In this document: in pieces, positions 1-64,000 of the stretch
Numbering within the stretch: the stretch's first letter is position 1
Layout: each line of letters opens with the position of its first letter
Source of the DNA: Eledone cirrhosa
Lineage: Eukaryota
Direction: 5' to 3'
NCBI GenBank assembly: GCA_964016885.1
Contig: OZ024756.1
Location: 124,001-188,000, forward strand
DNA: 64,000 nucleotides
Made by a program: the position numbers and the translations under genes
Notes under the pieces: model-generated
Database searches by the model: none
What the model saw: only the letters and a program-made list of their open reading frames with translations
What the model was told of the DNA's origin: nothing

Positions 1-822
1 CTCCACCACCACCACTCCATACAACACCCCACCACAACACCACACAACACTCCACCATCACCACTCCATACAACACCCCACCATAACACCATACAATACT
101 CCACCACCACCACTCCATATAACACCCCCACCATAACACCATACAACACTCCACCACCACCACTCCATATAACACCCCCACCATAACACCATACAACACT
201 CCACCACCACCACTCCATACAACACCCCACCATAACACCATACAACACCCCACCACAACACTACACAACACTCCACCACCACCACTCCATACAACACCCC
301 ACCATAACACCATACAACACTCCACCACCACCACCACTCTATACAACACCCCACCATAACACCATACAACACCCCACCACAACACCACACAACACTCCAC
401 CACCACCACTCCATACAACACCCCACCATACACCACTCCACCACCACCACCACCACTCCATATAACACCCCCACCATAACACCATACAACACCCCACCAC
501 TCCACCACCACCACTCCATACAACACCCCACCATAACACCATACAACACTCCACCACCACCACTCCATACAACACCCCACCATAACACCATACAACACTC
601 CGCCACCACCACCACTCCATATAACACCCCCACCATAACACCATACAACACTCCACCACCACCACTCCATACAACACCCCACCACTCCATACAACACCCC
701 ACCATAACACCATACAACACTCCACCACCACCACTACATACAACACCCCACCATAACACCATACAACACTCCACCACCACCCCACCATACAACACTCCAT
801 ACAACACCCCACCACCACCACC
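1..822. repeat. CA-rich minisatellite, ~49-50 bp unit (ccaccaccaccactccatacaacaccccaccataacaccatacaacact), truncated by window start
   Basis: Direct tandem repetition; minus-strand ORFs 58-807 and 339-857 are read-throughs of it. Confidence 0.9.
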
Positions 823-909
823 AGTAGTAACATCTCCTCCTTCCCTCCCCCCACCAAGCTGAGAGTTGAGTAAGAGGGAGTTTAACCCACATTGGTGTGT
901 GACCTAGAA

Positions 910-972
910 ACACAGGAGAGAGAGTGGGTGAGAGAGTGACACAGTGAGAGAGAGAGTGGGTGAGACAGTGAC

Positions 973-1014
<42 letters not shown>

Positions 1015-1320
1015 AGACAGTGACACGGTGAGTGAGAGAGAGAGAGAGATTGTGGGTGAGACAGTGGCACAGTGAGAGAGAGAGTGGGGGTGGGTTGAGA
1101 CAGTGACACAGTATGAGTGAGAGAGAGTGGGGGTGGGTTGAGACTGACACAGTATGGGTGAGAGAGAGAGTGGGGGTGGGTTGAGACTGACACAGTATGA
1201 GTGAGAGAGAGTGTGGGGGTGGGTTGAGAGAGAGAGAGAGAGAGTGGGGGTGGGTTGAGACAGAGAGAGAGAGTGGGGGTGGGTTGAGTCAGTGATACAG
1301 TATGAGAGAGAGAGAGGGGG
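910..1320. repeat. (GA)n-based compound repeat with gtgggggtgggttgagacagtgacacagt units
   Basis: Repeated ~40-45 bp units interleaved with (GA)n. Confidence 0.8.
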
Positions 1321-1424
1321 GAGGCTATAAAATAACTGGCAGGTTATTTAAAGAAAACGTCAGAAGCTGTCACAGATGTAATTTAGATGGTTTCACTAAA
1401 TATAGTTTGTTGTTGAGGGAATTG

Positions 1425-1919
1425 TCTGTTCTCCCAGTAACAGATGCAGTTAGTACTTTACTGCACAGCTGCCTCCCAACAACAGATGCAGCTAACACTA
1501 CTGCACAGTTGTCTCCCAACAACAGATGCAGCTAACACTACTGCACAGCTGTCTCCCATCAACATATTCAGCTAATACTTTATTGCACAGTTGTCTCCCA
1601 ACAACAGATGCAGGCTAATACTTTACTGCACAGCTGTCTCCCAGCAACAGATACAGCTAATACTTTACTGCACAGTTGTCTCCCAGCAGCAGATGCAGTT
1701 AATACTTTACTGCACAGTTGTCTCCCAACAACAGAAGCAGCTAACACTTTACTGCACAGCTGTCTCCCAGCAACAGATGCAGCTAATACTTTACTGCACA
1801 GTTGTCTCCCAGCAGCAGATGCAGTTAATACTTTACTGCACAGCTGTCTCCCAGCAACAGATGCAGCTAACACTTTACTGCACAGCTGTCTCCCAGCAAC
1901 AGATGCAGCTAATACTTTC
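1425..1919. repeat. 42-bp minisatellite (gctaatactttactgcacagctgtctcccagcaacagatgca), ~12 copies
   Basis: Tandem units; 14-aa periodic ORFs on both strands. Confidence 0.92.
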
Positions 1920-2000
1920 ATTACCATATTTCTAATGAAACTATGATTTTCAAATAATTATTTTAAAATAGTCTTGAATTTGAAGGGTTGTTGTAATATA
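1910..2000 (-). mobile_element. Terminal fragment of MITE-like element (same family as 19240-19352)
   Basis: ctttcattaccatatttctaatgaaa is the reverse complement of tttcattagaaatatggtaatgaaag at ~19370. Confidence 0.55.
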
Positions 2001-2002
2001 AC

Positions 2003-2345
2003 ATTCTGAACTCCAAAGCTACCGAGGTCAACTTTGCCTTTCATCCTTTCAAAGTTGATAAAATAGAGTACCAGTAAAGCACTGGGGTCAGTATAATCAG
2101 TTTCTCCTCCTCATAAATTGCTGACCTAAAGTAGAAATCACCACCCCCACCACCACCATCACCCTCACCACACTTACTTACACACTTTTATATTCCCAGT
2201 TAAAATGCTGCCAAGGTCAATTTTACCTGTCATCCTTTGGGTGGTCAAATAAAATAAAGTACCAGTCATGTACTGGATCAATGTAATCGTGTTTACCCCC
2301 TCCCCTCCCTCAAAATTGCTGGCCTTGTCCCCAAATTAGAAACCA
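2003..2345 (+). mobile_element. Two degenerate partial copies of tRNA-derived SINE family A
   Basis: gaggtcaactttgcctttcatcc...aaaataaagtaccag...ctggggtc and gctggccttgtccccaaattagaaac shared with 15345-15533. Confidence 0.7.
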
Positions 2346-3004
2346 TCAACACCACCACCTCCAATAACATAATCATCAACACCACCACCAACACAATCAC
2401 CAACACCAACACCACCACTACCAACAACACATCCACCACCACCAACACAATCAACAACAACCACCACCAACACAATCAACAACAACCACCACCACCATCA
2501 TCATCACCACCACCATCATCATTATCATTATATTAACAGTTCTATTATAGTCTAGCTGAAGACAGTCTTTGTATAAGGGCATAAAAATCATCTCAACTGT
2601 TTAGAGAAATATTTCTAGTGACAGAAATGCTGCAAAAACAGACAAAAACACAAGACGACGACATTGGAAATAGAAGATAAATTGTGTACTAAGATCTGGT
2701 TGAAGTTTGGTGACAGCTAAACAGATGTCATCAATAAACACGCACACACAAACACATTTGCACACGCACGCACACACTCACACACAAAAACATACACACA
2801 CACACTTGTACAAAAAGAAACACAGACACAGAAACACACACTTTTTATGCCACACACAAAAAGAAACACATACACACATACATTCCAAGAGGGAAACACA
2901 CACATACAACAGAGAGAGAGAAACACACACACACACACAACAATGGAAAAAAAATGTAAAAAAGATTAAATCAAGTCGAAATATCTAAGCAATGTCACCA
3001 GATA

Positions 3005-5655
3005 GTGTTAGACTAGCTTAGTGGTCAGTGTGTTGGTGTTATACTAGCTTAGTGGTCAGTGTGTTGGTGTTATACTAGCTTAGTGGTCAGTGTGTTGGTG
3101 TTAGACTAGCTTAGTGGTCAGTGTGTTGGTGTTAGACTGTGGCTTAGTGGTCAGTGTGTTGGTGTTAGACTGTGGCTTAGTGGTTAGTGTGTTGGTGTTA
3201 GACTGTGGCTTAGTGGTTAGTGTGTTGGTGTTAGACTGGCTTAGTGGTTAGTGTGTTGGTCTTAGTCTGGACTGTGGCTTAGTGGTCAGTGTGTTGGTGT
3301 TAGACTGTGGCTTAGTGGTCAGTGTGTTGGTGTTAGACTGTGGCTTAGTGGTCAGTGTGTTGGTGTCAGACTGTGGCTTAGTGGTCAGTGTGTTGGTGTT
3401 AGACTGTGGCTTAGTGGTTAGTGTGTTGGTGTTAGACTGTGGCTTAGTGGTTAGTGTGTTGGTGTTAGACTGTGGCTTAGTGGTTAGTGTGTTGGTGTTA
3501 GACTAGCTTAGTGGTCAGTGTGTTGGTGTTAGACTGTAGCTTAGTGGTTAGTGTTGGTGTCAGACTGTGGCTTAGTGGTCAGTGTGTTGGTGTTAGACTG
3601 TGGCTTAGTGGTTAGTGTGTTGGTGTTAGACTGTGGCTTAGTGGTTAGTGTGTTGGTGTTAGACGAGCTTAGTGGTCAGTGTGTTGGTGTTAGACTGTGG
3701 CTTAGTGGTCAGTGTGTTGGTGTTAGACTGTGGCTTAGTGGTCAGTGTGTTGGTGTTAGACTGTGGCTTAGTGGTCAGTGTGTTGGTGTTAGACTGTGGC
3801 TTAGTGGTTAGTGTGTTGGTGTTAGACTGTGGCTTAGTGGTTAGTGTGTTGGTGTCAGACTGTGGCTTAGTGGTTAGTGTGTTGGTGTTAGACTGTGGCT
3901 TAGTGGTCAGTGTGTTGGTGTCAGACTGTGGCTTAGTGGTTAGTGTGTTGGTGTTAGACTGTAGCTTAGTGGTTAGTGTGTTGGTCTTAGTCTGGACTGT
4001 GGCTTAGTGGTTAGTGTGTTGGTGTTAGACTGTGGCTTAGTGGTTAGTGTGTTGGTCTTAGTCTGGACTGTGGCTTAGTGGTTAGTGTGTTGGTGTTAGA
4101 CTGTAGCTTAGTGGTTAGTGTGTTGGTCTTAGTCTGGACTGTGGCTTAGTGGTTAGTGTGTTGGTGTTAGACTGTGGCTTAGTGGTTAGTGTGTTGGTCT
4201 TAGTCTGGACTGTGGCTTAGTGGTTAGTGTGTTGGTGTTAGACTGTGGCTTAGTGGTTAGTGTGTTGGTCTTAGTCTGGACTGTGGCTTAGTGGTTAGTG
4301 TGTTGGTGTTAGACTGTAGCTTAGTGGTTAGTGTGTTGGTCTTAGTCTGGACTGTGGCTTAGTGGTTAGTGTGTTGGTGTTAGACTGTAGCTTAGTGGTT
4401 AGTGTGTTGGTCTTAGTCTGGACTGTGGCTTAGTGGTTAGTGTGTTGGTGTTAGACTGTGGCTTAGTGGTTAGTGTGTTGGTCTTAGTCTGGACTGTGGC
4501 TTAGTGGTTAGTGTGTTGGTGTTAGACTGTGGCTTAGTGGTTAGTGTGTTGGTCTTAGTCTGGACTGTGGCTTAGTGGTTAGTGTGTTGGTGTTAGACTG
4601 TGGCTTAGTGGTTAGTGTGTTGGTGTTAGACTGTGGCTTAGTGGTTAGTGTGTTGGTGTCAGACTGTGGCTTAGTGGTTAGTGTGTTGGTGTTAGACTGG
4701 CTTAGTGGTCAGTGTGTTGGTGTTAGACTGTGGCTTAGTGGTTAGTGTGTTGGTCTTAGTCTGGACTGTAGCTTAGTGGTTAGTGTGTTGGTGTTAGACT
4801 GTGGCTTAGTGGTTAGTGTGTTGGTGTTAGACTGTAGCTTAGTGGTTAGTGTGTTGGTCTTAGTCTGGACTGTGGCTTAGTGGTTAGTGTGTTGGTCTTA
4901 GTCTGGACTGTGGCTTAGTGGTTAGTGTGTTGGTCTTAGTCTGGACTGTGGCTTAGTGGTTAGTGTGTTGTGGTGTCAGACTGTGGCTTAGTGGTTAGTG
5001 TGTTGGTGTTAGTCTGGACTGTGGCTTAGTGGTTAGTGTGTTGGTGTTAGACTGTAGCTTAGTGGTTAGTGTGTTGGTCTTAGTCTGGACTGTAGCTTAG
5101 TGGTTAGTGTGTTGGTCTTAGTCTGGTCTGAGGCTTAGTGGTTAGTGTGTTGTGGTGTCAGACTGTGGCTTAGTGGTTAGTGTGTTGGTCTTAGTCTGGA
5201 CTGTGGCTTAGTGGTTAGTGTGTTGGTGTTAGACTGTAGCTTAGTGGTTAGTGTGTTGGTCTTAGTCTGGACTGTGGCTTAGTGGTTAGTGTTAGACTGT
5301 GGCTTAGTGGTGAGTGTGTTGGTCTTAGATTGTAGCTTAGTGGTTAGTGCGTTGGTGTTAGACTGTGGCTTAGTGGTCAGTGTGTTGGTGTTAGACTGTG
5401 GCTTAGAGGTCAGTGTGTTGGTCTTAGACTATGGCTTAGTGGTTAGTGTGTTGGTCTTAGACAGTAGCTTAGTGGTTAGTGTGTTGGTCTTAGACTGTGG
5501 CTTAGTGATTAGTGTGTTGGTCTTAGTCTGGACTGTGGCTTAGTGTGTTGGTCTTAGACTGTGCCTTAGTGGTTAGTGTGTTGGTGTTAGACTGTGGCTT
5601 AGTGGTTAGTGTGTTGGTCTTAGATTGTAGCTTAGTGGTTAGTGTGTTGGTCTTA
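3005..5655. repeat. 33-bp minisatellite (gtggcttagtggttagtgtgttggtgttagact) with 38-bp variant; SINE-head/A-box-like unit
   Basis: About 75-80 tandem units; 33+38 bp alternation at ~3985-4600. Confidence 0.95.
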
Positions 5656-5661
5656 TAAATA

Positions 5662-5832
5662 CAATATATATTCTAGTCATGTGACTAACTCCCTAACTAA
5701 ATGTACCATATTCTAGTCATGTGACCAACCCCTTAACTATGTGTACCATATTTTAGTCACATGACCAACCCTCTAACTATATGTACAATATTCTAGTCAC
5801 ATGACCAACCCCCTAACCATATGTACAATATT
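5662..5832. repeat. 40-bp tandem repeat, ~4 copies (atattctagtcatgtgaccaaccccttaactatgtgtacc)
   Basis: Direct tandem repetition. Confidence 0.8.
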
Positions 5833-7088
5833 TTATTCAGGAGATTAATGATGTAGATATAAAATAAATCTGCTATTTCTAAATATTTACTGTATTTTCA
5901 ATGCAGTATTACTATTGCAAATGTCGTGTTTTACAAGTAGGATGTTATTTATGGTTAGAAACTCACCATGTACATATTTAAATATTCATGATATGGCTTA
6001 CATGGTCTTTCATAAAACAAGGAATACAAACACAGTCATTATTGTGTGTAGAGGGGGGGCATGGAATAGAAAAGACATGGGAAAGGAAGACCAATATGAT
6101 GATTTATGTTGAAAATTATATACATATGTTAACTTATATCAAGGTCAACCCTGATAAAATCAAAGGCATTCCAGCTACGACCATCACATCATACATTTCT
6201 TTGTTTGTGCAGACACACTATAGGTGCAAATATGAGTGTGTGATTAAAATAGTTTGCTATTGTTCCAGTTTTTTCAAGTATTTCAGATACCTACTTGGAT
6301 TTTCTAAGCCGCCATTTCAATAAATGTTTAAGGTACCTACCTAGATTATCTGAAACACAATTTTAGCCATTACTTCAATAGTTTATACAGAAGTTTTTTT
6401 ACATGTCAGCTTTTGAAATAAATAGTTTCTTCTAATTCTGACAGAATCTTTTGCCAGAGATTGCTCAGATCAATAGTTAGAACACATGGACAGAATTCAA
6501 GGGACACTTGGTTTGATTTTTCGTAGAAACAGTTGGCTACCTTTTTCCATCCACAGGGATATTTTACCTGATTTTTTAAGCTATTATCTAAAGCCATCAA
6601 CTATTGTTACAGTTTTTTTTCTGCGTTTCAGATTCCTACATTTTCTAATAAAAGAATTAATATATAACCCAGCGCTTTGATTCATTATAGAGAATGTTCT
6701 TTACATCCTAGCTGTTTATTTGGCTTCTAATTCAGATGTCAGAGGTCACTGAGCTCGATGGCTAGAGCTCTGGGTCGGAATTCTTTGTTCAGAGATAGAG
6801 ATAGAGAGAGAGAGATAGAAATGGGAAGAGGGGGGAGGGAAAGAAAGAGCGAGAGAGAAAGAGTTTTAAATCTCTCCTTCAAAAGTCTGGTCTTTCTTCA
6901 ACATGTAATTCTATCTAACTTCTTCCTTGCTGTCCTCTCACCTTTCTTCATTGGAAATCTCAGGAACTCTCATCACTGATTGCTACTGAAATCTTCATAT
7001 ATTTAAACCTGCACGCATTATCTCCCTTTAATTTCAGAGGTTTTTCTCTTTACTCCTCATTTTAATACCTAAATACCACTTGACAATA

Positions 7089-7336
7089 CAGCAGCAAATA
7101 TATACATCAGCAAATATATACTACAGCAAATATATACTACAGCAAATATATACTACAGCAATATATTCTACAGCAAATAAATACAGCAAATATATACTAC
7201 ATCAATATATTCTATACTACATTAAATATATAAAGCACCAAATATATAGTAAATATATACTACAGCAATATATACTATAGTATACAGTAAATATATATAA
7301 CAGCAAACATATACTAGAGTAATTATATACTACAGC
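7089..7336. repeat. Degenerate ~16-bp repeat (cagcaaatatatacta)
   Basis: Direct tandem repetition. Confidence 0.75.
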
Positions 7337-7337
7337 T

Positions 7338-8481
7338 TTAACCCTTTAGTGTTCAAACCGGCCAAAACTAGCCAGAATTCTCTACCTCTTTCTGTTGAAA
7401 CTGGCTGTAACTGGTCACTCAAACTGATGTTAAGGTATTGTTTTCAAAACAAATACTTTCAAAATCTCAGATTCGATATTATATGAGATAATTATGTGAG
7501 GTAAAGCCTTTACCATGAAAATATAATAGTATATATAGAGTAATATAAATGTTATGTGGGATATTATGTGAGGTAAAGCCTTTATCATGAAAATATAATA
7601 GTAAATATAGAGTAATGTAAATGTTATGTGAGATACTATGTGAGGTAAAGCCTTTACTGTGAAAATACAATAATATATATATAGAGTAATGTAAATGTTA
7701 TGTGAGATATTATATGAGGTAAGGCCTTTACCATGAAAATATAGTCGTATATATAGAGTAATGTGAATGTTATGTGAGATATTATGTGAAGTAAAGCCTT
7801 TACTGTGAAAATATAATAGTATATATAGAGTAATGTAAATGTTATGCGAGATATTATGTGAGGTAAAGCCTTTACCATGAAAATATAATAGTATATACAG
7901 AGTAATGTAAATGTTGTGAGATATTATGTGAGGAAAAGCCTTTACCATGAAAATATAGTAGTATATATAGAGTAATGTAAATGTGAGATATTATGTGAGG
8001 TAAAGCCTTTACCATGAAAATATAGTAGTATATATAGAGTAATGTAAATGTTATGCGAGATATTATGTGAGGTAAAGCCTTTACCATGAAAATATAATAG
8101 TATATATAGAGTAATGTAAATATTGTGAGATATTATATGAGGTAAAGCCTTTACCATGAAAATATAGTCGTATGTATAGAGTAATGTGAATGTTATGAGA
8201 GATATTATGTGAAGTAAAGCCTTTACCATGAAAATATAGTAGTATATATAGAGTAATGTAAATGTGAGATTATGTGAGGTAAAGCCTTTACCATGAAAAT
8301 ATAGTAGTATATATAGAGTAATGTAAATGTTATGCGAGATATTATGTGAGGTAAAGCTTTTACCATGAAAATATAATAGTATATATAGAGTAATGTAAAT
8401 GTTATGTGAGATATTATGTGAGGTAAAGCCTTTACCATGAAAATATAATAGTATATATAAAATAATGTGAATGCTAAAGGG
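7338..8481. mobile_element. TTAA-CCCTTTAG...CTAAAGGG MITE-like (piggyBac-type termini) element inflated by an internal 72-bp array
   Basis: ttaa+ccctttagtgttca at 7338 versus tgaatgctaaaggg ending 8481 (12/14 inverted match); right TTAA not intact. Confidence 0.55.
7475..8472. repeat. 72-bp minisatellite, ~14 copies, each with palindrome ggtaaag-c-ctttacc
   Basis: gtaaagcc at 7501 and 7573 gives period 72. Confidence 0.92.
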
Positions 8482-8599
8482 ATATACATACAGCAGTAAA
8501 TATATTCTTGAGCTGTCAACTTCAGAACTATCTTTTCTGTCTTTTATTTCTTTATCTAGTTCTTCAGTAACTAAACAGTTTACTATATCAAAGTTTATA

Positions 8600-9190
8600 A
8601 CTGGAATAATTTTATTGACCTTGTAAGGATGAAAGGCAAAGTTTAACCTCAGCGGGATTTGAACACAGAACGTAAAGAGTCGTCACTCTCTGCCGCGAAG
8701 CAGGCTGTTTGACGCTCTACCGATTACTGCCAAACTATCACAACAATAATAATAATAATTGTTTCTTATATAGGCACAAGGCCAGCAGTTTTGCGGGAGG
8801 GGAAAGTCGATTAAATCGACCCGTGCGTGACTAGTACTTTATTTTATCGACTCCGTAAGGATGAAAGGCAAAATTAACCTCGGCGGGATTTGAACTCAGA
8901 ATGGCAAGGGCCGTAACTCTATGCGTCAAAGCATGGCGTCCGACCCTCTACAGATACTGCCAATCCACCGCCTTAGTTTACAATAATAATAATCGTTTCT
9001 ACTTTAGGCACAAGGCCAGCAATTACCCAGTGCATTACTGGTACTTTATTTTATCGACCCCGTAAGGATGAAAGGATAATAATTGTTTCTACATTTGGCA
9101 CAAGGCCATTTGAAGGGAGACGAAAGTCAAATCAACCCCAGTGTATTACTGGTGCTTTATTTTATCGACCTCGTAAGGGTGAAAGGATAA
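8600..9190 (-). mobile_element. Cluster of four SINE family A copies (one near full-length at 8755-8975, three partial) separated by (AAT)n tails
   Basis: Repeated ggtactttattttatcgacc-cgtaaggatgaaaggc; B-box gagttcaaatcc on minus strand. Confidence 0.85.
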
Positions 9191-9584
9191 TAATAATAAT
9201 AGTCACTAATTATCAACATAATTAAGAGAGTATGTGTGTTGAAATTGTGTGTAGAATGTTGACCTGACATCAGTATATAACTGGTGCTGAGTAAAATAAC
9301 ACTATGGAATGGGTAAAATGTTTACTAGTATATGTAAGAGGAATTCTTGGTAAATGTCAATTCTACATTATTTGTACTAGTACCTGGCCTTGCCTACGGT
9401 TTATTAATTAATACACAAAAATAAACACAATCACATGAATTCCACTACATTTTAGAGGAATTATTTCATAAAAGACATTGACACTCTTCAGTTAGTCTGG
9501 CATTATTGTACCATTTCATATAATTACTTCAAATAAATGATTTTTTTTCATAAGTGACCTTTTCCAATGTTTATTATTATGATT

Positions 9585-9810
9585 AGGGTGGACATGCTCA
9601 CTGACATCCAGAGTTGACATTGCACTCCTGTGGGAGCCCCTACACGGACACACTGGAAGAGGAAGACCAAGGTTAATGTATGTTGATGCCCTAAGGACAG
9701 ACACTGGTCTGTTGGAGACGCAGGACATGGCAGCGATAATGAGGGACAGAGACCGCTGGAGAGAACTCGTCCATGGATCTCGGGAATTTTACCCGCCCTA
9801 GATAGATATA
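9585..9810 (+). mobile_element. 3' end of an RTE-like LINE (second family)
   Basis: Translates GRGRPRLMYVDALRTDTGL...MRDRDRWRELV, the RTE ORF C-terminal motif; ends in tagatagata. Confidence 0.7.
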
Positions 9811-10251
9811 CAGGGTAAACATGTGGGGTAATCACTCCACCAGTACTACTGCATTGGAACCCACCGGCCGGCTGAGAACAAAATACCTGTTGACGAAATG
9901 GTAGCCTTGTTCGATCGTTATACCAAAAGCTTACAAAGAAAGCAGGCAGTATAATTGATTTAGGTGTCACAGAAACCTCTCACTGGATTATACCAACAAT
10001 TTCCAGGAGGTCCAGGTAAATTCTTTTGTTAACCTGTTCAGCTTGCTTCATTTTTTTGGCTCCGCTGGCTGATGGTTTCACAACCGCAGTTTTCATTTTG
10101 TTTGGCCTCTATAACATATGTTAATTGCTCTGGTCTTCTTTTAGTCCATTGAGCGCTTGCCATATATCTTGAAGATTGCGTTTCGCTTTGTTTTTAGCCA
10201 CCACCAAAATACGATCTCATTGAAATTATATTTGCATATATATATATATAT

Positions 10252-10617
10252 CATCATCATCATCATTTTATGTCCGCTTTTTCCTGCTTGCAAGGGTTGG
10301 AAGGGTCCTATTCACCACAGCATCTCTCCACTTGTCACAGTCCTTCGTCATCTCCTCCGTGAGTTTCAGCGATCTGAGGTCTGCTCTCACCACCTCCGCC
10401 CATGTTTTTCGTGGTCTACCTCCACTGCGTCTTCCCTCCACTGGAACTTCCTGGCACTTCTTTACCCATCGGTCATCCTCCATGCGCATCGCATGTCCAT
10501 ACCATCTCAGCATTCTCTTCTGCACACCACAACTTATCCCTCTTATACCGAGTTTCTTTCTCAACTCATCTATGCTTGGTCGTTCACGCACATTGACATT
10601 GCAAATCCAACGGAGTA
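10252..10617 (-). mobile_element. 5'-truncated RTE-clade LINE 3' end
   Basis: ORF with LRWYGHAMRMEDDRWVKK...GRPRKTW...DKWR motif followed by (ATG)n tail. Confidence 0.9.
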
Positions 10618-10650
10618 TACATAATAAACAACACAATATAATTATTCCAT

Positions 10651-13600
10651 TACCAGGTGAGAGGTATTAACCCCGACACTAGAGAGACACTGGGTTACCA
10701 GGTGAGAGGTATTAACACCGACACTAGAGAGACACTGGGTTACCAGGTGAGAGGTATTAACCTCGGCACTAGAGAGACACTGGGTTACCAGGTGAGAGGT
10801 ATTAACCCCGGCACTAGAGAGACACTGGGTGACCAGGGGAGAGGTATTAACCCTGACACTAGAGAGACACTGGGTTACCAGGTGAGAGGTATTAACCCCG
10901 ACACTAGAGAGACACTGGGTTACCAGGTGAGAGGTATTAACCCCGGCACTAGAGAGACACTGGGTGACCAGGTGAGAGGTATTAACCCCGGCACTAGAGA
11001 GACACTGGGTGACCAGGTGAGAGGTATTAACCCTGACACTAGAGAGACACTGGGTTACCAGGTGAGAGGTATTAACCCCGACACTAGAGAGACACTGGGT
11101 TACCAGGTGAGAGGTATTAACCTCGGCACTAGAGAGACACTGGGTTACCAGGTGAGGGGTATTAATCCCGACACTAGAGAGACACTGGGTTACCAGGTGA
11201 AAGGTATTAACCCCGACACTAGAGAGACACTGGGTGACCAGGTGAGAGGTATTAACCCCGACACTAGAGAGACACTGGGTTACCAGGTGAAAGGTATTAA
11301 CCCCGACACTAGAGAGACACTGGGTGACCAGGTGAGAGGTATTAACCCCGACACTAGAGAGACACTGGGTTATCAGGTGAGAGGTATTAACCCCGACACT
11401 AGAGAGACACTGGGTGACCAGGTGAAAGGTATTAACCCTGACACTAGAGAGACACTGGGTGACCAGGTGAGAGGTATTAATCCCGACACTAGAGAGACAC
11501 TGGGTTACCAGGTGAGAGGTATTAACCCCGACACTAGAGAGACACTGGGTTATCAGGTGAAAGGTATTAACCCCGACACTAGAGAGACACTGGGTTATCA
11601 GGTGAGAGGTATTAACCCCGACACTAGAGAGACACTGGGTTATCAGGTGAAAGGTATTAACCCCGACACTAGAGAGACACTGGGTTATCAGGTGAGAGGT
11701 ATTAACCCCGACACTAGAGAGACACTGGGTTATCAGGTGAGAGGTATTAACCCCGACACTAGAGAGACACTGGGTTATCAGGTGAGAGGTATTAACCTCG
11801 GCACTAGAGAGACACTGGGTTATCAGGTGAGAGGTATTAACCCCGACACTAGAGAGACACTGGGTTACCAGGTGAAAGGTATTAACCCCGACACTAGAGA
11901 GACACTGGGTTACCAGGTGAGAGGTATTAACCCGGACACTAGAGAGACACTGGGTTATCAGGTGAGAGGTATTAACCCCGACACTAGAGAGACACTGGGT
12001 TATCAGGTGAGAGGTATTAACCCCGACACTAGAGAGACACTGGGTTACCAGGTGAGAGGTATTAACCCCAACACTAGAGAGACACTGGGTTACCAGGTGA
12101 GGGGTATTAACCCCGACACTAGAGAGACACTGGGTTATCAGGTGAGAGGTATTAACCCCGACACTAGAGAGACACTGGGTTACCAGGTGAGAGGTATTAA
12201 CCCCGACACTAGAGAGACACTGGGTTATCAGGTGAGAGGTATTAACCCCGACACTAGAGAGACACTGGGTTATCAGGTGAGAGGTATTAACCCCGACACT
12301 AGAGAGACACTGGGTTATCAGGTGAGAGGTATTAACCCCGACACTAGAGAGACACTGGGTTACCAGGTGAGAGGTATTAACCCCAACACTAGAGAGACAC
12401 TGGGTTACCAGGTGAGGGGTATTAACCCCGACACTAGAGAGACACTGGGTTATCAGGTGAGAGGTATTAACCCCGACACTAGAGAGACACTGGGTTACCA
12501 GGTGAGAGGTATTAACCCCGACACTAGAGAGACACTGGGTTATCAGGTGAGAGGTATTAACCCCGACACTAGAGAGACACTGGGTTATCAGGTGAGAGGT
12601 ATTAACCCCGACACTAGAGAGACACTGGGTTATCAGGTGAGAGGTATTAACCCCGACACTAGAGAGACACTGGGTTATCAGGTGAGAGGTATTAACCCCG
12701 ACACTAGAGAGACACTGGGTTATCAGGTGAAAGGTATTAACCCCGACACTAGAGAGACACTGGGTTACCAGGTGAGGGGTATTAACCCCGACACTAGAGA
12801 GACACTGGGTTATCAGGTGAGAGGTATTAACCCCGACACTAGAGAGACACTGGGTTATCAGGTGAGAGGTATTAACTCCGACACTAGAGAGACACTGGGT
12901 TATCAGGTGAGAGGTATTAACCCCGACACTAGAGAGACACTGGGTTACCAGGTGAGGGGTATTAACCCTGACACTAGAGAGACACTGGGTTACCAGGTGA
13001 GAGGTATTAACCCCGACACTAGAGAGACACTGGGTTACCAGGTGAAAGGTATTAACCTCGGCACTAGAGAGACACTGGGTTACCAGGTGAGGGGTATTAA
13101 TCCCGACACTAGAGAGACACTGGGTTACCAGGTGAAAGGTATTAACCCCAACACTAGAGAGACACTGGGTTACCAGGTGAGAGGTATTAACCCCGACACG
13201 AGAGAGACACTGGGTTACCAGGTGAGGGGTATTAACCCCGACACTAGAGAGACACTGGGTTACCAGGTGAGAGGTATTAACCCCGACACTAGAGAGACAC
13301 TGGGTTACCAGGTGAGGGGTATTAACCTCGGCACTAGAGAGACACTGGGTTACCAGGTGAGAGGTATTAACCCCGACACTTGAGAAACACTGGGTGACCA
13401 GGTGAAAGGTATTAACCCCGACACTAGAGAGACACTGGGTAACCAGGTGAGAGGTATTAACCCCGACACTAGAGAGACACTGGGTTACCAGGTGAGAGGT
13501 ATTAACCCCGACACTAGAGAGACACTGGGTTACCAGGTGAGAGGTATTAACCCCGACACTAGAGAGACACTGGGTGACCAGGTGAGAGGTATTAACCCTG

Positions 13601-14515
13601 ACACTAGAGAGACACTGGGTGACCAGGTGAGAGGTATTAACCCTGACACTAGAGAGACACTGGGTTATCAGGTGAGAGGTATTAACCCCGACACTAGAGA
13701 GACACTGGGTTACCAGGTGAGAGGTATTAACCCCGACACTAGAGAGACACTGGGTTACCAGGTGAGAGGTATTAACCCCGACACTAGAGAGACACTGGGT
13801 GACCAGGTGAGAGGTATTAACCCCGACACTAGAGAGACACTGGGTTACCAGGTGAGAGGTATTAACCCCGACACTAGAGAGACACTGGGTGACCAGGTGA
13901 GAGGTATTAACCCCGACACTAGAGAGACACTGGGTGACCAGGTGAGAGGTATTAACCCTGACACTAGAGAGACACTGGGTTACCAGGTGAGAGGTATTAA
14001 CCCCAACACTAGAGAGACACTGGGTTACCAGGTGAGGGGTATTAACCCCGACACTAGAGAGACACTGGGTTATCAGGTGAGAGGTATTAACCCCGACACT
14101 AGAGAGACACTGGGTTACCAGGTGAGAGGTATTAACCCCGACACTAGAGAGACACTGGGTTACCAGGTGAAAGGTATTAACCTCGGCACTAGAGAGACAC
14201 TGGGTTACCAGGTGAGGGGTATTAACCCCGACACTAGAGAGACACTGGGTTATCAGGTGAGAGGTATTAACCCCGACACTAGAGAGACACTGGGTTACCA
14301 GGTGAGAGGTATTAACCCCGACACTAGAGAGACACTGGGTTACCAGGTGAGGGGTATTAACCCCGACACTAGAGAGACACTGGGTTACCAGGTGAGAGGT
14401 ATTAACCCCGACACTAGAGAGACACTGGGTTACCAGGTGAAAGGTATTAACCTCGGCACTAGAGAGACACTGGGTTACCAGGTGAGAGGTATTAACCCCG
14501 ACACTAGAGAGACAC
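10651..14515. repeat. Highly homogeneous 45-bp satellite (taccaggtgagaggtattaaccccgacactagagagacactgggt), ~86 copies
   Basis: Exact 45-bp period without visible indels; 15-aa periodic ORFs on both strands. Confidence 0.97.
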
Positions 14516-14687
14516 AAGTTCCCACTTTTTAGAAGACTCCGTGGTTCCTATAATTACAACAGGTAATGTAACAATCTTTATAAAAGACCATTCTTTCCAC
14601 TGCAATATTATTACTATCTCCTCCTCAACACTTTGGCTGGGAAGAAAGTTTTTCTATTTTACATACAACAGAAATAAAATAACTTAA

Positions 14688-15012
14688 GGTATGTGTGTGT
14701 GTGTGTGAAAGTGTGAGTGTGTTTGTGTGTGGGGTGGGTGTATGTTTGAGAGTGTGTATGTGTGTGTGAAAGTGTGAGCTTGTGGGGGAATGTTTGTGAA
14801 GATGTATGTATGTAAGTATGTGTGTGTGTGTGTGTATGAGTGTGTGTGACAGTGTGAGGGTGTATGTGACAGTGTGTGTATGTGTATGAGCGTGTGTGAA
14901 AGTGTGATTATATGTTGGGGTATGTTTGAGGGTGTATGTGTGAGAGTGTGTGTGGGGAGGTGAAAGGTGTGAGTGTGTGTGAGAGAGTGTGAAAGTGTCT
15001 GTATGGGCGTGT
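14688..15012. repeat. Degenerate (GT)n low-complexity tract
   Basis: GT-rich dinucleotide repeat. Confidence 0.75.
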
Positions 15013-15344
15013 GGTCTAAGTGTAAAAATGTTTACAATGAGGACCTGTCCAGTTTCTGAATTATCCACATTCCCGGCCATTTCCACCAATCAAACTAACG
15101 AGCTACAATTTCCTTTTATGTCTTAAAAAAAAAAATAGAAAAATCTTGTTCATCTTTTTATTTATTGTTTGTATCCGTTGGTCATGAGAAAGGCCAGCAT
15201 TTATATATGACCCTTCTCAGGGTCTCTGATCCAGGTGACTGTGAGGTAGGACGGATACTACCCTCAGAGAACTGGTTCCAAAATACTTACTACGGAGTGG
15301 ACTCCACTGAAAGGCAGCCAATGGCAAGGTAGTGGCATTAATTA

Positions 15345-15533
15345 AACTGGTGGATTGGCAGTATCGGTAGAGCATCAGACACCATGCTTTGCAGCATAGA
15401 GTTATGGCCCTTAATGTTCTGAGTTCAAATTCCGCCGAGGTTAACTTTGCCTTTCATCCTTACGGGGTCAATAAAATAAAGTACCAGTAATGCACTGAGG
15501 TAATTGCTGGCCTTGTGCCCAAGGCAGAAGCAA
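15345..15533 (+). mobile_element. tRNA-derived SINE family A, near full length
   Basis: A-box-like tggcagtatcggtaga, B-box gagttcaaattcc, conserved core ctttgcctttcatccttacggggtcaataaaataaagtaccag. Confidence 0.85.
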
Positions 15534-15773
15534 TTAATTAAACTGGACTGGATTAAGTCTACCATCCAAATAGGTCACAGGGAGAAGTGAACCCGGAGCA
15601 CAAATACTGCAAGGCATCCACTCTGCCCAGATGATAAATACACCGTAACCTTGTATATCATACGAGGTGACTAAACTAAAACAGTTGGCATGAGGAAGGG
15701 CATTCAGGTGTAAACATCCCAACCTACCAATGCCAGTATGGAAAGGTGGCCCTGTAAAAGAAATGATGGTAAT

Positions 15774-16145
15774 AAAAAGAGAATCAGTGTTTCGACGAAT
15801 GGAATTTATTGGACATATTACAATCGTTTCTCTGGAGACCAGCTCGAGGCATGATCGATCTGATGAGCGAGTCTTGATTCTACGAAGCAGAGTTTCCTAA
15901 TTAGGAAAGTCTACTTCGTAGAATCAAGACATATCTGAGGACCTTGCGATTATCAGAGTCAGGTTCGATCATCACATCGATCGTGTCTCGAGCTGGTCGC
16001 CAGAGAAACGATTGTAATATGTCCGATAAATTCCATTCATCACAACACTGATTCTCTTTTTTTATGTGATATCATACTCTGCTCTATGAGAGCATCGAGT
16101 GCTCATACGGCCTACCGCATACGGATGCTTTAAGCATCCAAAACC
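15774..16145 (+). mobile_element. Penelope-like element pseudo-LTR with inverted 5'-truncated copy (fold-back palindrome)
   Basis: Arms ~15774-15866 and ~15969-16061 are reverse complements; inner palindrome 15871-15930; contains a hammerhead motif; ends at (TA)n. Confidence 0.7.
15928..16023 (+). ncRNA. Type I hammerhead ribozyme motif with long stem II
   Basis: gacatat-CTGAGGA-[63-nt imperfect hairpin]-GAAA-cgattg-TA-atatgtc; stem I gacatat/atatgtc; predicted cleavage after 16016; C.A mismatch at stem II base. Confidence 0.7.
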
Positions 16146-16160
16146 AATTATATATATATA

Positions 16161-16410
16161 TGGTATGGACATGTGATGTGCATGGATGATGATCAGTGGG
16201 TGAAGAAGTTGCCAAATAATCCCAGTGGAAGGAAGCTGCAATAGAGGAAGACCAAGGAAGACCTGGATGGAAATGGTGAGAGCTGACCAGATAGCTAAAG
16301 CTCATGGAGGAGATGACAAAGGAGTGCGACAAGTGGAGAGAGTGACACTGTAGTGAGAAAGAGCCATCCAACATATTGCAAACGTGGAACAGGGAATCTA
16401 ATAATGATGA
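16161..16410 (+). mobile_element. Degenerate RTE LINE 3' end
   Basis: tggtatggacatgtgatg...ggaagaccaaggaagacctgg homologous to 20927-21298. Confidence 0.8.
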
Positions 16411-16571
16411 TATATATATACATACATACACACAGGCAGTAGTGGCAAGATAGTAAACTGTGGTGCTACCAGCTTTGGATAAAGGGGGAAAAAAAGAAGC
16501 AGTTGACAGCATTAACAGCAGACCAGACTGACATAACAGTGTAAACAGATTTCATGGTAAGGAAATGGCAA

Positions 16572-17900
16572 GAAACAGAAACTGGAAGAAAACCTTAGAA
16601 ACTATAAATTGATATAAAACAGAAACTGGAAGAAAACCTTAGAAACTATAAATTGATATAAAACAGAAACTGGAAGAAAACCTTTGAAACTATAAATTGA
16701 TATAAAACAGAAACTGGAAGAAAACCTTTGAAACTATAAATTGATATAAAACAGAAACTGGAAGAAAACCTTTGAAACTATAAATTGATATAAAACAGAA
16801 ACTGGAAGAAAACCTTTGAAACTATAAATTGATATAAAACAGAAACTGGAAGAAAACCTTAGAAACTATAAATTGATATAAAACAGAAACTGGAAGAAAA
16901 CCTTAAGGAACTATAAATTGATATAAAACAGAAACTGGAAGAAAACCTTAAGGAACTATAAACTGATATAAAACAGAAACTGGAAGAAAACCTTAAGGAA
17001 CTATAAACTGATATAAAACAGAAACTGGAAGAAAACCTTAAGGAACTATAAATTGATATAAAACAGAAACTGGAAGAAAACCTTAAGGAACTATAAACTG
17101 ATATAAAACAGAAACTGGAAGAAAACCTTTGAAACTATAAATTGATATAAAACAGAAACTGGAAGAAAACCTTTGAAACTATAAATTGATATAAAACAGA
17201 AACTGGAAGAAAACCTTTGAAACTATAAATTGATATAAAACAGAAACTGGAAGAAAACCTTTGAAACTATAAATTGATATAAAACAGAAACTGGAAGAAA
17301 ACCTTTGAAACTATAAATTGATATAAAACAGAAACTGGAAGAAAACCTTAGAAACTATAAATTGATATAAAACAGAAACTGGAAGAAAACCTTTGAAACT
17401 ATAAATTGATATAAAACAGAAACTGGAAGAAAACCTTTGAAACTATAAATTGATATAAAACAGAAACTGGAAGAAAACCCTTGAAACTATAAATTGATAT
17501 AAAACAGAAACTGGAAGAAAACCTTAGAAACTATAAACTGATATAAAACAGAAACTGGAAGAAAACCTTTGAAACTATAAATTGATATAAAACAGACTGG
17601 AAGAAAACCTTTGAAACTATAAACTGATATAAAACAGAAACTGGAAGAAAACCTTTGAAACTATAAATTGATATAAAACAGAAACTGGAAGAAAACCTTT
17701 GAAACTATAAATTGATATAAAACAGACTGGAAGAAAACCTTTGAAACTATAAACTGATATAAAACAAACTGGAAGAAAACCTTAGAAACTATAAACTGAT
17801 ATAAAACAGAAACTGGAAGAAAACCTTTGAAACTATAAATTGATATAAAACAGAAACTGGAAGAAAACCTTAGAAACTATAAACTGATATAAAACAGAAA
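16572..17900. repeat. 44-bp A-rich minisatellite (aaacagaaactggaagaaaacctttgaaactataaattgatata), ~30 copies, with a longer ttaagg-variant block at ~16900-17100
   Basis: actgg at 16581 and 16625 gives period 44. Confidence 0.95.
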
Positions 17901-18030
17901 CAAAAGAAAAAAAGGGAGGCATTGCCTTATAGCTTGATATAATTGATGTTCCATTTTTGATGGTTGATTATATATCTTTCAGGAGATAGATAGATAGCTG
18001 GTCATCTGGTCCCTCCAGCCACATGTGAAC

Positions 18031-18122
18031 ACATATCTGAGGAGCTTCCGATTCCAGAGTCAGGATCGATCATTAATTGATCGTTCCTCGAGCCGATCGA
18101 CAGTGAAACATATGTAATATGT
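18031..18122 (+). ncRNA. Type I hammerhead ribozyme motif, homolog of 15928-16023
   Basis: acatat-CTGAGGA-gct...agt-GAAA-catatg-TA-atatgt; palindromic stem III ACAUAUGU; predicted cleavage after 18116. Confidence 0.78.
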
Positions 18123-18268
18123 AATTAAATATGTATATGATGTAACACTGATTCTTTGTTCCCTTATATATATATTATTATTGATACTCTGCTCCCCACG
18201 AGCATCGAGTGCTCATCTTGGCATACCGCCTACGGATGCAATTAATTTGCACCTCTAATACCTATATA

Positions 18269-18270
<2 letters not shown>
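18031..18270 (+). mobile_element. Penelope-like pseudo-LTR fragment, diverged homolog of 15928-16145
   Basis: Shared aacactgattct and atactctgctc...gagcatcgagtgctcat...cggatgc tail; ends at (TA)n(GA)n. Confidence 0.7.
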
Positions 18271-18322
<52 letters not shown>

Positions 18323-18396
18323 TGTGTATATATGTATAATAACCAATGATAATACTTGGTAGACAAACAAATAGATTGTTGTTTAAAATCTCTCTC

Positions 18397-18440
<44 letters not shown>

Positions 18441-18854
18441 GTGTGTGTATGTATTATATATATACACAATCTTTTTATCTTCCTATCTAATATTTCTCAT
18501 TCCTCTCTCCCTACCTACCCTCTACCTCCCAATCTCCCTACCCACTACCCCTACCTCTTTATCTACCCCCCCCCCCCTTTCCCTTATCTCCATGTAAGGA
18601 GGTTTATTAATAAACTTCCTCACCTTTTCCTCTTCCTGTCATTTCCAGATGACTTTCTAACTTTGGAGTAAACATCAAAATATCAAACTAACTTCTTTCT
18701 TATAAGACACACCATTCTTCATACACACACACCACACACACCACAGTCATACACACAAAGTCACCCCCCCCCCCACACACACACACCCAGTTAGTACATT
18801 TATTATAACAAAAGGTGTTTTTCCCTTATCTGATAGTATGAATAAAGCAGATTG

Positions 18855-19015
18855 ACAGCAACAACAATATCAACAGCAATAACAGCAACAGCAACAATAA
18901 CAGCAATAATAACAACAGCAGCAGCAATAACAACAGCCACAGCAACAGTAACAATGCATCCAGCAACAATAACAACAGTGGTAACAATACATCCAACAAC
19001 AACAATAACAATATG
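18855..19015. repeat. (AAC/AGC/AAT)n triplet low-complexity tract
   Basis: Triplet repeats. Confidence 0.75.
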
Positions 19016-19239
19016 CAAACAAAATAAATATTTATTTTAAATTGAAGAAAGTGTAAGTAGAGATAGAAATCAATGGAGAAAGAGAGTGGGAGGGGGAGAT
19101 AGACAGAAAGAGGGGGAAGAAAGATAGATAGAGGGAGAGGAGGGGGAACTCAAAAAGGAAGGGGAGTTTAGTTAGAGAGACAGAGAGAGTGTAGTGGGGA
19201 GGGAGGAGTTGAGTTAGAGATGGAAGGGTAATTCTATCA

Positions 19240-19540
19240 ATCCAAGACTTGGTTATATTACTAAAATCCCTTTGAATTTTAGATTATTTTCAAAATTATT
19301 TGAAAATAATAGAGAGTATCTTTGATTAAAAATATGGTAATGAAAGGGTTAATGACATAGACAGTGTCTTTCATTAGAAATATGGTAATGAAAGGGTTAA
19401 TGACATAGGTTGTGTCTTACATTAGAAATATAGTAATGAAAGGGTTAATGACATACACAGTGTCTTTCATTAGAAATATGGTAATGAAAGAGTTAATGAC
19501 ATAGAACTAAAAAGGGTTAACATATCTAAAAAGGGTTAAT
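19240..19540 (+). mobile_element. MITE-like element end with its terminus (aaaggg-ttaa) tandemly duplicated in 48-bp units
   Basis: gaaagggttaa at 19342, 19390, 19438, a variant at 19486, and two shorter copies. Confidence 0.65.
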
Positions 19541-20064
19541 AACATAACTAAAAAAATGGGAGCTAGATGTTTTGTGATCCTTAATGGTTCATACAATCAG
19601 TCGGTGCTTTTGTCATGAAATGTCTGAGAGACATTCTGTTGGATAGAGTGTAAGTATTTTACAACAAACTTTCTCATGTTCTGCTAACTATTATAACTAG
19701 GTTAACAGAGGTATATATATATATTAATGTCCACCATTAGAAACGTGATTGGCTGACAATACCTGAGCCAGATGTCTGTGATTGCCATTCATGGGTGGCC
19801 GCTGTTGCGTGCTGTTGATTGACTGGACTGGAGACAGTATAACCAAACCTGGGTCAAACAGGTACAAGTGTGTATGTATGTATGTATGGACCCATAACTC
19901 CTGATGGAGTTGTAGGGGTGCCGTAGTGACATACACTGTGTCTTGGGCATTTTAAAACCTGGTGGAGCCCATCTCTCCAGTTTTGAACACAGCTGATTTC
20001 TTCCAGAGAAGGAGAGAGAGTGAGAGAGAGGAAGTGAGAAAAGAGATATAGAGAAAGAAATAGC

Positions 20065-20222
20065 CCCAGTACTAGACTGGTGCTTTTTTTTTTATTGACC
20101 TCGAATGGATGAAAGGCAAAGTTGACCTCAGCAGGATTTGAACTGAGAGAGTAGCGAGCCAGAACAAATATTACAAAGCATTCTATCTGATGTTCTAACG
20201 ACTCTGTCAATCTGCCACCTTT
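20065..20222 (-). mobile_element. SINE family A, degenerate
   Basis: ggatgaaaggcaaagttgacctcagcaggatttgaactg core. Confidence 0.75.
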
Positions 20223-20926
20223 ACAGGTACAAGTAAATTAACAGAGAAACAGTCTAAAATGTCCTATCTAGAGATGCAATAACTGCAGTGTGAATTTGAT
20301 CTTACGAACCACAAGTTACTGTAGTTCAATACCAATATTGATTTTGCCAGGATGCAATGATACACAAGATTAACAAAGCCTGATTTATGTTTCAGCTTTA
20401 ATAAAAAATATTGTGTGATAAGTGCTGAGAATTATTGGAAGCTAATGTTCTTTGATTACATGACTGGAATATGATGGACAGAATCAAAACTGGTTATTCT
20501 ATAGTGTTTAATAACTGGGAGAATATTTCTGTAGGTCACACTTTACTGAAGAAGAGAGGGATTCTAGGGTAGTGTCATGGGTTACTGAGAGAGAGAGAGA
20601 GAGATACTAGGGTAGTGTCATTGTTTACTGAGAGATACTAGGGTAGTGTCATAGTTTACTGGGTCCTAACAAAATGAACTCTCCCAACCACCCCGCCATC
20701 CAAGCACTATATCCTGTGTCCTTACAAAATGAACTCCCCCAACCAGGGTGGAGGTGACTTCTACTGCAGCTATTTCACAGGTAACAGCCCTCATTATTGC
20801 TAACCACTGAACTGTGAAGAAAAGGTGGAACCTATTTAAATCTAACAAGAGAGTTTACATATCTTCAGCTACCAAGACAATGGTTGTGGTATGGTTAGAA
20901 CTCAGAACTCATTATTATAATCATAG

Positions 20927-21298
20927 AAATGAGGCAAGCATGCTCCGTTGGATGTGCAGTGTCAATGTGCGTGAACGACCCAGCATGAATGTGTTGAGAG
21001 AGAAACTGTGTCTGAGAGGGATAGAATGTAGTGTGCGAGAGAGGAGACTGCGGTGGTATGGACATGTGATGCGCATGGAGGATGACCGATGGGTGAAGAA
21101 GTGCCAGTTGAAGGAAGACATGGTAGAGGTAGACCACGAAAAACATGGGCGGAGGTGGTGAGAACAGACCGCAGATCGCTGAAGCTCACGGTGGAGATGA
21201 CGAAGGACCGTGACAAGTGGAAAGATGCTGTGCTGAATAGGACTCGTCCCACCCTTGCAAGCAGGGAAGTGCCGACGTAAAATGATGATGATGATGAT
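20927..21298 (+). mobile_element. RTE-clade LINE 3' end
   Basis: RNEASMLRWMC...RRLRWYGHVMRMEDDRWVKK, then a frameshifted GRPRKTW...DRDKWK; (ATG)n tail; close homolog of 10252-10617. Confidence 0.9.
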
Positions 21299-21752
21299 CA
21301 CAACACTACTACGAGCAGTAGCACCGCCATGACATACCACTACCACCATCACCACCACCACTACTGCCATGACATACCACTACCAAGACATACGTTTTGT
21401 TAGCCCTGAAGACCAACTTGTTTAATCTTCCTTTTTCTTTCCTATTTATTTTCATCAACACAGGTTGAACAAGTCAGTCCTCAAGACCAATGAAACGTAC
21501 CTGGTATGCTGCTGTTGTATTAACAGGCCTTAATATTTATATTCAAACTCACCCTCCAGTTGTTCTATACCTTCCATATTTTTACCTACCTATTATATAT
21601 AAAATAGAAAAAAAACAAGGAAGTTTTGTTTACATATGAAAAGTATTTATTGCGTATTGACCTGTATATATATATATATAGCTCGTCTAACCCATGCTAG
21701 TGAGGAAAAATGGACGTTAAACGGTGATGATGATGTATGCATGTATCAATAT

Positions 21753-22062
21753 ATCATCATCATCATTTTACGTCCGCTTTTCCCTGCTAGCAAGGGTGGG
21801 ACGGGAACTGATTCTGGCTTGGTTTCTACAGCTGGATGCCCTTCCTAACACCAACCTCATTTACAGTGAGTCCTGGGTGCTTTTTGCAGTGGAATGATAG
21901 GGACCCCAGTCTTATCATCTCATTTCTACAGCTGAGTAAACTGGAGCAATGTGAAATAAAGTGTCTCGCTCAAGGAAACAACACATCACCCGGTCTGAGA
22001 ATTGAACTCACAACCTTTCGATTGCAAGGCCAATTGCTCTAACCTCTAAGCCATGTGCCTCC
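21753..22062 (-). mobile_element. tRNA-derived SINE family B with RTE-like 3' tail
   Basis: Minus strand: tggcttagaggttagag A-box-like, gagttcaattct B-box-like, ccttgagcgagacacttt, tail ccacccttgctagcagggaaaagcggacgtaaaatgatgatg. Confidence 0.8.
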
Positions 22063-22065
22063 ATG

Positions 22066-22104
<39 letters not shown>

Positions 22105-22384
22105 GTATCATTATCATCATTTTACATCCGCTTTTCCCTGCTTGGTAAACTTAGATATTTTTTATTTATTATCTACCTTATGATGATCTATCTTATATGT
22201 ATTGTTCTGAGCTCTAGTACAGATTTTCACACCTGCTATTATTGATCAACTTCCATGACGGACAACATGGAAATAACAATGAAGGCTTCGATGTAACTAG
22301 CACTGTATTGATCTAAGTATTGAACTAAATCCCTATCATACATACATACACACACATATATATATATATATTTCATTCAGTTTT

Positions 22385-22663
22385 CATTCATTTTACGTCT
22401 GCTTTTCCCTGCTTGCAAGGGTGGGACTGGAACTGATTCTGGCTTGATTTCTACAGCTGGATGCCCTTTAGAAGAATTGGACTGAGGAAACAATGTTTCC
22501 ATGGGTCTTTCCAATTGCTAATACTATCTATCGGTCGCAACTCCAGGTAGAAGGAGCAACGTGAAATAAAGTGTCTTGCTCAAGGACATAACGCATCGCC
22601 TGGTCCAGGAATAGAACTCACAACCTCACAATTGCGAATCTAATTCTCTAACCACTCAGCCAT
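22385..22663 (-). mobile_element. SINE family B pieces (tail 22385-22470, head ~22550-22663)
   Basis: Homology to 21753-22062. Confidence 0.7.
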
Positions 22664-22819
22664 ATACATATATTATTTAAACTCCCAGCAATAAACTGCA
22701 TTCAAATTGTAAGTTGAACTTACATTCACATACAAATACACACACATATGCCCAGATGATGGAGTGTTGTCACCGCCAGCATTAACCAGCTCAGCTGAAA
22801 GCTAGTTGAAAACATCAAT

Positions 22820-22910
22820 AGTAGAAGATACTTTCACAAAATGCTGCCCAGTGAGATTGAACCTGATAAACAGGTGATAGTGAAGCAGGTTTCTTAACCA
22901 CACAGCCACC
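22820..22910 (-). mobile_element. Degenerate SINE head (third family)
   Basis: cagtgagattgaacct...cttaaccacacagccac is a tRNA-like head on minus strand; related piece at 23775-23918. Confidence 0.5.
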
Positions 22911-23049
22911 AGCCTACAACCATATACAGCTGTAAACTTCACACCTATTGTTCCTCATTTAATTTATGTAAATTATATTCACACTAGTTAAATATTTTCC
23001 GTGGGAAATTACACCAAAAATAGTCAGGTCTTGTAAAGAAATACTCTAG

Positions 23050-23700
23050 CAGTGACATGAGAAGAGGCTGAGGACTGTGGAAGAAGACATGTACCTCTAA
23101 CAGTGACATGACAAGGACTGGTCAAGGACTGTGGGGGAAGACATGTACCTCTAACAGTGACATGTCAAGGACTGTGGGGGAAGACATGTACCTCTAACAG
23201 TGACATGACAAGGACTGGTCAAGGACTGTGGGGGAAGACATGTACCTCTAACAGTGACATGACAAGGACTGGTCAACGACTGTGGAAGAAGACATGTACC
23301 TCTAACAGTGACATGACAAGGACTGGTCAACGACTGTGGAAGAAGACATGTACCTCTAACAGTGACATGACAAGGACTGGTCAACGACTGTGGGGGGAAA
23401 ACATGTACCTCTAACAATGACATGACAAGGACTGGTCAACGACTGTGGGGGAAGACATGTACCTCCAACAGTGACATGACAAGGACTGGTCAACGACTGT
23501 GGGGGAAGACATGTACCTCTAACAGTGACATGACAAGGACTGGTCAACGACTGTGGGGGAAGACATGTACCTCTAACAGTGACATGACAAGGACTGTGGG
23601 GGAAGACATGTACTTCTAACAGTGACATGACAAGGACTGTGGGGGAAGACATGTACCTCTAACAGTGACTGGTCAAGGACTGTAAGGAAAGGCATGTACC
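23050..23700. repeat. 54-bp minisatellite (gtgacatgacaaggactggtcaacgactgtgggggaagacatgtacctctaaca), ~12-13 copies including 42-bp variants
   Basis: 18-aa periodic ORFs; direct repetition. Confidence 0.92.
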
Positions 23701-23922
23701 CGTAACATAAATTCTCACCATGATTCAGTGTGATGCAGTGTATAAGCCTGACCCTTTGAATTACAAGTACAGTTCATCCGACAGGCTTCCAAACAGTTTC
23801 TGTCTGCCCAATTTCACTAACAAGGCATGGGATGACCTGGGTTGCATGGTAAATGACACTCAGTGGGATCAAACTCAGGACATAATGATTGGGAAGTGGA
23901 GTTGTTAACCATCAGGCCAGAG

Positions 23923-24247
23923 AAGCAACAGTAACATTACCAGCAATAGAAGCAAGAAAAACAACAACAGTAACACCAATGATGGCAATAGAACCAACAT
24001 CAACACCACCACCACCACCACCACCAGCAACAGTATCAACACCAACACCACCACCACCACCACCACCAGCATCAACAGTAGCAACATCAACAACAACACC
24101 ACCAACAGCAACAGTAACAGCATCAACACCACCACCACCACCAGCAACAGTATCAACAACAACAACACCACCACCACCAACAGCAACAGTATCAACAACA
24201 ACAACACAACCACCACCACCACCATCACCATCACCACCACCACAACA
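23923..24247. repeat. (ACC/AAC)n triplet low-complexity tract
   Basis: Triplet repeats giving a Pro/Thr ORF. Confidence 0.75.
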
Positions 24248-24734
24248 AATTAAAGAAGGGGTTTTTTTTTGTCCGTTGTTTTGTCCAGAGAAATGATTTG
24301 AATAGAAAAAGGCTTTCCTTCTCTCAACTGGAGTTGTTTTACTGTGTGTGGGCTTTAAGGAGTTCCATCTGCTCCCTTAGAAAAGGGGGGATTAAAAGTC
24401 TTCAAGATGGAGAAGAAAATGGTAATGGGGTGTGTAGGAGAGGAAGGCTAGACCTGGGGAGGCGGAGGGGGCTAAGAAAAGGACATTGCAGCACAATGAG
24501 GGGGGAGGGGGGGGGGGCTTATGCCTAACACCACCACCACCACCATCTTCATTTAGATGACTGGCTCTCCTGTAAAGAGGGGAGAGGAGAGAATGAGAGG
24601 AGAGTAAAGCAACCTTCCCCCCCAAAGGCATGGAAACATTAAGGGATTGTCTGAAGAAAATGACGATGGGGGGGGGGGGGGGATGAGACAAGTTTTTGCT
24701 TCTCTTGTATAACAACAACAATGATGATGATAAT

Positions 24735-25162
24735 GAATATATATATGTATACATGTGTGTATATATGTGTATATATACGTGTATATATATGTGTGTGTAT
24801 ATATATATGTATATATATGTGTGTATATATATATATATGTATATATATGTGTGTGTATATATATGTATGTGTGTATATATATGTATGTATATATGTGTAT
24901 ATATATATGTATATATATGTGTGTGTATATATATGTATGTGTGTGTATATATATATGTATATATATGTGTGTATATATATATATAAGGTCTTTCTCTTTT
25001 AACGGCAGTCAACAAATTATACATGCAGCTGTCAGGAAGAAAAAAATTGAAATTAAGAATGAACAGCTTGGCAACTAGTTTGTCTCCCACCCGCCCTCTA
25101 TCTATCTATCTCTATCTGTATAGCTATGGGATATTGGATATTAAATTCCTTGCAATAATACA

Positions 25163-25212
<50 letters not shown>

Positions 25213-25430
25213 GAGTAATATATAAATATATATACATACATATAAATACGAGTAATATATAAATATATATACATACATAAAAATACATATACACACACAT
25301 AAATACATATACACACACACAAATACATATACACATACACACGCATATATATATACACACATACACATATCTATAAATACATATAGATATATGTATAAAT
25401 ATATATATATATACATAAATATATATATCT
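24735..25430. repeat. (TA)/(TG)/(CA) microsatellite tracts
   Basis: Dinucleotide repeats at 24735-24985 and 25165-25430. Confidence 0.8.
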
Positions 25431-25910
25431 ATAAATGAATGTAATCTGAGTTTTTCGAATATTAATAATAACATTCGATTTGTTTGCAATTGTGCAAACA
25501 AGCCGAATTTTTATGCCATGTCAGTAGAATGAGCCCCTCGTCCTTGCTCTTGTGTTGGCATGCTGACATATACACAAACACATATATATAAATATATAAT
25601 ATAAGATCAAGAGATGGTTAAAAGAGTTCCAAGTATTTTATTATGCGCATTTCAAAAACAAATATCATGGGATGATATCTGCGTTCTCATCAGATAACAT
25701 AGGGAGACATGATAAGAAGCTTAAAAAACACTTGTGAATAGTGAAGTTTTAAATCAACATATGAAAAATAAATTAAGATGGATGTATGAGATTGGGAAAA
25801 AGTGAGGGGGGTTTGGAAAAGGTAAGGAAGAGGAAGGAATAAGAGTAAAGGATGGTGGGGGAGGAGTATAAGAAGGAAGGATATTGTGCTACAATAAAAC
25901 TCACCTCCTA
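25430..25910 (-). mobile_element. Penelope-like element 3' end/pseudo-LTR embedded between TA-rich microsatellites
   Basis: On minus strand: pyrimidine-rich tract, hammerhead, hairpin-rich tail; flanked on both sides by (TA)n-type repeats. Confidence 0.6.
25634..25701 (-). ncRNA. Minimal type I hammerhead ribozyme motif
   Basis: Minus strand: tatgttat-CTGATGA-gaacgcagatatcat-ccc-atgatatttgttttt-GAAA-tgcgca-TA-ataaaata; stem II 14/15 pairs, palindromic stem III AUGCGCAU, stem I 7/8 pairs. Confidence 0.85.
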
Positions 25911-26039
25911 CATATATAAATATATATATACATATATATATAAATACATATACACATATATATAAATAAATATATAATTTGCTGTTTTTGGTCACCTTAG
26001 AAGGGTTATAAGACAGAACGTTAGGAGCATGGCTGGGTA

Positions 26040-26232
26040 ATAATTGTTTCGACTTTTGGCACAAGGCCAGCAATTATCTCAGTGCATTACTGGTACTTTA
26101 TTTTATCAACCCCGTAAGGATGAAAGGCAAAGTTAACCTCGGCGGGATTTGAACTCAGACTGTAAAGGGAGGCAACTATGCTAGAAAGCATGGCGTCCGA
26201 CCCTCTACCGATACTGCCAATTCACCGCCCTA
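26040..26232 (-). mobile_element. SINE family A, near full length
   Basis: Close match to 8755-8975 and reverse complement of 15345-15533. Confidence 0.85.
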
Positions 26233-26486
26233 ATAATGAGGGATCGTTAAGTTATAGAGGCACCACCACTACCACAACTACCACCACCAACACCACCACC
26301 ACCACTACCTCCACCAACACCACTACTACCACCACCACCACCACTAGCAGCAGCATGACTAGAGAGAGGGAGTGAGTATGAGAGAGAAAGAGACAAAGAG
26401 AGAGAGAGAGGGGGAGTAGATACCAGAATAGGAAGCAAGTGTAGAAATAATTATTAAATATAAATTCATTGAATTTTGACAGATAC

Positions 26487-27715
26487 CAATCAATATATTC
26501 TAGACAGATCAATATATTCTAGAGAGATCAATATATTCTAGACATCAATATATTCTAGACAAATCAATATATTCTAGAGAGATCAATATATTCTCGACAT
26601 CAATATATTCTAGAGAGATCAATATATTCTAGACAAATCAATATATTCTAGAGAGATCAATATATTCTAGAGAGATCAATATATTCTAGAGAGATCAATA
26701 TATTCTAGACAGATCAATATATTCTAGACATATCAATATATTCTAGAGAGATCAATATATTCTAGAGAGATCAATATATTCTAGACATCAATATATTCTA
26801 GAGAGATCAATATATTCTAGACAGATCAATATATTCTAGAGAGATCAATATATTCTAGACAGATCAATATATTCTAGAGGTCAATATATTCTAAACAGAT
26901 CAATATATTCTAGAGAGATCAATATATTCTAGACAGATCAATATATTCTAGAGAGATCAATACATTCTAGACAGATCAATATATTCTAAACAGATCAATA
27001 TATTCTAGACAGATCACTATATTCTAGACAGATCAATATATTCTAGAGACATCAATATATTCTAGACATCAATATATTCTAGACAGATCAATATATTCTA
27101 GACATCAATATATTCTAGACAGATCAATATATTCTAGACAGATCAATATATTTTAGACAAATCAAAATATTCTAGAGAGATCAATATATTCTAGACAGAT
27201 CAATATATTCTAGAGAGATCAATATATTCTAGAGAGATCAATATATTCTAGAGAGATCAATATATTCTAGATAGATCAATATATTCTAGACAGATCAATA
27301 TATTCTAGAGACATCAATATAGTCTAGACAGATCAATATATTCTAGACAGATCAATATATTTTAGACAAATCAAAATATTCTAGAGAGATCAATATATTT
27401 TAGAGAGATCAATATATTCTAGACAGATCAATATACTCTAGAGACATCAATATATTCTAGACAGATCAATATATTCTAGAGACATCAATATATTCTAGAC
27501 AGATCAATATATACTAGACAGATCAATATATACTAGACAGATCAATATATTCTAGAGAGATCAATATATTTTAGACAAATCAAAATATTCTAGAGAGATC
27601 AATATATTCTAGAGAGATCAATATATTCTAGACAGATCAATATATTCTAGAGAGATCAATATATTCTAGAGAGATCAATATATTCTAGAGAGATCAATAT
27701 ATTCTAGACAGATCA
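26487..27715. repeat. 19-bp minisatellite (gatcaatatattctagaga/ca) with 17-bp variants, ~65 copies
   Basis: Direct tandem repetition. Confidence 0.95.
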
Positions 27716-27774
27716 AGCAAACAGTAACTATTGGAAAAAACAAAACCTAAGATCTGTTACATTCTATTTAACAA

Positions 27775-28738
27775 ACTACTACTACCACAACCACCACCAT
27801 TACTACTACCACCACCACCACCACTACTATTACTACTATCACCACAATTACAATCACTACCACCACTACTATTACCATCACCACCACTACTATCACCATT
27901 ACCATCACCACCACCACCATTACCATCACCACTATTACCATTACCACCACCACTATTACCATCACCACCACCACTATTACCATCACCACCACTACTATTA
28001 CCATCACCACCACTACTATCACCATCACCACTATTACCATCACCACCACCACTATTACCATCACCACCACTACTATCACCATTACCATGACCACCACCAC
28101 TATTACCATCACCACCACCACTATTACCATCACCACCACCACTATTACCATCACCACCACCACTATTACCATTACCACCACCAATATAACCATCACCACC
28201 ACCAATATTACCATCACCACCACCACCATTACCATCACCACCACCACTATTACCATCACCACCACCACCACCACTATTACCATCACCACCACCACTATTA
28301 CCATCACCACCACCACTATTACCATCACCATCACCACCACCACTATTACCATCACCACCACCACTATTACCATCACCACCACCACTATTACCATCACCAC
28401 CACCACTATTACCATCACCACCACCACCATTACCATCACCACCACCACTATTACCATCACCACCACCACTATTACCATCACCACCACCACTATTACCACC
28501 ACTACTATCACCATCACCACTATTACCATCACCACCACCACTATTACCATCACCACCACTACTATCACCATTACCATCACCACCACCACCATTACCATCA
28601 CCACCACCACTATTACCATCACCACCACCACTATTACCATCACCACCACTACTATCACCATCACCACCACCACTATTACCATCACCACCACCACTATCAC
28701 CACCACAACTATTACAATCACTACCATCACTATCATCA
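27775..28738. repeat. ~21-bp triplet-derived repeat (accaccaccactattaccatc)
   Basis: Direct repetition; poly-Thr/Ile and poly-Val ORFs. Confidence 0.9.
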
Positions 28739-28828
28739 GCATGTGTTTAACTAGTCATATTGTGAGATAAGCCAGATCAGATGACTGTCTTGCTCACACA
28801 GAAATGATTCTGGTTTAGTTTCTACTTT

Positions 28829-30470
28829 TTTACAGTGGGTACTGGGTGCTTTGTGTTGCGATACTAACACGACCACTTTACAGTGTATACTGGGTGCTTT
28901 GTGTTGTGACACCAACACGACCACTTTACAGTGCGTACTGGGTGCTTTGTGTTGCGATACTAACACGACCACTTTACAGTGCGTACTGGGTGCTTTTTGT
29001 TGTGACACTAACACGACCACTTTACAGTGTATACTGGGTGCTTTTTGTTGTGACACTAACACGACCACTTTACAGTGGGTACTGGGTGCTTTTTGTTGTG
29101 ACACTAACACGACCACTTTACAGTGCGTACTGGGTGCTTTTTGTTGCGATACTAACACGACCACTTTACAGTGTATACTGGGTGCTTTTTGTTGTCACAC
29201 TAACACGACCACTTTACAGTGGGTACTGGGTGCTTTTTGTTGTGACACCAAAACGACCACTTTACAGTGGGTACTGGGTGCTTTTTGTTGTAACACCAAC
29301 ACGACCACTTTACAGTGTATACTGGGTGCTTTTTGTTGTGACACTAACACGACCACTTTACAGTGTATACTGGGTGCTTTGTGTTGTGACACCAACACGA
29401 CCACTTTACAGTGCGTACTGGGTGCTTTGTGTTGCGATACTAACACGACCACTTTACAGTGCGTACTGGGTGCTTTTTGTTGTGACACTAACACGACCAC
29501 TTTACAGTGTATACTGGGTGCTTTTTGTTGTGACACTAACACGACCACTTTACAGTGGGTACTGGGTGCTTTTTGTTGTGACACTAACACGACCACTTTA
29601 CAGTGCGTACTGGGTGCTTTTTGTTGCGATACTAACACGACCACTTTACAGTGTATACTGGGTGCTTTTTGTTGTCACACTAACACGACCACTTTACAGT
29701 GGGTACTGGGTGCTTTTTGTTGTGACACCAAAACGACCACTTTACAGTGGGTACTGGGTGCTTTTTGTTGTAACACCAACACGACCACTTTACAGTGTAT
29801 ACTGGGTGCTTTTTGTTGTGACACTAACACGACCACTTTACAGTGGGTACTGGGTGCTTTTTGTTGTGACACCAAAACGACCACTTTACAGTGGGTACTG
29901 GGTGCTTTTTGTTGTGACACCAACACGACCGCTTTACAGTGGGTACAGGGTGCTTTTTGTTGTGACACTAACACGACCACTTTACAGTGTGTACTGGGTG
30001 CTTTTTGTTGTGACACTAACACAACCACTTTACAGTGTGTACTGGGTGCTTTTTGTTGTGACACTAACACGACCACTTTACAGTGTGTACTGGGTGCTTT
30101 TTGTTATGACACCAACACGACCACTTTACAGTGGGTACTGGGTGCTTTTTGTTGCGACACCAACACGACCACTTTACAGTGGGTACTGGGTGCTTTTTGT
30201 TGTGACACTAACACGACCACTTTACAGTGGGTACTGGGTGCTTTTTGTTGTGACACTAACACGACCACTTTACAGTGCGTACTGGGTGCTTTGTGTTGCG
30301 ATACTAACACGACCACTTTACAGTGCGTACTGGGTGCTTTTTGTTATGACACCAACACGACCGCTTTACAGTGGGTACTGGGTGCTTTTTGTTGTGACAC
30401 TAACACGACCACTTTACAGTGTGTATTGGGTGCTTTTTGTTGTAACTCATACACGTCTTTACAGTGTGGA
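28829..30470. repeat. 48-bp minisatellite (tttacagtgggtactgggtgctttttgttgtgacactaacacgaccac), ~34 copies, with a 480-bp (10-mer) duplication
   Basis: 28861-29340 near-identical to 29341-29820; unit homologous to SINE B segment 32205-32253. Confidence 0.95.
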
Positions 30471-30582
30471 CTGAGCGCTTATTGTCTTGTCACCTATATG
30501 ACCACTTTACACACACACACACACGTGTGTGTGTGTGTGTGTGTGTTTATGTGTGTGTGATTATATAATAACACAATATAAT

Positions 30583-30656
30583 TATTCCATTACCCAAGGT
30601 TTCACAAAGTTAGACAATTCTAACAGAGACGTCTGTTTCGTTCATCAGATGAAATA
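30583..30656 (-). ncRNA. Type I hammerhead ribozyme motif
   Basis: Minus strand: tatttcat-CTGATGA-acgaa...tttgt-GAAA-ccttgg-GTA-atggaata; stem I 8 bp (one GU), stem III ACC/GGU with UUG loop; predicted cleavage between 30591 and 30590. Confidence 0.75.
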
Positions 30657-30849
30657 CCTTTGTTATGGATATAAGATATGAAATGAAAATCTATTAGAAA
30701 TGAAAGTGAGGCTGAATTAAAATAACGGAAAAAATACATTTCCACACAGAATCAGATGTACATACATGCACACATACATAACATCGAAGATACAACTATA
30801 GATACATACACACAAACACACACACACACACATATATATATATACACAC

Positions 30850-31750
30850 ACCCTCCTCACTCCAACTTTCACACCTACCCATCCTCGCCCCCTTACCATT
30901 CCACCGACTGCTGCTATGCCCTTCTGACCACCTGCCAGCACCAACAGACCACAGCACTCCCACTGCTGACCACTTCCTGTTGCGCGTGCACCCCACATCT
31001 CTCCTCTTCCGACCACCGCTTCATGGATTACCCACACGCAGAAATTGACTTATAACCAATCTTCCTAACAACCTTACCAACTTTTCAACCATCCTCTTAC
31101 GTCATCACCTATATAACTCACCCACACACACACCCCAAAAAATTTTTTTTCTCCACACGCCACCCCCACACACACCTGCTTCCCACCACATATTTACACC
31201 CTCAGCCTCCTGATTCCTCTCCCCCCCCCCTATCCACACACGCACAGACACTCCGACCCCCCCCCCCACACACCTCTTCCTGAACATGCAACCCTGTTCT
31301 TCCCCCAACCCTTACTTTCATACACCTACACACACACACCACCTTCAGCCCTCCCCGCTCCGACACCCCGTCTCCCTCTCCCCACTCCACCCACCACCAC
31401 TCCTACTCACCCCACACCCTTCCACCACCTGTTTACCCCCCTTTTAATTTCAGTTTATTTTGATCATGCCTTTATTTTTAAATTTTCTCATTCCTTGTAT
31501 TTTGATCATGCTTTACTTTTATTTTTTATCTTTATTTGTTAATTTTTCATTCGCAACGTTTCCTTTCGCTATATGTCTCTCCACCACTCCCTTACACACC
31601 TTTTGAACTCTGTTCCCACACACTTCTCACCTGAGGAAGGGCTTATGCCCGAAACGTCGTCCCCCACCTACCCCCCACTCTCCTGAGCGTGAAATTAATA
31701 AACATTTATTGTACTGCCTCTCTTTTGTCCCTGTTCAAATTTTGCCATTA
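30850..31750 (+). mobile_element. Highly decayed Penelope-like element 3' region (possible GIY-YIG C-terminus remnant, pyrimidine-rich UTR, hammerhead, AATAAA, (TA)n)
   Basis: Remnant peptide HRLLLCPSDHL...HSTPTADHF..VH loosely resembles PLE endonuclease tails; hammerhead core at 31631; aataaa at ~31697; TA repeats on both sides. Confidence 0.5.
31631..31661 (+). ncRNA. Minimal hammerhead core, probably inactive (stem I lost)
   Basis: CTGAGGA-a-gggc-ttat-gccc-GAAA-cgtcg-TC; flanks ctcac/cccc cannot pair. Confidence 0.65.
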
Positions 31751-32039
31751 TATATATATATATATATATACATATAAATATACACAAACACACATATCTC
31801 TCTCTCTCTCTATATATATATTTCAATGAAAATACAAGGCTAATTTCCAATAATTACATATGTATTTCTATGGTCTTCTTATGTCATCCTATGATACACA
31901 ACAATTAGCGACATTATTAGATGTAATGATCACAGATGATTTAAAAGATTAATCTCTACTGGGTAATAACAAAACATAAACAAAGAATTGATATGGAGGT
32001 GGCCCAGCTAGTGATGAGATCATTATAACAGACATATGT

Positions 32040-32424
32040 GCATCATCATCATCACTGTTTTATGTCCATTCTTCCACGCTAGCATGGGTTAGACGAGTTG
32101 TCCTGTTGTGGGCAGTGCCCGGTCGAGCGGCCATGTCTTGCTCATACAGCAACTGATTCCGGCTTGATTTCTACAGCTGGATGCCCTTCCTAACACCAAA
32201 CTCATTTACAGTGAGTGCTGGGCGCTTTTTTGCCGTGGTACCTCCACGTCCACTTTACAGTGGAATGATAGGGACCGTAGTCCTATCATCTCATATCTAC
32301 AGCTGAGTAAACTGGAGCAATGTGAAATAAAGTGTCTTGCTGAAGGAAACAACACATCAGCCGGTCTGAGAATTGAACTCACAACCTTTCCATTGCAAGC
32401 CCAATGCTCTTACCACTAAGTCCA
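32040..32424 (-). mobile_element. SINE family B, longest copy in window, with RTE-like tail and (ATG)n end
   Basis: Homologous to 21753-22062 and retains the segment between two tttacagtg direct repeats. Confidence 0.82.
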
Positions 32425-32554
32425 TATATTATAGGCAGAAGCAAAATGGCGAAAATGCTATTGCTGTGTTTTACAAAAAAGCATGAGAATTCAGGCACCT
32501 TTCAAACAAACTATAATGATAAAAGGGCTGGTTAGATGGATGGAGTTCTTGACT

Positions 32555-35500
32555 GGTTGGTGGTGGTGTTGGTAGTGGTGGAGTGATGGTGGGTGTTGTG
32601 GAGGTGGAGGCACTGGTGGTGGTTGTAATGATAATGGTGGAAGTGATGGTAGTGGTTGTAGTGATGGTGGAAGTGATGGTGGTGGTTGTAGTGATGGTGG
32701 AAGTGATGGTAGTGGTTGTAGTGATGGTGGAAGTGATGGTAGTGGTTGTAGTGATGGTGGAAGTGATGGTAGTGGTTGTAGTGATGGTGGAAGTGATGGT
32801 AGTGGTTGTAGTGATGGTGGAAGTGATGGTAGTGGTTGTAGTGATGGTGGAAGTGATGGTGGTGGTTGTAGTGATGGTGGAAGTGATGGTGGTGGTTGTA
32901 GTGATGGTGGAAGTGATGGTGGTGGTTGTAGTGATGGTGGTGGTTGTAGTGATGGGGAAAGTGATGGTGGTGGTTGTAGTGATGGTGGAAGTGATGGTGG
33001 TGGTTGTAGTGATGGTGGAAGTGATGGTAGTGGTTGTAGTGATGGTGGAAGAGATGGTGGTGGTTGTAGTGATGGTGGAAGTGATGGTGGTGGTTGTAGT
33101 GATGGTGGAAGTGATGGTAGTGGTTGTAGTGATGGTGGAAGAGATGGTGGTGGTTGTAGTGATGGTGGAAGTAATGGTAGTGGTTGTAGTGATGGTGGAA
33201 GTGATGGTAGTGGTTGTAGTGATGGTGGAAGTGATGGTGGTGGTTGTAGTGATGGTGGAAGAGATGGTGGTGGTTGTAGTGATGGTGGAAGTGATGGTGG
33301 TGGTTGTAGTGATGGTGGAAGTGATGGTAGTAGTTGTAGTGATGGTGGAAGTGATGGTGGTGGTTGTAGTGATGGTGGAAGTGATGGTGGTGGTTGTAGT
33401 GATGGTGAAAGTGATGGTGGTGGTTGTAGTGATGGTGGAAGTGATGGTGGTGGTTGTAGTGATGGTGGAAGTGATGGTAGTGGTTGTAGTGATGGTGGAA
33501 GTGATGGTAGTAGTTGTGGTAGTGGTTGTAGTGATGGTGGAAGTGATGGTGGAAGTGATGGTGGTGGTTGTAGTAATGGTGGAAGTGATGGTGGTGGTTG
33601 TAGTGATGGTGGAAGTGATGGTGGTGGTTGTAGTGATGGTGGAAGTGATGGTAGTGGTTGTAGTGATGGTGGAAGTGATGGTGGTGGTTGTAGTGATGGT
33701 GAAAGTGATGGTGGTGGTTGTAGTGATGGTGGAAGAGATGGTGGTGGTTGTAGTGATGGTGGAAGTGATGGTAGTGGTTGTAGTGATGGTGGAAGTGATG
33801 GTAGTAGTTGTGGTAGTGGTTGTAGTGATGGTGGAAGTGATGGTGGTGGTTGTAGTGATGGTGGAAGTGATGGTGGTGGTTGTAGTGATGGTGGAAGTGA
33901 TGGTGGTGGTTGTTGTGAGGGTGGAAGTGATGGTGGTGGTTGTAGTGATGGTGGGAGTGATGGTGGTGGTTGTAGTGACGGTGAAAGTGATGGTGGTGGT
34001 TGTAGTGATGGTGGAAGTGATGGTGGTGGTTGTAGTGATGGTGGGAGTGATGGTGGAAGTGATAGTGGTGGTGGAAGTGATGGTGGTGGTTGTAGTGATG
34101 GTTGAAGTGATGGTGGTGGTTGTAGTGATGGTGGAAGCGATGGTGGTGGTTGTTGTGAGGGTGGAAGTGATGGTGGTTGTTGTAGTGATGGTGGAAGTGA
34201 TGGTGGTGGTTGTAGTGATGGTGGAAGTGATGGTGGTGGTTGTAGTGATGGTGGTGGTTGTAGTGATGGTTGAAGTGATGGTGGTGGTTGTAGTGATGGT
34301 GGGAGTGATGGTAGTGGTTGTAGTGATGGTGGAAGTGATGGTGGTGGTTGTAGTGATGGTGGAAGTGATGGTGGTGGTTGTAGTGATGGTGGAAGTGATG
34401 GTGGTGGTTGTAGTGATGGTGGTGGTTGTAGTGATGGTGGGAGTGATGGTAGTGGTTGTAGTGATGGTGGAAGTGATGGTGGTGGTTGTAGTGATGGTGG
34501 AAGTGATGGTGGTGGTTGTAGTGATGGTGGTGGTTGTAGTGATGGTTGAAGTGATGGTGGTGGTTGTAGTGATGGTGGGAGTGATGGTAGTGGTTGTAGT
34601 GATGGTGGAAGTGATGGTGGTGGTTGTAGTGATGGTGGAAGTGATGGTGGTGGTTGTAGTGATGGTGGAAGTGATGGTGGTGGTTGTAGTGATGGTGGTG
34701 GTTGTAGTGATGGTGGGAGTGATGGTAGTGGTTGTAGTGATGGTGGAAGTGATGGTGGTGGTTGTAGTGATGGTGGAAGTGATGGTGGTGGTTGTAGTGA
34801 TGGTGGAAGTGATGGTGGTGGTTGTAGTGATGGTGGTGGTTGTAGTGATGGTTGAAGTGATGGTGGTGGTTGTAGTGATGTAGTGATGGTGGTGCTTGTA
34901 GTGATGGTGGAAGTGATGGTGGTGGTTGTAGTGATGGTGGAAGCGATGGTGGTGGTTGTAGTGATAGTGGAAGTGATGGTGGTGGTTGTAGTGATGGTGG
35001 AAGTGATGGTGGTGCTTGTAGTGATGGAAGTGATGGTAGTGGTTGTAGTGATGGTGGAAGCGATGGTGGTGGTTGTAGTGATGGTGGAAGTGATGGTGGT
35101 GGTTGTAGTGATGGTGGAAGTGATGGTGGAAGTGATGGTAGTGGTTGTAGTGATGGTGGAAGTGATGGTGGTGGTTGTAGTGATGGTGGGAGTGATGGTG
35201 GTGGTTGTAGTGATGGTGGGAGTGATGGTGGTGGTTGTAGTGATGGTGGGAGTGATGGTGGTGGTTGTAGTGATGGTGGAAGTGATGGTAGTGGTTGTAG
35301 TGATGGTGGAAGTGATGGTGGTGGTTGTAGTGATGGTGGGAGTGATGGTGGTGGTTGTAGTGATGGTGGAAGTGATGGTGGTGGTTGTAGTAATGGTGGA
35401 AGTGATGGTAGTGGTTGTAGTGATGGTGAAAGTGATGGTGGTGGTTGTAGTGATGGTGGGAGTGATGGTGGTGGTTGTAGTGATGGTGGAAGTGATGGTG

Positions 35501-37727
35501 GTGGTTGTAGTGATGGTGGAAGTGATGGTGGTGGTTGTAGTGATGGTAGTGGTTGTAGTGATGGTGGAAGTGATGGTGGTGGTTGTAGTGATGGTGGTGG
35601 TTGTAGTGATGGTGAAAGTGATGGTGGTGGTTGTAGTGATGGTGGAAGTGATGGTGGTGGTTGTAGTGATGGTGGAAGTGATGGTAGTGGTTGTAGTGAT
35701 AATGGAAGTGATGGTAGTAGTTGTGGTAGTGGTTGTAGCGATGGTGGAAGTGATGGTAGTGGTTGTAGTGATGGTGGAAGTGATGGTGGTGGTTGTAGTG
35801 ATGGTGGAAGTGATGGTAGTGGTTGTAGTGATGGTGGTGGTTGTAGTAATGGTGGAAGTGATGGTGGTGGTTGTAGTGATGGTGGGAGTGATGGTAGTGG
35901 TTGTAGTGATGGTGGAAGTGATGGTGGTGGTTGTAGTGATGGTGGAAGTGATGGTGGTGGTTGTAGTGATGGTTGTAGTGATGGTGGTGGTTGTAGTGAT
36001 GGTTGAAGTGATGGTGGTGGTTGTAGTGATGGTGGTGGTTGTAGTGATGGTTGAAGTGATGGTGGTGGTTGTAGTGATGGTGGAAGCGATGGTGGTGGTT
36101 GTAGTGATGGTGGAAGTGATGGTGGTGGTTGTAGTGATGTAGTGATGGTGGTGGTTGTAGTGATGGTGGAAGTGATGGTGGTGGTTGTAGTGATGGTGGA
36201 AGTGATGGTGGTGGTTGTAGTGATGGTGGAAGTGATGGTGGTGGTTGTAGTGATGGTTGAAGTGATGGTGGAAGTGATGGAGGAAGTGATGGAGGTGGTG
36301 GAAGTGATGGTGATGGTTGTAGTGATGGTAGTGGTTGTAGTGATGGTGGGAGTGATGGTGGTGGTTGTAGTGATGGTGGAAGTGATGGTGGTGGTTGTAG
36401 TGATGTAGTGATGGTGGTGGTTGTAGTGATGGTGGAAGTGATGGTGGTGGTTGTAGTGATGGTGGAAGTGATGGTGGTGGTTGTAGTGATGGTGGAAGTG
36501 ATGGTGGTGGTTGTAGTGATGGTGGAAGCGATGGTGGTGGTTGTAGTGATGGTGGAAGCGATGGTGGTGGTTGTAGTGATGGTGGAAGTGATGGTGGTGG
36601 TTGTAGTGATGGTTGAAGTGATGGTGGTGGTTGTAGTGTTGGTGGTGGTTGTAGTGATGGTGTTGGTTGTAGTGATGGTGGGAGTGATGGTAGTGGTTGA
36701 GTGATGGTGGAAGTGATGGTGGTGCTTGTAGTGATAGTGGAAGTGATGGTGGTGGTTGTAGTGATGGTGGATGTGATGGTGGTGGTTGTAGTGATGGTGG
36801 AAGTGATGGTGGGAGTGATGGCGGTGTTTGTAGTGATGGTGGAAGTGATGGTAGTGGTTGTAGTGATGGTGGAAGTGATGGTGGTGGTTGTAGTGATGGT
36901 GGAAGTGATGGTAGTGGTTGTAGTGATGGCGGTGGTTGTAGTGATGGGGGAAGTGATGGTAGTGGTTGTAGTGATGGTGGAAGTGATGGTAGCCGTTGTA
37001 GTGATGGTGGAAGTGATGGTAGTGGTTGTAGTGATGGTGGAAGTGATGGTGGTGGTTGTAGTGATGGTGGAAGTGATGGTGGTGGTTGTAGTGATGGTGG
37101 TGGTTGTAGTGATAGTGGAAGTGATGGCGGTGGTTGTAGTGATGGTGGAAGTGATGGTAGTGGTTGTAGTGATGGTGGTGGTTGTAGTGATGGTGGAAGT
37201 GATGGTAGTGGTTGTAGGGATGGTGGAAGTGATCGCGGTGGTTGTAGTGATGGTGGGAGTGATGGTAGTGGTTGTAGTGATGGTGGAAGTGATGGTGGTG
37301 GTTGTAGTGATGGTGGAAGTGATGGTGGTGGTTGTAGTGATGGTGGAAGTGATGGTAGTGGTTGTAGTGATGGTGCAAGTGATGGTGATGGTTGTTGTGA
37401 TGGTGGAAGTGATGGTGGTGGTTGTAGTGATGGTGTAAGTGATGGTGGTAGTTGTAGTGATGGTGGAAGTGATGGTGGTGGTTGTAGTGATGGTGGAAGT
37501 GATGGTGGTGGTTGTAGTGATGGTGGAAGTGATGGTGGTGGTTGTAGTGATGGTGGAAGTGATGGTGGTGGTTGTAGTGATGGTGGAAGTGATGGTGGTG
37601 GTTGTAGTGATGGTGGTAGTTGTAGTGATGGTGGAAGTGATGGTGGTGGTTGTAGTGATGGTGGAAGTGATGGTGGTGGTTGTAGTGATGGTGGAAGTGA
37701 TGGTGGTGGTTGTAGTGATGGTGGTGT
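32555..37727. repeat. 30-bp GT-rich satellite (gtgatggtggaagtgatggtggtggttgta), ~5.2 kb
   Basis: 30-bp period with 12/18-bp sub-unit slips and several frame-breaking indels. Confidence 0.95.
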
Positions 37728-37827
37728 TAGAGGAGGCTAGCAGTGCACTGACTGCTGCTATTAATGCTACATACAGCTGCAGCCATCAACATTGAAATAT
37801 CTATTAACAAGAAATACAAGCAGGAAG

Positions 37828-40720
37828 GCACACACACATGCATTTACACATGTATGGCACACACACACACACATGCATTTACACATGTATGGCACACACA
37901 CACACACACACACACATGCATATACACATGTATGGCACACACACACACAGACACACATGCATATACACATGTATGGCACACACACACATTCATATACACA
38001 TGTATGGCACACACACACATTCATATACACATGTATGGCACACAGACACATTCATATACACATGTATGGCACACAGACACACACACATTCATATACACAT
38101 GCGTATACACATGTATGGCACATACACATGCATATACACATGTATGACATACAGATACACATAACTACACACACAACCAGACACACACATAACTACACAC
38201 ACACAACCAGAAACATAACTACACACACACAACAAGATACACATAAATACACACACACAACAAGATACACATAACTACACACACACAACCAGATACACAT
38301 AACTACACACACACACAACCAGATACACATAACTACACACACACAACCAGAAACATAACTACACACACACAACCAGAAACATAACTACACACACACAACA
38401 AGATACACATAACTACACACACACAACAAGATACACATAACTACACACACACAACCAGATACATTACACACACACAACCAGAAACATAACTACACACACA
38501 CAACCAGACACATAACTACACACACACAACCAGACACATAACTACACACACACACAACAAGATACACATAACTACACACACACAACCAGAAACATAACTA
38601 CACACACACAACCAGACACACATAACTACACACACACAACAAGATACACATAACTACACACACACAACAAGATACACATAACTACACACACACAACAAGA
38701 TACACATAACTACACACACACAACAAGATACATATAACTACACACACACAACAAGATACACATAACTACACACACACAACCAGATACACATAACTACACA
38801 CACACAACCAGATACACATAACTACACACACACAACCAGATACACATAACTACACACACACAACCAGAAACATAACTACACACACAACCAGAAACATAAC
38901 TACACACACACACAACAAGATACACATAACTACACACACACAACAAGATACACATAACTACACACACACAACCAGATACATAACGACATACACACAACCA
39001 GATACATAACTACAGACACACAACAAGATACACATAACTACACACACACAACAAGATACACATAACTACACACACACACAACCAGATACACATAACTACA
39101 CACACACAACCAGATACATAACTACACACACACAACCAGACACATAACTACACACACACAACCAGACACATAACTACACACACACAACCAGATACACATA
39201 ACTACACACACACAACCAGACACACATAACTACACACACACACACAACCAGAAACATAACTACACAGACACAACAAGATACACATAACTACACACACACA
39301 ACCAGACATAACTACACACACACACAACCAGATACACATAACTACACACACACACAACCAGACACATAACTACACGCACACAACCAGAACCATAACTACA
39401 CAGACACAACAAGATACACATAACTACACACACACAACCAGATACACATAACTACACACACACAACCAGACACATAACTACACACACAACCAGACACATA
39501 ACTACACACACACAACCAGATACACATAACTACACACACACAACCAGACACATAACTATACACACACAACCAGACATAACTATACACACACAACCAGACA
39601 TAACTACACACACACAACCAGACACATAACTACACACACACAACCAGATACACATAACTACACACACACAACCAAATACACATAACTACACACACACAAC
39701 CAGACACATAACTACACACACACAACCAGATACACATAACTACACACACACAAACAGACACATAACTATACACACACAACCAGACATAACTACACACACA
39801 CAACCAGACACATAACTACACACACACAACCAGATACACATAACTACACACACACAACCAGACACATAACTACACACACACAACCAGATACACATAACTA
39901 CACACACACAACCAGACACATAACTACACACACACTACCAGACACATAACTACACACACACAACCAGACACATAACTACACACACACAACCAGACACACA
40001 CACAACCAGACACATAACTACACACACACAACCAGATACACATAACTACACACACAACCAGACACACATAACTACACACACACAACCTGACACATAACTA
40101 CACACACACAACCAGAAACATAACTACACACACACAACCAGATACATAACTACACACACAACCAGAAACATAACTACACACACACAACCAGACACATAAC
40201 TACACACACACAACCAGACACATAACTACACACACACAACCAGATACACATAACTACACACACACAACCAGACACATAACTACACGCACACAACCAGAAA
40301 CATAACTACACACACACAACCAGACACATAACTACACACACACAACCAGACACATAACTACACACACACAACCAGATACACATAACTACACACACACAAC
40401 CAGATACACATAACTACACACACACAACCAGATACACATAACTACACACACACAACCAGACACATAACTACACACACACAACCAGATACACATAACTACA
40501 CACACACAACCAGACACATAACTACACACACACAACCAGACACATAACTACACACACACAACCAGATACACATAACTACACGCACAACCAGACACACATA
40601 ACTACACACACACACAACCAGATACACATAACTACATACACACAACCAGACACATAACTACACACACACAACCAGACACATAACTACACACACACAACCA
40701 GATACACCTACACACACATA
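37828..40720. repeat. CA-rich compound arrays: catatacacatgtatggcacacac units (37828-38145), then ~26-30-bp cataactacacacacacaaccagaca units (38155-40720)
   Basis: Direct repetition with variable (CA)n. Confidence 0.93.
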
Positions 40721-40782
40721 AATACGGTTTCTTTGTCTCATCCTTTTGCTGTAAATGACAAACTCATCAACAAACTGCTATT

Positions 40783-43700
40783 TGGTGGTGGCGGAGGGGG
40801 GTGTTGGTGGTGGGGGGAGTGTTGGTGGTGGTGGTGTTGGTGTTACTGTTGGTCGTGGAGGTAGTGTTGGTGTTACTGTTGTTGGTGGTGGTGGTAGTGT
40901 TGGTGTTACTGTTGTTGGTGGTGGTGGTGGTGGTGGTAGTGTTGGTGTTACTGTTGTTGGTGGTGGGGGGAGTGTTGGTGGTGGTAGTGTTGGTGTTACT
41001 GTTGTTGGTGGTGGTGGTGGTAGTGTTGGTGTTACTGTTGGTGGTAGTGGTAGTGTTGGTGTTATTGTTGGTGGTGGTGGTGGTGGTGGTAGTGTTGGTG
41101 TTGTTGTTGGTGGTGGTGGTGGTAGTGTTGGTGTTACTGTTGTGGTGGTGGTGGTGGTGGTGTTACTGTTGTTGGTGGTGGTGGTAGAGTTGGTGTTATT
41201 GTTGTTGGTGGTGGTGGTAGTGTTGGTGTTGTTGTTGTTGGTCGTGGTGGTGGTAGTGTTGGTGTTACTGTTGGTGTTACTGTTGTTGGTGGTGGTGGTA
41301 GTGTTGGTGTTACTGTTGGTGGTGGTGGTAGTGTTGGTGTTATTGTTGTTGGTGGTGGTGGTGGTGGTGGTAGTGTTGGTGTTACTGTTGTTGATGGTGG
41401 TGGTGGTAGTGTTGGTGTTACTGTTGTTGATGGTGGTGGTGGTAGTGTTGGTGCTACTGTTGGTGGTGGTAGTAGTGTTGGTGTTACTGTTGTTGGTGGT
41501 GGTGGTGCTACTGTTGTTGGTGGTGGTGGTGATAGTGTTGGTGTTACTGTTGTTGGTGTTGGTGGTAGTGTTGGTGTTACTGTTGTTGGTGGTGGTAGTG
41601 TTGGTGTTACTGTTGTTGGTGGTGGTAGTGTTGGTGTTACTGTTGTTGTAGGTGGTGGTAGTGTTGGTGTTACTGTTGTTGGTGGTGGTGGTAGTGTTGG
41701 TGTTACTGTTGTTGGTGGTGGTAGTGTTGGTGTTACTGTTGTTGGTGCTGGTAGTGTTGGTGTTACTGTTGTTGGTGGTGGTAGTGTTGGTGTTACTGTT
41801 GTTGTAGGTGGTGGTAGTGTTGGTGTTACTGTTGTTGTAGGTGGTGGTAGTGTTGGTGTTACTGTTGTTGGTGGTGGTGGTAGTAGTGTTGGTGTTACTG
41901 TTGTTGGTGGTGGTAGTGTTGGTGTTACTGTTGTTGTTGGTGGTGGTAGTGTTGGTGTTACTGTTGTTGTTGGTGGTGGTAGTGTTGGTGTTACTGTTGT
42001 TGGTGGTGGTAGTGTTGGTGTTACTGTTGTTGGTGGTGGTAGTGTTGGTGTTACTGTTGTTGGTGCTGGTAGTGTTGGTGTTACTGTTGTTGGTGGTGGT
42101 GGTAGTGTTGGTGTTACTGTTGTTGTTGGTGGTGGTAGTGTTGGTGTTACTGTTGTTGTTGGTAGTGTTGGTGTTACTGTTGTTGGTGGTGGTGGTAGTG
42201 TTGGTGTTACTGTTGTTGGTGGTAGTGTTGGTGTTACTGTTGTTGGTGGTGGTGGTAGTGTTGGTGTTACTGTTGTTGGTGGTGGTGGTAGTGTTGGTGT
42301 TACTGCTGTTGGTGAGAGTGTTGGTGTTACTGTTGTTGGTAGTGGTGGGAGTGTTGGTGTTACTGTTGTTGGTGGTGGTGGTAGTGTTGGTGTTACTGTT
42401 GTTGTTGGTGGTGGGAGTGTTGGTGTTACTGTTGTTGTTGGTGGTGGGAGTGTTGGTGTTACTGTTGTTGTTCGTGGTGGTAGTGTTGGTGTTACTGTTG
42501 TTGTTGGTGGTGGTAGTGTTGGTGTTACTGTTGTTGGTGGTGGTGGTGGTAGTGTTGGTGTTACTGTTGTTGGTGGTGGTGGTAGTGTTGGTGTTACTGT
42601 TGTTGGTGGTGGTGGTAGTGTTGGTGTTACTGTTGTTGGTGGTGGTGGTAGTGTTGGTGTTACTGTTGTTGTTGGTGGTGGTAGTGTTGGTGTTACTGTT
42701 GTTGGTGGTGGTGGTGGTAGTGTTGGTGTTACTGTTGTTGGTGGTGGTGGTAGTGTTGGTGTTACTGTTGTTGGTGGTGGTGGTAGTGTTGGTGTTACTG
42801 TTGTTGGTGGTGGTGGTAGTGTTGGTGGTGGTGGTAGTGTTGGTGTTACTGTTGTTGGTGGTGGTAGTGTTGGTGTTACTGTTGTTGTTGGTGGTGGTAG
42901 TGTTGGTGTTACTGTTGTTGTTGGTGGTGGTAGTGTTGGTGTTACTGTTGTTGTTGGTGGTGGTAGTGTTGGTGTTACTGTTGTTGGTGGGACTGTTGGT
43001 GTTACTGTCGTTGTTGGTGGTGGTAGTGTTGGTGTTACTGTTGTTGGTGGTGGTAGTGTTGGTGTTACTGTTGTTGGTGGTGGTGGTAGTGTTGGTGTTA
43101 CTGTTTTTGTTGGTGGTGGTAGTGTTGGTGTTACTGTTGTTGGTGGTGGTAGTGTTGGTGTTACTGTTGTTGGTGGGAGTGTTGGTGTTACTGATGTTGG
43201 TGGTGGTGGTAGTGTTGGTGTTACTGTTGTTGTTGGTGGTGGGAGTGTTGGTGTTACTGTTATTGTTGGTGGTGGTAGTGTTGGTGTTACTGTTGTTGGT
43301 GGTGGTAGTGTTGGTGTTACTGTTGTTGGTGGTGGTGGTAGTGTTGGTGTTACTGTTGTTGGTGGTGGTGGTAGTGTTGGTGTTACTGTCGTTGTTGGTG
43401 GTGGTAGTGTTGGTGTTACTGTTGTTGGTGGTGGTGGGAGTGTTGGTGTTACTGTTGTTGTTGGTGGTGGTAGTGTTGGTGTTACTGTTGTTGGTGGCGG
43501 TGGTAGTGTTGGTGTTACTGTTGTTGTTGGTGGTGGTAGTGTTGGTGTTACTGTTGTTGTTGGTGGTGGTAGTGTTGGTGTTACTGTTGTTGTTGGTGGT
43601 GGTAGTGTTGGTGTTACTGTTGTTGGTGGTGGTGGTAGTGTTGGTGTTACTGTTGTTGGTGGTGGTGGTAGTGTTGGTGTTACTGTTGTTGTTGGTGGTG

Positions 43701-46700
43701 GGAGTGTTGGTGTTACTGTTATTGTTGGTGGTGGTAGTGTTGGTGTTACTGTTGTTGGTGGTGGTGGTAGTGTTGGTGTTACTGTTGTTGGTGGTGGTGG
43801 GAGTGTTGGTGTTACTGTTATTGTTGGTGGTGGGAGTGTTGGTGTTACTGTTATTGTTGGTGGTGGTAGTGTTGGTGTTACTGTTATTGTTGGTGGTGGT
43901 AGTGTTGGTGTTACTGTTGTTGGTGGTGGTGGTAGTGTTGGTGTTACTGTTTTTGTTGGTGGAGGTAGTGTTGGTGTTACTGTTGTTGGTGGTGGTGGGA
44001 GTGTTGGTGTTACTGTTTTTGTTGGTGGAGGTAGTGTTGGTGTTACTGTTTTTGTTGGTGGAGGTAGTGTTGGTGTTACTGTTGTTGTTGGTGGAGGTAG
44101 TGTTGGTGTTACTGTTGTCGTTGGTGGTGGTAGTGTTGGTGTTACTGTTTTTGTTGGTGGAGGTAGTGTTGGTGTTACTGTTGTTGGTGGTGGTGGGAGT
44201 GTTGGTGTTACTGTTGTTGTTGGTGGAGGTAGTGTTGGTGTTACTGTTGTTGGTGGTGGTGGTAGTGTTGGTGTTACTGTTGTTGTTGGTGGAGGTAGTG
44301 TTGGTGTTACTGTTGTTGGTGGTGGTGGTAGTGTTGGTGTTACTGTTTTTGTTGGTGGTGGTAGTGTTGGTGTTACTGTTGTTGGTGGTGGTGGTGGTAG
44401 TGTTGGTGTTACTGTTGTTGGTGGTGGTGGGAGTGTTGGTGTTACTGTTGTTGTTGGTGGAGGTAGTGTTGGTGTTACTGTTGTTGGTGGTGGTGGTAGT
44501 GTTGGTGTTACTGTTGTTGGTGGTGGTGGGAGTGTTGGTGTTACTGTTGTTGTTGGTGGAGGTAGTGTTGGTGTTACTGTTGTTGGTGGTGGTGGTAGTA
44601 GTGTTGGTGTTACTGTTGTTGGTGGTGGTGGGAGTGTTGGTGTTACTGTTGTTGTTGGTGGAGGTAGTGTTGGTGTTACTGTTGTTGGTGGTGGTGGTAG
44701 TGTTGGTGTTACTGTTGTTGGTGGTGGTGGTAGTGTTGGTGTTACTGTTGTTGTTGGTGGTGGTAGTGTTGGTGTTACTGTTGTTGTTGGTGGTGGTAGT
44801 GTTGGTGTTACTGTTTTTGTTGGTGGAGGTAGTGTTGGTGTTACTGTTGTTGTTGGTGGTGGTAGTGTTGGTGTTACTGTTTTTGTTGGTGGAGGTAGTG
44901 TTGGTGTTACTGTTGTTGGTGGTGGTGGTAGTGTTGGTGTTACTGTTGTTGTTGGTGGTGGGAGTGTTGGTGTTACTGTTGTTGTTAGTGGAGGTAGTGT
45001 TGGTGTTACTGTTGTTGTTGGTGGTGGTAGTGTTGGTGTTACTGTTGTTGGTGGTGGTGGTAGTGTTGGTGTTACTGTTGTTGTTGGTGGTGGTAGTGTT
45101 GGTGTTACTGTTGTTGTTGGTGGTGGTAGTGTTGGTGTTACTGTTGTTGTTGGTGGTGGGAGTGTTGGTGTTACTGTTGTTGTTGGTGGAGGTAGTGTTG
45201 GTGTTACTGTGTTGTTGGTGGAGGTAGTGTTGGTGTTACTGTTGTTGGTGGTGGTGGTGGTAGTGTTGGTGTTACTGTTGTTGTTGGTGGTGGTAGTGTT
45301 GGTGTTACTGTTGTTGGTGGTGGTGGTAGTGTTGGTGTTACTGTTGTTGGTGGGAGTGTTGGTGTTACTGTTGTTGTTGGTGGAGGTAGTGTTGGTGTTA
45401 CTGTTGTTGGTGGTGGTGGTAGTGTTGGTGTTACTGTTGTTGTTGGTGGAGGTAGTGTTGGTGTTACTGTTGTTGGTGGTGGTGGTAGTGTTGGTGTTAC
45501 TGTTGTTGTTGGTGGTGGTAGTGTTGGTGGGAGTGTTGGTGTTACTGTTGTTGGTGGTGGTGGTAGTGTTGGTGTTACTGTTGTTGGTGGTGGTAGTGTT
45601 GGTGTTACTGTTGTTGGTGGTGGTGGGAGTGTTGGTGTTACTGTTGTTGGTGGTGGTGGTAGTGTTGGTGTTACTGTTGTTGGTGGTGGTAGTGTTGGTG
45701 TTACTGTTGTTGGTGGTGGTAGTGTTGGTGTTACTGTTGTTGGTGGTGGTAGTGTTGATGTTACTGTTGTTGTTGGTGGTGGTGGGAGTGTTGGTGTTAC
45801 TGTTGTTGTTGGTGGAGGTAGTGTTGGTGTTACTGTTGTTGGTGGTGGTGGTAGTGTTGGTGTTACTGTTGTTGGTGGTGGTGGGAGTGTTGGTGTTACT
45901 GTTGTTGTTGGTGGAGGTAGTGTTGGTGTTACTGTTGTTGGTGGTGGTGGTAGTAGTGTTGGTGTTACTGTTGTTGGTGGTGGTGGGAGTGTTGGTGTTA
46001 CTGTTGTTGTTGGTGGAGGTAGTGTTGGTGTTACTGTTGTTGGTGGTGGTGGTAGTGTTGGTGTTACTGTTGTTGGTGGTGGTGGTAGTGTTGGTGTTAC
46101 TGTTGTTGTTGGTGGTGGTAGTGTTGGTGTTACTGTTGTTGTTGGTGGTGGTAGTGTTGGTGTTACTGTTTTTGTTGGTGGAGGTAGTGTTGGTGTTACT
46201 GTTGTTGTTGGTGGTGGTAGTGTTGGTGTTACTGTTTTTGTTGGTGGAGGTAGTGTTGGTGTTACTGTTGTTGGTGGTGGTGGTAGTGTTGGTGTTACTG
46301 TTGTTGTTGGTGGTGGGAGTGTTGGTGTTACTGTTGTTGTTAGTGGAGGTAGTGTTGGTGTTACTGTTGTTGTTGGTGGTGGTAGTGTTGGTGTTACTGT
46401 TGTTGGTGGTGGTGGTAGTGTTGGTGTTACTGTTGTTGTTGGTGGTGGTAGTGTTGGTGTTACTGTTGTTGTTGGTGGTGGTAGTGTTGGTGTTACTGTT
46501 GTTGTTGGTGGTGGGAGTGTTGGTGTTACTGTTGTTGTTGGTGGAGGTAGTGTTGGTGTTACTGTGTTGTTGGTGGAGGTAGTGTTGGTGTTACTGTTGT
46601 TGGTGGTGGTGGTAGTGTTGGTGTTACTGTTGTTGTTGGTGGTGGTAGTGTTGGTGTTACTGTTGTTGGTGGTGGTGGTAGTGTTGGTGTTACTGTTGTT

Positions 46701-49700
46701 GGTGGGAGTGTTGGTGTTACTGTTGTTGTTGGTGGAGGTAGTGTTGGTGTTACTGTTGTTGGTGGTGGTGGTAGTGTTGGTGTTACTGTTGTTGTTGGTG
46801 GAGGTAGTGTTGGTGTTACTGTTGTTGGTGGTGGTGGTAGTGTTGGTGTTACTGTTGTTGTTGGTGGTGGTAGTGTTGGTGGGAGTGTTGGTGTTACTGT
46901 TGTTGGTGGTGGTGGTAGTGTTGGTGTTACTGTTGTTGGTGGTGGTAGTGTTGGTGTTACTGTTGTTGGTGGTGGTGGGAGTGTTGGTGTTACTGTTGTT
47001 GGTGGTGGTGGTAGTGTTGGTGTTACTGTTGTTGGTGGTGGTAGTGTTGGTGTTACTGTTGTTGGTGGTGGTAGTGTTGGTGTTACTGTTGTTGGTGGTG
47101 GTAGTGTTGATGTTACTGTTGTTGTTGGTGGTGGTGGGAGTGTTGGTGTTACTGTTGTTGTTGGTGGTAGTGTTGGTGTTACTGTTTTTATTGGTGGAGG
47201 TAGTGTTGGTGTTACTGTTGTTGGTGGTGGTAGTGTTGGTGTTACTGTTGTTGTTGGTGGTGGTGGTAGTGTTTGTGTTACTGTTGTTGGTGGTGGTAGT
47301 GTTGGTGTTACTGTTGTTGGTGGTGGTGGGAGTGTTGGTGTTACTGTTGTTGGTGGTGGGAGTGTTGGTGTTACTGTTGTTGGTGGTGGTAGTGTTGGTG
47401 TTACTGTTTTTGTTGGTGGAGGTAGTGTTGGTGTTACTGTTGTTGTTGGTGGTGGTGGGAGTGTTGGTGTTACTGTTGTTGGTGGTGGTAGTGTTGGTGT
47501 TACTGTTTTTGTTGGTGGAGGTAGTGTTGGTGTTACTGTTGTTGTTGGTGGTGGTAGTGTTGGTGTTACTGTTGGTGGTGGTGGTGGTAGTGTTGGTGTT
47601 ACTGTTGTTGTTGGTGGTGGTAGTGTTGATGTTACTGTTGTTGTTGGTGGTGGTGGGAGTGTTGGTGTTACTGTTGTTGGTGGTGGTAGTGTTCGTGTTA
47701 CTGTTGTTGTTGGTGGTGGTGGTAGTGTTTGTGTTACTGTTGTTGGTGGTGGTAGTGTTGGTGTTACTGTTTTTGTTGGTGGAGGTAGTGTTGGTGTTAC
47801 TGTTGTTGGTGGTGGTGGTAGTGTTGGTGTTACTGTTGTTGGTGGTGGTGGTAGTGTTGGTGTTATTGTTGTTGGTGGAGGTAGTGTTGGTGTTACTGTT
47901 GGTGGTGGTGGTGGTAGTGTTGGTGTTACTGTTGTTGTTGGTGATGGTAGTGTTGGTGTTACTGTTGTTGGTGGTGGTGGTAGTGTTGGTGTTATTGTTG
48001 TTGGTGGAGGTAGTGTTGGTGTTACTGTTGGTGGTGGTGGTGGTAGTGTTGGTGTTACTGTTGTTGGTGGTGGTGGTAGTGTTGGTGTTACTGTTGTTGT
48101 TGGTGGAGGTAGTGTTGGTGTTACTGTTTTTGTTGGTGGAGGTAGTGTTGGTGTTACTGTTGTTGTTGGTGGAGGTAGTGTTGGTGTTACTGTTGGTGGT
48201 GGTGGTGGTAGTGTTGGTGTTACTGTTGTTGGTGGTGGTAGTGTTGGTGTTACTGTTGTTGGTGGTGGTGGGAGTGTTGGTGTTACTGATGTTGGTGGTG
48301 GTGGTAGTGTTGGTGTTATTGTTGTTGTTGGTGGAGGTAGTGTTGGTGTTACTGTTGTTGGTGGTGGTGGTAGTGTTGGTGTTACTGTTGTTGGTGGTGG
48401 TGGTAGTGTTGGTGTTACTGTTGTTGGTGGTGGTGGTAGTGTTGGTGTTACTGTTGTTGGTGGTGGTGGTAGTGTTGGTGTTACTGTTGTTGTTGGTGGT
48501 GGTAGTGTTGGTGTTATTGTTGTTGTTGGTGGTGGTAGTGTTGGTGTTACTGTTGTTGTTGGTGGAGGTAGTGTTGGTGTTACTGTTGGTGGTGGTGGTG
48601 GTAGTGTTGGTGTTACTGTTGTTGTTGGTGGTGGTAGTGTTGGTGTTACTGTTGTTGTTGGTGGTGGTGGTAGTGTTGGTGTTATTGTTGTTGGTGGTGG
48701 AGGTAGTGTTGGTGTTACTGTTGTTGTTGGTGGTGGTAGTGTTGGTGTTACTGTTGTTGTTGGTGGTGGTAGTGTTGGTGTTACTGTTGTTGTTGGTGGT
48801 GGTAGTGTTGGTGTTACTGTTGTTGTTGGTGGTGGTGGTAGTGTTGGTGTTACTGTTGTTGTTGGTGGTGGTAGTGTTGGTGTTATTGTTGTTGGTGGTG
48901 GAGGTAGTGTTGGTGTTACTGTTGTTGTTGGTGGTGGTAGTGTTGGTGTTACTGTTGTTGTTGGTGGTGGTGGTAGTGTTGGTGTTACTGTTGTTGTTGC
49001 TGGTGGAGGTAGTGTTGGTGTTACTGTTGTTGTTGGTGGAGGTAGTGTTGGTGTTACTGTTGGTGGTGGTGGTGGTAGTGTTGGTGTTACTGTTGTTGTT
49101 GGTGGTGGTGGTAGTGTTGGTGTTACTGTTGTTGTTGTTGGTGGTGGTAGTGTTGGTGTTATTGTTGTTGGTGGTGGTGGTAGTGTTGGTGTTACTGTTG
49201 TTGGTGGTGGTGGTGGTAGTGTTGGTGTTATTGTTGTTGGTGGTGGTGGTGGTAGTGTTGGTGTTATTGTTGTTGGTGGTGGAGGTAGTGTTGGTGTTAC
49301 TGTTGTTGGTGGTGGTGGAGGTAGTGTTGGTGTTACTGTTGTTGTTGGTGGTGGTAGTGTTGGTGTTATTGTTGTTGTTGGTGGTGGTAGTGTTGGTGTT
49401 ACTGTTGTTGTTGGTGGTGGTGGTAGTGTTGGTGTTACTGTTGTTGTTGTTGGTGGTGGTAGTGTTGGTGTTACTGTTGTTGTTGGTGGTGGTGGTAGTG
49501 TTGGTGTTACTGTTGTTGTTGTTGGTGGTAGTGTTGGTGTTACTGTTGTTGGTGGTGGAGGTAGTGTTGGTGTTACTGTTGTTGTTGGTGGAGGTAGTGT
49601 TGGTGTTACTGTTGTTGGTGGTGGTGGAGGTAGTGTTGGTGTTACTGTTGTTGTTGGTGGTGGTAGTGTTGGTGTTACTGTTGTTGTTGGTGGTGGTAGT

Positions 49701-52700
49701 GTTGGTGTTATTGTTGTTGGTGGTGGAGGTAGTGTTGGTGTTACTGTTGTTGGTGGTGGTGGAGGTAGTGTTGGTGTTACTGTTGTTGTTGGTGGTGGTA
49801 GTGTTGGTGTTACTGTTGTTGTTGGTGGTGGTAGTGTTGGTGTTACTGTTGTTGGTGGTGGAGGTAGTGTTGGTGTTACTGTTGTTGTTGGTGGAGGTAG
49901 TGTTGGTGTTACTGTTGTTGGTGGTGGTGGAGGTAGTGTTGGTGTTACTGTTGTTGTTGGTGGTGGTAGTGTTGGTGTTACTGTTGTTGTTGGTGGTGGT
50001 AGTGTTGGTGTTATTGTTGTTGGTGGTGGAGGTAGTGTTGGTGTTACTGTTGTTGGTGGTGGTGGAGGTAGTGTTGGTGTTACTGTTGTTGTTGGTGGTG
50101 GTAGTGTTGGTGTTACTGTTGTTGTTGGTGGTGGTAGTGTTGGTGTTATTGTTGTTGGTGGTGGAGGTAGTGTTGGTGTTACTGTTGTTGTTGGTGGTGG
50201 TAGTGTTGGTGTTACTGTTGTTGTTGGTGGTGGTAGTGTTGGTGTTATTGTTGTTGGTGGTGGAGGTAGTGTTGGTGTTACTGTTGTTGGTGGTGGTGGA
50301 GGTAGTGTTGGTGTTACTGTTGTTGTTGGTGGAGGTAGTGTTGGTGTTACTGTTGTTGGTGGTGGTGGAGGTAGTGTTGGTGTTACTGTTGTTGTTGGTG
50401 GTGGTAGTGTTGGTGTTACTGTTGTTGGTGGTGGTGGTAGTGTTGGTGTTACTGTTGTTGGTGGAGGTAGTGTTGGTGTTACTGTTGTTGTTGGTGGTGG
50501 TAGTGTTGGTGTTACTGTTGTTGGTGGTGGTGGTAGTGTTGGTGTTACTGTTGTTGGTGGTGGTGGAGGTAGTGTTGGTGTTACTGTTGTTGTTGGTGGT
50601 GGTAGTGTTGGTGTTATTGTTGTTGGTGGTGGAGGTAGTGTTGGTGTTACTGTTGTTGGTGGTGGTGGAGGTAGTGTTGGTGTTACTGTTGTTGTTGGTG
50701 GTGGTAGTGTTGGTGTTACTGTTGTTGTTGGTGGTGGTAGTGTTGGTGTTACTGTTGTTGTTGGTGGTGGTAGTGTTGGTGTTATTGTTGTTGGTGGTGG
50801 AGGTAGTGTTGGTGTTACTGTTGTTGGTGGTGGTGGAGGTAGTGTTGGTGTTACTGTTGTTGTTGGTGGTGGTAGTGTTGGTGTTACTGTTGTTGTTGGT
50901 GGTGGTAGTGTTGGTGTTACTGTTGTTGTTGGTGGTGGTAGTGTTGGTGTTACTGTTGTTGTTGGTGGAGGTAGTGTTGGTGTTACTGTTGTTGTTGCTG
51001 GTGGTAGTGTTGGTGTTACTGTTGTTGTTGGTGGTGGTAGTGTTGGTGGTGGTAGTGTTGGTGTTACTGTTGTTGTTGGTGGTGGTAGTGTTGGTGTTAC
51101 TGTTGTTGTTGGTGGTGGTAGTGTTGGTGTTACTGTTGTTGTTGGTGGTGGTAGTGTTGGTGTTACTGTTGTTGTTGGTGGTGGTAGTGTTGGTGTTACT
51201 GTTGTTGTTGGTGGTGGTAGTGTTGGTGTTACTGTTGTTGTTGGTGGTGGTAGTGTTGGTGTTACTGTTGTTGTTGGTGGTGGTAGTGTTGGTGTTATTG
51301 TTGTTGGTGGTGGAGGTAGTGTTGGTGTTACTGTTGTTGGTGGTGGTGGAGGTAGTGTTGGTGTTACTGTTGTTGTTGGTGGTGGTAGTGTTGGTGTTAC
51401 TGTTGTTGTTGGTGGTGGTAGTGTTGGTGTTATTGTTGTTGGTGGTGGAGGTAGTGTTGGTGTTACTGTTGTTGGTGGTGGTGGAGGTAGTGTTGGTGTT
51501 ACTGTTGTTGTTGGTGGTGGTAGTGTTGGTGTTACTGTTGTTGTTGGTGGTGGTAGTGTTGGTGTTATTGTTGTTGGTGGTGGAGGTAGTGTTGGTGTTA
51601 CTGTTGTTGGTGGTGGTGGAGGTAGTGTTGGTGTTACTGTTGTTGTTGGTGGTGGTAGTGTTGGTGTTACTGTTGTTGTTGGTGGTGGTAGTGTTGGTGT
51701 TACTGTTGTTGTTGGTGGTGGTAGTGTTGGTGTTATTGTTGTTGGTGGTGGTGGAGGTAGTGTTGGTGTTACTGTTGTTGTTGGTGGTGGTAGTGTTGGT
51801 GTTACTGTTGTTGTTGGTGGTGGTAGTGTTGGTGTTACTGTTGTTGTTGGTGGTGGTAGTGTTGGTGTTACTGTTGTTGTTGGTGGTGGTGGTAGTGTTG
51901 GTGTTACTGTTGTTGTTGGTGGTGGTAGTGTTGGTGTTATTGTTGTTGGTGGTGGAGGTAGTGTTGGTGTTACTGTTGTTGGTGGGACTGTTGGTGTTAC
52001 TGTCGTTGTTGGTGGTGGTAGTGTTGGTGTTACTGTTGTTGGTGGTGGTAGTGTTGGTGTTACTGTTGTTGGTGGTGGTGGTAGTGTTGGTGTTACTGTT
52101 TTTGTTGGTGGTGGTAGTGTTGGTGTTACTGTTGTTGGTGGTGGTAGTGTTGGTGTTACTGTTGTTGGTGGGAGTGTTGGTGTTACTGATGTTGGTGGTG
52201 GTGGTAGTGTTGGTGTTACTGTTGTTGTTGGTGGTGGGAGTGTTGGTGTTACTGTTATTGTTGGTGGTGGTAGTGTTGGTGTTACTGTTGTTGGTGGTGG
52301 TAGTGTTGGTGTTACTGTTGTTGGTGGGAGTGTTGGTGTTACTGATGTTGGTGGTGGTGGTAGTGTTGGTGTTACTGTTGTTGTTGGTGGTGGGAGTGTT
52401 GGTGTTACTGTTATTGTTGGTGGTGGTAGTGTTGGTGTTACTGTTGTTGGTGGTGGTAGTGTTGGTGTTACTGTTGTTGGTGGTGGTGGTAGTGTTGGTG
52501 TTACTGTTGTTGGTGGTGGTGGTAGTGTTGGTGTTACTGTCGTTGTTGGTGGTGGTAGTGTTGGTGTTACTGTTGTTGGTGGTGGTGGGAGTGTTGGTGT
52601 TACTGTTGTTGTTGGTGGTGGTAGTGTTGGTGTTACTGTTGTTGGTGGCGGTGGTAGTGTTGGTGTTACTGTTGTTGTTGGTGGTGGTAGTGTTGGTGTT

Positions 52701-55700
52701 ACTGTTGTTGTTGGTGGTGGTAGTGTTGGTGTTACTGTTGTTGTTGGTGGTGGTAGTGTTGGTGTTACTGTTGTTGGTGGTGGTGGTAGTGTTGGTGTTA
52801 CTGTTGTTGGTGGTGGTGGTAGTGTTGGTGTTACTGTTGTTGTTGGTGGTGGGAGTGTTGGTGTTACTGTTATTGTTGGTGGTGGTAGTGTTGGTGTTAC
52901 TGTTGTTGGTGGTGGTGGTAGTGTTGGTGTTACTGTTGTTGGTGGTGGTGGGAGTGTTGGTGTTACTGTTATTGTTGGTGGTGGGAGTGTTGGTGTTACT
53001 GTTATTGTTGGTGGTGGTAGTGTTGGTGTTACTGTTATTGTTGGTGGTGGTAGTGTTGGTGTTACTGTTGTTGGTGGTGGTGGTAGTGTTGGTGTTACTG
53101 TTTTTGTTGGTGGAGGTAGTGTTGGTGTTACTGTTGTTGGTGGTGGTGGGAGTGTTGGTGTTACTGTTTTTGTTGGTGGAGGTAGTGTTGGTGTTACTGT
53201 TTTTGTTGGTGGAGGTAGTGTTGGTGTTACTGTTGTTGTTGGTGGAGGTAGTGTTGGTGTTACTGTTGTCGTTGGTGGTGGTAGTGTTGGTGTTACTGTT
53301 TTTGTTGGTGGAGGTAGTGTTGGTGTTACTGTTGTTGGTGGTGGTGGGAGTGTTGGTGTTACTGTTGTTGTTGGTGGAGGTAGTGTTGGTGTTACTGTTG
53401 TTGGTGGTGGTGGTAGTGTTGGTGTTACTGTTGTTGTTGGTGGAGGTAGTGTTGGTGTTACTGTTGTTGGTGGTGGTGGTAGTGTTGGTGTTACTGTTTT
53501 TGTTGGTGGTGGTAGTGTTGGTGTTACTGTTGTTGGTGGTGGTGGTGGTAGTGTTGGTGTTACTGTTGTTGGTGGTGGTGGGAGTGTTGGTGTTACTGTT
53601 GTTGTTGGTGGAGGTAGTGTTGGTGTTACTGTTGTTGGTGGTGGTGGTAGTGTTGGTGTTACTGTTGTTGGTGGTGGTGGGAGTGTTGGTGTTACTGTTG
53701 TTGTTGGTGGAGGTAGTGTTGGTGTTACTGTTGTTGGTGGTGGTGGTAGTAGTGTTGGTGTTACTGTTGTTGGTGGTGGTGGGAGTGTTGGTGTTACTGT
53801 TGTTGTTGGTGGAGGTAGTGTTGGTGTTACTGTTGTTGGTGGTGGTGGTAGTGTTGGTGTTACTGTTGTTGGTGGTGGTGGTAGTGTTGGTGTTACTGTT
53901 GTTGTTGGTGGTGGTAGTGTTGGTGTTACTGTTGTTGTTGGTGGTGGTAGTGTTGGTGTTACTGTTTTTGTTGGTGGTGGTAGTGTTGGTGTTACTGTTG
54001 TTGTTGGTGGTGGTAGTGTTGGTGTTACTGTTGTTGGTGGTGGTGGTAGTGTTGGTGTTACTGTTGTTGTTGGTGGTGGTAGTGTTGGTGTTACTGTTGT
54101 TGTTGGTGGTGGTAGTGTTGGTGTTACTGTTGTTGTTGGTGGTGGGAGTGTTGGTGTTACTGTTGTTGTTGGTGGAGGTAGTGTTGGTGTTACTGTGTTG
54201 TTGGTGGAGGTAGTGTTGGTGTTACTGTTGTTGGTGGTGGTGGTAGTGTTGGTGTTACTGTTGTTGTTGGTGGTGGTAGTGTTGGTGTTACTGTTGTTGG
54301 TGGTGGTGGTAGTGTTGGTGTTACTGTTGTTGGTGGGAGTGTTGGTGTTACTGTTGTTGTTGGTGGAGGTAGTGTTGGTGTTACTGTTGTTGGTGGTGGT
54401 GGTAGTGTTGGTGTTACTGTTGTTGTTGGTGGAGGTAGTGTTGGTGTTACTGTTGTTGGTGGTGGTGGTAGTGTTGGTGTTACTGTTGTTGTTGGTGGTG
54501 GTAGTGTTGGTGGGAGTGTTGGTGTTACTGTTGTTGGTGGTGGTGGTAGTGTTGGTGTTACTGTTGTTGGTGGTGGTAGTGTTGGTGTTACTGTTGTTGG
54601 TGGTGGTGGGAGTGTTGGTGTTACTGTTGTTGGTGGTGGTGGTAGTGTTGGTGTTACTGTTGTTGTGGTGGTAGTGTTGGTGTTACTGTTGTTGGTGGTG
54701 GTAGTGTTGGTGTTACTGTTGTTGGTGGTGGTAGTGTTGATGTTACTGTTGTTGTTGGTGGTGGTGGGAGTGTTGGTGTTACTGTTGTTGTTGGTGGTAG
54801 TGTTGGTGTTACTGTTTTTATTGGTGGAGGTAGTGTTGGTGTTACTGTTGTTGGTGGTGGTAGTGTTGGTGTTACTGTTGTTGTTGGTGGTGGTGGTAGT
54901 GTTTGTGTTACTGTTGTTGGTGGTGGTAGTGTTGGTGTTACTGTTGTTGGTGGTGGTGGGAGTGTTGGTGTTACTGTTGTTGGTGGTGGGAGTGTTGGTG
55001 TTACTGTTGTTGGTGGTGGTGGTGTTGGTGTTACTGTTTTTGTTGGTGGAGGTAGTGTTGGTGTTACTGTTGTTGTTGGTGGTGGTGGGAGTGTTGGTGT
55101 TACTGTTGTTGGTGGTGGTAGTGTTGGTGTTACTGTTTTTGTTGGTGGAGGTAGTGTTGGTGTTACTGTTGTTGTTGGTGGTGGTAGTGTTGGTGTTACT
55201 GTTGGTGGTGGTGGTGGTAGTGTTGGTGTTACTGTTGTTGTTGGTGGTGGTAGTGTTGATGTTACTGTTGTTGTTGGTGGTGGTGGGAGTGTTGGTGTTA
55301 CTGTTGTTGGTGGTGGTAGTGTTCGTGTTACTGTTGTTGTTGGTGGTGGTGGTAGTGTTTGTGTTACTGTTGTTGGTGGTGGTAGTGTTGGTGTTACTGT
55401 TTTTGTTGGTGGAGGTAGTGTTGGTGTTACTGTTGTTGGTGGTGGTGGTAGTGTTGGTGTTACTGTTGTTGGTGGTGGTGGTAGTGTTGGTGTTATTGTT
55501 GTTGGTGGAGGTAGTGTTGGTGTTACTGTTGGTGGTGGTGGTGGTAGTGTTGGTGTTACTGTTGTTGTTGGTGATGGTAGTGTTGGTGTTACTGTTGTTG
55601 GTGGTGGTGGTAGTGTTGGTGTTATTGTTGTTGGTGGAGGTAGTGTTGGTGTTACTGTTGGTGGTGGTGGTGGTAGTGTTGGTGTTACTGTTGTTGGTGG

Positions 55701-58700
55701 TGGTGGTAGTGTTGGTGTTACTGTTGTTGTTGGTGGAGGTAGTGTTGGTGTTACTGTTTTTGTTGGTGGAGGTAGTGTTGGTGTTACTGTTGTTGTTGGT
55801 GGAGGTAGTGTTGGTGTTACTGTTGGTGGTGGTGGTGGTAGTGTTGGTGTTACTGTTGTTGGTGGTGGTAGTGTTGGTGTTACTGTTGTTGGTGGTGGTG
55901 GGAGTGTTGGTGTTACTGATGTTGGTGGTGGTGGTAGTGTTGGTGTTATTGTTGTTGTTGGTGGAGGTAGTGTTGGTGTTACTGTTGTTGGTGGTGGTGG
56001 TAGTGTTGGTGTTACTGTTGTTGGTGGTGGTGGTAGTGTTGGTGTTACTGTTGTTGGTGGTGGTGGTAGTGTTGGTGTTACTGTTGTTGGTGGTGGTGGT
56101 AGTGTTGGTGTTACTGTTGTTGTTGGTGGTGGTAGTGTTGGTGTTATTGTTGTTGTTGGTGGTGGTAGTGTTGGTGTTACTGTTGTTGTTGGTGGAGGTA
56201 GTGTTGGTGTTACTGTTGGTGGTGGTGGTGGTAGTGTTGGTGTTACTGTTGTTGTTGGTGGTGGTAGTGTTGGTGTTACTGTTGTTGTTGGTGGTGGTGG
56301 TAGTGTTGGTGTTATTGTTGTGGTGGTGGAGGTAGTGTTGGTGTTACTGTTGTTGTTGGTGGTGGTAGTGTTGGTGTTACTGTTGTTGTTGGTGGTGGTA
56401 GTGTTGGTGTTACTGTTGTTGTTGGTGGTGGTAGTGTTGGTGTTACTGTTGTTGTTGGTGGTGGTGGTAGTGTTGGTGTTACTGTTGTTGTTGGTGGTGG
56501 TAGTGTTGGTGTTATTGTTGTTGGTGGTGGAGGTAGTGTTGGTGTTACTGTTGTTGTTGGTGGTGGTAGTGTTGGTGTTACTGTTGTTGTTGGTGGTGGT
56601 GGTAGTGTTGGTGTTACTGTTGTTGTTGCTGGTGGAGGTAGTGTTGGTGTTACTGTTGTTGTTGGTGGAGGTAGTGTTGGTGTTACTGTTGGTGGTGGTG
56701 GTGGTAGTGTTGGTGTTACTGTTGTTGTTGTGGTGGTGGTAGTGTTGGTGTTACTGTTGTTGTTGTTGGTGGTGGTAGTGTTGGTGTTATTGTTGTTGGT
56801 GGTGGTGGTAGTGTTGGTGTTACTGTTGTTGGTGGTGGTGGTAGTGTTGGTGTTATGTTGTTGGTGGTGGTGGTAGTGTTGGTGTTATTGTTGTTGGTGG
56901 TGGAGGTAGTGTTGGTGTTACTGTTGTTGGTGGTGGTGGAGGTAGTGTTGGTGTTACTGTTGTTGTTGGTGGTGGTAGTGTTGGTGTTATTGTTGTTGTT
57001 GGTGGTGGTAGTGTTGGTGTTACTGTTGTTGTTGGTGGTGGTGGTAGTGTTGGTGTTACTGTTGTTGTTGTTGGTGGTGTAGTGTTGGTGTTACTGTTGT
57101 TGTTGGTGGTGGTGTAGTGTTGGTGTTACTGTTGTTGTTGTTGGTGGTAGTGTTGGTGTTACTGTTGTTGGTGGTGGAGGTAGTGTTGGTAGTGTTGGTG
57201 TTACTGTTGTTGTTGGTGGAGGTAGTGTTGGTGTTACTGTTGTTGGTGGTGGTGGAGGTAGTGTTGGTGTTACTGTTGTTGTTGGTGGTGGTAGTGTTGG
57301 TGTTACTGTTGTTGTTGGTGGTGGTAGTGTTGGTGTTATTGTTGTTGGTGGTGGAGGTAGTGTTGGTGTTACTGTTGTTGGTGGTGGTGGAGGTAGTGTT
57401 GGTGTTACTGTTGTTGTTGGTGGTGGTAGTGTTGGTGTTACTGTTGTTGTTGGTGGTGGTAGTGTTGGTGTTACTGTTGTTGGTGGTGGAGGTAGTGTTG
57501 GTGTTACTGTTGTTGTTGGTGGAGGTAGTGTTGGTGTTACTGTTGTTGGTGGTGGTGGAGGTAGTGTTGGTGTTACTGTTGTTGTTGGTGGTGGTAGTCT
57601 TGGTGTTACTGTTGTTGTTGGTGGTGGTAGTGTTGGTGTTATTGTTGTTGGTGGTGGAGGTAGTGTTGGTGTTACTGTTGTTGGTGGTGGTGGAGGTAGT
57701 GTTGGTGTTACTGTTGTTGTTGGTGGTGGTAGTGTTGGTGTTACTGTTGTTGTTGGTGGTGGTAGTGTTGGTGTTATTGTTGTTGGTGGTGGAGGTAGTG
57801 TTGGTGTTACTGTTGTTGTTGGTGGTGGTAGTGTTGGTGTTACTGTTGTTGTTGGTGGTGGTAGTGTTGGTGTTATTGTTGTTGGTGGTGGAGGTAGTGT
57901 TGGTGTTACTGTTGTTGGTGGTGGTGGAGGTAGTGTTGGTGTTACTGTTGTTGTTGGTGGAGGTAGTGTTGGTGTTACTGTTGTTGGTGGTGGTGGAGGT
58001 AGTGTTGGTGTTACTGTTGTTGTTGGTGGTGGTAGTGTTGGTGTTACTGTTGTTGGTGGTGGTGGTAGTGTTGGTGTTACTGTTGTTGGTGGTGGTGGAG
58101 GTAGTGTTGGTGTTACTGTTGTTGTTGGTGGTGGTAGTGTTGGTGTTACTGTTGTTGGTGGTGGTGGTAGTGTTGGTGTTACTGTTGTTGGTGGTGGTGG
58201 AGGTAGTGTTGGTGTTACTGTTGTTGTTGGTGGTGGTAGTGTTGGTGTTATTGTTGTTGGTGGTGGAGGTAGTGTTGGTGTTACTGTTGTTGGTGGTGGT
58301 GGAGGTAGTGTTGGTGTTACTGTTGTTGTTGGTGGTGGTAGTGTTGGTGTTACTGTTGTTGTTGGTGGTGGTAGTGTTGGTGTTACTGTTGTTGTTGGTG
58401 GTGGTAGTGTTGGTGTTATTGTTGTTGGTGGTGGAGGTAGTGTTGGTGTTACTGTTGTTGGTGGTGGTGGAGGTAGTGTTGGTGTTACTGTTGTTGTTGG
58501 TGGTGGTAGTGTTGGTGTTACTGTTGTTGTTGGTGGTGGTAGTGTTGGTGTTACTGTTGTTGTTGGTGGTGGTAGTGTTGGTGTTACTGTTGTTGTTGGT
58601 GGAGGTAGTGTTGGTGTTACTGTTGTTGTTGCTGGTGGTAGTGTTGGTGTTACTGTTGTTGTTGGTGGTGGTAGTGTTGGTGGTGGTAGTGTTGGTGTTA

Positions 58701-61700
58701 CTGTTGTTGTTGGTGGTGGTAGTGTTGGTGTTACTGTTGTTGTTGGTGGTGGTAGTGTTGGTGTTACTGTTGTTGTTGGTGGTGGTAGTGTTGGTGTTAC
58801 TGTTGTTGTTGGTGGTGGTAGTGTTGGTGTTACTGTTGTTGTTGGTGGTGGTAGTGTTGGTGTTACTGTTGTTGTTGGTGGTGGTAGTGTTGGTGTTATT
58901 GTTGTTGGTGGTGGAGGTAGTGTTGGTGTTACTGTTGTTGGTGGTGGTGGAGGTAGTGTTGGTGTTACTGTTGTTGTTGGTGGTGGTAGTGTTGGTGTTA
59001 CTGTTGTTGTTGGTGGTGGTAGTGTTGGTGTTATTGTTGTTGGTGGTGGAGGTAGTGTTGGTGTTACTGTTGTTGGTGGTGGTGGAGGTAGTGTTGGTGT
59101 TACTGTTGTTGTTGGTGGTGGTAGTGTTGGTGTTACTGTTGTTGTTGGTGGTGGTAGTGTTGGTGTTATTGTTGTTGGTGGTGGAGGTAGTGTTGGTGTT
59201 ACTGTTGTTGGTGGTGGTGGAGGTAGTGTTGGTGTTACTGTTGTTGTTGGTGGTGGTAGTGTTGGTGTTACTGTTGTTGTTGGTGGTGGTAGTGTTGGTG
59301 TTACTGTTGTTGTTGGTGGTGGTAGTGTTGGTGTTACTGTTGTTGTTGGTGGTGGTAGTGTTGGTGTTATTGTTGTTGGTGGTGGTGGAGGTAGTGTTGG
59401 TGCTACTGTTGTTGTTGGTGGTGGTAGTGTTGGTGTTACTGTTGTTGTTGGTGGTGGTAGTGTTGGTGTTACTGTTGTTGTTGGTGGAGGTAGTGTTGGT
59501 GTTACTGTTGTTGGTGGTGGTGGAGGTAGTGTTGGTGTTACTGTTGTTGTTGGTGGTGGTAGTGTTGGTGTTACTGTTGTTGTTGGTGGTGGTAGTGTTG
59601 GTGTTATTGTTGTTGGTGGTGGAGGTAGTGTTGGTGTTACTGTTGTTGTTGGTGGTGGTAGTGTTGGTGTTACTGTTGTTGTTGGTGGTGGTAGTGTTGG
59701 TGTTATTGTTGTTGGTGGTGGAGGTAGTGTTGGTGTTACTGTTGTTGGTGGTGGTGGAGGTAGTGTTGGTGTTACTGTTGTTGTTGGTGGAGGTAGTGTT
59801 GGTGTTACTGTTGTTGGTGGTGGTGGAGGTAGTGTTGGTGTTACTGTTGTTGTTGGTGGTGGTAGTGTTGGTGTTACTGTTGTTGGTGGTGGTGGTAGTG
59901 TTGGTGTTACTGTTGTTGGTGGAGGTAGTGTTGGTGTTACTGTTGTTGTTGGTGGTGGTAGTGTTGGTGTTACTGTTGTTGGTGGTGGTGGTAGTGTTGG
60001 TGTTACTGTTGTTGGTGGTGGTGGAGGTAGTGTTGGTGTTACTGTTGTTGTTGGTGGTGGTAGTGTTGGTGTTATTGTTGTTGGTGGTGGAGGTAGTGTT
60101 GGTGTTACTGTTGTTGGTGGTGGTGGAGGTAGTGTTGGTGTTACTGTTGTTGTTGGTGGTGGTAGTGTTGGTGTTACTGTTGTTGTTGGTGGTGGTAGTG
60201 TTGGTGTTACTGTTGTTGTTGGTGGTGGTAGTGTTGGTGTTATTGTTGTTGGTGGTGGAGGTAGTGTTGGTGTTACTGTTGTTGGTGGTGGTGGAGGTAG
60301 TGTTGGTGTTACTGTTGTTGTTGGTGGTGGTAGTGTTGGTGTTACTGTTGTTGTTGGTGGTGGTAGTGTTGGTGTTACTGTTGTTGTTGGTGGTGGTAGT
60401 GTTGGTGTTACTGTTGTTGTTGGTGGAGGTAGTGTTGGTGTTACTGTTGTTGTTGCTGGTGGTAGTGTTGGTGTTACTGTTGTTGTTGGTGGTGGTAGTG
60501 TTGGTGGTGGTAGTGTTGGTGTTACTGTTGTTGTTGGTGGTGGTAGTGTTGGTGTTACTGTTGTTGTTGGTGGTGGTAGTGTTGGTGTTACTGTTGTTGT
60601 TGGTGGTGGTAGTGTTGGTGTTACTGTTGTTGTTGGTGGTGGTAGTGTTGGTGTTACTGTTGTTGTTGGTGGTGGTAGTGTTGGTGTTACTGTTGTTGTT
60701 GGTGGTGGTAGTGTTGGTGTTACTGTTGTTGTTGGTGGTGGTAGTGTTGGTGTTATTGTTGTTGGTGGTGGAGGTAGTGTTGGTGTTACTGTTGTTGGTG
60801 GTGGTGGAGGTAGTGTTGGTGTTACTGTTGTTGTTGGTGGTGGTAGTGTTGGTGTTACTGTTGTTGTTGGTGGTGGTAGTGTTGGTGTTATTGTTGTTGG
60901 TGGTGGAGGTAGTGTTGGTGTTACTGTTGTTGGTGGTGGTGGAGGTAGTGTTGGTGTTACTGTTGTTGTTGGTGGTGGTAGTGTTGGTGTTACTGTTGTT
61001 GTTGGTGGTGGTAGTGTTGGTGTTATTGTTGTTGGTGGTGGAGGTAGTGTTGGTGTTACTGTTGTTGGTGGTGGTGGAGGTAGTGTTGGTGTTACTGTTG
61101 TTGTTGGTGGTGGTAGTGTTGGTGTTACTGTTGTTGTTGGTGGTGGTAGTGTTGGTGTTACTGTTGTTGTTGGTGGTGGTAGTGTTGGTGTTATTGTTGT
61201 TGGTGGTGGTGGAGGTAGTGTTGGTGTTACTGTTGTTGTTGGTGGTGGTAGTGTTGGTGTTACTGTTGTTGTTGGTGGTGGTAGTGTTGGTGTTACTGTT
61301 GTTGTTGGTGGTGGTAGTGTTGGTGTTACTGTTGTTGTTGGTGGTGGTGGTAGTGTTGGTGTTACTGTTGTTGTTGGTGGTGGTAGTGTTGGTGTTATTG
61401 TTGTTGGTGGTGGAGGTAGTGTTGGTGTTACTGTTGTTGGTGGGACTGTTGGTGTTACTGTCGTTGTTGGTGGTGGTAGTGTTGGTGTTACTGTTGTTGG
61501 TGGTGGTAGTGTTGGTGTTACTGTTGTTGGTGGTGGTGGTAGTGTTGGTGTTACTGTTTTTGTTGGTGGTGGTAGTGTTGGTGTTACTGTTGTTGGTGGT
61601 GGTAGTGTTGGTGTTACTGTTGTTGGTGGGAGTGTTGGTGTTACTGATGTTGGTGGTGGTGGTAGTGTTGGTGTTACTGTTGTTGTTGGTGGTGGGAGTG

Positions 61701-64000
61701 TTGGTGTTACTGTTATTGTTGGTGGTGGTAGTGTTGGTGTTACTGTTGTTGGTGGTGGTAGTGTTGGTGTTACTGTTGTTGGTGGGAGTGTTGGTGTTAC
61801 TGATGTTGGTGGTGGTGGTAGTGTTGGTGTTACTGTTGTTGTTGGTGGTGGGAGTGTTGGTGTTACTGTTATTGTTGGTGGTGGTAGTGTTGGTGTTACT
61901 GTTGTTGGTGGTGGTAGTGTTGGTGTTACTGTTGTTGGTGGTGGTGGTAGTGTTGGTGTTACTGTTGTTGGTGGTGGTGGTAGTGTTGGTGTTACTGTCG
62001 TTGTTGGTGGTGGTAGTGTTGGTGTTACTGTTGTTGGTGGTGGTGGGAGTGTTGGTGTTACTGTTGTTGTTGGTGGTGGTAGTGTTGGTGTTACTGTTGT
62101 TGGTGGCGGTGGTAGTGTTGGTGTTACTGTTGTTGTTGGTGGTGGTAGTGTTGGTGTTACTGTTGTTGTTGGTGGTGGTAGTGTTGGTGTTACTGTTGTT
62201 GTTGGTGGTGGTAGTGTTGGTGTTACTGTTGTTGGTGGTGGTGGTAGTGTTGGTGTTACTGTTGTTGGTGGTGGTGGTAGTGTTGGTGTTACTGTTGTTG
62301 TTGGTGGTGGGAGTGTTGGTGTTACTGTTATTGTTGGTGGTGGTAGTGTTGGTGTTACTGTTGTTGGTGGTGGTGGTAGTGTTGGTGTTACTGTTGTTGG
62401 TGGTGGTGGGAGTGTTGGTGTTACTGTTATTGTTGGTGGTGGGAGTGTTGGTGTTACTGTTATTGTTGGTGGTGGTAGTGTTGGTGTTACTGTTATTGTT
62501 GGTGGTGGTAGTGTTGGTGTTACTGTTGTTGGTGGTGGTGGTAGTGTTGGTGTTACTGTTTTTGTTGGTGGAGGTAGTGTTGGTGTTACTGTTGTTGGTG
62601 GTGGTGGGAGTGTTGGTGTTACTGTTTTTGTTGGTGGAGGTAGTGTTGGTGTTACTGTTTTTGTTGGTGGAGGTAGTGTTGGTGTTACTGTTGTTGTTGG
62701 TGGAGGTAGTGTTGGTGTTACTGTTGTCGTTGGTGGTGGTAGTGTTGGTGTTACTGTTTTTGTTGGTGGAGGTAGTGTTGGTGTTACTGTTGTTGGTGGT
62801 GGTGGGAGTGTTGGTGTTACTGTTGTTGTTGGTGGAGGTAGTGTTGGTGTTACTGTTGTTGGTGGTGGTGGTAGTGTTGGTGTTACTGTTGTTGTTGGTG
62901 GAGGTAGTGTTGGTGTTACTGTTGTTGGTGGTGGTGGTAGTGTTGGTGTTACTGTTTTTGTTGGTGGTGGTAGTGTTGGTGTTACTGTTGTTGGTGGTGG
63001 TGGTGGTAGTGTTGGTGTTACTGTTGTTGGTGGTGGTGGGAGTGTTGGTGTTACTGTTGTTGTTGGTGGAGGTAGTGTTGGTGTTACTGTTGTTGGTGGT
63101 GGTGGTAGTGTTGGTGTTACTGTTGTTGGTGGTGGTGGGAGTGTTGGTGTTACTGTTGTTGTTGGTGGAGGTAGTGTTGGTGTTACTGTTGTTGGTGGTG
63201 GTGGTAGTAGTGTTGGTGTTACTGTTGTTGGTGGTGGTGGGAGTGTTGGTGTTACTGTTGTTGTTGGTGGAGGTAGTGTTGGTGTTACTGTTGTTGGTGG
63301 TGGTGGTAGTGTTGGTGTTACTGTTGTTGGTGGTGGTGGTAGTGTTGGTGTTACTGTTGTTGTTGGTGGTGGTAGTGTTGGTGTTACTGTTGTTGTTGGT
63401 GGTGGTAGTGTTGGTGTTACTGTTTTTGTTGGTGGTGGTAGTGTTGGTGTTACTGTTGTTGTTGGTGGTGGTAGTGTTGGTGTTACTGTTGTTGGTGGTG
63501 GTGGTAGTGTTGGTGTTACTGTTGTTGTTGGTGGTGGTAGTGTTGGTGTTACTGTTGTTGTTGGTGGTGGTAGTGTTGGTGTTACTGTTGTTGTTGGTGG
63601 TGGGAGTGTTGGTGTTACTGTTGTTGTTGGTGGAGGTAGTGTTGGTGTTACTGTGTTGTTGGTGGAGGTAGTGTTGGTGTTACTGTTGTTGGTGGTGGTG
63701 GTAGTGTTGGTGTTACTGTTGTTGTTGGTGGTGGTAGTGTTGGTGTTACTGTTGTTGGTGGTGGTGGTAGTGTTGGTGTTACTGTTGTTGGTGGGAGTGT
63801 TGGTGTTACTGTTGTTGTTGGTGGAGGTAGTGTTGGTGTTACTGTTGTTGGTGGTGGTGGTAGTGTTGGTGTTACTGTTGTTGTTGGTGGAGGTAGTGTT
63901 GGTGTTACTGTTGTTGGTGGTGGTGGTAGTGTTGGTGTTACTGTTGTTGGTGGTGGTGGTAGTGTTGGTGTTACTGTTGTTGTTGGTGGTGGTAGTGTTG
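40783..64000. repeat. >23-kb GT-rich satellite, 27-36-bp unit (gtagtgttggtgttactgttgttg[ttg]gtggtg), with ~7.6-kb higher-order repeat; runs off window end
   Basis: Direct repetition; rare-variant markers recur at ~7630 and ~9457 bp spacing. Confidence 0.97.

Follow-up and report, generated by a model that had tools for sequence, protein, structure and literature searches.

Identity of the five hammerhead motifs

Five hammerhead ribozyme cores lie within 16 kb of the 64,000-nt stretch of the Eledone cirrhosa genome analysed here (the window), which raises the questions of what kind of element they belong to and whether their clustering is out of the ordinary. An initial annotation, made from the sequence itself, had read them as a dense Penelope-like element (PLE)/retrozyme system of about four non-autonomous families. 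Our analysis indicates that the five motifs very probably end five repeat families, four of which run upstream into PLE coding sequence (three of the Hydra clade and one of Neptune type), and that they are likely to cleave only as pairs joined through helix III.

All five cores were found where the annotation had placed them (Table 1), and each motif has the CUGANGA, GAAA and NUH core of a type I hammerhead with three helices, helix I open. A type I descriptor requiring a helix I of at least 4 bp gives 4 matches in the window, whereas 100 block-wise dinucleotide shuffles average 0.17 (maximum 2; none of the 100 reaches 4), so that the shuffle control proposed with the annotation places the real sequence above chance. 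An Rfam search of the window returned no hammerhead among 53 matches with E up to 5, and when 150 kb of other stretches with 24 motifs was searched, none of these reached the Rfam gathering score. A tblastn search with PLE pieces gave no match inside the window, and the coding links described below come from copies elsewhere in the genome.

Table 1. Hammerhead motifs of the window and the repeats that carry them
Feature	Positions	Strand	Basis
Family A2, inverted partial copy (fold-back at the 5' end of the insertion; catalytic core deleted)	15774..15901	-	94% match to an A2 copy over 15774-15870; deletion read from sequence
Family A2, putative 3' end of a Hydra-clade PLE, 5'-truncated, (TA)n end	15902..16150	+	Upstream contiguous endonuclease C-terminus in L266
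A2 type I hammerhead, predicted cut after 16016	15928..16023	+	Core at 15935
Family A1, putative 3' end of a Hydra-clade PLE, 5'-truncated, (TA)n end	18021..18261	+	Same-strand upstream endonuclease in six long copies; DKT and CxCX5C
A1 type I hammerhead, predicted cut after 18116	18031..18122	+	Descriptor match
Family B, putative 3' end of a young Hydra-clade PLE, 5'-truncated	25592..25882	-	Copies 96-98% alike; upstream endonuclease; CxCX5C
B type I hammerhead, core label 25693(-), predicted cut after 25642	25636..25699	-	Descriptor match
Family C, older repeat, copies 84-92% alike	30560..30846	-	PLE-like anatomy: microsatellite end, optional tail, inversions
C type I hammerhead, core label 30648(-), predicted cut after 30591	30583..30656	-	Descriptor match
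Family D, 3' UTR and pLTR of a putative young Neptune-type PLE, (TA)n end	30844..31752	+	Copies 97-99% alike; linked full pLTR-RT-endonuclease-pLTR copies
D minimal hammerhead, predicted cut after 31658	31629..31660	+	Consensus and copies

The motifs at 15928 and 18031 had been taken as the only two with homology outside the core. They are indeed about 75% alike, but they represent two sister families (A2 and A1), each with its own copies of 90-97% identity, and this brings the count to five families rather than about four.

Helix I comprises 6 bp in A1, 7 bp in A2 (15928-15934/16017-16023) and 8 bp in C; most copies of B have 6 bp and the window copy 4. Helix II spans 61 nt in A1, 63 nt in A2, 38 nt in C and 33 nt in the window copy of B (36 nt in most B copies), and it reaches 109 nt in other families of this genome. 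Its closing pair 10.1-11.1 is G-C in D, A-U in C, G-U in A1 and B, and C-A in A2. Helix III is palindromic in A1 (CATATG) and B (TGCGCA), near-palindromic in A2 (CGATTG), and in C (CCTTGGG) consists of 3 bp with a 3-nt loop. The D motif has a 2-bp helix I, an extra A followed by a 4-bp G-C helix II (13 nt), and a palindromic, loopless helix III. Its stem I had been described as lost at 31631; the 2-bp helix is present in all 12 copies displayed and is thus the state of the family.

Coding sequence upstream of the motifs

Linked PLE RT or GIY-YIG sequence, a search for which had been suggested at the outset, was found for four of the five families (A1, A2, B and D), and clades were assigned by sequence motifs; no intact PLE ORF was seen among the linked copies. 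The six long A1 copies are collinear, running from endonuclease to hammerhead, although only one of them has an intact CUGANGA. RT pieces are present in the A1 copy L195, and DKT replaces DKG in this copy and in L199. A CxCX5C motif, CxxC/CxH around E and N, and a GIY-YIG domain without internal cysteines (CCHH) fit the Hydra definition for A1; for A2, in which the endonuclease link was seen at 1 of 25 loci, the C-terminal CxxC/CxH part is the only one of these features observed. The RWK motif was not found in the 7 decayed stretches searched. Family B has an endonuclease 1.0-1.5 kb upstream on the same strand at 8 of 30 loci (inverted in 3), its copies share 90-93% sequence out to 1.5 kb upstream, and it likewise has CxCX5C, no CCHH inside GIY-YIG, and CxxC and CxH around E and N. 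Two other arrangements near A1 were set aside. In L009 a PLE ORF lies upstream of the A1 copy, but it has a hammerhead and (TA)n end of its own, with A1 nested in its tail, and the antisense endonuclease beside A1 in L156-L158, which had suggested a bidirectional element, reflects inversions, given the sense order in L159 and L160.

Full-length copies of D carry an RT together with a C-terminal GIY-YIG domain upstream of the 3' pLTR, in ORFs that are frameshifted. DKG, a CX2-5CxxC linker and a cysteine pair inside the GIY-YIG domain are Neptune features, which leave some room for Nematis. In copies of D and A1 the endonuclease comes after the RT, rather than standing at the N-terminus as in Naiads, and this rules out D as a Naiad with a core-only motif. 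The D core also occurs in contigs of two runs, where the only listed change is at the free N7 position; these contigs are silent on expression and ends, and no RNA data set was listed as carrying D.

For C, neither the 30 short nor the 16 long stretches gave a coding partner on the same strand, and its placement among the PLEs is drawn purely from its anatomy. An apparent PLE link in L294 is a nested insertion, the upstream probe used there, taken from L078, being part of another long-armed family, and the opposite-strand endonucleases near C in L272 and L275 are mutually dissimilar.

Probable truncated PLE ends rather than retrozymes

The description of these repeats as non-autonomous is not supported for the four families that continue into RT/GIY-YIG coding sequence, and these families also lie outside non-LTR retrozymes as elements without coding capacity. 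Nor do the motifs form head-to-tail tandem units: only 3 of 145 loci have another copy on the same strand within about 1.5 kb, and the 18 tandem-repeat rows in 15000-33000 are all clear of the hammerheads. The anatomy is that of endonuclease-bearing (EN+) PLEs, with 5' truncation, an optional 3' tail, pLTR direct repeats, a microsatellite at the 3' end (132 of 145 loci) and inverted 5' copies (14/30 loci in A1, 14/25 in A2, 4/30 in B, 4/30 in C and 0/30 in D). As judged from sequence, the solo copies are 5'-truncated PLE ends in (TA)n and not tandem retrozymes.

It might still be supposed that PLE proteins now copy A1, A2 and C in trans, these families moving as short non-autonomous elements, and several observations lean that way. 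The A1 3' end gave 3303 first-look candidates, where a region lying 20-270 nt further upstream gave 66. The majority of A1 and A2 copies begin within tens of bases of helix I, and C lacks a coding link; animal retrozymes have moreover been argued, in the part of that preprint considered here, to derive from pLTRs (bioRxiv 10.64898/2026.07.22.740005). Short elements of this kind would not be expected to have 5' ends that differ among copies, or long copies that match the window copy as well as short ones do (85-94%), and the three families rarely have a same-strand neighbour (A1 0/30, A2 1/25, from another family, and C 1/30), in addition to the want of tandem arrays noted above. We consider trans-mobilised short elements unlikely, and truncated PLE ends remain the better description.

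Conservation and predicted cleavage

The expectation that copies conserve the core better than the flanks was borne out in the pooled data, in which 26 of 1418 core cells differ compared with 744 of 23721 elsewhere (p 0.004; the copies being top matches to the window copy), but p was 0.05 or less in only two of the five families. The sequence of helix III varies in the A lineage and yet is self-complementary in all 11 rows, with two-sided changes in 10 of 32 pairs, a value reached by 3 of 500 shuffles; among the motifs of other stretches of the genome it is self-complementary in 24 of 27, against 0-1 in shuffles. Predicted dimers of the helix III motifs of A1, A2, B and C co-fold at -7.8 to -12.5 kcal/mol, while single motifs hardly fold. 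Against the proposed structure, the hammerhead fold did not appear when the consensus regions of A1, C and D were folded without constraints. The motifs would probably cleave RNA only when two copies pair through the palindromic helix III.

Since 7 of the 11 A-lineage rows are non-standard at 10.1-11.1, a pair that is highly conserved as G10.1-C11.1 in PLE hammerheads, A1 and A2 may cleave weakly or not at all. Their long-armed motifs could then be catalytically dead relics whose hairpin is retained for another purpose, such as recognition by the RT or another protein. The drift of this pair across the lineage from G-C to G-U, C-A and A-A agrees with such decay, as do the internal-loop letters in the middle of helix II, which are invariant in all 11 rows, the poor cutting in vitro of published metazoan PLE hammerheads, and the success of Naiads without canonical ones. 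Dead relics would not readily account for the retention of the core letters, of pairing in helix I and of palindromy in helix III while the flanks have diverged by about 25%, and cleavage is retained by an axolotl hammerhead whose helix II has a U-U mismatch at its base (PMC7229834, in the part compared here). We regard the dead-relic reading as improbable, about as much so as trans-mobilisation, and favour motifs that would cleave in pairs. The distal 14 pairs of helix II include only one two-sided change, in a structure derived from these same sequences.

Abundance

Forty other 10-kb stretches of the genome contain 27 motifs, one stretch holding 4, and extrapolation from these 40 stretches gives an estimate of about 200,000 hammerhead motifs genome-wide, or about 67 per Mb. 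The initial annotation's proposal of PLE-type type I hammerheads with palindromic helix III, abundant in this genome, is supported. Its description of the locus as dense is not: with a single descriptor the window has 3 motifs where 4.3 are expected from the other stretches, an ordinary density for this genome. That the window is a special hotspot or a functional ribozyme cluster might be argued from the 15.7-kb span, which has 3 motifs against 1.06 expected, from the head-to-head arrangement of C and D, and from the habit of PLEs of inserting into one another's microsatellite tails. The span was picked after the fact, and even so P is 0.09; the five motifs come from different families and both strands, and their palindromes differ. 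Together with the counts for the whole window and for the 10-kb stretch with 4 motifs, this already largely refutes a hotspot, which we consider extremely improbable.

A possible route to the solo copies

By analogy with what is published on PLEs, target-primed reverse transcription by the RT and GIY-YIG endonuclease of the element itself would copy its RNA into (TA)n. Copying would begin just 3' of the hammerhead, and most copies would stop early, leaving short hammerhead-bearing stubs. In a tandem pLTR-ORF-pLTR transcript the two hammerheads could pair and excise a unit-length RNA; a solo stub would remain uncut or inert. Every window copy retains 30-145 nt past the predicted cut, from which we infer a template that either had not been cut at that point or had been re-joined. 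The long helix II would be a tolerated extension that is structurally maintained.

A bolder reading, which we offer tentatively and hold to be rather doubtful, is that in this genome, with its roughly 200,000 hammerheads invisible to Rfam, a long-armed dimer ribozyme has arisen within Hydra-clade PLEs. Its helix II would be 50-110 nt long and sometimes branched. The invariant internal loops would take over from the usual G-C base pair and loop contact, or would dock the RT, and would stall reverse transcription, which would yield short folded-back insertions.

Comparison with known systems

The core finding, hammerheads at PLE ends, is expected biology. Such hammerheads have already been published, and the class is catalogued through Hydra-1_Obim of Octopus bimaculoides, which is listed with its hammerhead in the supplement of Craig et al. 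(2021, PMC8557442). No paper describing a long helix II in cephalopod PLE hammerheads was found in the literature searched, to which supplements and subscription papers may add, and neither "ribozyme" nor "Hydra" appears in a paper on O. vulgaris repeats (PMC13282606). Because Rfam (0 of 24 motifs) and size-limited descriptors miss these motifs, published cephalopod counts, such as the 235 Hammerhead_1 matches of the giant squid (PMC6962438), may be far too low. The young families with full-length copies (D and probably B) supply constructs with which the role of the hammerhead in PLE transposition could be studied, and a lineage in which helix II has grown to 60-110 nt and its base pair has decayed is a natural test of dimer hammerhead tolerance.

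The comparisons that follow are with the parts of the cited sources considered here. The elements resemble Hydra-clade PLEs (PMC8557442) in the C-terminal GIY-YIG domain without CCHH, the CxCX5C linker, DKT and the (TA)n target, and Hydra-1_Obim in that a type I hammerhead lies on the sense strand near the 3' end and its helix III is near-palindromic. They differ in their 3' UTRs of 1.0-1.4 kb and in the length of helix II, which is 22 nt in Hydra-1_Obim and about 10-16 nt in the cnidarian rows seen. In minimal PLE hammerheads (Cervera and de la Pena 2014, PMC4209133) helix II is 6-8 bp, G10.1-C11.1 is highly conserved, and 2,000-9,000 motifs are reported per genome. Family D is close to these in its loopless palindromic helix III, the extra nucleotide between 9 and 10.1, and G10.1-C11.1, and its 2-bp helix I resembles that of a D. 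virilis variant; there as here, solo remnants of truncated PLEs make up most of the copies. A1, A2, B and C are unlike them in their longer arms and non-G-C base, which upholds the view that a 33-63-nt stem II is unusual for minimal PLE hammerheads, and our genome-wide estimate uses a different descriptor.

Animal non-LTR retrozymes (Cervera and de la Pena 2020, PMC7229834; Li et al., bioRxiv 10.64898/2026.07.22.740005) share with the present families the type I hammerhead, the weak palindromic helix III, AT-rich units of 250-300 bp and a very high copy number, for which the 126,247 motifs reported in the axolotl (PMC7229834) are fewer than we estimate here. Retrozymes are tandem and non-coding, whereas the present families are dispersed, 5'-truncated and, for four of the five, continue into coding sequence. 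A precedent for the long arm is found in PLE-X1_sMoe of spike moss (PMC8557442 File S2), with a helix II region of about 53 nt, although this is an endonuclease-less element of a plant with another layout of helices I and III. Relative to the published descriptions compared, the Eledone motifs thus depart in a helix II of 33-63 nt (to 109 nt elsewhere in the genome), in a degenerate 10.1-11.1 pair and in escaping Rfam.

Hammerhead motifs and repeat families

The window lies 124–188 kb from the start of its contig, in a genome of 3.0 Gb, and all five hammerhead cores placed there by the initial annotation are present in the sequence. A type I descriptor matches four times; 100 dinucleotide shuffles average 0.17 matches (0/100 reach four). 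The family D motif is recovered only if a 2-bp helix I is permitted. With an E limit of 5, an Rfam search of the window gave 53 matches, none of them a hammerhead; a near-perfect fold-back hairpin where inverted and sense A2 copies join gives weak, chance miRNA matches.

Features in and around the hammerhead families (window positions unless a sampled stretch is named)
Feature	Location	Remark
A2 hammerhead	15928 (+)	
A1 hammerhead	18031 (+)	
B hammerhead	25693 (-)	
C hammerhead	30648 (-)	
D hammerhead	31631 (+)	
A2 fold-back hairpin	15871-15930	
A2 invariant loop region	15954-15960 + 15985-15992	
A1 invariant loop region	18054-18060 + 18089-18095	
Shared 3′ hairpins, A2	16110-16135	
Shared 3′ hairpins, A1	18227-18240	
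Minisatellite, 44 bp x30	16573-17901	no hammerhead
Minisatellite, 54 bp x11	23073-23639	no hammerhead
Minisatellite, 19 bp x65	26489-27716	no hammerhead
Minisatellite, 48 bp x35	28829-30511	no hammerhead
C/D head-to-head junction	30844-30846	short microsatellite between
Hydra-type PLE	L191:1907-3790 (oriented)	627-aa open frame
Families with 79-109-nt helix II	L214:4399-4534; L230:2920-3061; L236:4454-4597; L228:8132-8263; L204:6338-6468; L214:907-1023	

Each motif sits in its own dispersed, high-copy repeat family, with first-look genome candidates numbering 3303 (A1), 3602 (A2), 1602 (B), 2186 (C) and 1371 (D), scoring being limited to 40 per family. A1 and A2 are ~75% alike and each has its own copies at 90–97%, so the families number five in total rather than the "about four" first proposed. 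A microsatellite lies 3′ of the family end in 28/30 A1, 25/25 A2, 22/30 B, 27/30 C and 30/30 D loci, an inverted partial copy lies directly upstream in 14/30, 14/25, 4/30, 4/30 and 0/30, respectively, and some B and some C copies have a tail of 70–85 nt. Such ends, inverted copies and optional tails are Penelope-like element (PLE) traits in the available text of PMC8557442. C and D meet head to head in the window, and nesting of one family in another's (TA)n tail recurs (stretches L009, L078 and L294). Two small hairpins shared by A1 and A2 near their 3′ ends are conserved above the surrounding sequence and are possibly a reverse transcriptase (RT) recognition signal.

Structure and conservation

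In A1 (-18.7 kcal/mol), A2 (-22.8), B and C, helix II is predicted to form a single hairpin with interruptions and no branches. When the entire A1, C and D regions were folded without constraint, the hammerhead fold was not recovered. In 11 A-lineage rows, selected out of 59 A-like motifs for lineage coverage, 91.5% of cells are paired (27–38% in slid controls) and 10/32 pairs show two-sided change, a level reached in 3/500 shuffles, among related rows from which the tested structure was itself derived. Support is strongest in helices I and III and the proximal part of helix II; of its distal 14 pairs, one shows two-sided change. Helix III varies in sequence yet is self-complementary in 11/11 rows, and the 10.1–11.1 pair at the base of helix II is standard in only 4/11. 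Helix III motifs are predicted to co-fold as dimers and to fold little alone. Midway along helix II, the letters of an internal loop are the same in 11/11 rows, a candidate tertiary or protein contact.

The D motif had been read as having lost stem I, but all 12 copies shown share a 2-bp helix I, together with an extra A, G–C at 10.1–11.1 and a loopless palindrome. For the D core, contigs from runs X1 and X4 have a single listed change, at N7 (~42% of depth). Within families, among top-matching copies, the core was better conserved overall (26/1418 differing cells vs 744/23721 other non-CpG cells, p 0.004), but p was at or below 0.05 in just two of the five families.

Links to PLE coding sequence

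Two D copies (L121 and L122) are units of ORF between terminal repeats (pLTR-ORF-pLTR), ~4.6 kb apart in phase, with repeats 96–98% identical and both RT and GIY-YIG frameshifted. The RVT_1 profile match (E 3e-5) is below cut-off; judged by its DKG, CX4CxxC linker and cysteine pair within GIY-YIG, D is a Neptune-type PLE. A same-strand endonuclease lies 1.0–1.5 kb upstream of B in 8/30 loci (inverted in three), and in A1 the endonuclease, a ~1.2 kb 3′ UTR and the hammerhead are collinear in six long copies, just one of which keeps an intact CUGANGA; A2 has such a link in 1/25 loci. A1 and B share CxCX5C, GIY-YIG lacking internal cysteines and CxxC/CxH flanking E and N, and DKT is present in A1; by motif these agree with the Hydra definition in PMC8557442, as far as its available text gives it (CxCX5C, no cysteines inside GIY-YIG, CxxC/CxH, DKT). 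For C, neither the 30 short stretches nor the 16 long ones showed a coding link, and the candidate in L294 was rejected, C there being inserted in the tail of another element. The PLE of stretch L191 has long low-complexity inserts separating RT from endonuclease.

Density across the genome

A broad descriptor permitting helix II up to 130 nt found 27 motifs in 40 hand-picked 10-kb stretches at round coordinates (0–2 in each of 10 shuffles), with helix III self-complementary in 24/27 and helix II >50 nt in 10/27 (longest 109). Extrapolation gives ~202,000 motifs genome-wide, with a Poisson range of 133,000–294,000 that clumping and non-random picking widen. The window itself, initially called a dense system, is ordinary: it has three motifs vs 4.3 expected, its 15.7-kb span three vs 1.06 (P 0.09), and a stricter descriptor (15 motifs in 400 kb) three vs 2.4. 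Rfam at gathering score recovered 0/24 motifs in 15 sampled stretches. The commonest sampled family (5/27; L220, L222, L223, L228) has an 8-bp helix I, 26–31-nt helix II and (TA)3 helix III. Families with the longest helix II all have palindromic helix III, and some are predicted three-way junctions.

Amplification

The motifs, families, coding links, targets, inversions and palindromy are direct observations; from published work, the element's RT and endonuclease would copy RNA into (TA)n, often stopping early, and tandem transcripts would be cut in a dimer-dependent manner, possibly then circularising. All five window copies retain 30–145 nt past the predicted cut, so that the template would have escaped cutting there or been re-joined. 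Copies are shortest, and inversions most frequent, in the two longest-armed families; this may point to RT stalling at the long-arm structure, but as evidence from one lineage it is only a hint.

The retrozyme label is not supported: retrozymes are tandem and non-coding by definition (PMC7229834; bioRxiv 10.64898/2026.07.22.740005, in their available text), a second same-strand copy lies within ~1.5 kb in only 3/145 loci, and the 18 tandem-repeat rows at 15000–33000 all lie clear of the hammerheads. A1, A2 or C may nevertheless have a short non-autonomous phase, for which the 3303 candidates for the A1 end vs 66 for the sequence immediately upstream would speak.

Comparison with known hammerheads

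The literature searched, part of it in incomplete text, yielded no report of a long arm in many animal families, of the decayed base pair or of this scale. The initial view of stem II as unusually long stands against that literature. The PMC8557442 supplement, in its available part, holds a spike-moss PLE with a helix II region of ~53 nt, and also an octopus Hydra element whose hammerhead has a 22-nt helix II. PLE proteins of this genome and Hydra-1_Obim are alike by eye. Hammerheads at PLE ends are already established (PMC4209133), and D agrees with both the minimal form and that of D. virilis as described in that paper's available text; the long-armed variant is real and, within the literature searched, new.

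Follow-up and report, generated by a model that had tools for sequence, protein, structure and literature searches.

The window considered here is a 64,000-nt stretch of the Eledone cirrhosa genome (assembly GCA_964016885.1, contig OZ024756.1, positions 124,001 to 188,000), and coordinates below are those of the window unless another location is named. The minus strand carries a hammerhead ribozyme motif at 25634..25701. Its two core boxes were read directly from the sequence: CUGAUGA (C3 to A9, 25687..25693), which is invariant among subfamily representatives, and GAAA (G12 to A15.1, 25650..25653). Stem II (25654..25686) forms 14 of 15 pairs between 25686-25672 and 25668-25654, closed by a CCC loop to which most siblings add three bases. 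Four of its pairs are G-U, pair 4 is a C-U mismatch, and the pair at 10.1-11.1 is G-U. Stem III is the palindrome AUGCGCAU (25643..25650), for which an intermolecular 8-bp duplex of -10.5 kcal/mol is predicted. Helix I has seven of eight pairs between its 5' strand (25694..25701) and its 3' strand (25634..25641). The one mismatch is G-A, with G 25698, rare by comparison with siblings, opposite A 25637 at pair 5. From the sequence and the established hammerhead numbering, cleavage is predicted 3' of A17 (25642), after an AUA triplet and thus between 25642 and 25641.

The initial annotation had described a canonical minus-strand core (CUGAUGA, GAAA, AUA), a stem II with 14 of 15 pairs, a perfectly palindromic stem III of the dimer type and the same predicted cut. 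We find each of these features at 25693-25687, 25653-25650 and the adjoining AUA triplet, in stem II, and at 25650-25643, and the cut position agrees with hammerhead numbering. Thus, the window copy has the core boxes (CUGANGA and GAAA) and NUH triplet of a type I hammerhead, and helices I and II can form, with covariation, at the level of the family. The core is also conserved among genomic homologs at that level, which the annotation had named as a test of its proposal.

Core words by themselves occurred in 25 of 100 shuffles. The core combined with a stem II of at least 8 pairs, a stem I of at least 5 and a palindromic stem III was found in none of 200 Markov simulations of the window, and the complete anatomy is not due to chance. 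The folding z-score is -1.8 for the minus strand and 0.07 for the plus strand. A search of Rfam, at the gathering threshold and at E<=10, returned no hammerhead match, probably because a long stem II with a minimal stem III lies outside the models.

The hammerhead is part of a dispersed repeat. Sibling comparison identifies the minus-strand sequence at 25597..25882 (~285 bp) as the 5'-truncated 3' end, or pseudo-LTR, of a Hydra-type Penelope-like element (PLE). A first look yielded 2,465 candidates, of which 40 were scored; the full matches listed have 92-97% identity. The pattern core-N20-45-GAAATGCGCAT has 19,997 matches in the 3.0-Gb genome, and the reversed control has none. An inverted 29-nt piece of the element tail (25883..25911, plus strand) abuts the fragment at its 5' end; the tail is the longer 3' end of the element, which doubles as its 5' UTR. 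A (TA)n microsatellite follows at 25912..25976, and a shorter (TA)n flank lies at the other end of the fragment, near 25581-25596. In this arrangement, the window copy has the two-armed form usual for PLE insertions, set between two (TA)n repeats.

The family unit is circularly permuted, and runs from the cut through ~45 nt to a first 3' end, then through a tail of ~88 nt to a second 3' end, the remainder of the 5' UTR and the ORF. Relative to the cut, the two family 3' ends therefore lie ~45 and ~133 nt downstream; the window copy terminates at the short one, ~45 nt past the cut. Of the first 100 cores in the C1 listing, 34 stand alone, 59 are accompanied by a divergent inverted partner, and for 12 another core lies on the same strand within 7 kb. 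Short inverted pairs arranged back to back are also very numerous (L040-L068 and L239-L268); their cores are 125-199 nt apart, and their arms join at a CATATG palindrome located 120-125 nt upstream of the cut. These pairs may reflect either a hot spot for fold-back or a subfamily resembling MITEs.

Siblings are collinear upstream for 1.5-3 kb, into an ORF, with scattered 5' ends. Stop-free ORFs of 805-819 codons were found upstream of the same hammerhead at five loci (L111-L115); the window copy itself is without an ORF. The family protein has RW, DKT and YRDD motifs, a CxCX5C linker, GIY/YIG-like words, CxxC and CxH, and no CCHH between the GIY/YIG-like words. Siblings thus have the single ORF with reverse transcriptase (RT) and C-terminal GIY-YIG-type endonuclease that is expected of EN+ Penelope-like elements. 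The atlas neighbours of the family protein (0.95-0.98) carry HTH_animal, GIY-YIG and RVT_1 domains. Searches of Pfam with two family ORFs and of PDB sequences with one returned no significant match.

Members of the Hydra clade are described as having DKT, no CCHH, the CxCX5C linker, and CxxC and CxH around conserved E and N residues (PMC8557442). The ORFs of L111-L114 share DKT, the absence of CCHH, CxCX5C, CxxC and CxH, and the family shows the insertion preference of the clade for (TA)n. Also present in the family are the partial pseudo-LTR tandems, inverted 5'-truncated arms and one-ended tail that are features of PLEs. From the motifs and a by-eye alignment, we assign the family with considerable confidence to Penelope-like elements with Hydra-clade motifs. 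Hammerheads in Penelope-like elements have already been described (PMC4209133, PMC8557442). Very probably, then, the motif in the window is a type I hammerhead from the 3' end of a Penelope-like element of the Hydra type, present in a lone, 5'-truncated and likely inactive copy. Elsewhere in the genome (G000:C4:352199356-352283514), four near-identical ORF copies occur with ~28-kb spacing, i.e., an element caught in a larger tandem duplication.

Other repeats were also noted. A second hammerhead, at 30591-30648 on the minus strand of the window, belongs to a different dispersed family, for which 40 of 2,190 first-look candidates were scored. It has CUGAUGA, a long stem II, a 3-bp stem III with a UUG loop, a GUA triplet and an 8-pair stem I; the core is kept in the 11 siblings compared, and no endonuclease ORF was identified within 1.5 kb. 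A third hammerhead-like motif, with palindromic stem III, is found in another repeat that ends in (TA)n (L116, ~2975-3060). The minus-strand sequence at ~26040-26230, ~300 bp upstream of the fragment, is presumably the head and body of a tRNA-like SINE. An ORF fragment at 20811-21161 (plus strand) looks like the C-terminal part of a LINE reverse transcriptase of the RTE type.

In every copy where the hammerhead is continuous with one of the two 3' ends, copying passed the cut site. The insertion ends were examined for a trace of cleavage. Exact junctions of the tail to the 5' UTR number 218. The first 89 listed were mapped; two were unanchored, and of the remaining 87, 63 run upstream through the cut and 24 start at or after it, one of them exactly there. 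When copies were chosen by the sequence just past the cut, one of 30 starts at that site. A single-filter search from +14 to -12 found 208 junctions, and a by-eye tally of the 100 listed places five at the cut, with a mean of 3.7 per site. Counts for single sites (37 matches at 0, 17 at +6 and 8 at -8, of which 28 of 30, 17 of 17 and 2 of 8 checked, respectively, were true junctions) taken alone hint at a step at the cut. The single-filter histogram did not reproduce this step, and we give the single-site counts less weight because their filters and microhomologies differ. The idea, raised by locus L112, that cleavage leaves a footprint in the form of 5' ends clustered at the cut is rejected by these data (1/87, 1/30 and 5/100). 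Nor do we claim that RT stalls at the stem II base, where 17 of the 100 listed junctions fall at -11/-12, because this position coincides with the filter edge and a T-run. The insertion ends suggest that the copied RNAs were unbroken at the cut, either as uncut read-through or as molecules cut and rejoined into circles; such circles have been proposed previously (PMC4209133).

Some copies are hypermutated from A to G. In the two-armed insertion L316/L317 (G000:C1:346294322-346299887), A-to-G changes on the sense strand affect 154 of 379 A positions in one arm and 135 of 365 in the other, compared with 2-6 per 226-310 in L009 and L016. A targeted pattern found nine matches, including the clearly hypermutated L354, L356, L357, L358 and L362. 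In hypermutated copies, 20-43% of adenosines are changed to G on the sense strand, the core included. The 5' neighbours favoured at edited positions are U (0.40) and A (0.42), compared with C (0.16) and G (0.21). ADAR enzymes favour U and A as 5' neighbours. The arms of L316/L317 have 129 of 135 changed sites in common, and those of L358 have 13 of 13, as if both inverted arms had been copied from one edited RNA. In the literature consulted, our search found no direct report of A-to-G edited retroelement copies in a genome.

Is the ribozyme maintained in the family? Stem II was compared across 11 representatives of three subfamilies, hand-picked and related sequences for which percentages do not represent a probability; 95.6% of cells are paired, compared with 34-61% in slid controls. 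Three pairs have changed on both sides and seven on one side. The G-U pairs of stem II in subfamily A, to which the window copy belongs, are mostly A-U in subfamily B, and pair 10.1-11.1 is G-U in A, A-U in B and G-C in C. The annotation had pointed out that the G-U pairs of stem II work only on the minus strand. This argument holds for the family as a whole, but the pairs are subfamily-wide rather than peculiar to the window copy, which also rules out that they arose there by C-to-T decay. All three subfamilies keep the C-U mismatch at stem II pair 4 (L075, L089 and L097 compared with L004 and L113), and a tertiary contact is possible.

Rare variants, counted in copies chosen independently of their core, are about as frequent in the core as in the flanks, both in subfamily A (16 copies; 6/192 vs 41/2,162, p 0.27) and in subfamily B (63 copies; 3/754 vs 64/8,457, p 0.37). 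This fits neutral decay of the core after insertion, apparently without protection. Inherited variants affect none of 18 columns of the core and stem III and 17 of 135 flank columns, a difference that is not significant (p 0.22); the A and B majorities likewise differ at none of 18 columns of the core and stem III and at 18 of 137 flank columns. Together with the subfamily differences in stem II that preserve pairing on the minus strand, this is suggestive of selection on the ribozyme in master lineages. The same two observations weigh against the most durable alternative, that the family hammerhead is vestigial, its apparent conservation reflecting young copies and no lineage needing it. In favour of a vestigial hammerhead, both long-ORF subfamilies examined are without the canonical G10.1-C11.1 pair (they have G-U and A-U), templates are unbroken at the cut, and copies with an edited core were inserted nevertheless. 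We consider this alternative unlikely; it is compatible with an inert window copy.

The window copy had been annotated as the best-preserved hammerhead and the strongest candidate for an active ribozyme. Neither description is supported. The G that breaks stem I occurs in none of the 29 closest copies, and in 720 exact subfamily matches genome-wide the position is T in 709 and G in 11. The G10.1-C11.1 pair is highly conserved in hammerheads, as a feature rather than an absolute requirement (PMC4209133), and is replaced by G-U in the window copy as throughout subfamily A. For folding comparisons we used L017, a sibling whose loop is equally short and whose stem I is intact. With the fold constrained to the hammerhead, the predicted energy is -6.7 kcal/mol for the window copy and -10.4 for L017, and for the double-hammerhead dimer it is -25.9 and -33.3 kcal/mol, so that the stem I mismatch costs ~3.7 kcal/mol in the monomer and ~7.4 in the dimer. 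Cofold minima are -35.5 (window copy) and -34.3 kcal/mol (L017), which places the active dimer 9.6 kcal/mol above the minimum in the window copy and 1.0 above it in L017. In a context of ~240 nt, monomeric stem I is predicted for neither. By these measures hundreds of siblings are in better shape than the window copy. Within the 164 kb searched around the window, no same-strand family core lies closer than 57 kb, and the annotation had not recognised the truncated retroelement insertion. Among contigs from four public runs compared with the locus, none spans the hammerhead, and one fits the 3' junction (25475-25609) without differences.

The window copy is a real but ordinary hammerhead; folding energies and context indicate that, as a lone and truncated copy with a damaged helix, it is very probably inactive. 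Counting against inactivity, four core-proximal stem I pairs remain despite the mismatch, and any of ~20,000 copies could provide a partner RNA in trans. The window copy might then cut a host or read-through transcript by pairing with family RNA via its palindrome. Its core bases are all intact, the predicted palindrome duplex would be available and the presumed SINE lies upstream on the same strand. The stem I mismatch, the G-U at 10.1-11.1, the energy gap of the active dimer and the distance to the nearest same-strand core all oppose this reading, as does the report that PLE hammerheads are poor cutters even as dimers (PMC4209133), and we regard it as very unlikely. C-type copies, with the canonical G10.1-C11.1 pair (798 matches), would be better candidates for the bench. 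That the copy belongs instead to a non-LTR retrozyme, in which short non-coding units with a type I hammerhead are repeated in tandem, is the least probable reading, for although its size (~300 bp), the many short copies and an argued origin of retrozymes from PLE pseudo-LTRs (10.64898/2026.07.22.740005) are in its favour, the locus has no head-to-tail tandem array, same-strand partners within 7 kb are few (12 of the first 100 cores listed), and the collinearity of siblings into the ORF, with scattered 5' ends, already contradicts it.

Returning to a truncated copy of a Hydra-type Penelope-like element, we infer the following history. The protein of the element would nick a (TA)n repeat and copy family RNA, beginning at two internal sites, to yield a sense arm and a short inverted one. 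Neutral changes, including that in stem I, would have been acquired by the window copy later. The ribozyme may be retained in master lineages at the family level, where it could cleave as a dimer via the palindrome or with the help of the element protein. A more speculative extension, which we hold only tentatively and think doubtful as a whole, is that the family ribozyme cuts, the unit RNA is rejoined to a circle and the enzyme of the element copies it from two starts past the sealed site. Genomic copies, including A-to-G edited ones with arms that share their edits, would then be a fossil record of single RNA templates, in a family whose most abundant subfamilies are without the canonical G10.1-C11.1 pair.

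The window copy is of little consequence, being a decayed fragment from a large repeat family. The in vivo role of PLE hammerheads is described as an open question (PMC4209133, PMC8557442), for which this family of ~20,000 copies, with its ORFs free of interruptions, pair 10.1-11.1 in three natural versions and the insertion ends mapped here, is a ready test set. From a second clade, the insertion ends also add genomic evidence in favour of the in vitro finding that copied RNA does not end at the cut site.

Among described elements, the family resembles Hydra-1_Obim, a Hydra-clade PLE (PMC8557442), in its single ORF, C-terminal endonuclease without CCHH, DKT, CxCX5C linker, CxxC and CxH, and the two proteins align by eye (supplement of PMC8557442). 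Likenesses to PLEs of the clade extend to (TA)n targets, the 3' hammerhead, and the tail and inverted arms (PMC8557442). Hydra-1_Obim is nevertheless a different family, with another hammerhead sequence, and the Eledone GAAATGCGCAT is absent from the PMC8557442 supplement. The clade is also described as having an N-terminal RWK motif and a length generally <3 kb (PMC8557442), whereas the Eledone family has RW-I, a unit of 3.3-3.9 kb (the hammerhead-to-hammerhead spacing in three tandems) and direct pseudo-LTRs. Type I topology, a long helix II, a small palindromic helix III suited to dimers and occurrence mostly as single dispersed copies of truncated PLEs are shared with metazoan PLE hammerheads, as those are described in PMC4209133. 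The Eledone family differs from that description in having no unpaired base between 9 and 10.1, in replacing G10.1-C11.1 by G-U (A) or A-U (B) and keeping it in C, and in a stem II of 15-16 pairs, about twice as long. The Anolis Poseidon element PAc, tested in vitro, has a hammerhead that cuts only with protein; insertion does not require it, and RNA ends are absent at its cut site (PMC11167929). There, two internal RT starts define the tail and uncut RNA is the template; Eledone copies likewise span the cut and do not end at it. PAc belongs to another clade, with its ORF start inside the hammerhead and a tail of 30-40 nt (PMC11167929), whereas in the Eledone family the ORF start lies ~230 nt past the cut, and ~88 nt separate the two 3' ends.
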